Positions 1 through 64,000 of a stretch of 64,000 nt of DNA are shown in pieces. Below the pieces are notes generated by a model. That model saw nothing but the letters and a program-made list of their open reading frames with translations, was not told the DNA's origin and did not search any database. The stretch comes from Pseudomonadota bacterium (GTDB lineage: Bacteria > Pseudomonadota > Gammaproteobacteria > Burkholderiales > Rhodocyclaceae): the NCBI GenBank assembly GCA_039805865.1, contig JBDLTI010000003.1, positions 381 to 64,380 of the forward strand, in the 5' to 3' direction. Both the position numbers and the translations under genes were made by a program. Each line of letters opens with the position of its first letter. Position 1 is the stretch's first letter.

Positions 1-2
1 AT

Positions 3-1133
3 TGGAACAAGTTCCTTCAAGGCTACTATGATCTCTCAGGTATTTCTTCCGATAGCTTTGATCAGGCCGTACGCATCAATATAAACGGGGATGCCAATGT
101 ATCGCCAGCGATGGCGGCTCAGGGTATTCAGCTGCAAACCTCGGTGCGTACCTCGATTTACTATCTGGGATTCAATCTGATGGATTCGGTGGTGGGTGGT
201 AAGTCACCTGCCGAACAGCAGCGCGCCAAGCTACTCCGGCAAGCTTTGTCGATTGCACTGGATCAGGAAGAGTTTATTTCGATCTTTCTGAATGGCCGTG
301 GGCAGGCTGCCATGGGGCCCATTCCTCCGGGTATCTTCGGCTATCAGTCGGGTGAGGCCGGTATTAATCCGGTGGTGTATACGTGGAAAGAGGGTGCAGC
401 GCACCGGCGTGGTCTTGATGAGGCGCGTGCCTTATTAGCGAAGGCTGGCTGGCCGGATGGGCGAGATGCGGTAACGGGTCAACCACTGGTTCTGAACCTG
501 GACACCACCTCGGGGGGCATGGGCGATAAGTCGACGATGGACTGGATGTCTCGCCAGCTCAATCAGATTGGTGTGCAACTGGTGGTGCGCAGCACAGACT
601 TCAACCGCTTTCAGGAAAAGCTACGCAAGGGGAGTGCTCAGCTTTTCTTTATGGGCTGGAATGCGGATTATCCCGATCCGGAAAACTTCTTTTTCCTGCT
701 TTACGGCCCTGAAGGCAAAGTGGCACATGGTGGTGAGAACTCTGCCAATTACCAGAATCCGGAATTCGATCGCTTATTCCGCCTGATGAAAAACCTGCCA
801 AATGGCCCTGAGCGGCAGTCGGTCATTAATGCCATGCTCAAGCTGGTGCGTGACGATGCACCCTGGGTTTACTGGTTCTATCCCAAATCCTATGTGCTAA
901 AGCAGGGGTGGTTGCATAACCTGAAACCGAATAACGTGGCCAACAATACAGTGAAGTATCAGCGTATTGATGCGGCCAATCGTGCACAGTTACGGCAGGA
1001 ATGGAATCATCCCTTGGTTTGGCCTTTTGTGATTATTCTGGGTGGGTTGGTTCTTTTGCTGTGGCCAGCAATGAAAGCCTATCGTTCCCGTTCCGGTCTC
1101 GATGCCTTTGGTAAGCCAGTGAGGAAACGCTGA
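3..1133 (+). CDS. ABC transporter substrate-binding protein, family 5 (peptide/nickel), 5'-truncated by window edge
   Basis: Frame is open from base 3 (WNKFLQGYYD...). OppA/DppA-like C-terminal motifs (GWNADYPDPENF) and position ahead of two permeases and an ATPase. Confidence 0.9.
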   Translation, partial: WNKFLQGYYDLSGISSDSFDQAVRININGDANVSPAMAAQGIQLQTSVRTSIYYLGFNLMDSVVGGKSPAEQQRAKLLRQALSIALDQEEFISIFLNGRGQAAMGPIPPGIFGYQSGEAGINPVVYTWKEGAAHRRGLDEARALLAKAGWPDGRDAVTGQPLVLNLDTTSGGMGDKSTMDWMSRQLNQIGVQLVVRSTDFNRFQEKLRKGSAQLFFMGWNADYPDPENFFFLLYGPEGKVAHGGENSANYQNPEFDRLFRLMKNLPNGPERQSVINAMLKLVRDDAPWVYWFYPKSYVLKQGWLHNLKPNNVANNTVKYQRIDAANRAQLRQEWNHPLVWPFVIILGGLVLLLWPAMKAYRSRSGLDAFGKPVRKR

Positions 1134-2113
1134 TGTTTGCCTATGTGATGCGCCGCTTCTTTTACGCCATTCCGATTTTGATGGGCGTGAATCTGATCAC
1201 CTTTGCGCTGTTCTTTATGGTCAACAGCCCTGACGATATGGCCCGGATGCAGTTGGGGGTGAAGCGAGTCACGCCAGAAGCCATACAGCAATGGAAAGCG
1301 GAACGGGGCTACGACAAACCGCTGTTTGTGAATACATCGGCTTCCGGGTTAGCCCAGGTAACCAACACGGTTTTTTATACGAAATCACTCACCCTCTTTG
1401 CGGGCGAATTTGGCCGTAGTGAAGACGGGCGAGAGATCGGACGGGAAATACGTGAACGGATGGGGCCATCACTGGCAATCGCTTTGCCCACCTTTTTGAT
1501 TGGCCTGGGGCTTACCGTGAGTCTGGCTTTGTTTCTGGTGCTATTCCGTGGCACCTGGCTGGATCGAACTGGTGTGGTGTTCTGCGTCGGCCTGATGTCG
1601 ATCTCTTCACTCTTCTTTATTATCGGCGGGCAGTTTTTGTTTGCGCGCGTTCTGCAGCTCGTACCCATCTCCGGCTATGCCAGCAACCCGCTGGTAGCTT
1701 GGCACTTTCTAATTCTGCCGGTTGCTGTGGCGGTTATTGCTGGTATTGGTGGCTCAACGCGTTGGTACCGCACCCTGTTTCTCGAGGAGATCAGTAAAGA
1801 CTACGTACGTACCGCCCGCGCCAAAGGTTTGTCAGATGCTGCAGTGTTGTTCAGGCATGTGTTGCGTAATGGCCTGATTCCCATTTTGACAGGCGTTGTT
1901 GTGGTCATTCCATCGTTGTTTATGGGGTCGCTACTCATTGAATCTTTTTTTGGTATTCCCGGTTTGGGGAGTTACACCATTGATGCAATTGCAGCGCAGG
2001 ATTTTGCCGTTGTGCGTGCCATGGTCTTTTTGGGGTCTGTTCTCTATCTGCTGGGTCTGATCCTGACTGATCTGTCGTACACGTTGGTTGATCCACGAAT
2101 CCGGTTGAAATAG
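1133..2113 (+). CDS. ABC transporter permease (DppB/OppB-like)
   Basis: EAA loop 'EEISKDYVRTARAKGLS', multiple TM segments, DPRIR C-terminus; overlaps the upstream stop. Confidence 0.93.
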   Translation: MFAYVMRRFFYAIPILMGVNLITFALFFMVNSPDDMARMQLGVKRVTPEAIQQWKAERGYDKPLFVNTSASGLAQVTNTVFYTKSLTLFAGEFGRSEDGREIGREIRERMGPSLAIALPTFLIGLGLTVSLALFLVLFRGTWLDRTGVVFCVGLMSISSLFFIIGGQFLFARVLQLVPISGYASNPLVAWHFLILPVAVAVIAGIGGSTRWYRTLFLEEISKDYVRTARAKGLSDAAVLFRHVLRNGLIPILTGVVVVIPSLFMGSLLIESFFGIPGLGSYTIDAIAAQDFAVVRAMVFLGSVLYLLGLILTDLSYTLVDPRIRLK

Positions 2114-2117
2114 CCCC

Positions 2118-3554
2118 ATGACAATCAGCAGCCTTTTTAACACGTTGAGCCAGAGCCTATGGGTCTGGTTGGCGACCGATGTGCTGCTGTGGGCGCTCTT
2201 TGTACTGTTTGTGCTGTCGGTGGTAGTCATTGTACGATCACCGCTACAGCGGGCGGTTTGGCAAAAAGTCTTTCGTCAGCGTTTGGCGGTGATCTCAGCC
2301 GTGCTACTTGGTGTAGCTGCCTGTTTTGCCTTGCTTGATTCAATTCATCTGCGCGAACCGCTACCGCGCGCAACGCCGGATATGCCAGTCCGTTATAGCG
2401 TCGAAGTGAATTCGGTGCTGGATCTGTTGCTGGTAGATCTGCGTAAAGATCATGAAAAGACTTATTCGGCACCGCTGGCGGTGACACTGGCTGCACTAGA
2501 GCCCGTAACGATTACTTTGCCAGATGGTACGGTAGAAGTACGTCGTGAAGCGCCACGTCTCAAAGTGGCGGGGGCGGCTTTTCCACCGGGCCCTGTGGAC
2601 GAAATGAGCTACTGGTTTGACGTGTTGCAGCGGGTAGGGTTGGGCGCCTTGGGCGGCGCTTTGTTCTTTGGCGTGCTTGGCTTCATGTTCATCCTGCTCA
2701 GGCGCACATGGATCAAGAATCAACAGAGCAACCGGATTGCCTGGCGCTGGGCTGCTTATGCTCTGGCTAGTCTTAGTGTGCTGGGTGGCATCTTTATCGG
2801 TTTAAGTTCTAATTTTCATGTGTTCGGTACCGATAAGGTGGGGCAGGATGTGCTCTATCAAGTCCTTAAAAGCCTAAGAACGGCCTTGGTGATTGGCTTG
2901 GTGCCAACCTTGGTGACGTTGCCATTAGGAATCGCCTTAGGTCTATCGGCGGGCTACTTCCGCGGCAAAGTGGACGACGTGATCCAGTATATCTACACCA
3001 CGGTGAGCGCCATTCCAGGCGTGCTGCTCATTGCGGCTGCCGTGTTGAGTATTCAGGTGATGATCGATAACCACCCAGAGTGGTTTGCCACCGCCGTAGA
3101 GCGGGGCGATATCCGGTTGCTCGCACTCTGCATCATTCTTGGGATGACGAGTTGGACTGGCATTGCGCGCCTGCTCCGGGGCGAAGCGTTGAAGATGCGT
3201 GAATACGAATACGTTCAGGCAGCACGTGCCTTTGGGGTCAGCGCCGGACAGATTCTGCTGCGTCATGTATTACCCAACGTATTCCCGATTATTCTGATTA
3301 CGTTGGTGATGGAGTTTTCCTCATTGGTGTTGGCTGAAGCGGTTCTGTCGTACATCGGTATTGGTGTTGACCCAACCATGTTCAGCTTCGGTTTGATGAT
3401 TAACAACGCACGCATGGAATTGTCTCGTGAACCCATCGTTTGGTGGTCGCTGATAGCCGCCTTCCTGTTTATGGTAATTCTGGTGCTGTCGGCAAATCTG
3501 CTGGCCGATGCCGTGCGCGATGCTTTAGATCCTCGTTCCGAGGGGCAGTCATGA
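2118..3554 (+). CDS. ABC transporter permease (DppC/OppC-like) with long N-terminal extension
   Basis: FGTDKVGQDV motif, EAA loop 'EYEYVQAARAFGVS', ADAVRDALDPR terminus. Confidence 0.92.
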   Translation: MTISSLFNTLSQSLWVWLATDVLLWALFVLFVLSVVVIVRSPLQRAVWQKVFRQRLAVISAVLLGVAACFALLDSIHLREPLPRATPDMPVRYSVEVNSVLDLLLVDLRKDHEKTYSAPLAVTLAALEPVTITLPDGTVEVRREAPRLKVAGAAFPPGPVDEMSYWFDVLQRVGLGALGGALFFGVLGFMFILLRRTWIKNQQSNRIAWRWAAYALASLSVLGGIFIGLSSNFHVFGTDKVGQDVLYQVLKSLRTALVIGLVPTLVTLPLGIALGLSAGYFRGKVDDVIQYIYTTVSAIPGVLLIAAAVLSIQVMIDNHPEWFATAVERGDIRLLALCIILGMTSWTGIARLLRGEALKMREYEYVQAARAFGVSAGQILLRHVLPNVFPIILITLVMEFSSLVLAEAVLSYIGIGVDPTMFSFGLMINNARMELSREPIVWWSLIAAFLFMVILVLSANLLADAVRDALDPRSEGQS

Positions 3555-5452
3555 CCAAGCCTTTGCTTCAGGTGCGAAATTTATCGCTGGGTTTTTCACG
3601 TAAAGCCGATGATGGCATGGCGAACCAGACAATTGATGCACTCAGCGACATCAGTTTTCAGTTGCATGCCGGAGAGACGTTGGCGCTATTGGGTGAATCC
3701 GGTTGCGGTAAGTCGTTGACAGCACTGGCACTCATGCGACTGTTGCCTGGGCAAGCCCGTTTTCAATCGGGACACGTGTTGCTGGCAAGTGATGAACAGG
3801 GCGGCCGCGCAGAAGATCTGTTACGGGTTTCCGAAGACCGGATGCGGCAGGTTCGGGGGCGTCGCATGGCGATGATTTTTCAGGAGCCTGCAACAAGCCT
3901 TAATCCGGTGATGCGGATTGGGGATCAGATTAAGGAAGTGCTCCAATTGCATCGCGGCATGACTGCCAAGATTGCCGATGAAGAAGTGCTGGCATTGCTG
4001 ATGCAGGTGGGTTTGCCTGATCCGCAACGTGCGGCAAGTGCTTATCCCTTTGAGTTATCAGGCGGCATGAAACAGCGCGCCATGATTGCCATGGCGTTGG
4101 CTGGCGACCCGGATATCCTCCTGGCTGATGAACCGACCACTGCGCTGGATGTGACCCTGCAAGCGCAGATTCTGGATCTCATCGCGGAATTACAGCAGCA
4201 TCGTCAGTTGGGCGTACTACTCATTTCACATGATCTGGCGGTTGTGTCAGCGCGGGCTGACCGGGTTGCTGTGATGTATGCCGGACAGATTGTAGAAAGC
4301 GGCCCGGTTGCCCAGGTATTGAATCAACCCACGCATCCCTATACCCGTGCCTTACTCGCGGCTTTGCCGGAAAAGGCGGTGCCTGGCCAAGCGCTAGCAC
4401 AGTTGTCTGGCCGGGTACCCCCGTTAGGTCGCTGGCCAATGGCCTGTCGATTTGCACCACGTTGCGCAATCCGGGAACCGCATTGTGAAGAGGAGTCGCC
4501 GCCCTGGGTATTGCTACCCGGAGCGGATTCAATTGAGCTACAGCATCATGGACGGTGCTGGCGCGTTGGTGATGAAACAATTTCAGATGCTCAACCCATG
4601 CGACCTTTAGTTGAGCCGATCCATCCTATTGAAGAGTCACCAGTGCTCACGGTGTCTAATCTGAGTGTTCGTTACCCATCTTCAAATCAAGGTCTCCTGC
4701 ATCGCCTGGCTCAGCTTTTGTTGCGCAAACAAGCTGTTTCGGTTGGGCCGGTAGTTGAAAGTGTCAGTTTTGATCTCAGAGCCGGTGAAACACTGGCCAT
4801 TGTGGGTGAATCCGGTTGCGGTAAAACCACGACTGCGCGCGCGATCTTGCGTTTGATCGAGAGTGAGTCAGGCGACATCACTCTTAATGGAAACGCGATT
4901 GTCGGTGAAGGCGTAAAACCGGTAAAAGGTTGGCGGCGAGATGTGCAGATGGTGTTTCAGGATCCCTTTGCATCACTGGATCCTCGACAACGTATCAGGC
5001 AGGTTTTATCCGAGGGGGCTATAGCTCTGGGGTTGCCTGCAGCCAACTATGATCAGAATGCTTTAGTCCGGTTGCTTGATCGTGTAGGTTTACCGCCGGA
5101 AGCGCTTGATCGCTTTCCCCATGAGTTTTCTGGCGGTCAACGTCAACGCATTGCCATTGCCCGTGCACTTGCTGTGTCACCGAAGGTGCTTATTTGTGAT
5201 GAACCCACTTCGGCACTGGATGTCTCTGTGCAGGCGCAGATTCTGAATTTGTTGCAAAAGCTACAGGCCGAAACGGGTATTGCGTATCTCTTTATTACCC
5301 ATAACTTTGGCGTGGTGCGTTACCTGGCCGATCGTGTGCTCGTGATGCAGGCGGGGAAGGTCGTTGAAACAGGTGATACCGAACAACTGTTGGCTCGGCC
5401 TCAGCATGCCTACACCCGGGCGTTACTAAACTCGGTGCCTGTGCTAGGCTAA
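3551..5452 (+). CDS. ABC transporter ATP-binding protein, fused tandem DppD/DppF domains
   Basis: Two Walker A motifs (GESGCGKS/T), two signatures ([16 protein letters not shown]), two DEPT Walker B motifs. ATG at 3551 overlapping the permease stop is preferred over the track start at 3440. Confidence 0.93.
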
Positions 5453-5464
5453 TACGGTTACAAC

Positions 5465-6901
5465 TTACTTAGCGCTTTTTTTGTTGCCAGATTTATCGCT
5501 GTTGGCGGTGGGTTTTGATTTGCTCTTGCCGCTGGATTTAGCGGTGGTAGGTTTGCTATCGGCAGAAGGCTTAGTGCCCGATTTTGCAGTGGACGATTTG
5601 CTTGCTGTCTTGTCCGACTTGCCTGCCTTGTCTGACTTATCCGCTTTGCCAGCTTTTCCCGATTTGTCGTCCTTGGACAAAGATTTCGTTGCCGGTTTAT
5701 CCGGCGTTTCGGGCACGTTAACGGGCGGGTTGTCGTTCAGCTCTGCAAGGGGCGCAGCAGGCGCAGCTTCGTTCGCGTTTTCTTTAAGTACCAGCAGGGG
5801 TTGGCCCGGCTTGCTGAGCGATTTCATCGATATCCCATTGGCTTCTTGCAACTGCGTCAGAGACATATTGAATTTACCGGCAATGCGATCAGGTTTTTCG
5901 CCGGGCTGAACCGTGTAGCTGCCCCAACGGGAAAGCGGCTTATCCGATTCCTGGTGGGCATTCAGGTTGGATTTGAACTGTGGCACACGATCTTTAGGCA
6001 GATTGATCGTATCGACTTTCATGACCGGGCGTGAATGTTCCGGATTAAGCGCTTTTACTTCGTCGACGCTGATATTCGCCAGCTTAGCAACGGTATCCAG
6101 ATCAATGTGCTTGCCGTAAAGCGCCACCGATTCGAAGTAGGGGCGGTTAGGTATGACGGGAAGATTCATTTGGGCTACCAGTTGTGGGTCACGCAGAATA
6201 TTCTTAATCGCCTGTAAGCGCGGCACATAGTTCTTGGTTTCCGCTGGCATACGCAGGTCGTCATAACCCGTAGGCAAGCCCTGCGCCTGGTTCTTTCCCA
6301 CTGCGCGTCCTACGGAGCCTTCGCCCCAATTGTAAGAGGCCAGTGCCAGGTGCCAGTCGCCCATCAGGCTGTAGAGATAGGAAAGATAGTCGAGTGCGGC
6401 ACCAGTCGATGACACCACATCTCGACGATTGTCTTCCCACCACGATTGGCTCAGGCCATAACTACGACCCGTAGAGGGTATGAACTGCCAGAGGCCGGCA
6501 GCGCGTGCCGGAGACATTGCTTTAGGGTTGTAGCTGCTTTCTACCATGGGGAGTAGGGCGAGCTCGCTGGGCATGCCCCGACGCTCCAGTTCTTCAAGTA
6601 CGAAGTAGGCGTAGCGACGGCCGTTTTCCAGCAGGCGCTTCATCGCCCCCGGATTTTTCATGTAGTAATTCTGATATTTCTGAACGAGCTCATTGTCGAG
6701 GTCTGGCATAGCGAACCCGTCACGCAGACGTGCAAGCAGATCAGGTGCTTCGCGGCCAGGGCGGGTATTAACAGCACGGGTCCAACCAATGGGCGATTTG
6801 TCTGGCGCAACCACCCCTGTGGACTGGTCGGCCGCATGCGCCACCACCGGGGTAAGCGAGGTGCCGAGGAGTGCAACAGTAATAATGACGCGAAACAGCA
6901 T
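5465..6901 (-). CDS. mltD: Membrane-bound lytic murein transglycosylase D-like (SLT + LysM)
   Basis: SLT motifs LPMVESSY, AAGLWQFIPSTG and ASYNWGEG, plus a LysM repeat (YTVQPGEKPDRIA). ATG at 6901 gives a clean signal peptide. Confidence 0.88.
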   Translation of the reverse strand: MLFRVIITVALLGTSLTPVVAHAADQSTGVVAPDKSPIGWTRAVNTRPGREAPDLLARLRDGFAMPDLDNELVQKYQNYYMKNPGAMKRLLENGRRYAYFVLEELERRGMPSELALLPMVESSYNPKAMSPARAAGLWQFIPSTGRSYGLSQSWWEDNRRDVVSSTGAALDYLSYLYSLMGDWHLALASYNWGEGSVGRAVGKNQAQGLPTGYDDLRMPAETKNYVPRLQAIKNILRDPQLVAQMNLPVIPNRPYFESVALYGKHIDLDTVAKLANISVDEVKALNPEHSRPVMKVDTINLPKDRVPQFKSNLNAHQESDKPLSRWGSYTVQPGEKPDRIAGKFNMSLTQLQEANGISMKSLSKPGQPLLVLKENANEAAPAAPLAELNDNPPVNVPETPDKPATKSLSKDDKSGKAGKADKSDKAGKSDKTASKSSTAKSGTKPSADSKPTTAKSSGKSKSKPTANSDKSGNKKSAK

Positions 6902-6907
6902 AGTTTT

Positions 6908-6916
6908 ATGATAGCA
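6908..6916 (-). promoter_or_regulatory. Extended -10 promoter element (TGcTATCAT) for mltD
   Basis: Minus strand reads gTGcTATCATaaaactATG. Confidence 0.5.
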
Positions 6917-6990
6917 CAAAGCGGCTCAAACCCGCGCCGGACTTGGGGTTGAGCGCTGGTGGATCAGTGCGCTTTTGAGCCATGGAAAAC

Positions 6991-7017
6991 AAAAAACCGC
7001 CTGAAGGCGGTTTGTTT
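6991..7017 (-). terminator. Intrinsic terminator of the tRNA Ala-Glu-Asp operon
   Basis: AAACCGCC-tgaa-GGCGGTTT hairpin with an A-run on the + strand (U-run on minus), just downstream of tRNA-Asp. Confidence 0.75.
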
Positions 7018-7049
7018 GGCTGACGTTTCTAGAGGCTACATTTTCGATT

Positions 7050-7126
7050 TGGCGCGGAAGACGGGGCTCGAACCCGCGACCCCCGGCGTGACAGGCCGGT
7101 ACTCTAACCAACTGAGCTACTTCCGC
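7050..7126 (-). tRNA. tRNA-Asp(GTC)
   Basis: 77 nt: GCGGAAG acceptor stem, CCGGC-CTGTCAC-GCCGG anticodon arm, TTCGAG T-loop, encoded CCA. Confidence 0.97.
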
Positions 7127-7135
7127 GCAAATCTT

Positions 7136-7211
7136 TGGCGTCCCCACGGGGATTCGAACCCCGGTTATCGCCGTGAAAGGGCGGTGTCCTAGGCCTCTAG
7201 ACGATGGGGAC
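7136..7211 (-). tRNA. tRNA-Glu(TTC)
   Basis: 76 nt: GTCCCCA...TGGGGAC acceptor stem, CTTTCAC anticodon loop, encoded CCA. Confidence 0.96.
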
Positions 7212-7250
7212 GTCGATACAACTAACGTCTCGTTCTTGCTGTACTTCGAC

Positions 7251-7326
<76 letters not shown>

Positions 7327-7356
7327 GAAATCGTGGTACAGCAGGAACAGGGCGAA

Positions 7357-7385
7357 ACTATACCTAAAAATCGGTCGTATTGCAA
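7357..7385 (-). promoter_or_regulatory. Sigma70 promoter of the tRNA Ala-Glu-Asp operon
   Basis: Minus strand TTGCAA-N17-TATAGT, about 30 nt upstream of tRNA-Ala. Confidence 0.65.
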
Positions 7386-7428
7386 AGCTTTTTCGAAGTT
7401 ATCTCGTTAAAGTTTGCAACCCACTGAT

Positions 7429-8829
7429 TTAGTTACCACATGCCAGCAAGGTTTCGATGCGGCGCAGCACTTCTTCGCGAGGGAAGAGCGCAATCAATGC
7501 ATCAACCGAGGGGGTTTGTGTCTGGCCAACTAGGGCAAGACGAACCGGCATAGCCAGTGCGGGCATCTTGGCACTGTGGGCGGCCAATGTCTCTTTGATC
7601 GCAGCTGAAATCGAAGGAATATCCCAGACTACGTCCGATAATGCTTGTTTGAATGCGGAAAGAATCGGGCGCGTTACATCGGTGAGGTGTTGTGCTTTGA
7701 GTTCAGCCGTGGGTGCAGGGTGGCCTTGTAGCTGCTCAACCGCATCGGTGAGCTCTACGAGCGTTTGGGCACGATCCTTGTACAGCGCCACAATGCTTTC
7801 AATGGAAGGGGTGCCCGTGTCTTTTGCCTGGCGCAGCGCGAGTCTGCGACGCACATCCGCCGAAAGCCGATCGTTATCTGCCTGCTTGATGTAATGCGCA
7901 TTCAGCCAGTTCAGCTTTTGGGTATTGAACTGTGCAGCGGATGGCGTGATGTGGTTAAGATCGAACCACGCAACAAACTGCTCGCGGCTAAACACCTCGT
8001 CGTCACCGTGTGACCAGCCCAAACGGGCCAGATAGTTGATTACCGCCTCCGGCAAGTAGCCCTCATCGTCGTATTGCATCACCGATACGGCGCCATGGCG
8101 CTTGGAAAGCTTTTGGCCGTCATCACCCAGAATCATCGAGAGGTGGGCGTACTGCGGGACGGGTGCGCCGAGTGCTTTGAGAATATTGATCTGGCGTGGC
8201 GTGTTGTTGACGTGGTCATCGCCACGAATCACCTGGGTAATGCCCATATCCCAGTCATCCACCACCACGCAGAAGTTATACGTCGGCGTGCCATCAGCGC
8301 GGGCAATAATCAGGTCATCCATTTCGGTATTGCTGATCTCGATCCGGCCTTTAACCAGATCATCCCAGGCCACAACGCCATCTACCGGGTTGCGGAAACG
8401 AATCACCGGATTAACGCCAACCGGTACAGGGGGTAAATCCTTACCCGGCTCAGGACGCCAGCGGCCATCATAGCGGGGTTTGTCGCCACGGGCGGTTTGT
8501 TCGGCACGTAGCGACTCAAGTTCAGCCGAAGAGGTATAGCAAGGGTAAGCGGTACCGGCTTCCAGCATTTGCTGAATCACCGCTTTGTAACGATCCATGC
8601 GCTGCGTCTGATAGAACGGGCCTTCATCGTGCGCCAGACCCAGCCAGTTCATGCCATCAAGAATGGCTTGCACAGCCTCTGGCGTTGAACGTGCAAGATC
8701 GGTATCTTCGATACGCAGTACAAACTGCCCCTGGTGATGGCGGGCAAAGGCCCAGGAGAACAGGGCGGTACGGGCACCACCAATGTGGAGAAAGCCAGTA
8801 GGGGATGGGGCAAAGCGTGTGCGAACCAT
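7429..8829 (-). CDS. gltX: Glutamate--tRNA ligase
   Basis: [17 protein letters not shown] (HIGH motif) and KLSKR (KMSKS motif). Confidence 0.98.
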
Positions 8830-8896
8830 GAATAAATCCGGTAAACGTGTAAAAGCGTTATTCTACCGGTTCAAGACGGCTCTCCCCAGTACAGCA

Positions 8897-8925
8897 TTGA
8901 CCAGCTGGCACTAATTGACTAGAAT
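8897..8925 (+). promoter_or_regulatory. Sigma70 promoter of tRNA-Val
   Basis: TTGACC-N17-TAGAAT followed by a GC-rich discriminator (ccgcgc), typical of stable-RNA promoters. Confidence 0.75.
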
Positions 8926-8937
8926 CCGCGCTTCGTT

Positions 8938-9013
8938 GGGCGGTTATATTCAGCGGTAGAAGGCTTCCTTCACACGGAAGAGGTCACTGGTTCGATCCCA
9001 GTACCGCCCACCA
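8938..9013 (+). tRNA. tRNA-Val(CAC), atypical D-arm
   Basis: GGGCGGT/ACCGCCC acceptor stem, CTTCC-TTCACAC-GGAAG anticodon arm, ACTGG-TTCGATC-CCAGT T-arm, ACCA end. D-arm is irregular. Confidence 0.88.
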
Positions 9014-9022
9014 ACAGATACT

Positions 9023-9061
9023 AAAAAAACCCTTGTGAGTAAAAACTCCCAGGGGTTTTTT
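9023..9061 (+). terminator. Intrinsic terminator after tRNA-Val
   Basis: AAAAAAACCC...GGGGTTTTTT imperfect hairpin with a T-run. Confidence 0.65.
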
Positions 9062-9094
9062 GCATCTACGGGCTAGCGAAAGTCGACATAAGCT

Positions 9095-10357
9095 TTGCGT
9101 TATTATGACTTTGTGCTAAAAAGTCGCAATAACAAACAGGATGTCACGACTTTGAACAAGCGAGACCTACATCCAGACCTGCAAGCGACCTGTGCGCCAA
9201 TATCCGGTCGCAATGGTTGCTTTGCGGTTGTGCCGCCACCCGCGCCGGCACAGCTCAACATTCCTGCTTGCTACGGCCTGATAGCAGCAGCTCAGAGCGA
9301 ATTACAAAACCTAGGCAATGCGATCAGTCGTAACCCGGCTCATGCAGACTTGCTCTTGCACATGCTTAACAGGCGTGAGGCCGTTGATAGCAGCCAACTA
9401 GAAGGCACCCAGACCGGGTTCGATGGCCTGCTATTGCATGAATTACAAGAAGAGACGGGGCAGCTGGAAACCAGAAATAAAGACGCACGTGAAACGTTGG
9501 GCTACCTCCGTGCCTATTTAGCGGGCGCCTCCGCCATTCAAATGCGCGGTCAAAAGGCGCTAAATACATCGTTGCTCTGCCAGATGCACAACATTTTGTT
9601 GAATGGTTTTGTCGAGAGCATGCCCGGCAAAATTCGGGATCGCCAGAACTATATCGGTATACGTCTAGAAACGGCCACATACATTCCGCCGCCAGCAGAG
9701 GCATTAACGCGATTATTAATCGACCTGACCGAGTTGCTCCAGTACCAGCCCGATGGAGTGATGGAGGTTTCGTTACTTCAACGGGCGGCCATCGCGCATG
9801 CGCAATTCGAGGCGATTCATCCGTTCCTCGATGGTAATGGCCGGGTAGGTAGATTGCTTCTGCCGCTGATGTTTCAAGCTGAAGGCTGGCCACCTATTCA
9901 TCTGGCCACTTTTTTAAAAGTGCGTAAGCAAGAATACTATGCAGCATTGTTAGCCGTTCAGACCAAACTAGATTGGCAACCTTGGTTGAGCTTGTTTCTA
10001 GAGTGTGTCATCGCATCATGCAAACACACCATTCAATTACTCGATCACCTTCATGGTTTAAGGAACCAATGGACCCAAAGGCTCACTGATGCCAAAAAGA
10101 GAAAGCATGCCGCGGTATGGCAACTGTTAGCGCTACTACTGGGTCAACCCGTTGTTACTGCTAACGAAATCGTAAAAAAAACAGGCATCTCGTATAGCAC
10201 GGCTAACCAATCAATTGTCGAGCTGGTTGCGCTGGATATTCTGCGGCCAGCTCAGACAGAGAGACAACGGGATCGTGCATTTCATGCACACGAAGTGATG
10301 AATATTCTTTACACAGGCCTAGATAAAGTGCTGGCACAGGTAGCAGCCCTTAAATAA
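9095..10357 (+). CDS. Fic/DOC family protein with N-terminal inhibitory motif and C-terminal HTH-like tail
   Basis: Catalytic motif HPFLDGNGRVGR and (S/T)xxxE(G/N) motif SSQLEG. Start uncertain (TTG at 9095 or 9152). Confidence 0.9.
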   Translation: MRYYDFVLKSRNNKQDVTTLNKRDLHPDLQATCAPISGRNGCFAVVPPPAPAQLNIPACYGLIAAAQSELQNLGNAISRNPAHADLLLHMLNRREAVDSSQLEGTQTGFDGLLLHELQEETGQLETRNKDARETLGYLRAYLAGASAIQMRGQKALNTSLLCQMHNILLNGFVESMPGKIRDRQNYIGIRLETATYIPPPAEALTRLLIDLTELLQYQPDGVMEVSLLQRAAIAHAQFEAIHPFLDGNGRVGRLLLPLMFQAEGWPPIHLATFLKVRKQEYYAALLAVQTKLDWQPWLSLFLECVIASCKHTIQLLDHLHGLRNQWTQRLTDAKKRKHAAVWQLLALLLGQPVVTANEIVKKTGISYSTANQSIVELVALDILRPAQTERQRDRAFHAHEVMNILYTGLDKVLAQVAALK

Positions 10358-10383
10358 GGTTTTATTGAACCGGATCAATCTTT

Positions 10384-10821
10384 ATGAAATTCAGCAAACT
10401 TCTCATCATCCTCGCAAGCGCCATCTCGTTAAACGCTATTGCCGATGAGCCCAAGGCGCACTACACCGATATCCCCGGAGTTAAAGCCCACATCCTCACT
10501 AAAACCACTAAGGCGTGGAACGGTAGTGATTTGCCGGCCTACGGCGATGGTCAGCCAGAAATCACCATCATTCGTTACCAGATCGAGCCGGGCGCCACGC
10601 TACCGATGCATATGCACCCGGTGATTAACGCCGGCCTGCTCATCAAAGGGCAGCTTACCGTTATCAAGAAAACGGGTGAAACCCTCAACATAACAGCTGG
10701 GCAGCCTATCGTAGAGCTATTTAAAGAATGGCATTACGGCACTAACCCTGGCAACGAACCCGTGGATCTGGTCATTGTTTATGCCGGGACTGTGGGTACA
10801 CCGTTGGTAATTCGGGAGTAA
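10384..10821 (+). CDS. Secreted cupin-domain protein
   Basis: Signal peptide; cupin motifs PMHMHPVINAG and EWHYGTN. Confidence 0.85.
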   Translation: MKFSKLLIILASAISLNAIADEPKAHYTDIPGVKAHILTKTTKAWNGSDLPAYGDGQPEITIIRYQIEPGATLPMHMHPVINAGLLIKGQLTVIKKTGETLNITAGQPIVELFKEWHYGTNPGNEPVDLVIVYAGTVGTPLVIRE

Positions 10822-10905
10822 GCCAGGAGCAGTTTCCAAGAAGCGCAGTATCATCTGGTGACACACTGACTGTTTCATAATCAGTAAAACAACTGGAACG
10901 CCCGA

Positions 10906-11886
10906 ATGGATCGCACCGAACGCTTCTACAAAATCCAGGATCTGCTCAAACAGCAGAAAAAGCTGACTATGAAGCGTCTGCAGGAAACGCTCAACGTTTC
11001 CCGTGCCACCCTATGCCGTGATCTGGATTACCTTCGCGATCGGCTCGGTGTTCCCATCGTCTGGGACGCAAAATCACGAGCCTATGTTCTTGAGAGCTTT
11101 TCAACAGACGCTGCAAGGCAGGAGCTCCCCGGTGTCTGGTTCAATGAATCCGAGATTCACGGTTTGCTGGGCATGATTGAAATCATCAACCAGATGCAGG
11201 CCGGCAGCACTCTGGTAGAACGGATGACTCCCCTGAAACAGCGGTTGGAGATTCTGCTGGAGCAGGGTACTGGCAGCGCCAGCGAGATCATGCAACGCAT
11301 CCGTATTCTGCCCATGGCCAGGCGGCCGGTAAGTGACGAACATTTCCAGTGGCTGGCAGATGCATTGGTCAAACGCCAGAGGGTGCGTATCCGGCACCTT
11401 AGCCGTAAGCGCAGCGAAACTGTCGAACGGGACATCTCTCCCCAACGGTTGGTCTACTACCGGGATAACTGGTACCTGGACGCCTACTGCCACCTGCGTG
11501 ATGATCTGCGAAGCTTTGCGCTGGACGCCATTGAAGCGGTATCCCTGCTTGATAATCCCGCGCTGACTGCCACCGATAAAGCCCTGGCCGAATACTACGA
11601 GCAGAGCTACGGCATATTCAACGGCAAAGCCAGTCACGTAGCCAGATTACGGTTCACCCCATTCAGAGCCCAGTGGGTTGCCAGAGAGATATGGCACCCC
11701 AAACAACGCGGAAGCTTCGAGCCGGACGGCTCGTACATCCTTGAAGTGCCCTACGGTAATGACACCGAATTACTCATGGACATTCTGAAACAGGGGCCGG
11801 AGGTCGAGGTTCTGGCACCGGACTCACTAAAACAGAAAACCCTCAACATCCTCGCTGCCACACAAGCAAAGTATCAATCATCATGA
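10906..11886 (+). CDS. WYL-domain transcriptional regulator (HTH_11-WYL-WCX, YafY/PafB-like)
   Basis: N-terminal wHTH (LNVSRATLCRDLDYLRD), WYL motif (NWYLDAYCHLRDDLRSFALD), WCX-type C-terminus (GPEVEVLAP). Confidence 0.93.
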   Translation: MDRTERFYKIQDLLKQQKKLTMKRLQETLNVSRATLCRDLDYLRDRLGVPIVWDAKSRAYVLESFSTDAARQELPGVWFNESEIHGLLGMIEIINQMQAGSTLVERMTPLKQRLEILLEQGTGSASEIMQRIRILPMARRPVSDEHFQWLADALVKRQRVRIRHLSRKRSETVERDISPQRLVYYRDNWYLDAYCHLRDDLRSFALDAIEAVSLLDNPALTATDKALAEYYEQSYGIFNGKASHVARLRFTPFRAQWVAREIWHPKQRGSFEPDGSYILEVPYGNDTELLMDILKQGPEVEVLAPDSLKQKTLNILAATQAKYQSS

Positions 11887-12131
11887 ACGACATCCGTAAC
11901 TGTGAATTCCGCTTCAAATGTCCCAAACAATGGGATGCCCTAAAGTCAACCGACAACCAAGACCAGCGCTTTTGCAGTGTGTGCAACCAGATCGTTTACT
12001 TCTGCCATACCGATAAAGAACTGTTGGCCGCTATCAAAGAAGATCGTTGCATCGCCATTAAAGTGACTAGTGCAAAAGATGAAGGCATACAAGTCGGCAT
12101 GCCGGCGCCTGAATACAATCGCAGAGGTTAA
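11883..12131 (+). CDS. Small Cys-rich hypothetical protein (putative metal-binding)
   Basis: 82 aa; ATGA overlap with the WYL stop; C7, C13, C31xxC34, C41-H42, C56. Confidence 0.75.
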   Translation: MNDIRNCEFRFKCPKQWDALKSTDNQDQRFCSVCNQIVYFCHTDKELLAAIKEDRCIAIKVTSAKDEGIQVGMPAPEYNRRG

Positions 12132-12136
12132 GAACC

Positions 12137-12670
12137 ATGGATTTCTGGCTCGAGCTACCTACCAAAAACTTTATTCAGGCCCTTAAAACCGTTAAGCCGC
12201 GCCTACGCAGTGTTGCCAAAAGAGCGGGTACGCTGGACATCAGCTTTATCAACGGGGAAGCTATCTTTTGTGTAGGCGGCGCCATGACCCGTGTTCATGC
12301 CCAAGGCCATTGGGCCGGTGTAGTTGAAACCCCGTTTCTAACGCTGTTATCGTTTATCCAGGTGCCACCGGCAGGCGATACCGTCAAACTGGAGTTTGAT
12401 GGCGACAAGTTCAAGATCGGTAGCTTCCGCTGTAAAGCCACCTGGCAAAACGTGAGCGACCAGATCACCGAGATCAAGAACGAAATTCACCTCAACGAGC
12501 TGGATAAAAAGGCCGAACTCAAAAAGCACTATTGCCCCAACTGTGGCACTAAAACCGGCATTCCACAGCCAGATGCACCCACCGACCTGTTTGAGGGGCT
12601 GAACTCCTCGCCAAAACCGATAACCCGGTATCAGTGCAGTAAGTGCAGGCTCGGTTGGCTTGAGCAATGA
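12137..12670 (+). CDS. Hypothetical protein: beta-clamp-like N-terminal domain (by eye) plus C-terminal CxxC...CxxC zinc ribbon
   Basis: 177 aa, GAGG SD upstream, CPNC(133-136) and CSKC(167-170). Domain call is inference. Confidence 0.75.
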   Translation: MDFWLELPTKNFIQALKTVKPRLRSVAKRAGTLDISFINGEAIFCVGGAMTRVHAQGHWAGVVETPFLTLLSFIQVPPAGDTVKLEFDGDKFKIGSFRCKATWQNVSDQITEIKNEIHLNELDKKAELKKHYCPNCGTKTGIPQPDAPTDLFEGLNSSPKPITRYQCSKCRLGWLEQ

Positions 12671-12773
12671 TCGTTTACGGTTGTCGAGAATAAGTAACCT
12701 ATTTGTTGAGCAATTGAACCAAAGAAAACATAAAATGTGAGCGTATATATTTGAACAAAGCGTTACACGCCAC

Positions 12774-15167
12774 ATGAACAAACCTATAAAGCAAGAACAA
12801 AGCAATTTAAAATGGATTGCAGACTTTATTTGGCGGATTGCCGATGATCGTCTGAAAGATGTCTATGTGCGGGGCAAATATCGCGATGTGATTCTCCCGT
12901 TTACCGTTTTGCGCCGCCTTGATGCTGTTCTTGAGCAAACCAAGCAGGCAGTGTTGGAACGAAAGAAGTTTCTGGACGCCCAAAAAATTGCCGAACAAGA
13001 TGGCGCCCTACGCATGGCTTCAGGTCAAGCGTTTTATAACACTTCAGATTTCACCCTCGCCACGCTTACGGCTAGTGGCAAAGGACAGCGCCTGCGCGAT
13101 AACTTCGTCAATTATCTGGATGGTTTCTCACCGAACGTTCAAGACATCCTTGCTAAATTCAAATTCCGCGATCAAATTCAAACAATGGTCGAGGCCGATA
13201 TTCTTGGCTATTTGATCGAAGACTTTCTTGATCGAGCCGTCAATCTCACGTCATTGCCAGTCTATGACGAAGATGGTCGTATCAAACTGCCGGCGTTAGA
13301 CAACCACGGCATGGGTACCGTGTTTGAGGAGTTGATCCGCCGCTTCAACGAAGAAAACAACGAAGAGGCCGGGGAACATTTCACGCCTCGTGACGTGGTT
13401 CAACTGATGGCCAAGCTGCTATTCATGCCGGTGGCCAATCAAATTCAATCCGGCACCTACCTTTTGTATGACGGCAGCTGCGGCACGGGTGGCATGCTCA
13501 CTGTAGCTGAAGAAGCGCTGCACGATCTGGCCGCAACACACGACAAGGAAGTCTCAATTCACCTTTTCGGCCAGGAGATTAACCCCGAGACCTACGCTAT
13601 TTGTAAAGCAGACCTGTTGCTTAAAGGTGAGGGCGACGAGGCTGAAAACATCGTCGGCGGTGCTGATAAGTCCACGCTTTCTGCCGATGCCTTTAAAGCC
13701 CATGAATTCGACTTCATGATTTCTAATCCGCCCTACGGCAAGAGCTGGAAGACCGACCTCGACCGAATGGGCGGCAAGAAAGAGTTTGGTGATCCACGCT
13801 TCATTGTTAACCATGACGGCGATCCTGAATTCAAACTCATTACCCGTTCCAGTGATGGGCAGCTGATGTTCCTGGTGAATAAGCTGCAGAAGATGAAGCA
13901 CAAAACACCACTCGGCAGCCGCATCGCACTGGTTCATAACGGTTCCGCGCTTTTCACAGGTGATGCAGGGCAGGGTGAGAGTAACATCCGTCGTTGGGTG
14001 CTGGAGAACGATTGGCTCGAAGCCATTATTGCCTTGCCACTCAATATATTTTACAACACTGGTATTGCTACTTACATCTGGGTGCTGGCTAATAAAAAGG
14101 CTGAAAACCGTAGTGGCAAGGTACAGCTGATTGACGCAACGCAGTGGTTCCAGCCGATGCGTCGCAACCTTGGCAAGAAAAACTGCGAACTGGCCGATGC
14201 AGACATTGAACTCATTATGATGCATTACCTTGATCAGCCAGCCGTTGACGAAAAGGAAGCCAAGGCGACGCCCGAGTGCAAATGGTTTGATAACGCCGAC
14301 TTTGGTTATTGGAAGATTACGGTAGAACGACCGCTACGTCTGAAAAGCCAACTAAAGCGACACGCCATCGAAAGCCTGCGTTTTGCTTCTGGTGACGAGG
14401 CTCTACGCACTGAGATCTACGCAAAGCACGGCGACGAGCTGTACACGGAATTTGCCAAGCTCAAACCAGAAATTGAGGCATGGCTCAAAGCTGACGAAGG
14501 CGATGAAGATGCTGACGACGAGTCGGATGACGAAGACGCCAAGACCACCAAGAAGGCCGTACCAGAGAAAAGGCGTAAAAAACTGCTCGACCCTGCAACC
14601 TGGCTACGGGACAAAACCCTATTAGAAGTGGCAAAGCTCGCACAGAAAGTGCTGGGCGAAGTTCTGTTCAACGATCACAATGAGTTCCGCGCGCGATTAG
14701 AGGCTATGCTCAAGGAGCACAACAAGAAGCTGGGCGCAGCCGAGAAGAAGACTATTTACAAGGCCGTAAGCTGGCGCGACGAATCTGCGCCTCCCGTTGT
14801 TGCCAAGCGCAGCAAGCTCAAAGCGAGCGAATCTTTCGACCCCGTTTACGACGGCTCGTACCTAGAAACCGTTGGAAAAGATCGCTTTAGAGTGGAATAC
14901 GAGGCTGATACGGATTTGCGCGATACTGAGCAGGTGCCGCTCAAGGAAACCGGGGGCATTGAAGCCTTCTTCGTTCGTGAGGTGCTGCCCCACACACCCG
15001 ATGCGTGGATTGCGATGGACAACACCAAGATTGGCTATGAGATCTCATTTGCACGATACTTCTACAAGCCAACCCCTTTGCGTACCCTTGAACAGATTCG
15101 CGCAGATATCCTCAAGCTAGAGCAGCAGACCGAGGGCTTGCTGCACAAGATCGTGGGGGCGGTGTGA
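12774..15167 (+). CDS. hsdM: Type I R-M modification subunit (m6A methyltransferase)
   Basis: EAGEHFTPRDVV, SAM-binding YDGSCGTGGML, catalytic NPPY, FYNTGIATYIW. Confidence 0.96.
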   Translation: MNKPIKQEQSNLKWIADFIWRIADDRLKDVYVRGKYRDVILPFTVLRRLDAVLEQTKQAVLERKKFLDAQKIAEQDGALRMASGQAFYNTSDFTLATLTASGKGQRLRDNFVNYLDGFSPNVQDILAKFKFRDQIQTMVEADILGYLIEDFLDRAVNLTSLPVYDEDGRIKLPALDNHGMGTVFEELIRRFNEENNEEAGEHFTPRDVVQLMAKLLFMPVANQIQSGTYLLYDGSCGTGGMLTVAEEALHDLAATHDKEVSIHLFGQEINPETYAICKADLLLKGEGDEAENIVGGADKSTLSADAFKAHEFDFMISNPPYGKSWKTDLDRMGGKKEFGDPRFIVNHDGDPEFKLITRSSDGQLMFLVNKLQKMKHKTPLGSRIALVHNGSALFTGDAGQGESNIRRWVLENDWLEAIIALPLNIFYNTGIATYIWVLANKKAENRSGKVQLIDATQWFQPMRRNLGKKNCELADADIELIMMHYLDQPAVDEKEAKATPECKWFDNADFGYWKITVERPLRLKSQLKRHAIESLRFASGDEALRTEIYAKHGDELYTEFAKLKPEIEAWLKADEGDEDADDESDDEDAKTTKKAVPEKRRKKLLDPATWLRDKTLLEVAKLAQKVLGEVLFNDHNEFRARLEAMLKEHNKKLGAAEKKTIYKAVSWRDESAPPVVAKRSKLKASESFDPVYDGSYLETVGKDRFRVEYEADTDLRDTEQVPLKETGGIEAFFVREVLPHTPDAWIAMDNTKIGYEISFARYFYKPTPLRTLEQIRADILKLEQQTEGLLHKIVGAV

Positions 15168-16588
15168 AGGCTGGCGTGAATCCTTACCCCGGCTACAGAA
15201 AAACGCGAATGCGCTGGCTACCGGCTGTGCCGGAACACTGGAATGAGCAACGCGCCAAAACGTTCTTCCGCGAGGTTGATGAACGCTCGAAGACCGGACT
15301 GGAAGAGCTACTGTCTGTATCTCATCTCACGGGAGTTACACCGCGTAACCAGAAAAAAGTTACGATGTTCAAAGCCGCCAGCTACGTGGGATCTAAACTT
15401 TGCCAGCCCGGCGATATAGTCATCAACACACTCTGGGCATGGATGGCAGCGCTTGGTGCGAGCAGGTACATCGGAATCGTCAGTCCGGCTTATGGTGTGT
15501 ATCGGCCGCATCGCGCCGACTTTTTTAATCCGGCATATCTTGATTACTTGTTGCGCACCCGTCCCTATGTTGCCGAATATATTGGGCGCTCGACCGGCAT
15601 TCAATCCTCGCGCCTGCGTCTGTATCCAAACCAGTTTCTTGATATAGAGCTGCTGCAACCGCCGCGCCCGGAACAAGACAAGATTGTTGTGTACCTGCGG
15701 GTACAGGATGCCCACATAGCCCGTTTCATCAAGGCCAAGCGTGATCTTATCGGTTTGCTTACCGAGCAGAAGCTGTGCATTATCGACCATGCAGTGACGA
15801 GAGGGCTGGATGCATCTGTCGCTCTGAAGCATTCTGGTGTTGAATGGTTGGGGGGTGTCCCCAAACACTGGCAGGTTGGCCTTCTCAAGCATGTCGCTAT
15901 GGTGCGCTTCAGCGGCGTGGACAAGCACTCTCACGCTGATGAAACACCTGTTCGCCTGTGCAACTACACAGATGTCTACAAGAATGATTGCATCACGGGT
16001 GACATGGACCTGATGCAAGCCACAGCTAATGCGGCTGAAATTGCCCGCTTCACACTGAAAGCGGGCGACGTGATCCTCACGAAGGACTCGGAATCGCCGG
16101 ACGACATCGGCGTACCCGCTTGGGTTCCGGAAGATCTGCCCGGCGTGGTCTGCGCCTATCACCTTGGTTTGCTAAGACCCGATTCGGAGCGGGTACTGGG
16201 TGAGTTTCTGTTTCGTGCCATTGGTTCAGCGCGCATAGCGCAGCAGTTTCATGTTCTCGCCACTGGCGTTACTCGCTTCGCACTCAGCAAGCACGATGTA
16301 AAAAATGCTGTCATTGCATTGCCTCCTATCGAAGAACAACAAGCTATCTGCAAGTGGATCGATGACGAGTGCAAACCGCTCGAAGGCGCCATCCAGCGTG
16401 CAGTTGAGGAAATCAAGCTGATCCGTGAGTACCGCGATCGGTTAATTGCTGATGTCGTCACCGGCCAAGTGGATGTGCGAGGCTGGGTACAGGGGCCGGG
16501 CGATCTAGTGACAGACGAAGATCTGGCAGCTTTGGGCGGTGATGAGAACATAGAATCCGAAGAGGAGGTAGGCGATGTCGACGACTGA
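15164..16588 (+). CDS. hsdS: Type I R-M specificity subunit
   Basis: Two TRDs with repeated conserved spacers (WLPAVPEHW / WLGGVPKHW; PPRPEQDKIV / PPIEEQQAIC). GTG start overlaps the hsdM stop. Confidence 0.95.
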   Translation: MKAGVNPYPGYRKTRMRWLPAVPEHWNEQRAKTFFREVDERSKTGLEELLSVSHLTGVTPRNQKKVTMFKAASYVGSKLCQPGDIVINTLWAWMAALGASRYIGIVSPAYGVYRPHRADFFNPAYLDYLLRTRPYVAEYIGRSTGIQSSRLRLYPNQFLDIELLQPPRPEQDKIVVYLRVQDAHIARFIKAKRDLIGLLTEQKLCIIDHAVTRGLDASVALKHSGVEWLGGVPKHWQVGLLKHVAMVRFSGVDKHSHADETPVRLCNYTDVYKNDCITGDMDLMQATANAAEIARFTLKAGDVILTKDSESPDDIGVPAWVPEDLPGVVCAYHLGLLRPDSERVLGEFLFRAIGSARIAQQFHVLATGVTRFALSKHDVKNAVIALPPIEEQQAICKWIDDECKPLEGAIQRAVEEIKLIREYRDRLIADVVTGQVDVRGWVQGPGDLVTDEDLAALGGDENIESEEEVGDVDD

Positions 16589-19500
16589 TACAAGTGAGAA
16601 GGGTCTGGAGACACTAATCGTTCGGCATTTGACCGGCGAAAACGAGCCAGCGCCGTCCCTGACCTCTAAAGATATCGTGCCTTGGCCTCAGCAGGTGTGG
16701 CGTACTAGTGGGCTTGCCCCGTATGCCGTAGGCGGCTATACCCAGGGTAAACCGACAAACTACAACCGTGACGTAGCGCTTGACGTAGTGCAGCTATTGG
16801 CTTTCCTGCAAGATACACAGCCGGAAGCTGTTAATACACTGGAACTAGTTAGTGAAGGCATCAAGTGCACGCAATTTCTACACCGTGTCCAAGGCGAAAT
16901 CGCCAAACGTGGGGTAGTGGATGTGTTGCGCAAGGGTGTCAGCCATGGACCGTTGCACGTCGACTTGTACAAGTTGCTACCAACGCCGGGTAATGCCAGT
17001 GCTGCTGAAAACTTCGGCAAGAATATATTCAGCGTTACTCGCCAGTTGCGTTACAGCAACGACGAATCGCAACGGTCGCTGGACATGGCGATCTTTATCA
17101 ATGGGTTGCCGGTGCTGACCTTCGAGCTGAAAAACTCGCTCACCAAGCAGACTGTTGCTGATGCCGTAACGCAATACCAGACTGACCGCAATCCAAATGA
17201 ATTGTTGTTCCAGCTGGGTCGATGCGTAGCGCATATCGCTCTTGACGATGCAGAGGTGCGGTTCTGTACGCACCTTACAGGTAAGACATCGTGGTTTCTG
17301 CCATTTAACCAGGGGTGGTGCCATGGCGCGGGAAATCCACCCAACCCACTTGGTTTGAAAACTGACTATCTTTGGAAGCAGGTGCTGCTGAAGGAATCGT
17401 TGGCAAATATCATCGAGAACTTCACACAGGTGGTTGAGGAAGAAGACGAAAAGGGTAGAAAACGACGGAAACAGATCTTCCCGCGCTTTCATCAATTACG
17501 TACCGTGCGTGCACTGTTACGCCGCGTCAGTGAAGACGGTGTTGGCAAGCGTTATTTGGTTCAACACTCGGCGGGTAGCGGTAAGAGCAACACGATTGCT
17601 TGGCTCGCACATCAATTGGTTGAGCTTAAGAGCATAGCCGACCCAATGAAGGCGCAGTTCGATTCAATTATTGTCATTACGGATCGCCGGGCATTAGATA
17701 CCCAGATTGCCAGGACGATTAAGAGCTACGACCATGTTGCCTCTATTTTTGGCCATTCTGAGGATGCTGCCGAGTTACGTACCTTCTTACATAAAGGTAA
17801 GAAGATCATTGTTACAACTGTACAGAAATTCCCCTTCATTCTCGATGAACTTGGCGACCTAAGCGGTAAAAATTTTGCGCTGTTGATTGATGAAGCGCAC
17901 TCTAGTCAGGGCGGCAAGACTACGGCGAAGATGCACATGGCACTTTCTGGCAATATCAGCGCTGATTCTGTTGATGATGAGACCGAAGAGGAATCTGTTG
18001 AGGATGCCGTCAATAGGATGATTGAGTCGCGCAAGATGTTGCCCAATGCCAGCTACTTTGCCTTCACAGCCACTCCCAAGAATCGCACATTGGAATTGTT
18101 TGGTGAACGATATGTTGAAGGAAGTAATGTTCACTTTCGTTCACCCGAGGAACTAACCTACACCACGAAGCAAGCGATTCAGGAAGGGTTTATTCTTGAC
18201 GTGATTGCAAACTACACGCCCGTGGAAAGCTTCTACCACGTAGCGAAGACGGTAGAGGACGATCCGAATTTTGACAAAGTAAAGGCGCTAAAGAAGATCC
18301 GACATTACGTTGAATCTCACGATAAGGCCATCCGGAAGAAGGCCGAAATCATGGTCGACCATTTCATGGCGCAGGTGGCAGGCAAACAAAAGATTGGTGG
18401 TAAGGCGCGAGGAATGGTCGTTTGTAATGGGATCGCGCGAGCTATTGATTATTACCATGAAATAACTGATTACCTTGCTTCGATAAAAAGTCCTTACAAG
18501 GCTATTGTTGCCTATTCGGGCGATTTTGAAATTGGTGGCGTGAAGAAGACTGAGGCAGATCTCAATGGGTTCCCGAGCAAAGATATACCGGCTAAGCTGA
18601 AAATAGATCCTTATCGTTTTTTGATTGTTGCCAATAAGTTTGTTACAGGCTTCGATGAACCGCTACTACACACGATGTATGTGGATAAGCCTTTGGCAGG
18701 GGTTCTGGCGGTCCAAACCCTTTCACGCCTGAACCGTGCACACCCGCAGAAGCGTGATACTTTTGTACTAGACTTTGCAGATAACGCTGAGGCAGTAAAG
18801 CTTGCTTTCCAAGACTATTACCGAGCCACTATTCAAACCGGTGAAACAGATCCTAATAAGCTACACGATCTGAAAAATGACCTCGACGCAAAGCAAGTGT
18901 ATAGCAGTCAGCAACTCGAAGATTTGGTGATGCTTTACGTCTCTGGCGCAGAGCGGGACAAGCTTGACCCTATTCTCGATCTTTGTGTTGCCGAATATAT
19001 CGAAAAACTTAATGAAGATGATCAAGTTGAGTTTAAAGGCAAGGCCAAGAGCTTTGTGCGTAGCTATAACTTTCTCGCTGCAATCCTGACATATGGCCAA
19101 CCAGCCTGGGAAAAACTTGCAATCTTCTTAAATTTCTTGATTCCAAAACTGCCGGCTCCGAAGGAAGAAGACCTTTCTAGGGGTGTGCTGGAAGCCATCG
19201 ATATGGATAGCTACAGGGTCGACGCACGAGCATCGTTACGGTTGTCGATGGATGATGTGGATGGTTTTGTCGAACCGCCTCCGACGGGTGGCGGTGGCCG
19301 TGGTTCGGCTGAAATCGACAAGCTTTCAAACATCATAAAAGCCTTTAACGACTTGTTTGGCAACATCGAGTGGAAAGACGGCGATAAGATCCGGAAGGTT
19401 ATTACTGAAGAGATACCTGAACGGGTGGCGCAAGACAAGGCCTACCAGAATGCTCAGGCCAATTCCGACAAGCAAAACGCCAAGCTGGAACACGACAAAG

Positions 19501-19658
19501 CGCTGAATCGTGTAGTGCTTGAATTTCTATCTGATCACACAGAGTTGTTCAAGCAGTTTAGTGATAACCCCAATTTCAAGCGCTGGTTAACGGACACGGT
19601 CTTTGACGTAACCTATCGGCCTAATGATCTAGATAGCAGACCTCCAAGCCACATTTGA
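16575..19658 (+). CDS. hsdR: Type I R-M restriction subunit
   Basis: Nuclease motif DMAIFINGLPVLTFELK, Walker A HSAGSGKS, DEAH box, AFTATP, TGFDEP, QTLSRLNR. Confidence 0.96.
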   Translation: MSTTDTSEKGLETLIVRHLTGENEPAPSLTSKDIVPWPQQVWRTSGLAPYAVGGYTQGKPTNYNRDVALDVVQLLAFLQDTQPEAVNTLELVSEGIKCTQFLHRVQGEIAKRGVVDVLRKGVSHGPLHVDLYKLLPTPGNASAAENFGKNIFSVTRQLRYSNDESQRSLDMAIFINGLPVLTFELKNSLTKQTVADAVTQYQTDRNPNELLFQLGRCVAHIALDDAEVRFCTHLTGKTSWFLPFNQGWCHGAGNPPNPLGLKTDYLWKQVLLKESLANIIENFTQVVEEEDEKGRKRRKQIFPRFHQLRTVRALLRRVSEDGVGKRYLVQHSAGSGKSNTIAWLAHQLVELKSIADPMKAQFDSIIVITDRRALDTQIARTIKSYDHVASIFGHSEDAAELRTFLHKGKKIIVTTVQKFPFILDELGDLSGKNFALLIDEAHSSQGGKTTAKMHMALSGNISADSVDDETEEESVEDAVNRMIESRKMLPNASYFAFTATPKNRTLELFGERYVEGSNVHFRSPEELTYTTKQAIQEGFILDVIANYTPVESFYHVAKTVEDDPNFDKVKALKKIRHYVESHDKAIRKKAEIMVDHFMAQVAGKQKIGGKARGMVVCNGIARAIDYYHEITDYLASIKSPYKAIVAYSGDFEIGGVKKTEADLNGFPSKDIPAKLKIDPYRFLIVANKFVTGFDEPLLHTMYVDKPLAGVLAVQTLSRLNRAHPQKRDTFVLDFADNAEAVKLAFQDYYRATIQTGETDPNKLHDLKNDLDAKQVYSSQQLEDLVMLYVSGAERDKLDPILDLCVAEYIEKLNEDDQVEFKGKAKSFVRSYNFLAAILTYGQPAWEKLAIFLNFLIPKLPAPKEEDLSRGVLEAIDMDSYRVDARASLRLSMDDVDGFVEPPPTGGGGRGSAEIDKLSNIIKAFNDLFGNIEWKDGDKIRKVITEEIPERVAQDKAYQNAQANSDKQNAKLEHDKALNRVVLEFLSDHTELFKQFSDNPNFKRWLTDTVFDVTYRPNDLDSRPPSHI

Positions 19659-19734
19659 TCTTATATACATAGAACCTTGGCGTTGCCAAACTGTGCGTCA
19701 TCGGATGAGAGACTGGAGCTTTTAGAATTGGCCT

Positions 19735-20196
19735 ATGAACACTAAACCTCTGATGATTAGCTTCGATTGCCAGGAAGAGGGCATCCTGGTGCTGCCCTTT
19801 GGTCGGGACGAAGATTTTGAAGTTCACTTTTTTATTACAGAGAATGGCATCAACTACAACGGTGACTGGTTGCCGGTAAACATCAGCGATTTAGCGGCTG
19901 AGGTGATGAAGCAAGTGCCACAGGGCTCACTCTATGAGCGTATGGCTGATGCGGTAAGTGTTGGGTTTCTCTTCGCGAGTCACGGGCAGCCAGATGTGAT
20001 GGAACAGCTGCGAAAGTATTGTCTTGAAGATGCGTGTGTTGAAGAGATCGAAGCCTGGCAGCAATGTCATGCGGTGGCGGAGAAGCTCGACCACTATAAA
20101 CCGGCTTCGGGTAGCGGTTATTGCCTAGAGGATGAAGACATTATCAAGGATGACAGTTACCGCTTGCTCATGGAGAAGTATGGGGTAGCGTACTAA
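19735..20196 (+). CDS. Hypothetical acidic protein
   Basis: 153-aa ORF filling the gap after hsdR; by hand count 29 D/E versus 11 K/R; no recognised family. Confidence 0.7.
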   Translation: MNTKPLMISFDCQEEGILVLPFGRDEDFEVHFFITENGINYNGDWLPVNISDLAAEVMKQVPQGSLYERMADAVSVGFLFASHGQPDVMEQLRKYCLEDACVEEIEAWQQCHAVAEKLDHYKPASGSGYCLEDEDIIKDDSYRLLMEKYGVAY

Positions 20197-20287
20197 GTAT
20201 CAGCTTCAGGGTCGTCAGCTAGCTGTGTCATCTGGCGAGGTAACGCGGCGAGTGTCTGTCCTAGTCGTCGCCCCTAATATTTATGCG
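20190..20287 (+). repeat. Degenerate attC-like imperfect inverted repeat
   Basis: Upstream stop codon lies in an R''-like site (ACTAAG), then a 5-bp spacer and L''-like GCTTCAGG. Arms 20208-20222 and 20261-20275 match at 11/15 positions; TTATGCG remnant of R'. Confidence 0.4.
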
Positions 20288-20447
20288 CAGCCGTCGAAGA
20301 GATGATTCATGGATTTCATCGAAAGAATTAGCCGCATTACGGAAGTATGGTGCGGATTTGTTGAATCTGACTGAAGCCCAGTTAGATAGAGCAATTGTAG
20401 AAGGTGCATTAGTGGAGATCTGTCATGACCAAGACTGCCAAGCGTAA
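20283..20447 (+). pseudogene. C-terminal remnant of a RelE/HigB-type toxin
   Basis: Translates ...ISSKELAALRKYGADLLNLTEAQLDRAIVEGALVEICHDQDCQA*, a typical RelE-like toxin C-terminus that overlaps the antitoxin start. The N-terminal part is missing. Confidence 0.7.
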
Positions 20448-20754
20448 ACCTCAAAGCCCTATCATGTCTGCCGTACATGAGGGGGCTTTAGATTTGCACC
20501 GACTAGGCTTTATCGATAAGCGCAAGATGCAGGAATATGATGCACTTTGTCTGGAGCCCATCCCCGATTATGATTGCGATCAAATCAGAAACCTGCGCAC
20601 CCGATTAAACCTTAGTCAGCCAGTATTCGCAGCTGTGTTGAATACCACGCTGTCTACCGTGGTTCAGTGGGAAGGTGGCAAAAAGCACCCGCGAGGCACA
20701 TCGCTCAAGTTGCTGAACCTGGTTGATCGCAAAGGGTTGGAAGCCGTTCTTTAG
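20425..20754 (+). CDS. XRE-family HTH antitoxin (HigA-like)
   Basis: SAVHEGALDLHRLGFID...MQEYDALCL, LSQPVFAAVLN, QWEGGKKHPRGTSLKLL. Confidence 0.9.
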   Translation: MTKTAKRKPQSPIMSAVHEGALDLHRLGFIDKRKMQEYDALCLEPIPDYDCDQIRNLRTRLNLSQPVFAAVLNTTLSTVVQWEGGKKHPRGTSLKLLNLVDRKGLEAVL

Positions 20755-20761
20755 TTTCTGG

Positions 20762-21307
20762 CTATGGGTTCTCGAAAGAACCATCACCTGTCCAGGGTTC
20801 ACAGTAGGTGGAGTACATGCCGCCACGCTGGTAGAAGGGATCAGGCCAGATTTCGGTAGTTTTAACGAGCAGGGTGTCTGCGTCAAAGCTCACGGTGAAG
20901 GCCATACGCAGTAAGCTGGAATCGCACCAGCCCCAGTTCCAGTCTAGGGCATTCTTTTGCGGGAAACGGTAGGTATCCCGATAGGGCCCCAGTATTTTGA
21001 GCACTTGCGCCTGTGTGTCGCCCACTTTGATTTCTGTGAAGTGTTTGAGGTCGAGCACCTGCTCTTTGCGCGTCATTTTGCCGCTGTCATCGAAATACAC
21101 CATGAAGCTCACCCAGCCGGCAGGGCCGCGTGGGTAAGCGAGTTGTTGCACTTGTCCTTGCGGATTCTTCCAGACCATGGCGGGTACGCCCATGGTGGAC
21201 TCAACGTCAGCTACGTTAGCAACGCCGGGTTTTAAGCCGGCACCACTATAAGAGGCGCACCCAACAAGCATTAGTCCCGCAAGAAAATGTGTGAGTAGGT
21301 ATTTCAT
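20762..21307 (-). CDS. Lipoprotein with SmpA/BamE-like repeats
   Basis: Lipobox LVGC; two 'G.T...V...G.P'-type segments. Confidence 0.7.
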   Translation of the reverse strand: MKYLLTHFLAGLMLVGCASYSGAGLKPGVANVADVESTMGVPAMVWKNPQGQVQQLAYPRGPAGWVSFMVYFDDSGKMTRKEQVLDLKHFTEIKVGDTQAQVLKILGPYRDTYRFPQKNALDWNWGWCDSSLLRMAFTVSFDADTLLVKTTEIWPDPFYQRGGMYSTYCEPWTGDGSFENP

Positions 21308-23010
21308 GAGTTCAGGTATTTGCCTAACCAGCTACCTGTTTCCGCGTGGCCCGTGATGATGTAGCTCAATGCGTTGGCATAACTGCCGGTGAGCTTTTGC
21401 TCGTTCCAGGCCTCGCGTGAACCTGCCCAGATGATTTTGTCACCACTATGCAGGGGCAAATCAGACGCTGGACACAAGATCAGTTGGCCAGCACGTTCCA
21501 GCATCAGTGGCATTAATTTCAATGGATTATCCCGGTTCCTGTTTGAGGTCATCATGACAGATAGGGGAATAGGGGACGCTAAGTTTTGTAGGGCGTGATT
21601 GAGTGCAGGGGTTTTGATACGGTTGATACGTGTTGTCCAGACATAGGGGACAAGACCAGAACAAGCTGGTGCAAGCGATTCGAGCAGATTTGTGGCCCAC
21701 TCGGCTGACTGTTTTTCTACTTCACGAATAAACCGCGACAGCATGGGGGTTGTCAGGTAACTCAGGCAGGCATGCGCCACTGTCTGCGTTGTCACCATGG
21801 TGAGATTGGCGTCAAATGTTTCAAAGAGTGCAGAGTTACCTGAGCTGCTCTGACGCATAACGATGAACAGATCTGGATTGAGTTCGCGTGCGGTTATGGC
21901 AATAGATAGGTTGTTGATGTCATTGTCTGACGCAGCAACCAGGCCAACGGCATCCTTGATGCCGGCATCGATGAGCGGGTTGGCTTCAGTGCCAGCGCTG
22001 ACGATACTGATATGGTCATCAGGGCTGGTTGGTCGTGGATCGATGATCCGTACGTTGTCATGTAGGCCCATGTTGTCCAGACGCTGCACAATGGCACGTC
22101 CGAAGTGGCCATAGCCGCAAATGATCCACTTACCGGTAGGGGGTTCGTGTAGTTCCGGTAGTGGGGTTCCCGGAACACGTGTTAACCATTCCACCAATTG
22201 GTAGCTCGGGGGGCTGCGCATCGCGAGTGCTAGCCTGCGAGCATATAGGGTGTAGGGATCGACCACAAAATTGGTGCCGAATGACGCCATGTTTGAAGCC
22301 GTCGCCGCATGTTCGGCGCGGGCAATGATGGGAATGCCGGGGTTGAGTAGCCGGACTGTCATGGCAATGGCCAGGTTGGCCTCGTCACTGTTGGTAACGG
22401 CTAATACGGCTTTACAGCGTGCGTGTTTTAGCCCGGCTATGAGGAGCGTTTCTGGAATCTGGGCATCGGCGTGAAGTGCCGGCACATCTGCCTGGTAGTC
22501 GCCAAGTTCCAGTTCCTGCAGGGGTTCTGCACGAACATCCAGCACAACAAAGCGCATCTGAACTTGATCCAGTGTTTTGGATATAAGCGAACCTGTTTCG
22601 CCCAGGCCGCAGATGATGCAGAAAGGTTCGGTAAGATTTTTTACCTTTCGGTTGAAGCGGCTTCGTGCCAGGGCGCGTTGTAACCCCTCATCTTTAAGCA
22701 GGTTGAGGATGCTGAGGATGGAATAGGACCAACCGATAACGGTGAGGTAAATACAGACGGTGACCCAGAAACGCTGTGCATAGGAAAATGCGTTAGGAAT
22801 TTCGCCAAAGCCAATCGTTGTGGCTGTGTAACTGATGAAGTAAAACGCATCAAAGAATGTCATGGGCGCTGTTGCAGCGCCGTTTGCATCAATACCGGGA
22901 ACCAGGACGAGGCCGAAGATCGATACCGCATAAATTAGGATCATAACGATCAGCGGCGTTCTCATCCGGCGAAGGACAAGAAATAGTACGCTGTCGTTGA
23001 CGATGCTCAT
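21304..23010 (-). CDS. Potassium channel protein with two RCK/TrkA-N domains
   Basis: 2TM pore with filter TTIGFGE; two Rossmann motifs (ICGLGETG, ICGYGHFG). Confidence 0.9.
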   Translation of the reverse strand: MSIVNDSVLFLVLRRMRTPLIVMILIYAVSIFGLVLVPGIDANGAATAPMTFFDAFYFISYTATTIGFGEIPNAFSYAQRFWVTVCIYLTVIGWSYSILSILNLLKDEGLQRALARSRFNRKVKNLTEPFCIICGLGETGSLISKTLDQVQMRFVVLDVRAEPLQELELGDYQADVPALHADAQIPETLLIAGLKHARCKAVLAVTNSDEANLAIAMTVRLLNPGIPIIARAEHAATASNMASFGTNFVVDPYTLYARRLALAMRSPPSYQLVEWLTRVPGTPLPELHEPPTGKWIICGYGHFGRAIVQRLDNMGLHDNVRIIDPRPTSPDDHISIVSAGTEANPLIDAGIKDAVGLVAASDNDINNLSIAITARELNPDLFIVMRQSSSGNSALFETFDANLTMVTTQTVAHACLSYLTTPMLSRFIREVEKQSAEWATNLLESLAPACSGLVPYVWTTRINRIKTPALNHALQNLASPIPLSVMMTSNRNRDNPLKLMPLMLERAGQLILCPASDLPLHSGDKIIWAGSREAWNEQKLTGSYANALSYIITGHAETGSWLGKYLNS

Positions 23011-23032
23011 GACCGTTGTTTGCCCGAGGGTT

Positions 23033-23416
23033 CTATCGGCGCATCATCAGTGTTTCTGCAATCAGCAGAATCACCGACACCACATTGGCGAACAGGGCGC
23101 CGCCGGATAGCGAGACAACGCTGGCTGTGATTTCCGGGGTCATACCCAGACCCAGGACATGCACGGCAAAGCCCCAGGTCACTGCAGCGGCGATGAGTTG
23201 TAGATCAGCTACCAGACTTGTGGCCAGGTGAATGGCGCCAATCTGGGTGCGGTCACCGAACTTCAGGGTCGTGGCAATGAGGTTAACAACGATTGCGGCA
23301 AATAATTCGTAGATGTGGTGGAGCTCTGGTCGGGCAATGTCACCGATAAAGAATCCGAAGTTGAGCGTTGCCGCCAGGACAATAAAGAAACCAAAGACGA
23401 CTTTTTCCAGATTCAT
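23033..23416 (-). CDS. Small membrane protein (DUF6394-like), upstream of the K+ channel
   Basis: 127 aa, four hydrophobic segments, MNLEKVVFGFF start; family recalled from memory. Confidence 0.75.
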   Translation of the reverse strand: MNLEKVVFGFFIVLAATLNFGFFIGDIARPELHHIYELFAAIVVNLIATTLKFGDRTQIGAIHLATSLVADLQLIAAAVTWGFAVHVLGLGMTPEITASVVSLSGGALFANVVSVILLIAETLMMRR

Positions 23417-23475
23417 GACTGAGCCTCAATATTTGTAGCGTTAACATTTTAATTATAGGCCTTGCTCGCACCCCG

Positions 23476-24237
23476 TTATAGGAAAAGAAGCTTGAGCCCA
23501 ATAATGATGGTGGTGGCTTCAAATGCCCTTTTAACGAGCGTGTTTCCCTGGCGAATGGCCATATGGCTGCCTAAATAGCCACCGATGATTGAACCGATAA
23601 TCAGTGCCGGTAACCAGTCCCATGCAATATCACCGGCCAAACCCAGAACAAAGGCACCTGTCCCATTCCATACGAGGCCGCAAAGAACCAAGGTGTAGGC
23701 AATAGCGCGTTTGTAATCCATGCCGAAGTGGCGAATTAGCCAGATCGTGAGGAATAAACCGCTACCCGAGGTGATTGATCCGTTGAGAAAACCAACCACA
23801 AAGAGTCCGGCCATGCCTTGCCAAAGTCCTGCGCCATGCCAGTTCTTGGGTGTGTATTCGATACCGAGTTTCGGTTTGAATATCGAATAAATACCCAGGC
23901 TGATAGTTAACAACCCCAGGGTCATTAGCGCTTCTTTTTCTGGTGCTTTAAGGATTAATGATGCACCCAGGATGACGCCGGGAATACCTGACCCCAGAAT
24001 GATGAGTGAGGCTCTACGTTCAAGATGGCTTTCTCTTATATGGCGCAAAATGGCGCCAACACCCAGAAACACGCTGGCCACTTTATGGGTTGCTAAAGCA
24101 GCTGCGAAACTCAGGCCCAGGAAAATCAATATCGGAAACTGGATAAGACCTACGCCACCGCCAGATAGGGCAGAAAAGAAGTTGGCAACGATAGCCGTGC
24201 CAAAAAGTATGGCCTGATGGGCCAGATCGAGCGTCAT
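23476..24237 (-). CDS. Sulfite exporter TauE/SafE (TSUP) family protein
   Basis: Duplicated GGG/GSG motifs, about 8 TM segments, 253 aa. Confidence 0.88.
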   Translation of the reverse strand: MTLDLAHQAILFGTAIVANFFSALSGGGVGLIQFPILIFLGLSFAAALATHKVASVFLGVGAILRHIRESHLERRASLIILGSGIPGVILGASLILKAPEKEALMTLGLLTISLGIYSIFKPKLGIEYTPKNWHGAGLWQGMAGLFVVGFLNGSITSGSGLFLTIWLIRHFGMDYKRAIAYTLVLCGLVWNGTGAFVLGLAGDIAWDWLPALIIGSIIGGYLGSHMAIRQGNTLVKRAFEATTIIIGLKLLFL

Positions 24238-24305
24238 GGGGTTAATGCCTAGGTGATAAGTCGTTATTATACGGAGCTTGAACGATCAATCTAATTCGAG
24301 CCGAC

Positions 24306-25627
<1,322 letters not shown>

Positions 25628-25640
<13 letters not shown>

Positions 25641-26548
25641 GGCTGTTGCACTTCGGTTTCGTCTGGCAAGACGCGGTCAATCAATTGAAGTGTCTGTTCG
25701 CCGGTTTCGCTTTGTAGGTAAATCGAGCCCTCAATCGCATCTTGCTGCAGCACGGCCAGTGCTTGCCATTGGCCTTGAGCATCTTGAGCGGTAGTGAGCA
25801 GGCTGCCACAGGCCTGGCCATTCAGTAGGCTGGACCGGACTTCTGCACCCGGCACCAGCGGTTGTACTGAACTAACGCGGTACAGGTGACGTTTGATTTT
25901 GCCGAGATAGTGTGTGCGAGCCACAATTTCCTGGCCGGGATAGCAGCCCTTTTTAAAGCTCACGCCGCCCAGTTTGTCCAGATTGACCATCTGCGGCACG
26001 TAATGCTCACTCGTTGCTTGCGTGACCAGCGGGAAGCCCTGCGCGATATCGCTCAGTACCCAGAGAGCAGGGTTCGTTGTATCGCCAGATCCAGCAAGCT
26101 GTTGTAACTCGGATTCTGTGCCGGTGAGTAGGTCACGGGTGCTGTCGAGCCGAACGACCGTAACATTATCGATACGGCTAACTTGCCAGTCATTGGCGGG
26201 GAGGACGTGGTTGTTGAGTTCTGGCGCGGGGTTGAGGAGGCCATAAACCACGTCTGTTGACGGGGTTACCTGAACTTTCAGGCGCATGACGTACATTTTA
26301 AGGCGTTTGGCAATGGCATCGCGGACATCGGCTGCCAATACCAGGCGGTAGCCGTTTTCAATGGGCCAAATGACGAAGGTGGAGAGTAGCCGACCTTTGG
26401 CCGTGCACCAGCCTGAAATCTGGGCGCGTTCGGCATTGAGCGTGCGGATGTCACTTGGCACCTGGGCATGAAGAAAGTTCTGGGCGTCTTCTCCGGTGAC
26501 ATCGAGGATGGCAAGGTGGGGAAGGGCAATAAATTGTGGGGTAGTCAT
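25628..26548 (-). CDS. ygfZ: Folate-binding Fe-S maturation protein
   Basis: KGCYPGQEIVAR signature. Confidence 0.95.
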
Positions 26549-26609
26549 CGATCTGGATCCTGGGTCTGTGCCCGGTTAAAGCCGGTTAAGGTTGGTATCA
26601 TAAGGGGCT

Positions 26610-27596
26610 ATGAAATTTTTGGCCAAATTCTTCTTTGCGACCGCATTGGCGGGGGTAATTGCCGTGCTTCTGGTCTTGCAGTGGCCGGTACCGCTGTCGG
26701 AACCGAAATTGCTGGTACGCATACCGCAGGGGGCATCGCTGCGAACGGCTGCCCACAGCCTTAATGAGGGCGGTGTAGGTATTCCTGCCTGGATTATTTC
26801 GGGCGTGGGGCGTGTGGCCGGTCTATCTACGTCGATTAAGGCCGGTAGCTATGAATTTGATCAGGGTATAGCCCTGTGGGCGTTACTGCGTAAATTATCC
26901 AGTGGTGACACCAGCCAGGCAGACATGCTTTTTGTAGAAGGGACGACTTTCCGGGATATCCGCGTCAAGCTGAATTCGCAATCCGAACTCATACACGCCA
27001 CCCGCGATATGAGTGATGCAGAGATTATGATCAAGCTGGGTGCAGCTGGTCAGTCGCCCGAGGGCTGGTTCTTTCCGGATACCTACCGTTTCGATAAACA
27101 ATCCGAGGATCTTGCGGTTCTGCAGCGGGCTTTCATCGCCATGCAGAAGCAGCTCAATGCGGTGTGGCAATCACGGGAACCCAATCTGCCTTTGAAATCG
27201 CCCTATGAACTACTGATTCTGGCATCCATTGTTGAAAAAGAGACTGGCGCTGCGGCCGATCGGACTCAAATCGCCGGCGTCTTTATTAATCGTCTGCGAA
27301 AGGGGATGCGTTTGCAGACGGATCCAACGGTGATCTATGGATTAGGAGAGCGCTTCGATGGCAATCTGCGTAAAGCCGATTTGCAACGAGACACCCCGCA
27401 CAATACCTATACACGGGATGGTTTGCCCCCGACACCGATCTGTATGCCGGGCATAGCGGCACTAAAGGCGGCTGCTCACCCGGCTAAAACGGATGCCTTG
27501 TATTTTGTTGCCAAGGGTGATGGCTCCAGTCAATTTTCTGCCACGCTCGACGCACATAACCAGGCAGTTAACCAATACCAACGAGGCAAGCCCTAA
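26610..27596 (+). CDS. mltG: Endolytic transglycosylase
   Basis: LASIVEKET, RLQTDPTVIYG, YFVAKGDG motifs. Confidence 0.96.
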   Translation: MKFLAKFFFATALAGVIAVLLVLQWPVPLSEPKLLVRIPQGASLRTAAHSLNEGGVGIPAWIISGVGRVAGLSTSIKAGSYEFDQGIALWALLRKLSSGDTSQADMLFVEGTTFRDIRVKLNSQSELIHATRDMSDAEIMIKLGAAGQSPEGWFFPDTYRFDKQSEDLAVLQRAFIAMQKQLNAVWQSREPNLPLKSPYELLILASIVEKETGAAADRTQIAGVFINRLRKGMRLQTDPTVIYGLGERFDGNLRKADLQRDTPHNTYTRDGLPPTPICMPGIAALKAAAHPAKTDALYFVAKGDGSSQFSATLDAHNQAVNQYQRGKP

Positions 27597-27598
27597 TC

Positions 27599-28222
27599 AT
27601 GTCATCGATACAGCCCGGACGTTTTATTACGGTGGAAGGCATTGATGGTGCCGGTAAAAGCTCACATATTGAATGGCTCAGAGCGTATTTAACGGCAGCA
27701 GGACATGCTGTGGTTGTTACAAGAGAACCCGGTGGTACGCCTTTGGGTGAATCTTTGCGGGCGATTTTGCTGAATGATCCGATGTCACCTGAAACTGAAA
27801 TGATGCTGATGTTTGCGGCACGTGCCGAGCATCTGGCATCGGTGATTCGCCCGGCTTTGGAATCCGGTGCTTGGGTGATTTCGGATCGTTTTTCCGATGC
27901 AACCTATGCCTATCAGGTGGGGGGCAGGGGCGTTGCCGAACAGAAATTTCTGGCATTGGAAGCGCTGGTGCAAGAAGGATTGCAGCCTGATCGCACACTA
28001 TTGTTCGATGTCTCAGTGGCCACAGCTCAGGCACGGCTGCATGACACGCGTATTCTGGATCGTTTTGAACGTGAGGCCAGTGACTTCCATCAGCGGGTCA
28101 GAGAGGCCTACCATCACCGCGCAGGGCAATATCCGGCGCGCATTCGATGCGTTGCTTCTGATGTGCCGATGGAACAAGTGCGCGCACAAATACTTACAGA
28201 ATTGTCTGATTTGCTGGGCTGA
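27599..28222 (+). CDS. tmk: Thymidylate kinase
   Basis: EGIDGAGKS P-loop, REPGGT, DRFSDATYAYQ. Confidence 0.97.
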   Translation: MSSIQPGRFITVEGIDGAGKSSHIEWLRAYLTAAGHAVVVTREPGGTPLGESLRAILLNDPMSPETEMMLMFAARAEHLASVIRPALESGAWVISDRFSDATYAYQVGGRGVAEQKFLALEALVQEGLQPDRTLLFDVSVATAQARLHDTRILDRFEREASDFHQRVREAYHHRAGQYPARIRCVASDVPMEQVRAQILTELSDLLG

Positions 28223-28223
28223 T

Positions 28224-29321
28224 ATGATCAATTGGGTTGAACTCCATCGCGATGCCTGGAACCAGATTCAAGCGGCAAAAGCAGCGGACCGTCTGGCACA
28301 CGCGCTTTTACTGACTGGCTCAGCCGGTATTGGCAAGCTGGAATTTGCGGAAAGCGTTGCCGCAGGTCTGCTCTGCGATCAACCCGGATCCGATGGTCAG
28401 GCCTGTGGTACATGTACAGCGTGCACCTGGCATGCATCGGGTAATCATCCGGATTTCCGCCGTTTACGCCCTGAAGCTTATTCAGAAGAGTTACCGGATA
28501 GTGAGGACGCGAAGCCTTCTAGTGCCAAAGCAGATAAGAAAAAGAGTGAGCAGATTCGTATTGACCAGGTGCGTGCACTGGAATCTTTTATTCAGGTAGG
28601 GAGTCATCGGGGTCGCCGGGTGATTCTGATTGAACCAGCTGAAGCGATGAATGAAGCAACAGCCAATGCCTTGCTGAAATCGTTGGAAGAACCGCCCGCC
28701 GGCGTACATTTTCTGTTGATCAGCCACGCTGCCGAACGCTTGTTACCGACTGTACGAAGCCGTACCCGTGCGATCCCAATGGCGGTGCCAGCAAGGACAG
28801 TCGCTCTGGCGCAGATGGCAAAGATTACCCCACCATTAAGACAGGCGGATCTCTGGTTGAACCGCTGTGCGGGTGCGCTACGCTTTGCCGTAAATCTTGC
28901 TCAGGCGGCTGAAAAACATCCGAATGCCAACGATGAGGCCTTGGCAGAAGTCGCTATTCTTGATGCGCTACAGACGCAATTGCCTTTAGGTGATCGTATG
29001 GATCCATTGGCTCTCGCTAAAACCTGCGAGAGTCTCATCAAAGGAGATCAATCCGGCTTACGATTGGCATGGTTGATTGATTGGCTGCAGCGTTGGACAC
29101 TCGATTTACAATTGGTGCGTCTGGGTTCAACCCCATTGGTTTTTCCAGAACAGCTCGTTGTTTTGCAGCGCCTGTCATCGCAACTGAATGACGATGCGTT
29201 GCGTGTTTTCCCTGACTTTTTACTTGAGTCGCGTAAGTTGAGCGGGCACCCACTGAACATCAAGCTGTTTCTTGAATCTATTTTCTCGCGCACGATGGCG
29301 CTCTACGAACGGCAGGCTTAA
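28224..29321 (+). CDS. holB: DNA polymerase III subunit delta'
   Basis: AHALLLTG, zinc motif CGTCTAC, HPDF, ANALLKSLEEP. ATG at 28224 follows the tmk stop. Confidence 0.95.
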   Translation: MINWVELHRDAWNQIQAAKAADRLAHALLLTGSAGIGKLEFAESVAAGLLCDQPGSDGQACGTCTACTWHASGNHPDFRRLRPEAYSEELPDSEDAKPSSAKADKKKSEQIRIDQVRALESFIQVGSHRGRRVILIEPAEAMNEATANALLKSLEEPPAGVHFLLISHAAERLLPTVRSRTRAIPMAVPARTVALAQMAKITPPLRQADLWLNRCAGALRFAVNLAQAAEKHPNANDEALAEVAILDALQTQLPLGDRMDPLALAKTCESLIKGDQSGLRLAWLIDWLQRWTLDLQLVRLGSTPLVFPEQLVVLQRLSSQLNDDALRVFPDFLLESRKLSGHPLNIKLFLESIFSRTMALYERQA

Positions 29322-29329
29322 TTATTACC

Positions 29330-30130
29330 ATGACGCGTTTGATTGACTCCCACTGCCATCTTGATTTTGATGGTCTTTCCAATCGGTTGCCGGACGTGCT
29401 GTCTGCGATGGTTGCAAACGATATCGCGGGCTGCATGACCATTGGGGTAACCCTTGAAGAGTTTCCGCATGTGCTGGCGATTGCTGAAGCGCATGAACAG
29501 ATTTTTGCTTCGGTTGGCGTGCATCCGGAGTATGCCGATCACCAGGAGCCTGATGTGGAGACCCTGTGTGCGTTTGGGCGGCATCCTAAGGTGCTGGCCA
29601 TTGGCGAGACGGGTCTGGACTATCACTGGCACAAGGACCAACCCGAATGGCAACGTGAACGATTTCGCGTGCATATCCGAGCGGCTAAAGCCCTGAACAA
29701 ACCACTGGTCATTCACACACGAGAAGCTGCAGAAGATACATTGGCTATCCTGAAAGAAGAGGGTGCTAGTGCGGTGGGTGGCATTCTGCATTGTTTTACC
29801 GAAAGCCTTGCTGTCGCAGAAGAGGCAATGGCGCTCGGCTTCTATATTTCGATTTCAGGCATTGTCAGCTTCAAGAAGGCAGAACAGGTGCATGAAGTGG
29901 CGCGTTCAATCCCCCTGGATCGTTTACTGATAGAAACAGATTCGCCGTACCTGGCGCCGGTGCCCTATCGGGGCAAACCGAATGAACCTGCTTATGTAAA
30001 ACACGTCGCTGAAGCAATCGCCAATTTGCGCCAGATTTCCTATGCAGAGGTTGCTGAAGCCAGTAGCCAGAATTTTCTCAGGCTTTTTCCTGCATCTGCC
30101 ACTGTGCTGGCGCCGAGGGTAGGACTATGA
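29330..30130 (+). CDS. tatD: TatD family hydrolase
   Basis: DSHCH, GETGLDY, HCF, ETDSPYL motifs. Confidence 0.95.
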   Translation: MTRLIDSHCHLDFDGLSNRLPDVLSAMVANDIAGCMTIGVTLEEFPHVLAIAEAHEQIFASVGVHPEYADHQEPDVETLCAFGRHPKVLAIGETGLDYHWHKDQPEWQRERFRVHIRAAKALNKPLVIHTREAAEDTLAILKEEGASAVGGILHCFTESLAVAEEAMALGFYISISGIVSFKKAEQVHEVARSIPLDRLLIETDSPYLAPVPYRGKPNEPAYVKHVAEAIANLRQISYAEVAEASSQNFLRLFPASATVLAPRVGL

Positions 30131-30825
30131 AGAAAGTGCTCTGCGGATTTGCGCTTTTCCTGAACTGCGCTCTGCTCTGGGCGGCGCCCACTGCGGATGA
30201 CATGGTCATTGCGGCTAAAAAGGATGATGCATCAACTATTCAGGAAGGCCTGAAAGCTGGATTCGATCCCAACTACAAGGATCGACAGGGCAATAGCCTG
30301 TTGATTCATGCGACGGCAAATGTGTCTGATTCAGCCGCGTTGGCCTTGCTTAACGGGGGCGCTGATCCGAAGTTAAAGAACCGTTCGGGTGATGATGCGC
30401 TGAATTATGCATCGCTCAAAGGTAGCCTGCCGGTAGTGAAAGCGCTTGTTGCCAAAGGCGTGCCTGTAACGCGACCTCAGGGATGGCAGCCGCTCACTTA
30501 TGCCGTGGTTGGTAAACAGCAGGCAGTATTTGACTATCTGATGGATCAGGGCGCTGATCCTAACGGGAACAATCCGACCCAGGTATCTGCGCTCATGTAT
30601 GCGGCACGAGAAGGGCAAGAGGAGATGGTGGATCGATTGCTAGCAGCAGGCGCAGATCCAACCTGGACCAAAGGCGGTGAAAGTGCGGTCGACTGGGCAT
30701 TGAAAGCGCAGAATACCGATATTGCCGAAAGGATCATGAAGGCCCAGGAAAAAGTTGGGTTTGGACGTTCAGTCGTACTGAATGAGGACGAAGACGAAGA
30801 AGAAGCGGTGCCTGAAAAGCAATGA
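30127..30825 (+). CDS. Secreted ankyrin-repeat protein
   Basis: Signal peptide; several ankyrin repeats (LL.GGADP, SALMYAAREG). Confidence 0.9.
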   Translation: MKKVLCGFALFLNCALLWAAPTADDMVIAAKKDDASTIQEGLKAGFDPNYKDRQGNSLLIHATANVSDSAALALLNGGADPKLKNRSGDDALNYASLKGSLPVVKALVAKGVPVTRPQGWQPLTYAVVGKQQAVFDYLMDQGADPNGNNPTQVSALMYAAREGQEEMVDRLLAAGADPTWTKGGESAVDWALKAQNTDIAERIMKAQEKVGFGRSVVLNEDEDEEEAVPEKQ

Positions 30826-31391
30826 ACCGTATCAAAAAGGCATGGCTAGCTTTGTTGCTAGCTGGCATTGGTTTTTGCTCTGTACCCCTTGCTCTTGCCG
30901 AAAGCACATCTAATCAAGCAGGTGCTGCCTCTTTGGTGCCGCAAACACAGATTCGCATGTACTTTACACCGGGTGACTCAGCCGAATCAGCCATTGTCGA
31001 TCAGTTGCTCAACGCTAAAGAATCGATTCTGGTGCAAGCCTATTCATTTACCAATCCGGCGATTGCAGAAGCTTTGGCCGATGCGCGTGGTCGGGGTGTG
31101 AACATCGAGATCCTGCTTGATAAAAGTCATCGTACCCAGAGATATTCAGCAGCGGGCTTTACGGCGAATGCCGGTATTCCCACGCTGATAGATGACCGAC
31201 ATGCAATCGCTCACAATAAAATCATGATTATTGATGGGCGGGTTGTTATTACCGGGAGCTACAATTTCACAAGAGCCGCAGAAAAGACTAACGCGGAGAA
31301 TCTGGTGATTATCGAGTCCGGTTCAATAGCCGAGAAATACCACAATAACTGGCAGAAACATCGGCGGCACTCCCAGCCTTATCAACGATAA
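30822..31391 (+). CDS. Phospholipase D family Nuc-like endonuclease, secreted
   Basis: Single HKD motif HNKIMIIDG, TGSYNF, NAENL; N-terminal signal peptide. Confidence 0.9.
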   Translation: MNRIKKAWLALLLAGIGFCSVPLALAESTSNQAGAASLVPQTQIRMYFTPGDSAESAIVDQLLNAKESILVQAYSFTNPAIAEALADARGRGVNIEILLDKSHRTQRYSAAGFTANAGIPTLIDDRHAIAHNKIMIIDGRVVITGSYNFTRAAEKTNAENLVIIESGSIAEKYHNNWQKHRRHSQPYQR

Positions 31392-31402
31392 GCATCAAGC
31401 CA

Positions 31403-31432
31403 TTAAAAAAGCGCCCGAAGGCGCTTTTTTAA
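31403..31432. terminator. Bidirectional intrinsic terminator
   Basis: TTAAAAAAGCGCC-cgaa-GGCGCTTTTTTAA between convergent genes. Confidence 0.9.
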
Positions 31433-31447
31433 TCGAGCGGCTACTGA

Positions 31448-32650
31448 TTAGGAAAGCACAGCCGCAATGGCATCTGCCACGGCACCGATGTTTTTGTCGT
31501 TCAGTGCAGCCAGACAGATGCGGCCAGTAGAAACCGCGTAAATGCCATATTGGTCACGGAGAACGTCCACCTGAGCAGCTGTTAGGCCAGTGTAGGAGAA
31601 CATCCCGCGTTGCTGGATAACAAAGCTGAAGTCCTGCTTGACGCCTTTGGCTTTGAGTTTATCGACCAGAGCGACCCGCATGGCGCGGATGCGATCACGC
31701 ATTTCAGCCAGCTCGTGTTCCCACATCACACGCAGTTCAGGGCTGGTAAGTACGGCTGCAACCACTGCTGCACCATGGGTTGGTGGGTTCGAATAGTTCG
31801 TGCGGATAACGCGCTTCAGTTGCGACATCACACGCGCTGATTCATCGGCCGATTCGGTAACGATAGACAGGGCACCAACGCGTTCGCCGTAAAGCGAGAA
31901 GGATTTCGAAAACGAAGAGGACACCAGGAACTGCAAGCCCGAATGTGCAAACTTATCAAGTACGATTGCGTCAGGTTGGATGCCTTCAGCAAAACCCTGA
32001 TAGGCCATATCCAGGAATGCAATCAGACCCTTAGCACGGATTACATTAATCACCTGATCCCACTGTTCGTTGCTGAGATCGGCGCCAGTTGGGTTGTGGC
32101 AGCATGCATGCAATAGGACGATCGAGTCCTTGGGCATGGCATTCAGGTCAGCCAGCATGCCAGCGAAGTTGACACCACGCGTTGCCGCATCGTAATAGCT
32201 ATAGGTTTTAACCGGGAAATCGGCTGCTTCAAAGAGCGCACGATGGTTTTCCCAGGATGGATCGCTGATATAAACCGTTGCATTAGGCACCAGGCGCTTC
32301 AGATAATCAGCACCGATTTTCAGGGCGCCAGTACCACCGATGGCCTGGGCGGTTACCACACGCTTGTCGCGTAGCAGCTGAGTGTCATGACCGAAGAGTA
32401 GGGCTTGTACAGCTTGATCGTAAGCAACCGAGCCTTCGATTGGCTGGTAGCCACGAGCCGGTGGATTCTTCATCCGGGCTTCTTCGGCAGCACGAACGGC
32501 CTTGAGTAGGGGCAGTTTGCCCTCATTGTCGTAGTACACGCCCACACCCAGGTTAACCTTGTTGGCGCGAGTGTCTGCGTTAAAGGCTTCGGTCAGGCCG
32601 AGAATCGGGTCGCGCGGTGCGAGTGCGACATCAGCAAAAATCGAGGACAT
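31448..32650 (-). CDS. tyrB: Aromatic amino acid/aspartate aminotransferase
   Basis: NLGVGVY, HACCHNPTG, SFSKSFSLYGERVG (PLP lysine). ATG at 32650 has a GGAG SD. Confidence 0.93.
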   Translation of the reverse strand: MSSIFADVALAPRDPILGLTEAFNADTRANKVNLGVGVYYDNEGKLPLLKAVRAAEEARMKNPPARGYQPIEGSVAYDQAVQALLFGHDTQLLRDKRVVTAQAIGGTGALKIGADYLKRLVPNATVYISDPSWENHRALFEAADFPVKTYSYYDAATRGVNFAGMLADLNAMPKDSIVLLHACCHNPTGADLSNEQWDQVINVIRAKGLIAFLDMAYQGFAEGIQPDAIVLDKFAHSGLQFLVSSSFSKSFSLYGERVGALSIVTESADESARVMSQLKRVIRTNYSNPPTHGAAVVAAVLTSPELRVMWEHELAEMRDRIRAMRVALVDKLKAKGVKQDFSFVIQQRGMFSYTGLTAAQVDVLRDQYGIYAVSTGRICLAALNDKNIGAVADAIAAVLS

Positions 32651-32798
32651 AAAAGCTCCGGTGGCCGCCGGCGTTGCCGGCATGGAGGAAATGAGGAAGG
32701 ACGCGTTAAACTGTGCTCAAGGGCATAGAATAATTTGAAAATTCTAACATGGCATAGCCTTTCTATGCCGCTAATGTGCTGCAACAGAGATCTGCTTA

Positions 32799-34895
32799 AT
32801 GACCAACGATTCTGCTTCAATTTCCGAACTTGCTTCAGTTTCTGCATCCAAGGTGGTGACCTTTGATGGCAGTCCATTTCGCCTGCATCAGCCGTTTCCA
32901 CCTGCCGGAGATCAGCCGGTTGCCATTGAACAACTGATGTCGGGTTTGGAAGATGGTCTTTCCTTCCAGACCTTGCTGGGCGTAACTGGCTCTGGAAAAA
33001 CCTACACCATGGCCAATGTGATCGCCCGTAGCGGCCGTCCTGCCCTGGTATTGGCACCGAATAAGACATTGGCTGCGCAGCTTTACGCGGAGTTCAAGGA
33101 GTTCTTCCCGGAAAATGCCGTTGAATACTTCGTCTCTTATTACGACTATTATCAGCCCGAGGCCTATGTGCCGAGCCGGGATCTGTTCATTGAAAAGGAC
33201 TCATCAATTAATGAACATATTGAACAGATGCGCCTTTCTGCAACCAAAAGTCTTATAGAACGTAGTGACTGCATTATTGTTGCCACGGTTTCTTGTATCT
33301 ACGGTATTGGTGATCGTGATGAGTATCATCAGATGATCATGCATGTTCGGGAGGGCGATAAGCTCGCACAGCGCGATTTACTCAAACGACTGGCCGAGAT
33401 GCAGTACAGCCGTAATGAGATGGATTTCCAGCGCGGCACCTTCCGCGTTCGCGGTGATGTGATTGATGTGTTTCCGGCAGAGCATGCTGAGCATGCCTTA
33501 CGAATTGAGCTCTTTGACGATGAAATCGAGCGGCTTCAACTGTTTGATCCGCTTACGGGTGAAATCAGACAAAGACTGTCCCGTTTTACGGTCTATCCAT
33601 CGAGTCATTACGTCACGCCGCGTGCAACGGTATTGCGTGCGCTAGAAGGCATTAAGGAAGAGCTTAATGTGCAACGTGCAGCCTTTCTTTCAGAGGCCAA
33701 GCTGGTAGAAGCGCAACGTCTTGAACAAAGGACGAAGTTCGATATCGAAATGCTGAACGAAGTGGGCTTCTGCAAGGGGATTGAAAACTATTCGCGCCAT
33801 CTTTCTGGCCGTAATCCGGGTGATCCCCCCCCAACGCTGATTGATTACCTGCCCGACAATGCGTTGATTTTTATCGATGAATCTCATGTAGCGATCGGGC
33901 AGGTGGGTGCCATGTACAAGGGCGACCGGTCGCGTAAAGAAAACCTGGTGAATTATGGTTTCCGTTTGCCATCTGCACTGGATAACCGACCACTTAAATT
34001 TGATGAATTCGAACAGCGGATGCGCCAGGCGGTATTTGTATCAGCCACGCCGGCTGCCTATGAAAAGGAACATGCCGGCCAGGTTGTAGAGCAGGTGGTT
34101 CGGCCAACAGGGCTTGTGGATCCACTGGTTGAAGTCAGACCCGCAACCACTCAGGTTGACGATTTGCTCGGCGAAATACGTAAACGTGTCGCTCTTGATG
34201 AACGTATCCTTGTAACAACGCTGACGAAGCGCATGTCCGAAGATTTGACGGACTATCTTACTGAAAACGGCATCAAGGTACGATATCTGCACTCGGATAT
34301 TGATACGGTTGAACGCGTGGAGATCATTCGCGATCTTCGTTTGGGCGTATTTAATGTGGTGGTGGGTATTAACCTGTTGCGTGAAGGTCTGGATATTCCC
34401 GAGGTGTCGCTGGTCGCGATCCTAGATGCTGATAAGGAAGGTTTTCTGCGTTCTGAAACCTCGTTGATTCAAACGATTGGTCGTGCAGCGCGTCATTTGA
34501 ATGGTTCCGCCATCCTTTATGCAGACAAGATCACCGGGTCAATGCGCCGTGCGATAGATGAAACGGAACGCCGCCGACAAAAGCAACTCGCGTTTAATGC
34601 AGAACACGGCATTGTGCCGCGGGGCGTTCAGAAGCGGATTAAAGATATCATTGATGGTGTTTACACCACAGGCTATTCGGATTCAACAGATGCTCAATCT
34701 ATGCGCAAGGCTGCGCAGACACGTAAACGTTATGAATCGATGTCTGAAAAAGAAGTAGCTGCCGAAATCCGTAAGCTGGAGCAGGCCATGCAACAGCACG
34801 CCAAAAACCTCGAGTTTGAGGCGGCAGCACAGACTCGTGATCAGCTGTTCCGACTGAAGGAGCAATTGTTCGGCGCCGCACCCAAAGGGGATTAA
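32799..34895 (+). CDS. uvrB: Excinuclease ABC subunit B
   Basis: [23 protein letters not shown]-terminal UVR coiled coil. Confidence 0.98.
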
Positions 34896-34899
34896 AGCC

Positions 34900-35724
34900 T
34901 TAGAGCTTCTTCATAATCGCGCACATATCGGTGGCAATACCGCTCACCAGATATTGCGTGACTGATTTTGATGCTTGGGCGAGCTCCGAAGCCTGTTGGG
35001 GATTTGTTTTGCTGTAGTGATGCAGGGTGACAGAACCCGTGGTGCCCGAGCTGTAGGCATATCGCCCAATTTGTTTGAGACTGCTCGATTCATACACACG
35101 CACAAAAGCATCACCTTCCAGCGTGTCATCTTTGAGGCCGGATCTGAGCTTCACGTTGGTCACGCCGACCTGCATAAAAAAACGATAGGGCGCAGCGCGC
35201 TCTCTAAAACCAGCCGGCAATGCGAGATGGGTTTCGGTCCAGTTAACCTTTGTGGGCTCAAGTGTTTCTGGATAGACCGCTGAATTAATACCGCAGGTCT
35301 TGAGCTGTATCGCCAGTTTTTGTGCGAAGTACACCGGTAAATTAACGGGTGCAATGGCTTGGGCAACATCCTGGCTATCGACATTTTTAGATGCCGATTC
35401 TTCGGCATGAGAGGCAGCCGCACTGCCGGCGGTAGATCCGGCCAATCCCCCGACAACACCCGCCACAGGCCCGACCACCATGCTTCCTAAAAAACCGCCA
35501 ATCGTTGAAGTTTTATCGGATATATAGCTCGTCTTAACCGCACCGCTAGGAATAATCAGAACCTGATAGGGGATTTGTCGAATTGGCTGTGCAGCATTTT
35601 CGTCAATGACATCCGCCGCTTTGCCAGATTGATTGATCTTGAATGGTCCGGATACGCAACCAGATAAGATTGAGCATAGTGCAATAGCATGAAGCGCATT
35701 CAAGTATGTGGATTTTTTAGACAT
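34900..35724 (-). CDS. Hypothetical lipoprotein with glycine-zipper-like segment
   Basis: Lipobox LSGC; GGFLGSMVVGPVAGVVGGLAGS; no family recognised. Confidence 0.7.
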   Translation of the reverse strand: MSKKSTYLNALHAIALCSILSGCVSGPFKINQSGKAADVIDENAAQPIRQIPYQVLIIPSGAVKTSYISDKTSTIGGFLGSMVVGPVAGVVGGLAGSTAGSAAASHAEESASKNVDSQDVAQAIAPVNLPVYFAQKLAIQLKTCGINSAVYPETLEPTKVNWTETHLALPAGFRERAAPYRFFMQVGVTNVKLRSGLKDDTLEGDAFVRVYESSSLKQIGRYAYSSGTTGSVTLHHYSKTNPQQASELAQASKSVTQYLVSGIATDMCAIMKKL

Positions 35725-35860
35725 TGTCGTTATTGTGCACGTTTGCCATAATTATGGAACAATGTAAAAAAATATTGAGACTTGAACCAGCAAGATCAAA
35801 CCACCAGATCAGGTTTTTAAAACTGACGTGGAGCATAAGCGGTTCAGAGAGGGGGAGCGA

Positions 35861-36391
35861 ATGACGAGAGTGCTGTTCGTGTGTATGGGAAATATTTGTC
35901 GTTCACCAACGGCAGAGGCTGTGTTTCGTCGATTGGCAGCGCAGCGTGGTTTGCTCGGTGAGCTGGAAATAGATTCTGCAGGTACCCATGGTTACCATGT
36001 GGGCGAAACGCCTGATGCGCGTACCCAGAGAGCTGCTGCCGAGCGCAAGTATGATTTGTCTGAAATTCATGCACGTAAAGTAGCGCCTGAAGACTTGGAG
36101 TACTTTGATCTGGTTCTGGCGATGGATCGGAGTAACCTGGACGCGCTGCGTAAGCTCTGTCCGTCTAATCGGCTGCATCGTCTCAAACTGTTCATGAGCT
36201 ACGCGCGTCAATTTGATGATGATGAAGTGCCTGATCCGTATTATGGCCTTGCCCACGATTTTGATCTTGTACTCGACATGATTGAAGATGCGGCAGAGGG
36301 TTTGCTTGATAGTGTTGTCCGTGAACGCGGTGATCTGGAACCTGCGAAGCTATCTTCAAAGGCAGGTTCGGGTAAATCTAAATCGGGTTAA
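35861..36391 (+). CDS. Low-molecular-weight protein tyrosine phosphatase
   Basis: VCMGNICRSP P-loop and DPYY; strong SD before ATG 35861. Confidence 0.95.
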   Translation: MTRVLFVCMGNICRSPTAEAVFRRLAAQRGLLGELEIDSAGTHGYHVGETPDARTQRAAAERKYDLSEIHARKVAPEDLEYFDLVLAMDRSNLDALRKLCPSNRLHRLKLFMSYARQFDDDEVPDPYYGLAHDFDLVLDMIEDAAEGLLDSVVRERGDLEPAKLSSKAGSGKSKSG

Positions 36392-36423
36392 TTAGAAGTA
36401 ATATTAGAAGTGATTCCAGACAT

Positions 36424-36451
36424 AAAAAAACGCGCCGGAGCGCGTTTTTTT
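36424..36451. terminator. Bidirectional intrinsic terminator
   Basis: A7-CGCGC-cgga-GCGCG-T7 between convergent PTP and rne. Confidence 0.88.
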
Positions 36452-36467
36452 ATGGAGCACTCCAGAA

Positions 36468-39053
36468 TTACTCTTTACGGGTTTCGACCATTTGTAGTGG
36501 TTCTTCTACAACAACCGGCTTAGCGCGTGGTGCGCGTGGTTTGCGTACCGGCTTTTCAGCAGGTGCTGCAGTAACGCTTGCACGCTTAACCGGGTCTGTT
36601 TCAACCATCTGCAGGCCAACCGCTTCCAGTGAGACAGGAGCGGGTGCAATAGCCACCGGTTTAGGTGCTGGTTGTTGTGTTGCAGGGGCTGCTTCAACTA
36701 CGGGAGCTGGCGCAGCAGCAGGTGCCGGGGCAGGGGCCGCGATAGGGGCTGGCGCTTGAACAGCAGGTGCAGACTCTAAGGCAACGGGTGCGATGGCTGG
36801 TGCTGGCGACGATGTTTCGGAAGAAACGTTTGCCGATTCAAAACGCTGTTCGCCAACGTTCTCGTTCTGGGTTTCACCATTGTTAGGTTGACGCTCACCA
36901 CGCTCTCGACGACCGCCACGACGACCACGACGACGGGCGTTACCACTGGTAGTTTCGTTTGCTGGAGTTTCTGCTGTGATGCCTTCAGCATTCAACAGAT
37001 CAAGAGTATCCGTCGTCTGTGCGCTTGCAGCGGTTTCGTTCGTGGTGTTGGGACGACGATCACGGCCACCGCGGCGGCGATTGTTGCCAGCCGCGTTCTG
37101 ACCAGTTTCATCAGTGCTTGCACCTTCAGCCGGCGTCGATGCACGGTCGCCACGATTGCTATTGCGACGGCCTTCCTGGCCTTCAGGACGTGGAGCACGT
37201 TCGCCGCGGCCTTGACGACCACCGCGTTCGCCACGAGTCTGACGGCCTTCGCTATCACCGCTTTGACGGCGAGCATTGCCACGGCCTTCACGCGGCTCAC
37301 GCGTTGTGCGTGGGCGGGCCACTTCAACAGGCGGCTTTTTCTTGCTGTCACCGTTCAGCCAGCTGAATAGCTTGGACATGAAACCGGTTTTTTCTTCCGG
37401 CATTGGCTCTGGCGGCGTCGTTGATTTCATCGAAACCGGTGCCGGCGCGGCAGGTGCCACATTGCGAATCGCCGCTGTTGGACGGTTTTGATTCTTTTGT
37501 TGTTCCGTTGCGTAAGCAGGCAGCTCGGTCAACGATTGATCAACCATCTTGTAAGACGGTTCACGCACGTCATCCTGATTCAGTTCGTCATGACGCAGGC
37601 GCTGAATATGGTGCGCCGGTGTTTCAAGATGTTTGTTCGGCAACAGCAGAATGGTGATCTTGTGACGCAGTTCAATCGCCTGAATATCGGCGCGCTTTTC
37701 ATTGAGCAGGAAGGTGGCAACGTCTACTGGAACCTGGGTATGAACAGCCGCCGTGTTTTCCTTCATCGCCTCTTCTTCGAGGATGCGCAGGATGTGCAGC
37801 GCAGCGGATTCGGTAGAACGGATATGGCCGGTACCGGTACAGCGCGGGCAGGTGATATAGGAGGTTTCTGCCAATGCCGGACGCAGACGTTGACGCGACA
37901 GCTCCAGTAGACCAAAACGGCTGATCTTGCTGGTCTGTACACGGGCACGATCGTGGTGCAGGGCATCGCGCAGGCGATTTTCAACTTCACGCTGGTTGCG
38001 TGCGCTTTCCATATCAATGAAGTCGATAACGATCAGGCCACCCAAATCGCGTAGACGCAGCTGGCGGGCGATTTCGTCTGCGGCTTCGAGGTTAGTCTTC
38101 AGTGCGGTTTCTTCAATGTCGCTACCCTTGGTCGAACGACCCGAGTTCACGTCAACAGATACCAAGGCTTCGGTATGGTCGATCACGATGGCGCCACCGG
38201 CCGGCAGATTTACCTGACGGGCATAGGCCGATTCGATCTGATGCTCGATCTGGAAGCGCGAGAAGAGCGGCACATCGTCGTGATAGCGCTTTACGCGATT
38301 CACGTTATGCGGCATCACCTGGCTCATAAAGGCCAGGGCTTGTTCGTAAATGTCATCGGTGTCGATGAGAATTTCACCGATATCAGGCTGGAAGTAATCG
38401 CGGATCGCGCGAATCACCAGACTGCCTTCCTGGAAAATCAGCAGCGGTGCCACATTGTCTTTGGCCACCGAATCAATGGCGGTCCACAACTGCATCAGGT
38501 AGTTCATGTCCCATTGCAGTTCTTCTGCAGTACGACCAATGGCAGCGGTACGGGCGATCAGGCTCATGCCTTCAGGCACGGTCAGCTGGGCCATTGCATC
38601 ACGCAGTTCCGAGCGATCATCACCTTCGACACGGCGGGAGACGCCACCACCGCGTGGATTGTTCGGCATCAGAACCAGATAACGACCGGCAAGCGAGACG
38701 TAGGTGGTCAGGGCTGCGCCCTTGTTGCCTCGTTCATCTTTGTCGACCTGAACGATCAGTTCCTGACCTTCTTTCAGGGTTTCCTGCATCTTTGCACGAC
38801 TACCTTCACCGTTGGGTGCATAGTATTCACGGGCAATTTCTTTGAATGGGAGGAAGCCGTGGCGATCAGCGCCGTAGTTAACGAATACCGCTTCAAGCGA
38901 TGGTTCGATACGGGTAATAACGCCTTTGTAGATGTTGCTCTTACGCTGTTCTTTAGCAGCGGATTCGATATCGAGGTCGATGAGCTTCTGGCCCTCGACA
39001 ATGGCGACGCGCAATTCTTCAGCTTGCGTCGCATTAAATAGCATGCGTTTCAT
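36468..39053 (-). CDS. rne: Ribonuclease E
   Basis: MKRMLFNAT start, S1 domain, DVNS and DFIDM catalytic motifs, CPRC zinc link, disordered Arg-rich C-terminal half. Confidence 0.98.
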
Positions 39054-39464
39054 ACTTGGTGCTCCTAAAGCACCGGCACGGGCATTCCCGTAGGCAGGGT
39101 CACTGCGTTGTAATCGAGGCTTTCCGCGCGGCGTGCTCTCAGGGCGAGGCAGGGGATATCCTGTGTGGATCCCAAGCCGGACGTTCGGACAAGGCCAATC
39201 AATTACGACCGACAGGTCAAGGCATCTTGGGACGCATAACCTGCCGTTGCTGCATTCGGGACTGCATACGCCGGGCGTGTGTCAGTCGGTGACGGCCGCT
39301 TGTGTTCGTCTGGGCGGGTCGTCATAGCCCGGTTTGGCTGCGCCGGATGGTCACGAATCACGAACGCGTGGATCGACGATCTCGGGTCGGAATCCGGGCA
39401 GATCGATCCGGTATTAGACCCGGGAGGCGACCTGCTGGCAGCACAAACGTGTAAAGTATAAGGC

Positions 39465-40556
39465 ATGACACGCAGTAATAGAACGCCAATGTGCCCTTTG
39501 CGGCAAAAATCTTCTCATTCGACGGGCTCGGCTGAAAAAAGAACAACGGAAACAGCTGGTTACGCGAAAAAAGATGATGCGCAGCCTGAAATCAGCTCTG
39601 CGTTGTCGGTTGAGCAGCGGATTATTGATCGCGAAGAAGCGGGGCAGCGTTTAGATAACTATTTGTTGCGGCATTTAAAGGGTGTGCCTAAAAGCCGTAT
39701 TTATAAAATAGTGCGCAGTGGTGAAGTGCGTATTAATAAGGGGCGCTGTCAGCCCGATCAGCGTCTTAATGAGGGGGATGTGCTCAGGTTGCCGCCAGTG
39801 CGTCGCGCGGCGTTCTCTGAGGAAAAGCCGCCTGTCGCCCCCATGGTCGATTTACCGGTTTTGTATGAAGATGAAGCGCTGATTGCCTTGAATAAGCCCT
39901 GTGGGGTTGCTGTGCATGGTGGAAGTGGTTTGGCTTGGGGTTTGATCGAAGCGCTGCGTGCGCAGCGTCCTGATGCGCGATTCCTTGAATTGGCGCACCG
40001 TTTAGATCGGGAAACCTCAGGCGTGCTTCTGGTGGCCAAGAAACGTTCTGCCTTGATTGCCTTGCACGACATGTTCCGCGAACAAAAAGGCGATAAGCGC
40101 TATCTGGCGCTGGTGCAAGGTGTCTGGACTGAAAAGTCCATCCAGGTGACGCTGCCGTTATTTAAGTATCTTACGGCTGAGGGTGAGCGCCGGGTGCGCA
40201 TCGCCAAAGGACGTGATTTGCAAAATCCTGAGGTTCGGACAGCAGAAACCCATTTTCGTCTGAAAAAACAGTACCCGGGCTATGCGTTGGTCGAGGCAAA
40301 GCTTAAAACGGGTCGTACGCATCAAATTCGCGTCCATTTGGCCGCTTTGGGTTATCCCATTGTCGGTGATGACAAATACGGCGATTTTGCGTTGAACAAA
40401 TCGTTGGCGAACAGCAAAGCCCTTGAGCGCATGTTCCTGCATGCGTTTAGTATGCGGTGCAAACATCCGGCAAGCGGAGAGCCGCTCAACGTAGAGGCGC
40501 CTTTGCCAGTTGAGCTTGACCGATTTCTTGCAACGCTTGAGCGTGCAAAAACTTAA
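39465..40556 (+). CDS. rluC: 23S rRNA pseudouridine synthase (RluC-type)
   Basis: S4 domain (GQRLDNYL), HRLDRETSG, GRTHQIR; divergent from rne. Start uncertain. Confidence 0.93.
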   Translation: MTRSNRTPMCPLRQKSSHSTGSAEKRTTETAGYAKKDDAQPEISSALSVEQRIIDREEAGQRLDNYLLRHLKGVPKSRIYKIVRSGEVRINKGRCQPDQRLNEGDVLRLPPVRRAAFSEEKPPVAPMVDLPVLYEDEALIALNKPCGVAVHGGSGLAWGLIEALRAQRPDARFLELAHRLDRETSGVLLVAKKRSALIALHDMFREQKGDKRYLALVQGVWTEKSIQVTLPLFKYLTAEGERRVRIAKGRDLQNPEVRTAETHFRLKKQYPGYALVEAKLKTGRTHQIRVHLAALGYPIVGDDKYGDFALNKSLANSKALERMFLHAFSMRCKHPASGEPLNVEAPLPVELDRFLATLERAKT

Positions 40557-40564
40557 TAAATAAC

Positions 40565-41224
40565 ATGAACAAACGCAACTACGACCTTGTTGTTTTTGAC
40601 TGGGACGGCACTTTGCTGGACTCAACCGGGGCCATCGTCAAAGCCATTCAGGCAGCCAGTGTTGATGTGGGCGCGGTAATACCCACCGACGAAAAGGCAC
40701 GTTACGTCATTGGCATGGGGTTGCGAGAGGCGCTGATGCACGCCGTACCCGATTTGCCTGAATCCCGATATGACGATCTTGTGCACGCTTACCGCAAACA
40801 TTATCTGTCTGGTGATCATGAGCTTGCATTGTTCGCAGGTGTAGAGAGCTTATTGCAGACTTTGCAGGCAGAACACCGCTGGATTGCCGTCGCAACGGGA
40901 AAAAGCCGACTGGGCCTGGATCGTGCGCTTGAACATAGTGGTCTGGGTCGTTATTTCGACACGACACGCACTGCCGATGAAACGCGAAGCAAGCCCCATC
41001 CGCAAATGCTTGAGGAAATTATGAATCAGTTTGCCGTTGATCCAGAGCGTACGCTGATGATTGGTGACACGACCCATGATTTGCTTATGGCACAGAATGC
41101 AGGTGCGCGCGGTCTGGGTATCACGCATGGTGCCCACCCTGTTTCAGCGTTGGAAGATTGTGCACCTGAAGGCCTGGTTGACTCAATTGCCGATCTTTCA
41201 ATCTGGATTAAAAAAAACGGCTAA
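40565..41224 (+). CDS. HAD-IA family hydrolase (phosphoglycolate phosphatase-like)
   Basis: FDWDGTL, KPHP, GDTTHD motifs. Confidence 0.92.
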   Translation: MNKRNYDLVVFDWDGTLLDSTGAIVKAIQAASVDVGAVIPTDEKARYVIGMGLREALMHAVPDLPESRYDDLVHAYRKHYLSGDHELALFAGVESLLQTLQAEHRWIAVATGKSRLGLDRALEHSGLGRYFDTTRTADETRSKPHPQMLEEIMNQFAVDPERTLMIGDTTHDLLMAQNAGARGLGITHGAHPVSALEDCAPEGLVDSIADLSIWIKKNG

Positions 41225-41231
41225 CCAGTTG

Positions 41232-41966
41232 TTAATATTTAAACAAAAACACAGCAGGATGCTTGTTTAGTGTCGGTGCCTCTGACTTTTTCCAGGCTTG
41301 TGCGCTTTTGGTCTGAATGAACTGGCTAGGCATTGTGAGGTCGGCGGCGACACAGATTTGCGTTTCCGGTTTCAAGCCATTAATCAGGCTTTCAAAGAAG
41401 GCATGGTTGCGATAGGGCGTCTCTATCACGATTTGGGTTTGCCCCTGGCGGCGTGATTCGTCTTCCAGTCTCGATAGCGCCTGTTTACGGCTTGCTTCAT
41501 CCTGTGGCAAGTAGCCATGGAAGGCAAAACGTTGGCCGCCAAGACCGGAGCCCATGAGTGCCAGCAATAAGGAAGAGGGCCCGATGTGGGGCATGACCAA
41601 AATATTGCGCTGGTGCGCGCGCTGTACGAGTTCCGAGCCGGGATCTGCAACCGCAGGGCATCCGGCCTCTGAGAGTAGACCGATAGCGTGACCATTCTCT
41701 ATTGGCTTTAAAAGCTCGTCCCAATCGCTGCTTTTAGCCTCGGATTTGCCCATTTTTCCCCGACCGGGCAGTTCCTGAATGTTCAATTCGGCGATTGGCA
41801 CCGGCATTTCAACAGTTTTAAGAAATGCGCGTGCACTTTTGGCATTTTCGACAATGAAATGCCTGAGTTGACGGGTTAAATCCAGAACATCAGGTGTGAG
41901 CGATAGTCCCGGTTTAGCGTCAGCTAATTCACTCAGTGGCACTGGGATCAGGTGTAAGGCACTCAT
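41232..41966 (-). CDS. SAM-dependent methyltransferase (tetrapyrrole methylase/RsmI-like)
   Basis: LHLIPVPL start, SEAGCPAVADPG, GPSSLLLALMGSG, IETPYRN. Confidence 0.88.
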   Translation of the reverse strand: MSALHLIPVPLSELADAKPGLSLTPDVLDLTRQLRHFIVENAKSARAFLKTVEMPVPIAELNIQELPGRGKMGKSEAKSSDWDELLKPIENGHAIGLLSEAGCPAVADPGSELVQRAHQRNILVMPHIGPSSLLLALMGSGLGGQRFAFHGYLPQDEASRKQALSRLEDESRRQGQTQIVIETPYRNHAFFESLINGLKPETQICVAADLTMPSQFIQTKSAQAWKKSEAPTLNKHPAVFLFKY

Positions 41967-41973
41967 AAGGCGA

Positions 41974-42609
41974 TTAAACGAATAAGGGGTTAAGTCCAGC
42001 ATGTCGTAACATCCGGCACAGCGCAATAAGCGGCAAACCAACGAGCGCTGTCGGGTCGTCGCCGCTGAGTCGATCCAGCAGGGCGATGCCTAGGGCTTCT
42101 GATTTAGCCGATCCCGCGCAGTCATAGGCTGGTTCACGTTGCAAGTAGGCCTCGATTTCCGCAAGCGATAGTTCCCGGAACTCCACTTCCGTACCGATTA
42201 ACTCTTCCTGTGTCTGTCCATTAGACGCATCGTAAAGGCAGAGGGCCGTTTCAAACCGGACAGTTTGTCCACTCAGTGCCTGTAACTGGGCAACCGCCTT
42301 TTCGTGGGTGCCTGGCTTGCCATAAATCAGGTCACCAACAACGGCGACCTGGTCGCTACCGATAATCAGCGCGTTTTTCTGGTCTTCTGGCAAGAGATTG
42401 GCTACCGCTTTAACCTTTTCCCGGGCTAGGCGTCTGGCTGTTGCAGCAGGGTGCTCTCGGGGTAATGGAGTTTCGTCAATATCCGGACTCATGGTGCTGA
42501 ACGGAAGACCCAGACGCTCGAGCAGCGCGCGGCGATAGGCGGAACTGGAACCCAGAATCAGTCTACGTGGGGTGTTTTTTCCGGTTTCAGTGGGGGTGTC
42601 GGTATTCAT
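41974..42609 (-). CDS. maf: Maf-like nucleotide pyrophosphatase (YceF type)
   Basis: LILGSSSAYRR, IIGSDQV, KPG, DCAGSAKSE. Confidence 0.93.
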   Translation of the reverse strand: MNTDTPTETGKNTPRRLILGSSSAYRRALLERLGLPFSTMSPDIDETPLPREHPAATARRLAREKVKAVANLLPEDQKNALIIGSDQVAVVGDLIYGKPGTHEKAVAQLQALSGQTVRFETALCLYDASNGQTQEELIGTEVEFRELSLAEIEAYLQREPAYDCAGSAKSEALGIALLDRLSGDDPTALVGLPLIALCRMLRHAGLNPLFV

Positions 42610-42714
42610 GTTCGGTGCGCTTTCAATGGCTTGGCGATCAATATTGCAAGAAAACAGTCAACATTTCGCCCTGCCGATGGTATCATTCGCCGTTTTTCAA
42701 CGGGACAGGTCTGG

Positions 42715-43236
42715 ATGTTGTCTGCCGATTTGCCGGAAAGTTTTGACCCTTACGTCATGGCGCGCGATGGCTTTATTGCGTGTGTGGATGTGCCGGTGTC
42801 ACAATTTCCACGTCTGGTAGACCTGCTGACTAGTTCGAACGATGTGGTTCGTGTAACGCTCAAGGCCTCGATGAGTGCTGATCAGCGACCGACCACGACG
42901 ATCGGGCTTGATGCAACACTAGAACAGTCCTGTCAGCGCTGCCTGCAACCGGTAACGGTGGTTATAAACCATACGCATACCGTTGAGTGGGTAGCGGATG
43001 AGGCAGAACTTGCCCGTCTGGATGCGTCCGAAGATGACTTGGATAATCCTGATTGGGAGTTTTTGCCGATGCCTGTACCTCCCAAGGTGCGGACATTGGA
43101 TCTGGTGGAGGATGAATTGATTCTTTCGCTACCCATCGTCCCGCTGCACGAGGTCTGTGTGTTGCCAGAAGCGGCGCCAGACAAGGCAGAAGATCATCCA
43201 TTTGCAGCGCTGGCCCAGTTAAAGGGTTTGAACTAG
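42715..43236 (+). CDS. yceD: YceD/DUF177 family protein
   Basis: [29 protein letters not shown]; upstream of rpmF. Start uncertain (42631 or 42715). Confidence 0.88.
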
Positions 43237-43312
43237 GAATTCTTGCCGGAACCTGTTCCGGGAGTCGATTGGCAGTAAAACAGGCAGTAACGATTTAACC
43301 AGGAGTAACAAC

Positions 43313-43492
43313 ATGGCTGTTCAACAAAACAAAAAATCCCCATCGAAGCGTGGCATGCACCGCGCCCATGACGCACTGACAAACCCAGCGCTGGCTATCG
43401 AGCCTACGACGGGTGAAGTTCATCGCCGTCACCACATTTCGCCGTCGGGTGTTTACCGCGGTAAAAAAGTTATCAAGACGACTGAGGCCTGA
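43313..43492 (+). CDS. rpmF: 50S ribosomal protein L32 (Cys-less form)
   Basis: Not in the ORF track (59 aa). [20 protein letters not shown]...[17 protein letters not shown] with an AGGAG SD. Confidence 0.97.
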
Positions 43493-43549
43493 TAGAGGCT
43501 AGGTCAGGATTTTCACCTGACCGATGTTAAACGTGAGCTTTGAACGGAT

Positions 43550-44623
43550 ATGACCGTCAAAATCGCGATTGACTGTATGGGTGGCGACCATGGCCCGAAG
43601 GTCACGGTCGCTGCTGCGCTGGCGTTTGCCGCGGAGTTTCCCACTGCCGAATTGAAACTGGTTGGTAACGCCGACCGGTTGGAAAGTCGTCTGCGTCGTG
43701 CATCGCCTGATAAAGCGTTACGGGATCGATTGACGGTCGTTAATGCTAGCGAAGTGGTCGCAATGGATGAGCCGCCTGCGCTGGCACTGCGTAACAAAAA
43801 AGATTCCTCGATGCGTGTGGCCATCAATCTGGTGAAGTCCGGAGAGGTGGACGCCTGTGTTTCTGCCGGTAATACCGGCGCCCTGATGGCGATTTCACGC
43901 TTTGTGCTGAAAATGCTGCCGGGTATTGATCGCCCCGCGATCTGCACTGTGATTCCAACCATGACCGGGGAGACCCGTTTGTTGGACCTCGGTGCTAATG
44001 TGGACTGTACCGCTGAACATCTCCTGCAATTTGGCATTATGGGTTCGATTTTGACCAGTGCCGTTGAGCATATTGCCGAACCGCGTGTGGGCCTGCTCAA
44101 TATTGGTGAAGAAGATATCAAGGGTAACGAAGTCGTTAAACAAACGGCAGAACTGTTGCGTGCCTCTGACCTTAATTTCGTCGGTAATGTTGAAGGCGAT
44201 GGTGTGTACAAAGGCGAAGCTGACGTGGTGGTTTGCGATGGCTTTGTCGGTAATGTCGCGCTCAAGATTTCTGAAGGTCTTGCCCAGATGATGGGACGGT
44301 TTCTGCGTGAAGAGTTCAAACGCAATCTACTAACCCGTTTGATTGCTTTGCTGGCATTGCCTGTGCTTAGCCGTTTTAAAAAGCGCCTGGATCATCGGCG
44401 CTATAATGGTGCCAGTTTGCTCGGCCTGAAAGGCACTGTTATCAAGAGCCATGGTTCGGCAGATGTGTTTGCCTTTAGCCAGGCGATTAAACGGGCTTAC
44501 TATGAAGCCGAAAACGGTGTGATCGACAAGATTGCACATCGTGTTTCCAGCTATACCGGTTTACAAACTGCCGCATTGCTCGTCGATCCTGTCAAGGATT
44601 CTGCAGCAACAGGAGAAGCCTGA
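43550..44623 (+). CDS. plsX: Phosphate acyltransferase
   Basis: [37 protein letters not shown]. Confidence 0.97.
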
Positions 44624-45597
44624 TGGCTCAGACAATTTACGCGCAACTTGCAGGCATTGGCAGTTATTTGCCGGGTGAGCCCATTTCCAATGAAGCGCTG
44701 ATTCAGGCCAAGGGTCTCGAGTCCAGTGATGAATGGATTGTCACCCGCACGGGTATTGCTGCCCGACATCATGCGCCAGAGGGTGTCACCTCGAGCATGC
44801 TGGCCGAAGAGGCGAGTCGTCGTGCGCTGGCTGATGCCGGTGTTGATACTGCAGACGTGGATCTGATCATCGTAGCAACATCCACCCCTGATATGATTTT
44901 TCCGAGCACGGCATGCCTGTTACAGGGAAAACTGGGCAACGTCGGTGCAACAGCCTTTGATGTTCAGGCAGTTTGTTCCGGCTTTGTCTATGCCATGACG
45001 ATTGCTGAAAAATTCATTCGTTCCGGTAGCCATAAAACGGCGCTGATTGTAGGTGCTGAAGTCTTCTCGCGCATCATGGACTGGAATGATCGTGGCACTT
45101 GCGTGCTGTTCGGTGATGGGGCAGGTGCCGTTGTTCTTAAGGCAGCAGATGCCCCGGGGCTTCTGGCAACATCGTTGCATGCGGATGGTTCGCAAGCAGA
45201 TATCCTCAATGTGCCTGGTCAGGTTCGCAATGGTGTCGTAACTGGCGATCCATTCCTCCGTATGGATGGTCAGGCCGTTTTCAAATTCGCCGTACGCGCA
45301 CTGACGGAAAGTGCACTCGAGTGTTGTGAGGCGGCCGGTATCAGTTCCGAACAGATTGACTGGTTGATTCCGCATCAGGCGAACGTTCGCATTATCGAGG
45401 CGATTGGTAAGCGCTTATCGATACCAACCGAACGTGTGATTGTAACCGTTGGACACCATGGCAACACCTCCGCTGCCTCGGTGCCATTGGCGCTGGATGA
45501 AGCCGTAAAGTCCGGTCGTGTAAGGCGTGGCCAGACGCTCATGCTGCAAGGCGTGGGTGGGGGGTTCACCTGGGGCAGTGTGCTGCTCAAGTATTAA
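44623..45597 (+). CDS. fabH: 3-oxoacyl-ACP synthase III
   Basis: AVCSGF (catalytic Cys), PHQAN, GNTSAAS. Confidence 0.97.
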
Positions 45598-45622
45598 TAA
45601 GAGATTCTCTCGGAGACTATCC

Positions 45623-46549
45623 ATGTCGTTTGCTTTCGTATTTCCCGGTCAGGGTTCCCAGTCGGTTGGCATGATGGCCGCTTATGGCGACTCGCCCGTT
45701 GTGCGCGCCACTTTTGACGAAGCGTCGGCTGCCTTGGGTGAGGATCTGTGGACGATGGTCGCCGAAGGCCCGGCAGAAAAGCTGGCAATGACAGTGAATA
45801 CACAACCCATCATGCTGACGGCAGGCGTTGCTGCCTGGCGTTTGTGGGAAAGCCTGGGCGGTAAAACGCCCGCTGTGGTAGCTGGCCATAGCCTGGGTGA
45901 ATACTCGGCGCTGGTAGCTGCGGGTGCGCTCAAGCTTGCCGATGCCGTGCCGCTGGTCCGTTTGCGTGCGGCCGCCATGCAGGAAGCCGTGCCTGCCGGT
46001 ACGGGCGCCATGGCTGCCATTCTTGGTCTGGATGATGACGGTATCGCTGCGGCCTGTGCCGAAGCAGCACAAGGTGAGATTGTCGAGCCAGTGAACTTCA
46101 ATGCACCGGGTCAAACTGTTATCGCTGGTCATAAAGGCGCCGTTGAGCGTGCCTGTGAAGCCTGTAAGGCACGTGGTGCCAAACGTGCCGTGCTGTTGCC
46201 GGTATCTGCACCATTCCACTCATCCTTGCTGAAGCCTGCGGCGGATCGTCTGGCTGTTGCCTTGGCAGATATCGAGATTGCATCGCCCGTGATCCCTGTG
46301 ATCAATAACGTGGATGTGGCGATCGAAACCGATCCCGCACGGATCAAAGATGCTCTGGTGCGCCAGGCTGCCAAACCGGTACGTTGGGTAGAAATCATCC
46401 AGAAGATGGCCGGTATGGGCGTTGCTACGGCGGCGGAATGTGGCCCGGGCAAGGTACTGGCCGGTTTGACTAAACGTTGTGCTGATGGCATTACCGGTGT
46501 GGCACTGGCTGATGCTGAATCGGTGAACGCCAATCTTTCCCTAAGCTAA
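45623..46549 (+). CDS. fabD: Malonyl-CoA-ACP transacylase
   Basis: FPGQGSQ, GHSLGEY, VSAPFHS; ATG at 45623 with SD. Confidence 0.97.
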   Translation: MSFAFVFPGQGSQSVGMMAAYGDSPVVRATFDEASAALGEDLWTMVAEGPAEKLAMTVNTQPIMLTAGVAAWRLWESLGGKTPAVVAGHSLGEYSALVAAGALKLADAVPLVRLRAAAMQEAVPAGTGAMAAILGLDDDGIAAACAEAAQGEIVEPVNFNAPGQTVIAGHKGAVERACEACKARGAKRAVLLPVSAPFHSSLLKPAADRLAVALADIEIASPVIPVINNVDVAIETDPARIKDALVRQAAKPVRWVEIIQKMAGMGVATAAECGPGKVLAGLTKRCADGITGVALADAESVNANLSLS

Positions 46550-46558
46550 GGAATTCAA

Positions 46559-47299
46559 ATGACTGCAACTGTTGCTCTGGTTACAGGCGCCTCGCGCGGT
46601 ATCGGTCGCGCCATTGCCATGGAATTGACCCGTCAGGGCATGACCGTTATTGGTACCGCCACCAGCGAATCGGGTGCTGCCAGCATTACCGAGGCCATCA
46701 AGGCCGCCGGTGGTGCAGGGTGGGGCGCAGCGCTGGATGTGCGCGATGCTGCCGGCGTTGATACGCTACTTGCTGATATTGAAGCCAAAACCGGTGCTGC
46801 TATTACGGTGCTGGTCAATAACGCCGGTATTACCCGCGATACCCTGGCTATGCGTATGAAAGACGAAGACTGGGACGATGTGCTGGATACCAACCTGAAG
46901 TCGGTGTTCCGCATGTGTCGTGCTGTGATGCGCGGCATGATGAAAGCCCGCACCGGCCGAATCGTCAATATTACGTCCGTGGTTGGCCACGCTGGCAACC
47001 CGGGTCAGGCTAATTACTGTGCCGCTAAGGCTGGTGTTAGCGGGATGACCCGCTCACTGGCCCGTGAACTCGGTAGCCGCGGTATTACGGTGAATTGTGT
47101 GGCACCGGGCTTTATCGATACCGATATGACCAAGGCGCTGGATGATAGCCAGAAGGCGATGCTGCTGGGCAACATTCCTCTGGGGCGCCTCGGAACCCCT
47201 GAAGATATCGCCGCGGCGGTGTCTTTCCTCGTGTCGCCAGCGGCATCTTATGTCACGGGTAGTACGATTCACGTTAATGGCGGGATGTACCTGCCTTAA
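46559..47299 (+). CDS. fabG: 3-oxoacyl-ACP reductase
   Basis: TGASRGIG, NNAGITRD, YCAAK. Confidence 0.97.
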   Translation: MTATVALVTGASRGIGRAIAMELTRQGMTVIGTATSESGAASITEAIKAAGGAGWGAALDVRDAAGVDTLLADIEAKTGAAITVLVNNAGITRDTLAMRMKDEDWDDVLDTNLKSVFRMCRAVMRGMMKARTGRIVNITSVVGHAGNPGQANYCAAKAGVSGMTRSLARELGSRGITVNCVAPGFIDTDMTKALDDSQKAMLLGNIPLGRLGTPEDIAAAVSFLVSPAASYVTGSTIHVNGGMYLP

Positions 47300-47404
47300 T
47301 TATTTTTTTATTCTATTGCTCACGAAAACTTTGCGGTTGGCTGTGATTTGGTAGAATAGAGTCTGATTTCCACCACCTCTAATAGAAGGGTAATAGGAGC
47401 TTCA

Positions 47405-47641
47405 ATGGATAACATCGAACAACGCGTCAAAAAGATCGTAGCCGAACAACTCGGCGTGAATGAAGCTGACGTCAAGAATGAATCTTCTTTCGTTGATGAT
47501 CTGGGCGCAGATTCGCTGGATACAGTTGAACTCGTGATGGCACTCGAAGAGGAATTCGAATGCGAAATTCCGGATGAAGATGCCGAGAAGATCACCACGG
47601 TTCAGCAAGCGATCGACTACGTCAAGTCGCACCAGAAGTAA
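47405..47641 (+). CDS. acpP: Acyl carrier protein
   Basis: [12 protein letters not shown] phosphopantetheine site. Confidence 0.99.
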
Positions 47642-47661
47642 TTTCGCTTGTTGCGTCATTG

Positions 47662-47686
47662 CGGCCGACGCGCTTTGTGTCGGCCG
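47662..47686 (+). terminator. Hairpin between acpP and fabF (weak terminator or processing site)
   Basis: CGGCCGAC...GTCGGCCG 8-bp stem with only a short T-tail. Confidence 0.4.
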
Positions 47687-47736
47687 TATTTATATCAGCC
47701 CGTGGTATATAGCTCCGGGTCAGTGAAGGAGTTGGC

Positions 47737-48966
47737 ATGCGTCGTCGCGTCGTCGTCACAGGATTGGGCGTTATCAGCCCTGTAGGTAACACCGTTACAG
47801 AAGCATGGGATAGCCTGCTTGCTGGTCGAAGTGGTATCGCGGCAGTGACGCGTTTTGACGTTAGCACTTTTCCTACACGCATTGCTGGCGAGGTCAAAGG
47901 CTTTAATGTGGCAGATTATTTGCCTGCCAAAGACGCTCGACGCATGGATACCTTTATTCATTACGGCATGGCGGCAGGCATTCAGGCCGTTCGCGATGCC
48001 GGTCTGGGTGAAAACCCTGCCGATGCCGAGCGCATCGGTGTTTGTATTGGTTCCGGCATTGGTGGTTTGCCATTGATCGAAGATACCAAAGCCACTTTCG
48101 ATGCCGCTGGTGTTCGCAAGATTTCCCCATTCTTTGTGCCGGGCTCGATCATTAATATGATCTCCGGCAACCTGTCGATCATGTATGGTTTCAAGGGTCC
48201 GAACATTGCCCCTGTGACCGCATGTACAACCGGTTTGCACGCCATTGGTATGGCAAGCCGCATGATCGAATATGGTGATGCCGATGTGATGATCGCCGGT
48301 GGTGCTGAATCGACTATTTCACCGTTGGGTCTTGGCGGTTTCTGTGCTGCCCGTGCACTCTCTGAGCGTAACGATGATCCAGCTACGGCAAGCCGTCCAT
48401 GGGACAAAGACCGTGATGGCTTTGTGCTGGGCGAGGGTGCTGGTGTGATGGTGCTTGAAGAGTACGAACACGCTAAGGCACGTGGCGCCAAGATTTATGC
48501 AGAACTGTGCGGTTTCGGCATGAGCGGTGATGCGTATCACATGACAGCTCCGGATACCGATGGCCCTAAGCGCAGCATGCAAGCCGCGCTCAAGAATGCC
48601 GGTGTGAATACCGACAACGTTCAGTATCTCAATGCACACGGCACTTCAACGCCGCTGGGTGACAAGAACGAAACTGAAGCCATCAAACTGTTGTTTGGTG
48701 CGGATGCCAAGAAACTTGTGGTTAACTCCACCAAATCGATGACCGGCCACCTTCTGGGCGGTGCAGGTGGTCTGGAATCGGTGTTTACCGTCTTGGCGCT
48801 TCACCACCAGATTTCACCACCGACGATCAACATTTTCAATCAGGATCCCGAGTGCGATCTGGACTACTGTGCCAATACTGCGCGTGAAATGAAGATCGAT
48901 ATTGCGTTGAAGAACAACTTCGGCTTTGGTGGCACCAACGGTTCATTGGTCTTCAAGCGCTTCTAA
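47737..48966 (+). CDS. fabF: 3-oxoacyl-ACP synthase II
   Basis: TACTTG, NAHGTST, GHLLG, NNFGFGG. Confidence 0.97.
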   Translation: MRRRVVVTGLGVISPVGNTVTEAWDSLLAGRSGIAAVTRFDVSTFPTRIAGEVKGFNVADYLPAKDARRMDTFIHYGMAAGIQAVRDAGLGENPADAERIGVCIGSGIGGLPLIEDTKATFDAAGVRKISPFFVPGSIINMISGNLSIMYGFKGPNIAPVTACTTGLHAIGMASRMIEYGDADVMIAGGAESTISPLGLGGFCAARALSERNDDPATASRPWDKDRDGFVLGEGAGVMVLEEYEHAKARGAKIYAELCGFGMSGDAYHMTAPDTDGPKRSMQAALKNAGVNTDNVQYLNAHGTSTPLGDKNETEAIKLLFGADAKKLVVNSTKSMTGHLLGGAGGLESVFTVLALHHQISPPTINIFNQDPECDLDYCANTAREMKIDIALKNNFGFGGTNGSLVFKRF

Positions 48967-48971
48967 ACGTT

Positions 48972-49406
48972 ATGTTGAGCCGGCTAGAGATTCGGCCGGT
49001 TGCATCGCGCCGCCTTCGGGCGGCGTTGCTTTTGGTGTTGTCACTGGCGGGCTTGAGTCTCAGTCAGAGCAGTCTTTCTGGTCATTCGCTTGCCGTTGTT
49101 GGATTCTTACTCCTGGCTGTTTTCGTGCAGGCTTGGCGAACAGCGTCTCTTACGCCGCCTCCGATTGCACTAGCATTCAAACCTATTAAGGCATTTCTGA
49201 TTGATTTTAAGGCGGCTGATACACCCATCCGCTGTACGCGTCTGAGTGTCTATCCCTGGTTGATCCTGCTGCATGTCGAGATTCCGCAGCAAGGCCGGCA
49301 GGTGATTGTTCTGTTGCCGGATAGTTTGCCAGATCGTTCGGTGGATCAATGGCGAAAACTACTGGTGTGGGCGAAGCGCATGCGTCGTCAGATTGCGACG
49401 CAATAA
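48972..49406 (+). CDS. Membrane protein, YgfX-like
   Basis: Two N-terminal TM helices and a C-terminal 'LLPDSL...WRKLLVW' pattern. Confidence 0.6.
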   Translation: MLSRLEIRPVASRRLRAALLLVLSLAGLSLSQSSLSGHSLAVVGFLLLAVFVQAWRTASLTPPPIALAFKPIKAFLIDFKAADTPIRCTRLSVYPWLILLHVEIPQQGRQVIVLLPDSLPDRSVDQWRKLLVWAKRMRRQIATQ

Positions 49407-49413
49407 CAACGTG

Positions 49414-51021
49414 TTAGCTACGGCGGCGCAGAATCGTATTTTTAACCCGTTTCTGGGGGTCCGGATAGTCTCGTGAGTAATGGAGACCTCGGCTCTCTTT
49501 GCGACGTAGCGCCGACCGCACAATCAGGTCGGCTGTTTGAACCAGATTCCGTAACTCCAGTAGATCGTGGCTAATCCGGAAGTTGGCGTAAAACTCATCA
49601 ATCTCGCGGGTAAGCAGACGAATGCGATGTTGTGCCCGAAGCAGACGTTTGGTCGTACGAACGATGCCAACGTAGTCCCACATGAAACGGCGCAGTTCGT
49701 CCCAGTTATGCGAGATAACAATTTCTTCATCGGCATCCGTTACCCGACTTTCATCCCAGTGCGGCAAACTTGTTGGTGTCGGCAGCGGATTCGCGATGAT
49801 CATGTCCGTGGCGGCGCGCGAATAGACCAGACATTCCAGTAGGGAGTTGGATGCCAGCCGGTTTGCGCCATGCAGACCACTGCAAGTCACTTCGCCTGCA
49901 GCATAAAGCCCGGATAAATCCGTGCGACCATGCTGGTCAATCATGACGCCCCCACAGGTGTAATGCGCCGCCGGCACAACGGGTATGGGCTCTTTGGTGA
50001 TATCAATGCCAAGTTGTAGGCAGCGTTCGTAGATGGTCGGGAAATGCGAACGAATAAATTCAGCAGGCTGATGCGAGATGTCCAAGTACACACAATCGAG
50101 GCCGTGGCGTTTCATTTCTGCATCAATCGCACGGGCCACGATGTCGCGCGGGGCTAACTCTGCGCGAAGATCGTAGTCATCCATAAAGCGGGTGCCATCT
50201 GGGCGTTTGAGCAAACCACCTTCACCACGAACAGCTTCACTGATCAGAAATGATTTTTCCTGTGGGTGATAAAGACAAGTGGGGTGAAACTGGATGAACT
50301 CCATGTTGGCAATTCGACAACCTGCGCGCCAGGCCATGGCAATGCCATCACCTGTCGATGTATCGGGATTGGTTGTGTACAGATAAACCTTTCCTGCGCC
50401 CCCGGTCGCCAGGATTGTCTGACCCGCAGCAATTGTCTTAACTTCTCCTGATGCGCTATCCAGCACATAGGCGCCAAGGCAGCGATCTTTTTGCCCTAAA
50501 GACTGATGATCGACTTTGCTGGCTGTAATCAGATCCACCACGATGTGGTGTTCCATCACACAGATATTCGGATGATTGCGTACCTGGGGGGTGAGGGTGT
50601 CTTGAACAGCCGCACCGGTGGCATCGTCGACATGAATAACCCGACGGTGACTATGGCCACCTTCTCGCGTCAGATGGTATCGACCATCTTCACGTGTAAA
50701 GGGGACCCCGCGGTCGATGAGCCACTGAATTGCTTCGGCGGCGTGTTCAATAGCAAAGCGAGTCGCGCTTGGGTCATTAAGATAGGCTCCGGCAGTGAGC
50801 GTATCTGCAATGTGGTTTTCTACCGAGTCGGTGCTATCCAGAACAGCAGCGATACCACCCTGAGCCCAACCCGAAGCCGAGTCGACAAGCCGTCTCTTAC
50901 TGGCAAGGCCAACTTTCAGCCCTGTATCGGCAAGGCACAATGCAGCACTCTGGCCAGCCAGGCCACTGCCGATGATGAGCACATCGAAACGGTTTGTGCA
51001 GGGTGAGGAAGTCTGGTTCAA
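49414..51021 (-). CDS. nadB: L-aspartate oxidase
   Basis: [41 protein letters not shown]. Start uncertain (TTG 51021 assumed). Confidence 0.95.
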
Positions 51022-51137
51022 CGCAGTATGAGGTCGGGGATAGCCAGTATGGCGAAAAGGACGTTCACAACTTAAACTATCGGGCATTCTACAAGGTTAG
51101 AACGGAAACAGACATTAAACAGACGACAGATTCGTTA

Positions 51138-51746
51138 ATGGATAGCGTTATTCCGGCTAAAGGCAAAGAAGCCGAGGCGGAAGCAGCGTTATTGGCGGCG
51201 GCCAAGGCGGGGGATCGGACGGCTTTTGAGTGCCTCGTGGTTGCTTGTCAATCCCGTATTCTGCGCTGGTTGGCACGACTGACGCAGGATCGCGCTGTAG
51301 CCGAGGAGCTCTTGCAGGAGTCTCTTTTTAAAGCCTTTATTTCTCTCAGCAGTTTCCGGGGGGACGCGACTTTTGCGACATGGTTAGCCCGAATCGCCCA
51401 CAATACCTTTCTGGCTTGGAGCAAGGTAAATCGCAGACGACCTGATCAGGAAATGCTTGATGACGATACGGTGGCATCTAACGCTGGATCTGTCGATTGG
51501 CCTAGCTTCAGCGAAAGCCCTGAGACCTTGCTCTGGCAGCAGGAATTGTCAGATAGTCTGGGCCATGCCATGACTGAATTGCCTGAGGTCTTGAGACAAG
51601 CACTCACACTACGTGAGCAAGACGGCTTGAGTTATGAAGAAATTGCCCAAATTCAAGAAGTGCCAATCGGTACTGTGCGTTCACGGATTCATCGCGCCCG
51701 TGAATCCTTGTCGCACACCCTTAAGGGATTGATGGAGCCAGCATGA
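51138..51746 (+). CDS. rpoE: ECF sigma factor of RpoE/AlgU type (divergent)
   Basis: FRGDATFATWL and SYEEIAQ...GTVRSRIHRAR; nadB-divergent position; ATG at 51138. Confidence 0.85.
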   Translation: MDSVIPAKGKEAEAEAALLAAAKAGDRTAFECLVVACQSRILRWLARLTQDRAVAEELLQESLFKAFISLSSFRGDATFATWLARIAHNTFLAWSKVNRRRPDQEMLDDDTVASNAGSVDWPSFSESPETLLWQQELSDSLGHAMTELPEVLRQALTLREQDGLSYEEIAQIQEVPIGTVRSRIHRARESLSHTLKGLMEPA

Positions 51747-52006
51747 CCGGATCTTTTACTGAAATATTACTGGAGCAGGAAACGCGGGTTTCTGCACTGA
51801 TCGATGGCGAAACTTCGTTGCCCATCGAAGCATTGAGCGTTGCAGCAAGCGAGATGCAACAGTTTTACCATTATCAATTGATACGTCAGACATTACGGGG
51901 TGCCGTCATGACATCGGATGGCCATGAAACATATACCTGGAGTCAAACACGGTTTACCAAACTCTGGGCTCGCGTCGATGAGCAGTCGGACGTTCAAAGG
52001 CCTTGA
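51743..52006 (+). CDS. RseA-like anti-sigma factor, N-terminal domain only (no TM segment)
   Basis: SALIDGE...YQLIRQTLRG matches the RseA/MucA N-terminal pattern; ends at 87 aa; overlaps the rpoE stop. Confidence 0.75.
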   Translation: MTGSFTEILLEQETRVSALIDGETSLPIEALSVAASEMQQFYHYQLIRQTLRGAVMTSDGHETYTWSQTRFTKLWARVDEQSDVQRP

Positions 52007-52027
52007 AATAGCGTAGGATTCGCACTT

Positions 52028-52501
52028 ATGGCAGAACGTGAAGCGCAAGTCATTGAAGTCATTCCAGCAACCCGGCCCGATGTGCCAGGTTTGGCGCGCC
52101 TTCATTTTGAAGTATCTGGTGGTTGCGGCCGATGCAATGAGACTGGCGGCTGCGGCGGTGTCAGCATTGCGCAACCCCTATGCAGTAAACCAAAGACTTT
52201 GCTGGTTGCCGATAACATTGGCGTGCGTGCGGGTGACAAGGTGTTGGTGGCCATACCGGATGCCTTGCTTTCCCAGGGCATTACCCGAGCTTACCTGATT
52301 CCCCTGATTTTGTTGTTCGCTGGAAGCACTCTAGGCGCCATGGTTTTACCTGATCTTTTACCCATACGTTGGCAACTCACGCCTGATGTGGGTGCGATAG
52401 CGGGTGCCGGTATCGGCCTGATTGCTGCCTGGTGGCAGCTACAACGCAACCAGAAATCCCGGGCGATGGTTGCGCCACGTATCGTTCGTCGCCTGATCTG
52501 A
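52028..52501 (+). CDS. rseC: RseC/MucC (SoxR reducing system) family protein
   Basis: GCGRCNETGGCGG Cys cluster, VRAGDKV, AYLIPL and two TM helices. Confidence 0.88.
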   Translation: MAEREAQVIEVIPATRPDVPGLARLHFEVSGGCGRCNETGGCGGVSIAQPLCSKPKTLLVADNIGVRAGDKVLVAIPDALLSQGITRAYLIPLILLFAGSTLGAMVLPDLLPIRWQLTPDVGAIAGAGIGLIAAWWQLQRNQKSRAMVAPRIVRRLI

Positions 52502-52530
52502 AATTCTCCGTACCTCTTGTGAAACTGGAT

Positions 52531-53979
52531 ATGAGCACCTCGTACAAGCGCCTTCTACAAATTTGCCTGTTTTGTTTTTCTTTGTCTCTGAGTGCTGTGG
52601 CGCAGGCACAAAGCCGTGGCTTGCCCGATTTTGTTGAACTGGCTGAAAAGCAGTCGCCTTCAGTGGTGAATATCAGCACGGTACAGAACAACCGGGGTAG
52701 GGCAACGAGTAACGGCATACCTATGGATCCAACAGATCCTGCCTATGAAATCTTCCGCCGGTTCTTCCCGCAGGCACCGGGAAATGGTCAACCACAGCAG
52801 GAAAACCGATCGCTGGGTTCAGGTTTCATCATCACGGCCGATGGTTACATCATGACAAATGCACACGTGATTGATGGTGCAGACGAGGTAACCGTCAAGC
52901 TTCTCGATAAGCGTGAGTTCCGCGCCAAGGTGATTGGTGCCGACAAGCGCACCGATGTGGCTTTGCTGAAGATTGACGCGAATGGCCTGCCCGCAGTAAA
53001 ACTAGGCGACTCCGGCAGTTTGAAGCCGGGTGAATGGGTCGTTGCCATCGGTAGTCCCTTTGGCTTTGAGCATTCTGTAACGGCGGGCATAGTCAGCGCT
53101 AAGGGACGTGCGTTGCCCCAGGAAAATTACGTACCGTTTATTCAGACCGATGTCGCTATCAACCCGGGCAATTCGGGGGGTCCATTATTTAACCTGCGCG
53201 GTGAGGTTATTGGTATTAACTCGCAGATATTCAGTCGCTCCGGTGGTTTCATGGGCATTTCTTTTGCGATTCCTATCGACCTGGCCATGGATATTCAGCA
53301 GCAGTTACGTTCCAAGGGTCGTGCAAGTCATGGACGAATGGGTGTTTCTATTCAGGAAGTTACCCGAGAAGTGGCAGAGGCCTTTGGGTTGCCCAAGTCG
53401 GGTGGTGCACTGGTGAACAGCGTTGAGCCAAACGGCCCGGCTGCCCGTGCCGGTATTGAACCGGGTGATGTCATTCTCAAGTTCGATAGCAAACCAATCA
53501 CCGTCTCCAGCGACCTGCCACGTATGGTGGGTGCGCTGAAACCGGGTACTAAATCTCAGGTAGAACTCTGGCGCAAAGGGCAAGTCCGTTCGGTGAGCGT
53601 CACTATTGGCGAATTCCAGGAGGATCGGGTGGCTTCCAATAAGCCCGCTGCTCGTGGCGTCGGTGAGGCAACCAATAGCCGTCTGGGTATTGCAGTCTCT
53701 GATCTGACTACCGAGCAGAAGCAGCAAATGCGTCTCAACGCCGGCATTCTGGTGATTGATATCCGTCCGGGTAGCCGAGTTGATTTGCGTCCGGGTGACG
53801 TGATTCTGGCTGTAACCGCCAAAGGTGACACACAGGATGTCCGCTCGGTTCAGCAATTTAACCAGATCATCGCTCAAATGGATGCGAAAGCACCAGCAAC
53901 TTTGCTGATTCGTCGCTCAAACGTTCAGATCTTTGTGCCTATTCCACAGGCGCAACCGGCACAGCCAGGGCTACGCTAA
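52531..53979 (+). CDS. DegP/DegQ/MucD family serine endoprotease
   Basis: TNAHV, TDVALLK, GNSGGPL triad and two PDZ domains; signal peptide from ATG 52531. Confidence 0.95.
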   Translation: MSTSYKRLLQICLFCFSLSLSAVAQAQSRGLPDFVELAEKQSPSVVNISTVQNNRGRATSNGIPMDPTDPAYEIFRRFFPQAPGNGQPQQENRSLGSGFIITADGYIMTNAHVIDGADEVTVKLLDKREFRAKVIGADKRTDVALLKIDANGLPAVKLGDSGSLKPGEWVVAIGSPFGFEHSVTAGIVSAKGRALPQENYVPFIQTDVAINPGNSGGPLFNLRGEVIGINSQIFSRSGGFMGISFAIPIDLAMDIQQQLRSKGRASHGRMGVSIQEVTREVAEAFGLPKSGGALVNSVEPNGPAARAGIEPGDVILKFDSKPITVSSDLPRMVGALKPGTKSQVELWRKGQVRSVSVTIGEFQEDRVASNKPAARGVGEATNSRLGIAVSDLTTEQKQQMRLNAGILVIDIRPGSRVDLRPGDVILAVTAKGDTQDVRSVQQFNQIIAQMDAKAPATLLIRRSNVQIFVPIPQAQPAQPGLR

Positions 53980-54112
53980 AAGCCCACTAAGGGCTGGTGT
54001 ACGAAGACCGCCAGCCTTAGCCCTGATCCGGTAGAATAGCGGGTTATTCTGGCGCTTCTGTAGCGCTCTTATTGCACTTGTTGCCAGCTTAATGCTGGAA
54101 AAATGGAATTCC

Positions 54113-55906
54113 GTGAAGCACATACGTAACTTTTCGATCATCGCCCATATTGACCATGGCAAATCGACTCTGGCGGATCGCCTGATTCATCGTTGCGGTG
54201 GTTTGTCTGATCGGGAAATGGCCGCCCAGGTTCTGGACTCGATGGATATCGAAAAGGAACGCGGCATTACCATCAAGGCGCAGACGGCTGCACTGGATTA
54301 CAAGGCCAAAGATGGTCAGACCTATCGTCTGAATCTGATCGATACACCGGGACACGTGGATTTTTCCTATGAAGTCTCGCGCTCGCTATCCGCTTGCGAA
54401 GGGGCGCTACTGGTCGTCGATGCCTCGCAAGGGGTAGAAGCCCAGACGGTCGCCAACTGTTATACCGCGCTTGATCTCGGGGTCGAGGTGGTACCGGTGC
54501 TCAACAAAATCGATTTGCCGTCCGCCAACCCGGAAAATGCCCGGGCCGAGATTGAAGATGTGATTGGCATTGATGCTACTGAAGCCGTAGAGGCGAGCGC
54601 CAAAACCGGTATTGGTATCGACGATATTCTCGAACAGGTGATCGCCAAGATTCCGGCACCAGAGGGTGACCCGGCTGCGCCGCTTAAGGCACTGATTGTC
54701 GACTCGTGGTTCGATAACTATGTCGGCGTGGTCATGCTGGTGCGTGTGATTGATGGTTGCCTGAAGCCCAAAGACAAGATGCGCCTGATGTCGACAGGTG
54801 CTACCCACTTGTGTGAACAGGTGGGTATCTTTACGCCGAAATCAAAGCAACAACCCCAGCTATCGGCCGGTGAAGTAGGCTTTGTTATTTCCGGGCTCAA
54901 AGAACTGAAGGCTGCGCGTGTGGGTGACACCATCACGTTGGCAGATCGTCCGGCCGATAAGCCGCTGGAAGGCTTCAAGGAAATTAAACCGCAGGTGTTT
55001 GCGGGTCTGTACCCGGTAGAGCCGAATGAGTATGAGCAGCTGCGTGATTCGTTGGAAAAGTTACAACTGAACGATGCCGCACTCCAGTTCGAGCCTGAAG
55101 TTTCTCAGGCACTTGGCTTTGGTTTCCGTTGTGGTTTCCTCGGTCTATTGCATATGGAAATTGTGCAAGAGCGCCTCGAACGTGAGTTTGATATGGACCT
55201 CATTACCACGGCACCGACTGTGGTTTATGAAGTCTGTTTGCGCAACGGCGAAGAAATTATTGTTGAAAACCCGTCACGCTTGCCGGATATTGGCAAGATT
55301 GAAGAAATACGTGAGCCGATCATTACCGCTTTTATTTTTCTGCCGCAGGATTACGTAGGCTCAGTGATCACCTTGTGTAACCAGAAGCGCGGGTCACAGA
55401 TCGATATGCGTTACCACGGTCGACAGGTTCAGATGATCTATGAACTACCACTCTCTGAAGTGGTGTTCGATTTTTTCGACAAGCTGAAGTCGGTTTCCCG
55501 CGGCTATGCCTCGCTGGATTACGAATTTAAGGAATACCGTACGGCAGATATGGTCAAGCTTGATGTGCTGATCAATGGAGACAAAGTTGATGCGTTGTCA
55601 CTGATCGTGCACCGTTCCAGCTCGGTCTATCGTGGCCGTGAACTGGTCAGCAAAATGCGTGAACTTATTCCGCGTCAGATGTATGACGTTGCGATTCAAG
55701 CGGCGCTGGGTGCGCAAATTATTGCCCGTGAAACAGTCAAAGCCATGCGTAAGGATGTGCTTGCCAAGTGTTATGGCGGTGATATCTCCCGTAAGAAAAA
55801 GCTGCTCGAGAAGCAGAAAGCCGGTAAGAAGCGTATGAAGCAGATCGGCTCGGTAGAAGTCCCGCAGGAAGCATTCCTGGCAGTCTTGCGCGTTGACGGC
55901 AAATAA
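54113..55906 (+). CDS. lepA: Elongation factor 4
   Basis: [18 protein letters not shown] and [18 protein letters not shown]; GTG start at 54113 assumed. Confidence 0.98.
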
Positions 55907-55939
55907 ACCGATATAAGTCATTAAGTACGGAACGATTGA

Positions 55940-56728
55940 ATGAATTTTGCACTGATTCTATTTCTGATTACCCTTGCCACCGGTATCCTGTGGCTGATTG
56001 ATGTGCTCTATGCCCGTAAGCTGCGTGCGCCAGGCAGTAAAAATCCGATCTGGGTAGAGTGGGGTGCTAGCCTGTTTCCGGTGATTCTGGCCGTATTTGC
56101 GCTACGTTCTTTTGTCGTGGAACCATTCAAGATTCCATCCGGATCCATGATCCCTACGCTTCAAGTGGGTGACTATATTCTGGTGAATAAGTTCACCTAT
56201 GGCTTGCGGTTACCCATCGTCGGCACAGAGATTGTTTCTGGCAATCCGGTCGCGCGTGGCGATGTGGTCGTTTTCCGTTACCCTCCTGAACCGAATGTTG
56301 ATTACATTAAACGTGTGATTGGCTTACCGGGCGATACGGTAAGTTATCAGAATAAGCAGCTGACCATTAATGGCGTACCGGTTCCGCGCACGTCTGAAGC
56401 TGATTACCTGCATCCGGACCGCATGTACTACTCCAAGCAGTATAGGGAAACTCTCAACACCGTTACCTATAACACGCTGAATGACGCCGATGCGCCTGCC
56501 TTTGTGCCCGATGTCGCACGCTTTCCCTATCGCGATCAATGCCGCTATGACAGTGCCGGCTTCGTTTGCAAAGTCCCGGCTGGCAATTACTTTGTGATGG
56601 GTGATAACCGTGACAACAGTAAAGATAGCCGCGTCTGGGGTTTTGTGCCTGATGCCAATATTGTCGGCAAAGCCTTCTTCATCTGGTTCCATTGGGGTGA
56701 GTTGGGTCGTATTGGCTCCTTCCGCTAA
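55940..56728 (+). CDS. lepB: Signal peptidase I
   Basis: IPSGSM, DYIKRVIG, GDNRDNSKDSR. Confidence 0.97.
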   Translation: MNFALILFLITLATGILWLIDVLYARKLRAPGSKNPIWVEWGASLFPVILAVFALRSFVVEPFKIPSGSMIPTLQVGDYILVNKFTYGLRLPIVGTEIVSGNPVARGDVVVFRYPPEPNVDYIKRVIGLPGDTVSYQNKQLTINGVPVPRTSEADYLHPDRMYYSKQYRETLNTVTYNTLNDADAPAFVPDVARFPYRDQCRYDSAGFVCKVPAGNYFVMGDNRDNSKDSRVWGFVPDANIVGKAFFIWFHWGELGRIGSFR

Positions 56729-56740
56729 ACAAGATTCGGT

Positions 56741-57472
56741 ATGACGCAAACAGGTCAGCGCACCGTAATGGCTCAGAACAGACTGGCGTCCCTCGAGTCT
56801 GCTATTGGCTATCAATTTTGTGATCAGACGCTGCTTGATCAGGCGCTGACGCATCGTAGCTATGGTCGCGACCACTACGAGCGCCTGGAATTTCTCGGGG
56901 ATTCGATCCTCAATGCGGTCGTCGCTCAGGCGCTCTTTCAGACATTTCCTGATCTGCCCGAGGGGGATCTATCTCGCTTGCGCGCGAATCTGGTGTGTCA
57001 GGATCAACTGGTTACCGTTGCCGGAGATCTCTCAATCAGTCGATACATGCGTCTGGGTGAGGGTGAGTTAAAGAGTGGCGGGCAGAATCGGCCATCGATC
57101 ATGGCGGATACCGTAGAAGCCCTTTATGGCGCCATCTGGCAGGATGCGGGCTTTGAAACAGCGCGGCGTGTGATCCTGGCAAGTTTTACCCAGCGTATTA
57201 ATGCGATTGACCTTAATAAACTACCCTCGGCCAAAGACGCTAAAACGCGTTTGCAGGAATGGCTGCAGGGATGTCGGCTGCCGCTACCGGTTTATGACAC
57301 GCCCATGGTGAGCGGTGCTGCACATGCCCAAACCTTTGAAGTGTTGTGTCATATTGCCGAGCATCAGATTCAAACTTGCGGCAAAGGCCCCACACGTCGG
57401 GCGGCAGAGCAACAGGCCGCTGAACTGGCGCTTGCACAACTAGAAGCTGTTCACCAGGATAAAAAGCGATGA
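56741..57472 (+). CDS. rnc: Ribonuclease III
   Basis: ERLEFLGDS signature and dsRBD (DAKTRLQEWLQ). Confidence 0.97.
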   Translation: MTQTGQRTVMAQNRLASLESAIGYQFCDQTLLDQALTHRSYGRDHYERLEFLGDSILNAVVAQALFQTFPDLPEGDLSRLRANLVCQDQLVTVAGDLSISRYMRLGEGELKSGGQNRPSIMADTVEALYGAIWQDAGFETARRVILASFTQRINAIDLNKLPSAKDAKTRLQEWLQGCRLPLPVYDTPMVSGAAHAQTFEVLCHIAEHQIQTCGKGPTRRAAEQQAAELALAQLEAVHQDKKR

Positions 57473-58380
57473 CCGAACTTTCTATCGAACTGCCTGAGCA
57501 CCAGGCGCCAGCCGGGCTTGTAGCACTGGTAGGACGCCCCAATGTCGGCAAGTCGACTCTGCTGAACCGGTTGATTGGTGAAAAGCTGAGCATTACCTCC
57601 CGCAAGGCACAGACAACGCGTCACCGCATCATGGGCGTACGTACGGACGAAGATGCCCAGTACGTTTTTGTCGATACGCCCGGGTTTCAGACTAAACACA
57701 GCTCGGCCTTAAATCGCACCATGAATCGTGGCGTGACCCAGGCCTTACAGGATGTGGATGTCATTTGCTTTGTCATCGAGGCAGGTCGCTTTGGCGATGC
57801 CGATCGTAAGGTATTGGCATTGCTTCCCGAAGATCGCCCTGTCATTCTGGTGCTCAACAAGATTGACCAGCTGAAAGATAAGGCAGCGTTGCTACCCTTT
57901 GTCGCCAAACTGGCAGAAGTACATAACTGGGCAGCTGTCGTCCCGGTGAGTGCAGAAAAGGGCACGCAAGTAGAAGCACTACTCTCAGAAATAAAAAAGG
58001 CGTTACCTGAGCAGGGTTTTCTGTACGATCCCGATACGCTCACTGATCGCAGCGAGCGTTTTATTGCTTCCGAATACATTCGTGAAAAGCTTTTTCGTCT
58101 ACTAGGTGACGAGTTGCCTTATGCAGCTACGGTAGAGATTGAGAAATTCGAAACAGAAGGCGACCTACGCCGAATTTTTGCCGCTATCGTTGTTGATCGG
58201 GACTCCCACAAACCAATGATCATCGGACGTAATGGTGAAACACTCAAACGTATCGCCTCGGAAGCACGTCAGGATATGACCCGGATGTTTGGTGGCACCG
58301 TCTATCTGGAGCTTTGGGTTAAGGTCAAATCGGGCTGGGCGGATGATGAGCGCCTACTGCGTACCTTAGGCTACGAATAA
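57469..58380 (+). CDS. era: GTPase Era
   Basis: GRPNVGKS, DTPG, NKID, KH domain. Confidence 0.98.
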   Translation: MTELSIELPEHQAPAGLVALVGRPNVGKSTLLNRLIGEKLSITSRKAQTTRHRIMGVRTDEDAQYVFVDTPGFQTKHSSALNRTMNRGVTQALQDVDVICFVIEAGRFGDADRKVLALLPEDRPVILVLNKIDQLKDKAALLPFVAKLAEVHNWAAVVPVSAEKGTQVEALLSEIKKALPEQGFLYDPDTLTDRSERFIASEYIREKLFRLLGDELPYAATVEIEKFETEGDLRRIFAAIVVDRDSHKPMIIGRNGETLKRIASEARQDMTRMFGGTVYLELWVKVKSGWADDERLLRTLGYE

Positions 58381-58405
58381 CCGTTCGCTGACGCTAAACC
58401 GATCT

Positions 58406-59137
58406 ATGCGGCCCGTAAAAGTCGAACGCCAGCCAGCCTTTGTGCTGCACAGTCGGCCGTATCGGGAAACCAGTCTGATTGTTGAAGCGATAACCCGCGA
58501 TTACGGGCGTATGGCTCTGGTAGCCAAAGGGGTGCGCCGCCCGCGATCTGCCATGCGGGGTGTGCTAATGGCGTTCCAACCGCTGGAGATGACCTGGAGC
58601 GGGAAGGGCGAAGTTGTTACGCTGCACAATGCCGAATGGCAGGGGGGGCAGCCCTTATTGCAAGGTCGTGCCTTGCTCTGTGCCTATTATCTGAATGAGT
58701 TGCTGATGAATCTGCTGCCCCGTGAAGATGCCCATGAGCAGCTATTTACTCACTACAGCAGTACCTTGCAAGCGCTCTCGACATCCGAGTCTCATGATGC
58801 GGCTTACTTTTCGGGCGTATTACGCCGTTTCGAGAAACAGCTACTTGGGGAACTCGGTTATGGCCTGATGCTGCTTCATGATGCGAGTGGCCAGCCGATT
58901 GTTCCTGCTGACCGCTATCTTTATGAAATGGAGTCTGGGCCGAGGATCATTGCGGATTCTTCGGCGAGCGCCGGTACAATAAGCGGGCAGACATTGCTCG
59001 ATATGGAAGCAGAGTCTTTTGATAACCCCGTTTCACTGCTCGAGAGTAAACAACTCATGCGCAGTCTGATGGCTTTTTATTTGAATGGTCGGCAACTGCA
59101 TAGCCGTCGTCTGTTCGAAGATCTGGCTGACCTCTGA
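58406..59137 (+). CDS. recO: DNA repair protein RecO
   Basis: AFVLHSRPYRETSL, YLNELL, LHSRRLF. Confidence 0.96.
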   Translation: MRPVKVERQPAFVLHSRPYRETSLIVEAITRDYGRMALVAKGVRRPRSAMRGVLMAFQPLEMTWSGKGEVVTLHNAEWQGGQPLLQGRALLCAYYLNELLMNLLPREDAHEQLFTHYSSTLQALSTSESHDAAYFSGVLRRFEKQLLGELGYGLMLLHDASGQPIVPADRYLYEMESGPRIIADSSASAGTISGQTLLDMEAESFDNPVSLLESKQLMRSLMAFYLNGRQLHSRRLFEDLADL

Positions 59138-59158
59138 ATTGCCTAATGAACATCCATC

Positions 59159-59911
59159 ATGATTGAACTTGGCGTAAATATTGATCACGTTGCCACGCTG
59201 CGTCAGGCACGACGCACCTATGAACCAGACCCGGTCTGGGCAGCCGTTGAAGCCCATCTGGGGGGTGCCGATGGCATTACCGTTCACCTCAGAGAAGATC
59301 GCCGTCATATTCAGGATGCCGATGTGCGCAAACTGCGCGACCTGACGCAGATCAAATTGAATCTTGAGATGGCGGCTACCGATGAAATGGTCGGCATTGC
59401 TTGTGAACTCAAACCTGAAATGGCCATGCTGGTGCCGGAAGGGCGCCAGGAAGTGACTACCGAGGGCGGTTTAGACATCGTTGGTCAGGAAGCGCGTTTA
59501 GCCCAAATTGTAGGCAAACTGCGCGAAGCTGGCATTGTGACAAGCACCTTTATTGATGCCGAACCGGATCAGGTTGCGGCAGCCGCACGTGTTGGTGTTC
59601 AGGTCTGCGAGATTCACACGGGGCCTTATGCCCATGCTTTTCATGCGGCGGGCCGTGATATCGAACGCCCGGCGGTACAGACGGAATTACAGCGTGTTGC
59701 TGCTGCTGGCCTGCAAATCCGGTCACTCGGCATGCGTTTCAATGCGGGGCATGCGCTTAACTACTACAACGTACAACCCATCGCTGCCTTGCCTGGCATC
59801 CGTGAGCTGCATATCGGACATGCCATCGTGAGCCGGTCGGTTTTTGTCGGGTTACGTGAAGCGGTGAGCGAAATGAAGCGCCTGATGCGCGAAGCCGTCA
59901 GCCTGAGCTAA
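59159..59911 (+). CDS. pdxJ: Pyridoxine 5'-phosphate synthase
   Basis: [36 protein letters not shown]. Confidence 0.97.
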
Positions 59912-59927
59912 ATCGGTCGAGTAAACA

Positions 59928-60305
59928 ATGATTCACGGCATCGGCACCGACATCGTTTCTGTCCAGCGTATTGGGCAGTTGCTGTCGCGCCACCCGGAAC
60001 GAGGTGCAGCGCATTTGCTGCATCCCGCAGAGCAGCTTGAAGCTCAGAAATCTGCCGCACCTGATCGTTTTGTTGCCAAACGATTTGCCGCTAAAGAAGC
60101 ACTGTCTAAAGCCTTGGGTACCGGTTTGCGTGCACCTGTACTATTACCCGCCATTCGTGTTGAGCATGATGCGTTGGGTAAACCGTTTTTCAGTTTTGAA
60201 TCCGAGCTGGCAGAGTGGATCTGTCGGCGTTCCCTGCAGATCCACCTCTCGATTACCGATGAAGTGGATCACGCTGTTGCATTTGTTGTTGTGGAGAAGC
60301 TATGA
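59928..60305 (+). CDS. acpS: Holo-ACP synthase
   Basis: GIGTDIV, RFAAKEA, HLSITDE. Confidence 0.96.
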   Translation: MIHGIGTDIVSVQRIGQLLSRHPERGAAHLLHPAEQLEAQKSAAPDRFVAKRFAAKEALSKALGTGLRAPVLLPAIRVEHDALGKPFFSFESELAEWICRRSLQIHLSITDEVDHAVAFVVVEKL

Positions 60306-61333
60306 GCACGAAGGTACCCTACGGCCCGTTGATGATCGACGTTGAAGGTCTGTCCCTTAATGAGGCAGATAAGCGGCGTTTGCTGCATCCGCTGGTGGGC
60401 GGGGTCATTCTTTTTTCCCGCAATTACAAAGACCCGGTGCAGCTTTCTGCGTTGACTCAGGAAATTAGCGATCTGCGTCAGCCGCCACTCCCCATTACGG
60501 TCGACCACGAGGGGGGCAGGGTACAGCGCTTCCGTGAGGGCTTTACCCGTCTGCCGGCCATGCGCTTACTGGGCGAACTTCATGCCAAAGACCCGGTTGC
60601 AGCGGATGAATCTGCTGAAGCCGTAGGACTGGTTCTCGCATCAGAGCTGCGTGCCCACGGTGTTGATTTTTCATTTACGCCGGTGCTGGATCTGGATTGG
60701 GGACGCAGTGGTGTTATTGGCGACCGGAGCTTCTCTAAGGATCCGCAGATTGTTTCACGTCTGGCAGTAGCCCTGATCCGCGGCCTGGCCAAAGGTGGTA
60801 TGGGATCCTGTGGCAAGCATTTTCCCGGCCATGGCTGGGTCGAAGCCGACTCTCATGTCGCCATTCCGGTGGATGAGCGCAGCATGGCAGAAATCGAAAT
60901 CGACATGCAGCCGTACCATGAACTATCGCTGGATGCCGTGATGCCCGCCCATGTGATTTACCCGGTTCTGGACGAACGTCCTGCAGGATTCTCACCGCGC
61001 TGGCTTGAAAAGCTTCGTCTGGAATGTCAGTTCGACGGCATTATTTTCAGCGACGACCTTTCCATGGAAGGCGCCAGTGTCGCCGGCAGCATCGTTGATC
61101 GTGCTAATGCGGCCTGGGATGCGGGTTGTGATGTGCTGCTCGTCTGCAACAAGCCGGATTTCGTTGATGCACTGCTAGCCGAATGGCAGCCGGAAATGCA
61201 CCCGGTACGTGCGGATCGTATACCGAATCTGTTGGGCGGTACCGGCCTTGGTGCGGATCGTCCACTAACCCGTGCGCAGCTCGAATCGAATAGCGACTAT
61301 CAGGCTGCCCTGAAACGTATTCAGGCACTCTAA
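60302..61333 (+). CDS. nagZ: Beta-N-acetylhexosaminidase
   Basis: VDHEGGRVQR, KHFPGHG, DSH, FSDDLSM. Confidence 0.97.
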   Translation: MSTKVPYGPLMIDVEGLSLNEADKRRLLHPLVGGVILFSRNYKDPVQLSALTQEISDLRQPPLPITVDHEGGRVQRFREGFTRLPAMRLLGELHAKDPVAADESAEAVGLVLASELRAHGVDFSFTPVLDLDWGRSGVIGDRSFSKDPQIVSRLAVALIRGLAKGGMGSCGKHFPGHGWVEADSHVAIPVDERSMAEIEIDMQPYHELSLDAVMPAHVIYPVLDERPAGFSPRWLEKLRLECQFDGIIFSDDLSMEGASVAGSIVDRANAAWDAGCDVLLVCNKPDFVDALLAEWQPEMHPVRADRIPNLLGGTGLGADRPLTRAQLESNSDYQAALKRIQAL

Positions 61334-61337
61334 GCAC

Positions 61338-63182
61338 ATGAACCACCCCTTGCAGGATCAGGTACGCACGCTGCCTGAGCGGCCGGGGGTGTATCGATTT
61401 TTGGCTGAAGATGGTCAGGTGCTTTATGTAGGAAAAGCACGCAATCTGAAAAACCGGGTTTCGTCTTACTTCGCCAAAAACCTGAGCAGTCCGCGTATTG
61501 CCCTCATGGTGAGCAAGGTTGCCAGCCTGATGGTCACACCTACGCCATCAGAGTCAGAAGCGCTATTGCTTGAAAACCATCTGATTAAAGAGCTGGCGCC
61601 TAAGTACAACATTCTGTTTCGGGACGACAAGTCTTATCCTTACATACGATTGACCCGCGAAACCTGGCCGCTCATCGGCCTGCATCGTGGCGCGTTATCG
61701 AACAACGCAGATTACTTCGGCCCTTATCCCAATGCCTATTCGGTTCGGGAAGCCGTTCATCTACTGCAAAAGATATTCCGTCTACGCACCTGTGAAGATA
61801 GTGTCTTTAATAACCGTACGCGCCCGTGTCTGCTCTATCAGATCAAACGCTGTAGCGGACCCTGCGTAGGTCGTATTGGCGAGGCGGATTATGCCGAAGA
61901 TGTAAAAGCAGCGACCCTGTTTCTTCAGGGACGCCACCAGGAAATCATGCAGCGCCTAACAGCGCTGATGGAGCAGGCTTCGGAAAATCTGGCGTTTGAA
62001 CAGGCGGCTCAGTTTCGAGATCAGATCCAGGCGCTGCATCACGCGCAAGATACGCAGATTATGGACAGCCACCAGGCTGAAGATGTCGACATTATTGTGG
62101 CCGTAGAGCAGGGCGGTAGCCTCTGCGTCAATCTAGCCATGGTGCGCGGTGGCCGACATCTCGGTGATCGTGCCCACTTTCCGCAAGCGGGTAATCAGTT
62201 GGAACAGGCATCACTGGGCGAAGTACTATCTGCCTTTATCGAATCGCATTACGCCTTGCACCCGCCGCCAGGTAAAGTCTTGATCAACGTGCCTGTAGAC
62301 GAGGCCGTGAGTGAAACAATTGCGGGCATTGTCGGCAGACCCTTACCAATGGATCTACCGTATTACGCCCAACATAAATCATGGGTAGAGCTCGCCATCA
62401 ATAATGCACAGCTTGCACTCACTCAGCGCCGGCGCATGCAGAGTCTGCAGGGCAAGCGACAGAGTTCACTTTTGTCTGCACTGCAGCAGGCTGGCCTGGG
62501 AATCGAGCAACTCAATCGTATAGAGTGTTTTGATATCAGCCATACACAGGGTGAGGCGGCTGTTGCATCCTGTGTGGTCTGGACGCATGACGACAAAGAA
62601 GGTGGTGCCATGCGCCGTGCAGATTACCGCCGATTCAACATTGTCGACATTACCCCGGGCGATGATTATGCCGCGATCCATCAGGCCGTATACCGACGGT
62701 ATAAGCCGAATGAAAAATCAAGTGAAGGCGTTCGACCAGATCTGGTGCTAATTGATGGCGGAAAAGGGCAGGTTGCTAAGGCTGCTGAAGCACTGGCGGA
62801 GTTAGGCCGCTCGGATATTCCTCTGGTGGGCGTGGCCAAAGGCCTGGGGCGCAAGCCTGGTCTCGAGTCGCTGATCTTTACAGATGATCGTGAGCCACTA
62901 CATCTAGATTCTGACGACCCCGGCTTGCATCTGGTTCAGGAAATCCGTGATGAAGCCCATCGGTTTGCCTTGACGGGTCACCGGGGGCGCCGTCAGAAAG
63001 CTCGCTTCAGTTCTCGGCTTGATGAGGTGCCTGGCATCGGGCCTAAGCGCCGCAAGGCGCTGATGACCTGCTTTGGCAGCGTCTCTGCCATCAAGGTGGC
63101 CAGTGTTGATGCCATCGCCAATGTGCCGGGGATGAGTGTTGAATTAGCGCAACGACTACACGAAGCCCTACAAGATAGCTGA
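61338..63182 (+). CDS. uvrC: Excinuclease ABC subunit C
   Basis: GIY-YIG (PGVYRF, YVGKA), ECFDISH, IDGGKGQ, RDEAHRFA, HhH. Confidence 0.98.
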   Translation: MNHPLQDQVRTLPERPGVYRFLAEDGQVLYVGKARNLKNRVSSYFAKNLSSPRIALMVSKVASLMVTPTPSESEALLLENHLIKELAPKYNILFRDDKSYPYIRLTRETWPLIGLHRGALSNNADYFGPYPNAYSVREAVHLLQKIFRLRTCEDSVFNNRTRPCLLYQIKRCSGPCVGRIGEADYAEDVKAATLFLQGRHQEIMQRLTALMEQASENLAFEQAAQFRDQIQALHHAQDTQIMDSHQAEDVDIIVAVEQGGSLCVNLAMVRGGRHLGDRAHFPQAGNQLEQASLGEVLSAFIESHYALHPPPGKVLINVPVDEAVSETIAGIVGRPLPMDLPYYAQHKSWVELAINNAQLALTQRRRMQSLQGKRQSSLLSALQQAGLGIEQLNRIECFDISHTQGEAAVASCVVWTHDDKEGGAMRRADYRRFNIVDITPGDDYAAIHQAVYRRYKPNEKSSEGVRPDLVLIDGGKGQVAKAAEALAELGRSDIPLVGVAKGLGRKPGLESLIFTDDREPLHLDSDDPGLHLVQEIRDEAHRFALTGHRGRRQKARFSSRLDEVPGIGPKRRKALMTCFGSVSAIKVASVDAIANVPGMSVELAQRLHEALQDS

Positions 63183-63192
63183 TAATACGCAC

Positions 63193-63759
63193 ATGATGAA
63201 TCTGCCAATTATTCTCACCTGGGCGCGTATCGCCTGTATTCCGTTATTGATTATTGCCTTCGTGCCGCAGGTGCTACCCATACCGGAAGAGGGTAGGAAT
63301 ACACTTTCAGCGATTATATTCATCATTGCGGCAGTTACGGATTGGGCCGATGGTTACCTGGCGCGCAAATGGAATCAGACTTCCAACTTCGGGGCTTTTC
63401 TCGATCCCGTAGCCGATAAGCTGATTGTTTCTACGGCACTGATTCTGCTCGTTGCTGATGGTCGTGTGAGTGAGCTCGTCACCATCATCATCATCGGTCG
63501 CGAAATCACGATTTCAGCGCTGCGCGAATGGATGGCCAGTATGGGTAAACGTAAGAGTGTGGCCGTTAACATGATTGGCAAATTCAAAACGGCAGCGCAG
63601 CTATCTGCCATACCCATGTTGCTCTATGGTGCAGAACTGGGTGGCTATGACATGCGCTTCTGGGGTACGTTGCTGATCTGGATTGCCGCTGCGCTGACAC
63701 TGTGGTCGATGGCTTATTACCTTTACGTCGCCTGGCCAGACCTAAAGGAATCGGATTAA
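63193..63759 (+). CDS. pgsA: CDP-diacylglycerol--glycerol-3-phosphate 3-phosphatidyltransferase
   Basis: TDWADGYLAR...GAFLDPVADK CDP-alcohol motif. Confidence 0.97.
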   Translation: MMNLPIILTWARIACIPLLIIAFVPQVLPIPEEGRNTLSAIIFIIAAVTDWADGYLARKWNQTSNFGAFLDPVADKLIVSTALILLVADGRVSELVTIIIIGREITISALREWMASMGKRKSVAVNMIGKFKTAAQLSAIPMLLYGAELGGYDMRFWGTLLIWIAAALTLWSMAYYLYVAWPDLKESD

Positions 63760-63780
63760 GTATCTTTTCTGAAATTGGGC

Positions 63781-63810
63781 TTGACCAAGATTTCACAAAT
63801 TCTGTATAAT
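63781..63810 (+). promoter_or_regulatory. Sigma70 promoter of the tRNA-Gly/Cys operon
   Basis: TTGACC-N18-TATAAT, 12 nt upstream of tRNA-Gly. Confidence 0.8.
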
Positions 63811-63822
63811 TTGGGCTCTCAT

Positions 63823-63898
63823 GCGGCAGTAGCTCAGTTGGTAGAGCGATACCTTGCCAAGGTATAGGTCGAGAGTTCGAGACTCTTCTGCCGCTCCA
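63823..63898 (+). tRNA. tRNA-Gly(GCC)
   Basis: 76 nt: GCGGCAG/CTGCCGC acceptor stem, TTGCCAA loop, TCCA end. Confidence 0.97.
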
Positions 63899-63952
63899 GT
63901 TTCATAAGAAGGGAAAGCAAACCGCTTTCCCTTTTTAGTTAAGTTGTACAAA

Positions 63953-64000
63953 GGCGCGATAGCAAAGCGGTTATGCACCGGATTGCAAATCCGTGTAGGT
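63953..64000 (+). tRNA. tRNA-Cys(GCA), truncated by window end
   Basis: GGCGCGATAGCAAAGCGGTTATGCA-CCGGA-TTGCAAA-TCCGT, follows tRNA-Gly. Confidence 0.92.

Follow-up and report, generated by a model that had tools for sequence, protein, structure and literature searches.

A WYL regulator and its small companion genes as a putative portable control cassette at the head of restriction-type defence operons

Introduction

WYL-domain regulators are known to head defence loci and to respond to single-stranded DNA (ssDNA) and to restricted infection (PMC9122601, PMC11662680, PMC13622015). In the BrxR family, also termed 'daWYL' (BrxR of E. fergusonii pEFER and of Acinetobacter), a regulator composed of a winged helix-turn-helix (wHTH), a WYL, and a WCX domain is encoded first, is co-oriented with the defence locus, and has a palindromic site in its own promoter, with ssDNA or restricted infection as the cue. 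The loci behind such regulators comprise BREX, type I, III, and IV restriction, and mosaic islands (PMC9122601, PMC9122589, PMC13622015). DriD of Caulobacter and PafBC of Actinobacteria are ssDNA-activated WYL activators that run LexA-independent DNA damage regulons (PMC13004042, PMC10853764). Outside the WYL family, the C proteins and RptR (PMC12255303) are small regulatory units located 5′ of restriction–modification (R-M) genes, and are thought to time or tune restriction.

Here, we describe a locus from a 64,000-nt stretch of genomic DNA (the window), in which a WYL regulator gene is followed by two small genes, g2 and g3, and by a type I R-M operon. The link between a WYL regulator and defence genes has been described before; what is new here are the two companion proteins. 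A previous sequence-only reading of the window held the whole combination to be undescribed. This is true of the companion genes, which are not described in PMC9122601, PMC9122589, or PMC13622015, but not of a WYL-headed defence or R-M locus as such, which was already on record (PMC9122601, PMC13622015). A search of the literature for proteins with a clamp-like fold or a zinc ribbon that partner WYL regulators returned nothing specific.

Results

The locus occupies the + strand of the window, and consists of the WYL gene (10906–11886, 326 aa), g2 (11883–12131, 82 aa), g3 (12137–12670, 177 aa), and the type I R-M genes hsdM (12774–15167), hsdS (15164–16588), and hsdR (16575–19658). The gene structure on which the sequence-only reading was built was recovered in full: the TGA of the WYL gene overlaps the ATG of g2 (ATGA); g3 follows 5 nt after the g2 stop codon, and its ATG is preceded at 9 nt by a Shine–Dalgarno sequence, AGAGG; on the same strand, a gap of 103 nt separates the g3 stop codon from the start of hsdM at 12774; no terminator-like hairpin was found on the + strand between 10300 and 13000; and both small proteins are rich in cysteines, with six in each. 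The identity of hsdM, hsdS, and hsdR is backed by matches to PADLOC MTase_I (2.9e-255), TIGR00497, and TIGR00348 (1e-61), and the three genes form one operon, with stop/start overlaps at 15164/15167 and 16575/16588, in keeping with a type I R-M system.

The spacer between g3 and hsdM (12671–12773, + strand) is AT-rich (36% GC), and a separate hairpin scan detected no terminator in it. At positions 12718–12735 it contains an 18-mer, CCAAAGAAAACATAAAAT, that is common to homologous type I loci, and the spacer could possibly serve as hsdM's own promoter. Candidate cargo promoters were noted there and inside g3 (12324–12353). An R-M system cannot rely on an inducible promoter alone, and so the cargo must also own a promoter. 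A second WYL operator was sought between g3 and hsdM, and none was found.

Inspection of gene neighbourhoods showed that the three genes recur together in 13 locus groups, so the possibility that they do not co-occur elsewhere can be set aside. The unit is not always the proposed WYL gene plus two, however, since many cassettes carry a further conserved gene (254–262 aa) that is absent from the window and dispensable in some cassettes. Its 262-aa product matched nothing in Pfam, NCBIfam, PHROGs, or PADLOC, or in a profile search of the PDB. When the window was aligned by blastn with loci carrying unrelated cargo, homology began at position 10844, at a conserved palindrome and 62 nt before the WYL start codon, and stopped at 12645–12659, in the 3′ end of g3. 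What lies beyond this boundary varies, with at least ten different restriction-type cargos behind the cassette, among them type I, type III, type ISP, IIG-like, Dcm/McrBC-like, GmrSD, and DISARM-like systems. The cargo is of type I in the window, L010/11, and L037, and of type III in G007 and L035/36. Other loci carry a DrmD-like SNF2 protein with a type III-like methyltransferase (MTase) and a helicase (L013), SNF2 with GmrSD (L024), an Eco57I/MmeI-like MTase with a T5orf172 helicase and GmrSD (L003-5), Vsr with Dcm and a McrBC-like system (L007), two Dcm with type ISP (L026), or two N6/N4 MTases (L001). The type I cargo of the window is ~76% identical at the nucleotide level to that of L010/L011 behind the same cassette. 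Thus, the coupling to type I R-M that had been proposed holds as a physical and directional link, but it is not specific for type I.

In all 13 locus groups the cargo is co-oriented with the cassette, the two overlapping by 11 nt at one extreme and lying 272 nt apart at the other, and 10 of the 11 cassette–cargo spacers lack a terminator-like hairpin. No cassette with clearly non-defence cargo was found among these groups. On the other side, at least five different left flanks were seen, which indicates joint movement of cassette and cargo; in the window, the cassette begins 23 nt after an unrelated cupin gene, beside tRNA-Val. Chance does not account for the arrangement: purifying selection acts on the genes (dN/dS 0.05–0.15), and they recur jointly in many independent loci.

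The palindrome at the left boundary, GTATCATCTGGTGACAC (10848–10864, + strand), is a 17-bp near-perfect palindrome and the putative operator of the island WYL protein. It is kept in every cassette locus for which upstream sequence is available, and it is the only zero-mismatch consensus site in the 2.0-Mb genome; a match at 33323, within the coding sequence of a UvrB-like protein, was discounted as fortuitous. A −10 hexamer, CATAAT (10876–10881, + strand), which is invariant in the alignments, is located 14 nt after the palindrome core. By inspection, no −35 hexamer is present at a spacing of 16–18 nt from CATAAT (at most one position in six matches TTGACA), and a σ70 scan called no complete promoter at this place. 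Upstream of the −10 element, the palindrome occupies the −35 position, as it does at DriD promoters (PMC13004042). Elsewhere, this palindrome additionally serves the neighbouring gene, which has a divergent −10 element. By analogy with DriD and PafBC, this would be the geometry of an activator-type promoter that works without a −35 element. BrxR, unlike the regulator studied here, has its R-box downstream of the −10 element; the palindrome described here lies neither downstream of nor over that element, but overlaps the position of the missing −35.

A second, operator-like site is found on the + strand after hsdR (19695–19728). It consists of a palindrome (19695–19711) with the core TCATCGGATGA (19698–19708) and a −10-like TAGAAT (19723–19728), and is separated by 6 nt from the start codon of the gene downstream. 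It matches the WYL promoter in 21 of 31 positions, with identical geometry, including the 14-nt spacing from core to −10 and no recognisable −35. By our own estimate, a core and −10 at such spacing are expected ~0.01–0.02 times per window. The gene that follows (19735–20196, + strand) codes for a 153-aa acidic protein with a pI of 4.3, for which Pfam, NCBIfam, PHROGs, and PADLOC contained no match. This acidic orphan is probably a second target of WYL-type control. A paralogue that is 85% identical is encoded on contig C47, ~0.9 kb downstream of a WYL palindrome of the host type, which spans 23 bp. In its low pI and its place directly after hsdR, the orphan is reminiscent of DNA-mimic anti-restriction proteins.

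The first protein of the cassette contains HTH_11 (6.6e-8, residues 9–52), WYL (1.9e-20, residues 145–212), and WCX (2.2e-14, residues 244–317) domains in Pfam and matches the PADLOC WYL model (8.8e-37). It therefore has the wHTH–WYL–WCX architecture, with the winged HTH at the N-terminus, WYL in the centre, and WCX at the C-terminus, and its earlier placement in the ssDNA-sensing WYL class is upheld at the level of family membership. From what is known of the family, the ligand of the WYL domain may be ssDNA or another nucleic acid (PMC11662680, PMC10853764). The sequence-only reading had cited BrxR, CapW, DriD, and PafBC as known WYL proteins, with the first two at the head of its list. A sequence search of the PDB separated these, with PafBC at 2.5e-17 and DriD at 1.4e-9, as opposed to marginal similarity to CapW (4e-4) and BrxR (7e-4) that spans the WYL domain alone. 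The regulator thus resembles the activators PafBC and DriD, both in sequence and in promoter geometry, more than it does the repressors BrxR and CapW. Like the latter, it is encoded ahead of a defence system and in the same orientation, as seen in the 13 locus groups. It differs from them in the two or three conserved non-regulator genes that separate it from the cargo. With DriD it shares a predicted homodimer type and a palindromic target whose distance from the −10 is fixed, in promoters that lack a −35. Judged by promoter geometry and by its closest sequence matches, it would activate rather than repress.

The regulator is also 48% identical to a chromosomal WYL protein that is core in the genus. 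LexA was not detected in this genus, in which recA and a UvrD/Rep-like gene are separated by a related palindrome; the chromosomal paralogue appears, from this site, to control recA, which is a further point of likeness to DriD and PafBC. Related palindromes were also found before other R-M loci. Unlike DriD and PafBC, the regulator described here is island-borne, sporadic (the cassette is present in 2 of 19 genomes of the genus), and tied to restriction cargo rather than to repair genes. In G016, an island-type WYL gene is followed by neither g2 nor g3.

g2 was represented by 13 homologue clusters (56–94% identity), in which all six cysteines (C7, C13, C31, C34, C41, and C56) are invariant, and the protein is presumably zinc-binding. 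It was matched by no family in Pfam, NCBIfam, PHROGs, or PADLOC, a profile search of the PDB returned nothing, and a Foldseek search with its AF2 model (pLDDT 65) produced only noise and no fold match. The gene evolves under purifying selection (dN/dS 0.11–0.15) and is dispensable, being absent from several cassettes that keep g3. A g2-like domain adjoins a third WYL gene of the same genome, on contig C74.

g3 is the only accessory gene that is found in every cassette, and it is always last before the cargo. It is as conserved as the regulator (dN 0.08–0.14, dN/dS 0.05–0.10), and is truncated where g2 is also degraded. Its homologues fall into 35 close and 101 remote clusters; some remote relatives have no WYL or R-M neighbours and adjoin DUF932, MerR, or UvrD-like genes. 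No family in Pfam, NCBIfam, PHROGs, or PADLOC matched g3, tblastn against plasmids and phages gave no match, and neither did a search of plasmids with the remote homologue P0078. In class-wide samples of 400 genomes each no full-length g3 was found, g3 and g2 were very rare, and the one g2 relative (G189) stood alone, with no WYL neighbour. A search of the genome contigs for related loci by close alignment confirmed no relative, and domain fusions of remote g3 relatives were uninformative.

The g3 product is laid out as an N-terminal single β-clamp-like domain (residues ~1–105), a helix, and a C-terminal C4 zinc ribbon. Its AF2 model (pLDDT 59.8) shows a (β-α-β-β-β) × 2 topology, and the best 50 Foldseek matches in the PDB were all DnaN clamps, with E-values from 6e-3; a g3 profile weakly matched DnaN domain I in another genome. 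The fold of this low-confidence model is like that of DnaN and phage gp45 clamps, but g3 has one ~105-aa domain instead of three, carries a zinc ribbon, shows no evidence of a ring, and does not match Pfam DNA_pol3_beta. The ribbon is formed by four of the six cysteines (C133, C136, C167, and C170) in a CPxCG...(Y)xCxxCxHxW motif, and is kept even in relatives of ~25% identity. In a profile search it matched the ribbon of 1qyp, of the TFS/TFIIS type (E 1.6e-4); Pfam TFIIS_C was not reported, and the loop between the cysteine pairs is longer than in the TFIIS/TFS/Rpb9 ribbons. We know of no use of TFIIS-type factors by bacteria. One widespread variant, L035/36, has a g3 without the zinc ribbon. 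Overall, g3 resembles a single β-clamp-like domain joined to a TFIIS-type zinc ribbon. Lar- or Ral-type restriction alleviation was considered for the zinc ribbons and rejected, since there was no match to Pfam Lar.

Discussion

We lean towards the view that positions 10844–12670 form a portable, ssDNA-responsive control cassette that heads restriction-type defence operons. Its parts are a −35-less promoter with a 17-bp palindrome, a PafBC/DriD-like regulator, and small accessory genes (g2 and g3, and elsewhere the 254–262-aa gene). The gene structure, conservation, boundaries, co-orientation, and cargo diversity of the cassette, the conservation and geometry of its operator, and the paralogy of its regulator with that of the host were observed directly. 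In the proposed mechanism, a WYL dimer would bind the palindrome overlapping the −35 position, and ssDNA arising from damage, or from the processing of restricted phage or self DNA, would be bound by the WYL domain and switch on transcription of WYL-g2-g3. With no terminator in the way, transcription would continue into the co-oriented cargo, here hsdMSR, on top of any constitutive cargo promoter, and the weaker second site would drive the acidic orphan gene after hsdR. Such read-through is what we infer, as is any role of g2 and g3. Taking these for defence effectors, as the sequence-only reading did, is not consistent with their lack of an enzymatic domain or with their constancy while the restriction cargo changes; because they stay constant, they behave as accessory or leader genes. 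Most likely, they would be non-enzymatic partners of the response, associated with nucleic acid or with a polymerase. The cassette is comparable to C proteins and RptR in its position, but belongs to unrelated protein families, and, while C proteins are short HTH_3 proteins serving one R-M system each, it serves many types.

It is conceivable, if doubtful, that the cassette exists for the sake of g2 and g3, perhaps joined by the 262-aa protein, and that these act as a damage-induced governor of restriction. Such a governor could possibly alleviate restriction or protect the host while repair makes unmodified DNA; or it could be a processivity or anti-termination factor that lets RNA polymerase (RNAP) finish long, foreign, AT-rich restriction operons, in which case the TFIIS-type ribbon might reach RNAP and the clamp-like domain might hold DNA. 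The regulator-like conservation of g3 and its invariable place before the cargo fit this reading, as do its fold and ribbon similarities, which point to contacts with DNA or RNAP, the terminator-free spacers, and the WYL-type promoter predicted to drive the acidic orphan directly after hsdR; moreover, the identifiable cargos all cut or modify DNA, and many are translocases. Yet searches of Pfam, NCBIfam, PHROGs, and PADLOC revealed no homology to Lar, Ral, Ard, Ocr, NusG, RfaH, or Gre/DksA, the structural models are of low confidence (pLDDT 60–65), the ribbon is missing from one widespread variant, and a single factor would need to work on enzymes of widely differing mechanism, modification-dependent ones included. 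The stronger claim is put forward as rather doubtful: g3 and g2 would represent a novel, portable type of restriction governor, induced on damage through a DriD-like WYL activator, that protects host DNA or carries RNAP through the operon. That g2 and g3 make up a small defence system of their own, as a WYL-controlled toxin–antitoxin or abortive-infection pair, appears very improbable. These are small, tightly coupled genes in a defence island, behind a damage-type promoter, and toxin–antitoxin modules are common beside BrxR-type regulators (PMC9122601); nevertheless, Pfam, NCBIfam, PHROGs, and PADLOC yielded no toxin, antitoxin, Abi, or PADLOC model match, no nuclease, membrane, or NAD-related domain is present, and g3 is truncated where g2 is degraded. 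We reject the pair because g2, unlike a member of an obligate pair, is dispensable, several cassettes keeping g3 without it.

The cassette might instead be a mere conserved flank of a defence hot spot or mobile backbone, with cargo swapped by homologous recombination between conserved flanks and WYL-g2-g3 having their own unrelated function, for example in DNA damage; taken together, we judge this unlikely. Several loci do share left neighbours (a divergent OMP β-barrel gene and small genes), some share right-hand genes, such as those for an ADP-ribosylglycohydrolase and an FRG-domain protein, and L001 lies near a relaxase. The histories of the WYL and g3 genes are mosaic (dS 0.3–0.5 versus 1.1–2.4), the junctions fall at or within the 3′ end of g3, and the neighbours of the remote g3 relatives (DUF932, MerR, or UvrD-like genes) are not R-M genes. 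The left flanks, however, are of at least five kinds, that of the window being an unrelated cupin gene and tRNA-Val, which implies that the cassette is transferred along with its cargo rather than with a constant flank. Unlinked neighbours would give co-orientation in 13 of 13 groups with a probability of ~0.001 or less, the gaps are short or the genes overlap, terminators are absent, and no cassette has been found with clearly non-defence cargo.

WYL regulators are emerging as a general switch of bacterial immunity, and have so far been described as lone regulators before a system. The regulator described here travels with two or three novel proteins that are under strong purifying selection, and the re-use of one front end for at least ten kinds of restriction suggests that something beyond a transcription factor is required, or at least helpful, for the inducible control of restriction. 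If g3 is truly a single-domain relative of the clamps, it would be of structural and evolutionary interest, and the cassette offers a clean, compact gene set for testing. The locus also ties horizontally acquired defence to an apparent WYL-type substitute for the SOS regulator, LexA not having been detected in the genus, and this link bears on how restriction is kept from harming the host during DNA repair. Should g2 and g3 indeed govern restriction, the cassette would serve as an all-purpose adaptor through which any restriction system becomes inducible, and safe for a new host, and acquired defence would be plugged directly into the WYL-run DNA damage regulon of this genus.

Organization of the WYL-g2-g3 locus

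The gene structure proposed in the sequence-only reading held at every coordinate when compared with the ORF list and the raw sequence. On the plus strand, the TGA of the WYL regulator ORF (326 aa, 10906-11886) overlaps the ATG of g2 (82 aa, 11883-12131), g3 (177 aa, 12137-12670) begins 5 nt past the g2 stop with AGAGG in front, and hsdM starts at 12774, 103 nt past the g3 stop. The lack of an obvious terminator before hsdM was likewise borne out, as hairpin scans of the plus strand found no terminator-like hairpin from the WYL gene to hsdM. The regulator is a complete wHTH-WYL-WCX factor (Pfam HTH_11, 6.6e-8; WYL, 1.9e-20; WCX, 2.2e-14; PADLOC WYL, 8.8e-37), and the identities of hsdM, hsdS, and hsdR are clear from PADLOC and NCBIfam searches (MTase_I, 2.9e-255; TIGR00348, 1e-61).

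The cassette (promoter palindrome, WYL gene, g2, and g3) is set in an accessory island adjoining tRNA-Val, with the gene order SoFic-like Fic protein, cupin, cassette, hsdMSR, a 153-aa acidic orphan ORF, and a RelE fragment with an HTH gene. The Fic/DOC protein, which has a C-terminal wHTH (9095-10357; PADLOC SoFic, 1e-82), starts the island directly after the tRNA gene. At the distal end, a 54-aa RelE C-terminal fragment overlaps a 109-aa HTH_3/MqsA-like gene (20283-20754), and the two constitute a degraded or atypical TA module.

g2 and g3 are conserved genes outside known families

Neither g2 nor g3 matched a family in Pfam, NCBIfam, PHROGs, or PADLOC; both are real, conserved genes outside known families. 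Close homologues of g3 form 35 clusters (62-90% identity) in which the four zinc-ribbon Cys, W59, and G61 are invariant and the C-terminal tail varies in the alignment, while those of g2 form 13 clusters (56-94% identity) with all six Cys invariant. Compared with the window copies, dN/dS is 0.05-0.10 for g3 and 0.11-0.15 for g2; for the regulator it is 0.05-0.21, with synonymous sites frequently saturated. Both families are rare. g3 is present in 2 of 19 genomes of the genus, was not found at full length among 400 sampled genomes of the class, and had no match among 72,556 plasmids or 50,697 phage records. A g2 relative occurs in one other genome of the 400-genome class sample, and no WYL gene adjoins the g2 relative of genome G189.

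A profile search of 1.8 billion representatives extended the g3 family to 101 clusters (E<=1e-3), mostly of 180-200 aa and with the same two-part layout. A remote relative (~26% identity) at locus L022 (8001-9671) has a divergent MerR gene on one side and a DUF932 gene on the other, and genes for AddAB-like helicase-nucleases are close by; such a context suggests that the wider family is associated with mobile elements, without a tie to WYL or R-M genes.

The AF2 model of g3 is of low confidence (pLDDT 59.8); residues 1 to ~100 follow a DNA-clamp-domain topology, beta-alpha-beta-beta-beta occurring twice. Each of the top 50 Foldseek matches in the PDB was a bacterial DnaN clamp (~100-110 aligned columns, E from 6e-3), and gp45 and DnaN clamps ranked first in a viral structure library. 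Independently, the g3 sequence profile matched the first domain of another genome's dnaN, located between dnaA and recF (E 5e-5). The C-terminal C4 ribbon (CPxCG...CxxCxxxW) matched the TFS/TFIIS-type ribbon 1qyp (1.6e-4). g3 is thus predicted to be a single clamp-like domain followed by a helix and a zinc ribbon, and its assignment to the DnaN family was rejected.

The g2 model (pLDDT 65) gave no fold match. A g2-like domain (BLASTP 6e-10, HMM 7.5e-9) is encoded directly upstream of the third, unrelated WYL gene of the source genome, in a minus-strand unit on contig C74 (2185-4937) that specifies a 151-aa protein with the g2-like Cys domain, a 338-aa WYL protein, and a 409-aa coiled-coil protein whose C-terminus is NYN/PIN-like. 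The unit gives a hint that WYL regulators are repeatedly paired with small zinc proteins.

The cassette accompanies diverse restriction-type cargo

Similarity to the window starts at 10844 and stops at 12645-12659 in every locus with different cargo (blastn), so the cassette borders are sharp, the right one falling at the very end of g3. The WYL-g2-g3 arrangement precedes type I hsdMSR in the window, type I genes with RhuM at L010/L011, and type III Mod and Res in G007, a genome of the same genus. In most cassettes, a conserved gene for a 254-262-aa protein is inserted between WYL and g2/g3 (L001 6975-7763; equivalents in L003, L004, L007, L024, L026, and L037); it is absent from the window, and its product, with motifs EHLSFRLGNQLFFI, GHAC, and GPEWVVVR, had no family and no PDB match. 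WYL-262-g2-g3 is followed by T5orf172 and type I genes (L037), by Vsr, Dcm, AAA-like, and DUF2357/PDDEXK_7 genes (L007), by two Dcm genes and type ISP (L026, g2 uncalled), or by two genes of unknown kind and two N6/N4 MTases (L001/2). WYL-254-g3 (L003) and WYL-DUF3293-262-g3 (L004/5) both precede MmeI/Eco57I-like MTases, a T5orf172 helicase, and GmrSD, and the latter cassette recurs at L006 before three genes of unknown kind. HTH_17 and SNF2 genes follow WYL-257-g3 with a g2 remnant (L024/25, with GmrSD) and g2-g3 at L013, where the SNF2 protein is DrmD-like (9e-189) and a type III-like MTase and a helicase complete the cargo.

At L035/36, WYL-258 and a g2 remnant are followed by a g3 truncated to 118 aa (9001-9357 and 6728-7084) and type III-like cargo. 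The zinc ribbon was removed at the junction, leaving the clamp-like domain only, with the type III Mod gene 7 nt downstream. At least 24 contigs carry this form, so the truncated gene is stably maintained in a population.

Cargo is co-oriented with the cassette in 13 of 13 locus groups, at distances from g3 ranging from an 11-nt overlap to 272 nt, and a terminator-like hairpin is absent from 10 of 11 spacers. Co-orientation, short gaps, and missing terminators suggest that transcription may read through from the cassette into hsdMSR. Left flanks vary (OMP beta-barrel, cupin/Fic/tRNA-Val, M78 peptidase region, Hachiman, and others). The moving unit is the cassette plus its cargo, and the cassette itself is mosaic, WYL and g3 having diverged unequally from one partner (dS 0.30 and 1.12, respectively, against L024).

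Two unrelated loci, L026 (9928-10742) and one on contig C31 of the source genome, share a recurring gene pair at the far end of their R-M cargo. It encodes an acidic-tailed protein of 213/233 aa (motif INWADSGPGFSWPEAYYLVW) and a protein of 58/64 aa, the C31 copy being 233-aa plus 64-aa.

Control region and regulator class

CATAAT stands 11 nt beyond a near-perfect palindrome of 17 bp, GTATCATCTGGTGACAC (10848-10864). Both elements are kept in all cassettes aligned, and the palindrome is the sole zero-mismatch site in the genome. The WYL promoter has no -35 hexamer at 16-18 nt spacing, and a sigma-70 scan called no promoter there. At seven loci, the same palindrome carries an opposite-strand -10 at equal distance, serving a divergent gene. 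The cassette promoter shares the architecture described for DriD promoters, where the regulator's site covers the place of the missing -35 and is always equally far from the -10 (PMC13004042). The best solved relatives of the regulator in a PDB sequence search were PafBC (2.5e-17), then PafC and DriD (1e-9), with CapW and BrxR well behind at 4e-4 and 7e-4. Promoter architecture and nearest relatives together favour an ssDNA-activated activator; a repressor occluding the -35 region is a less likely alternative.

No operator-like site was found between g3 and hsdM. A second such site, with core TCATCGGATGA (19698-19708), lies after hsdR (within 19695-20196), 14 nt ahead of a TAGAAT that ends 6 nt short of the start codon of the acidic orphan (19735-20196; 153 aa, pI 4.3); this -10 position suggests a leaderless transcript. 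The orphan, which could be a damage-induced anti-restriction-like protein, has an 85%-identical paralogue at 2156-2704 of contig C47, where it follows a host-type palindrome. Two perfect island-type palindromes also follow the type III cargo in G007 (L016, 18089-18105 region and 18703-18719), and one of them immediately precedes a minus-strand tRNA-Thr(TGT) gene (18605-18680) and is accompanied by a -10-like CTAAAAT.

A related host regulator

The source genome has three WYL genes. One (C1:15121-16110) codes for a protein that shares 48% identity with the island regulator along its entire length and has a nearly identical recognition helix. It is carried by 16 of 18 other genomes of the genus (89-93% identity) and is core in the genus. 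Judging from sequence, the island regulator is a diverged copy of this host protein. The host-type palindrome, AGAGGCTCAYCTGGTGAGACTCT (23 bp), shares its TCAYC-N-GRTGA core with the island palindrome and occurs five times in the source genome: between recA and a divergent UvrD/Rep-like helicase gene (C1:1252-1268), and at C4:57505, C17:2562, C31:4171, and C47:1231. The other four sites stand ahead of an MmeI-like R-M plus Mrr locus, an HTH plus Dcm locus, a 409-aa gene, and an operon with the acidic orphan paralogue. Exact copies were found in 16 of 19 genus genomes; the reversed control pattern gave none.

No LexA DNA-binding domain scored above the Pfam cut-off in any of the 19 genus genomes, near-complete ones included, and the domain is present in 5 of 6 sister genera. 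LexA is apparently missing from the genus, where the host WYL protein looks like the DNA-damage master regulator; with the 23-bp palindrome, it is a candidate WYL-based substitute for the SOS regulator. Kinship with this protein supports ssDNA or damage as the cue of the island regulator.

Interpretation

The best-supported reading, and on balance probably the right one, is that of a portable WYL-headed expression cassette for restriction-type operons. The earlier proposal of a WYL-controlled, restriction-linked module stands in so far as the cassette recurs with restriction cargo; the features of g2 and g3 argue for nucleic-acid- or polymerase-associated, non-catalytic roles rather than for the effectors then proposed. 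That g2 and g3 form the functional core, as a damage-induced restriction governor or processivity factor, is rather unlikely; the clamp-like fold predicted for g3 is to be set beside its truncation at L035/36. We consider it improbable that the cassette is a mere hot-spot flank; its left flanks differ between loci, and its co-orientation with cargo is constant. A TA or Abi pair made of g2 and g3 is very improbable.

The portable cassette represents a variation on the known BrxR/daWYL theme (PMC9122601, PMC13622015), from which it differs by its DriD-like activator layout and its two or three conserved companion genes. Its chief interest lies in these conserved companion proteins and in the wide range of cargo that they accompany.
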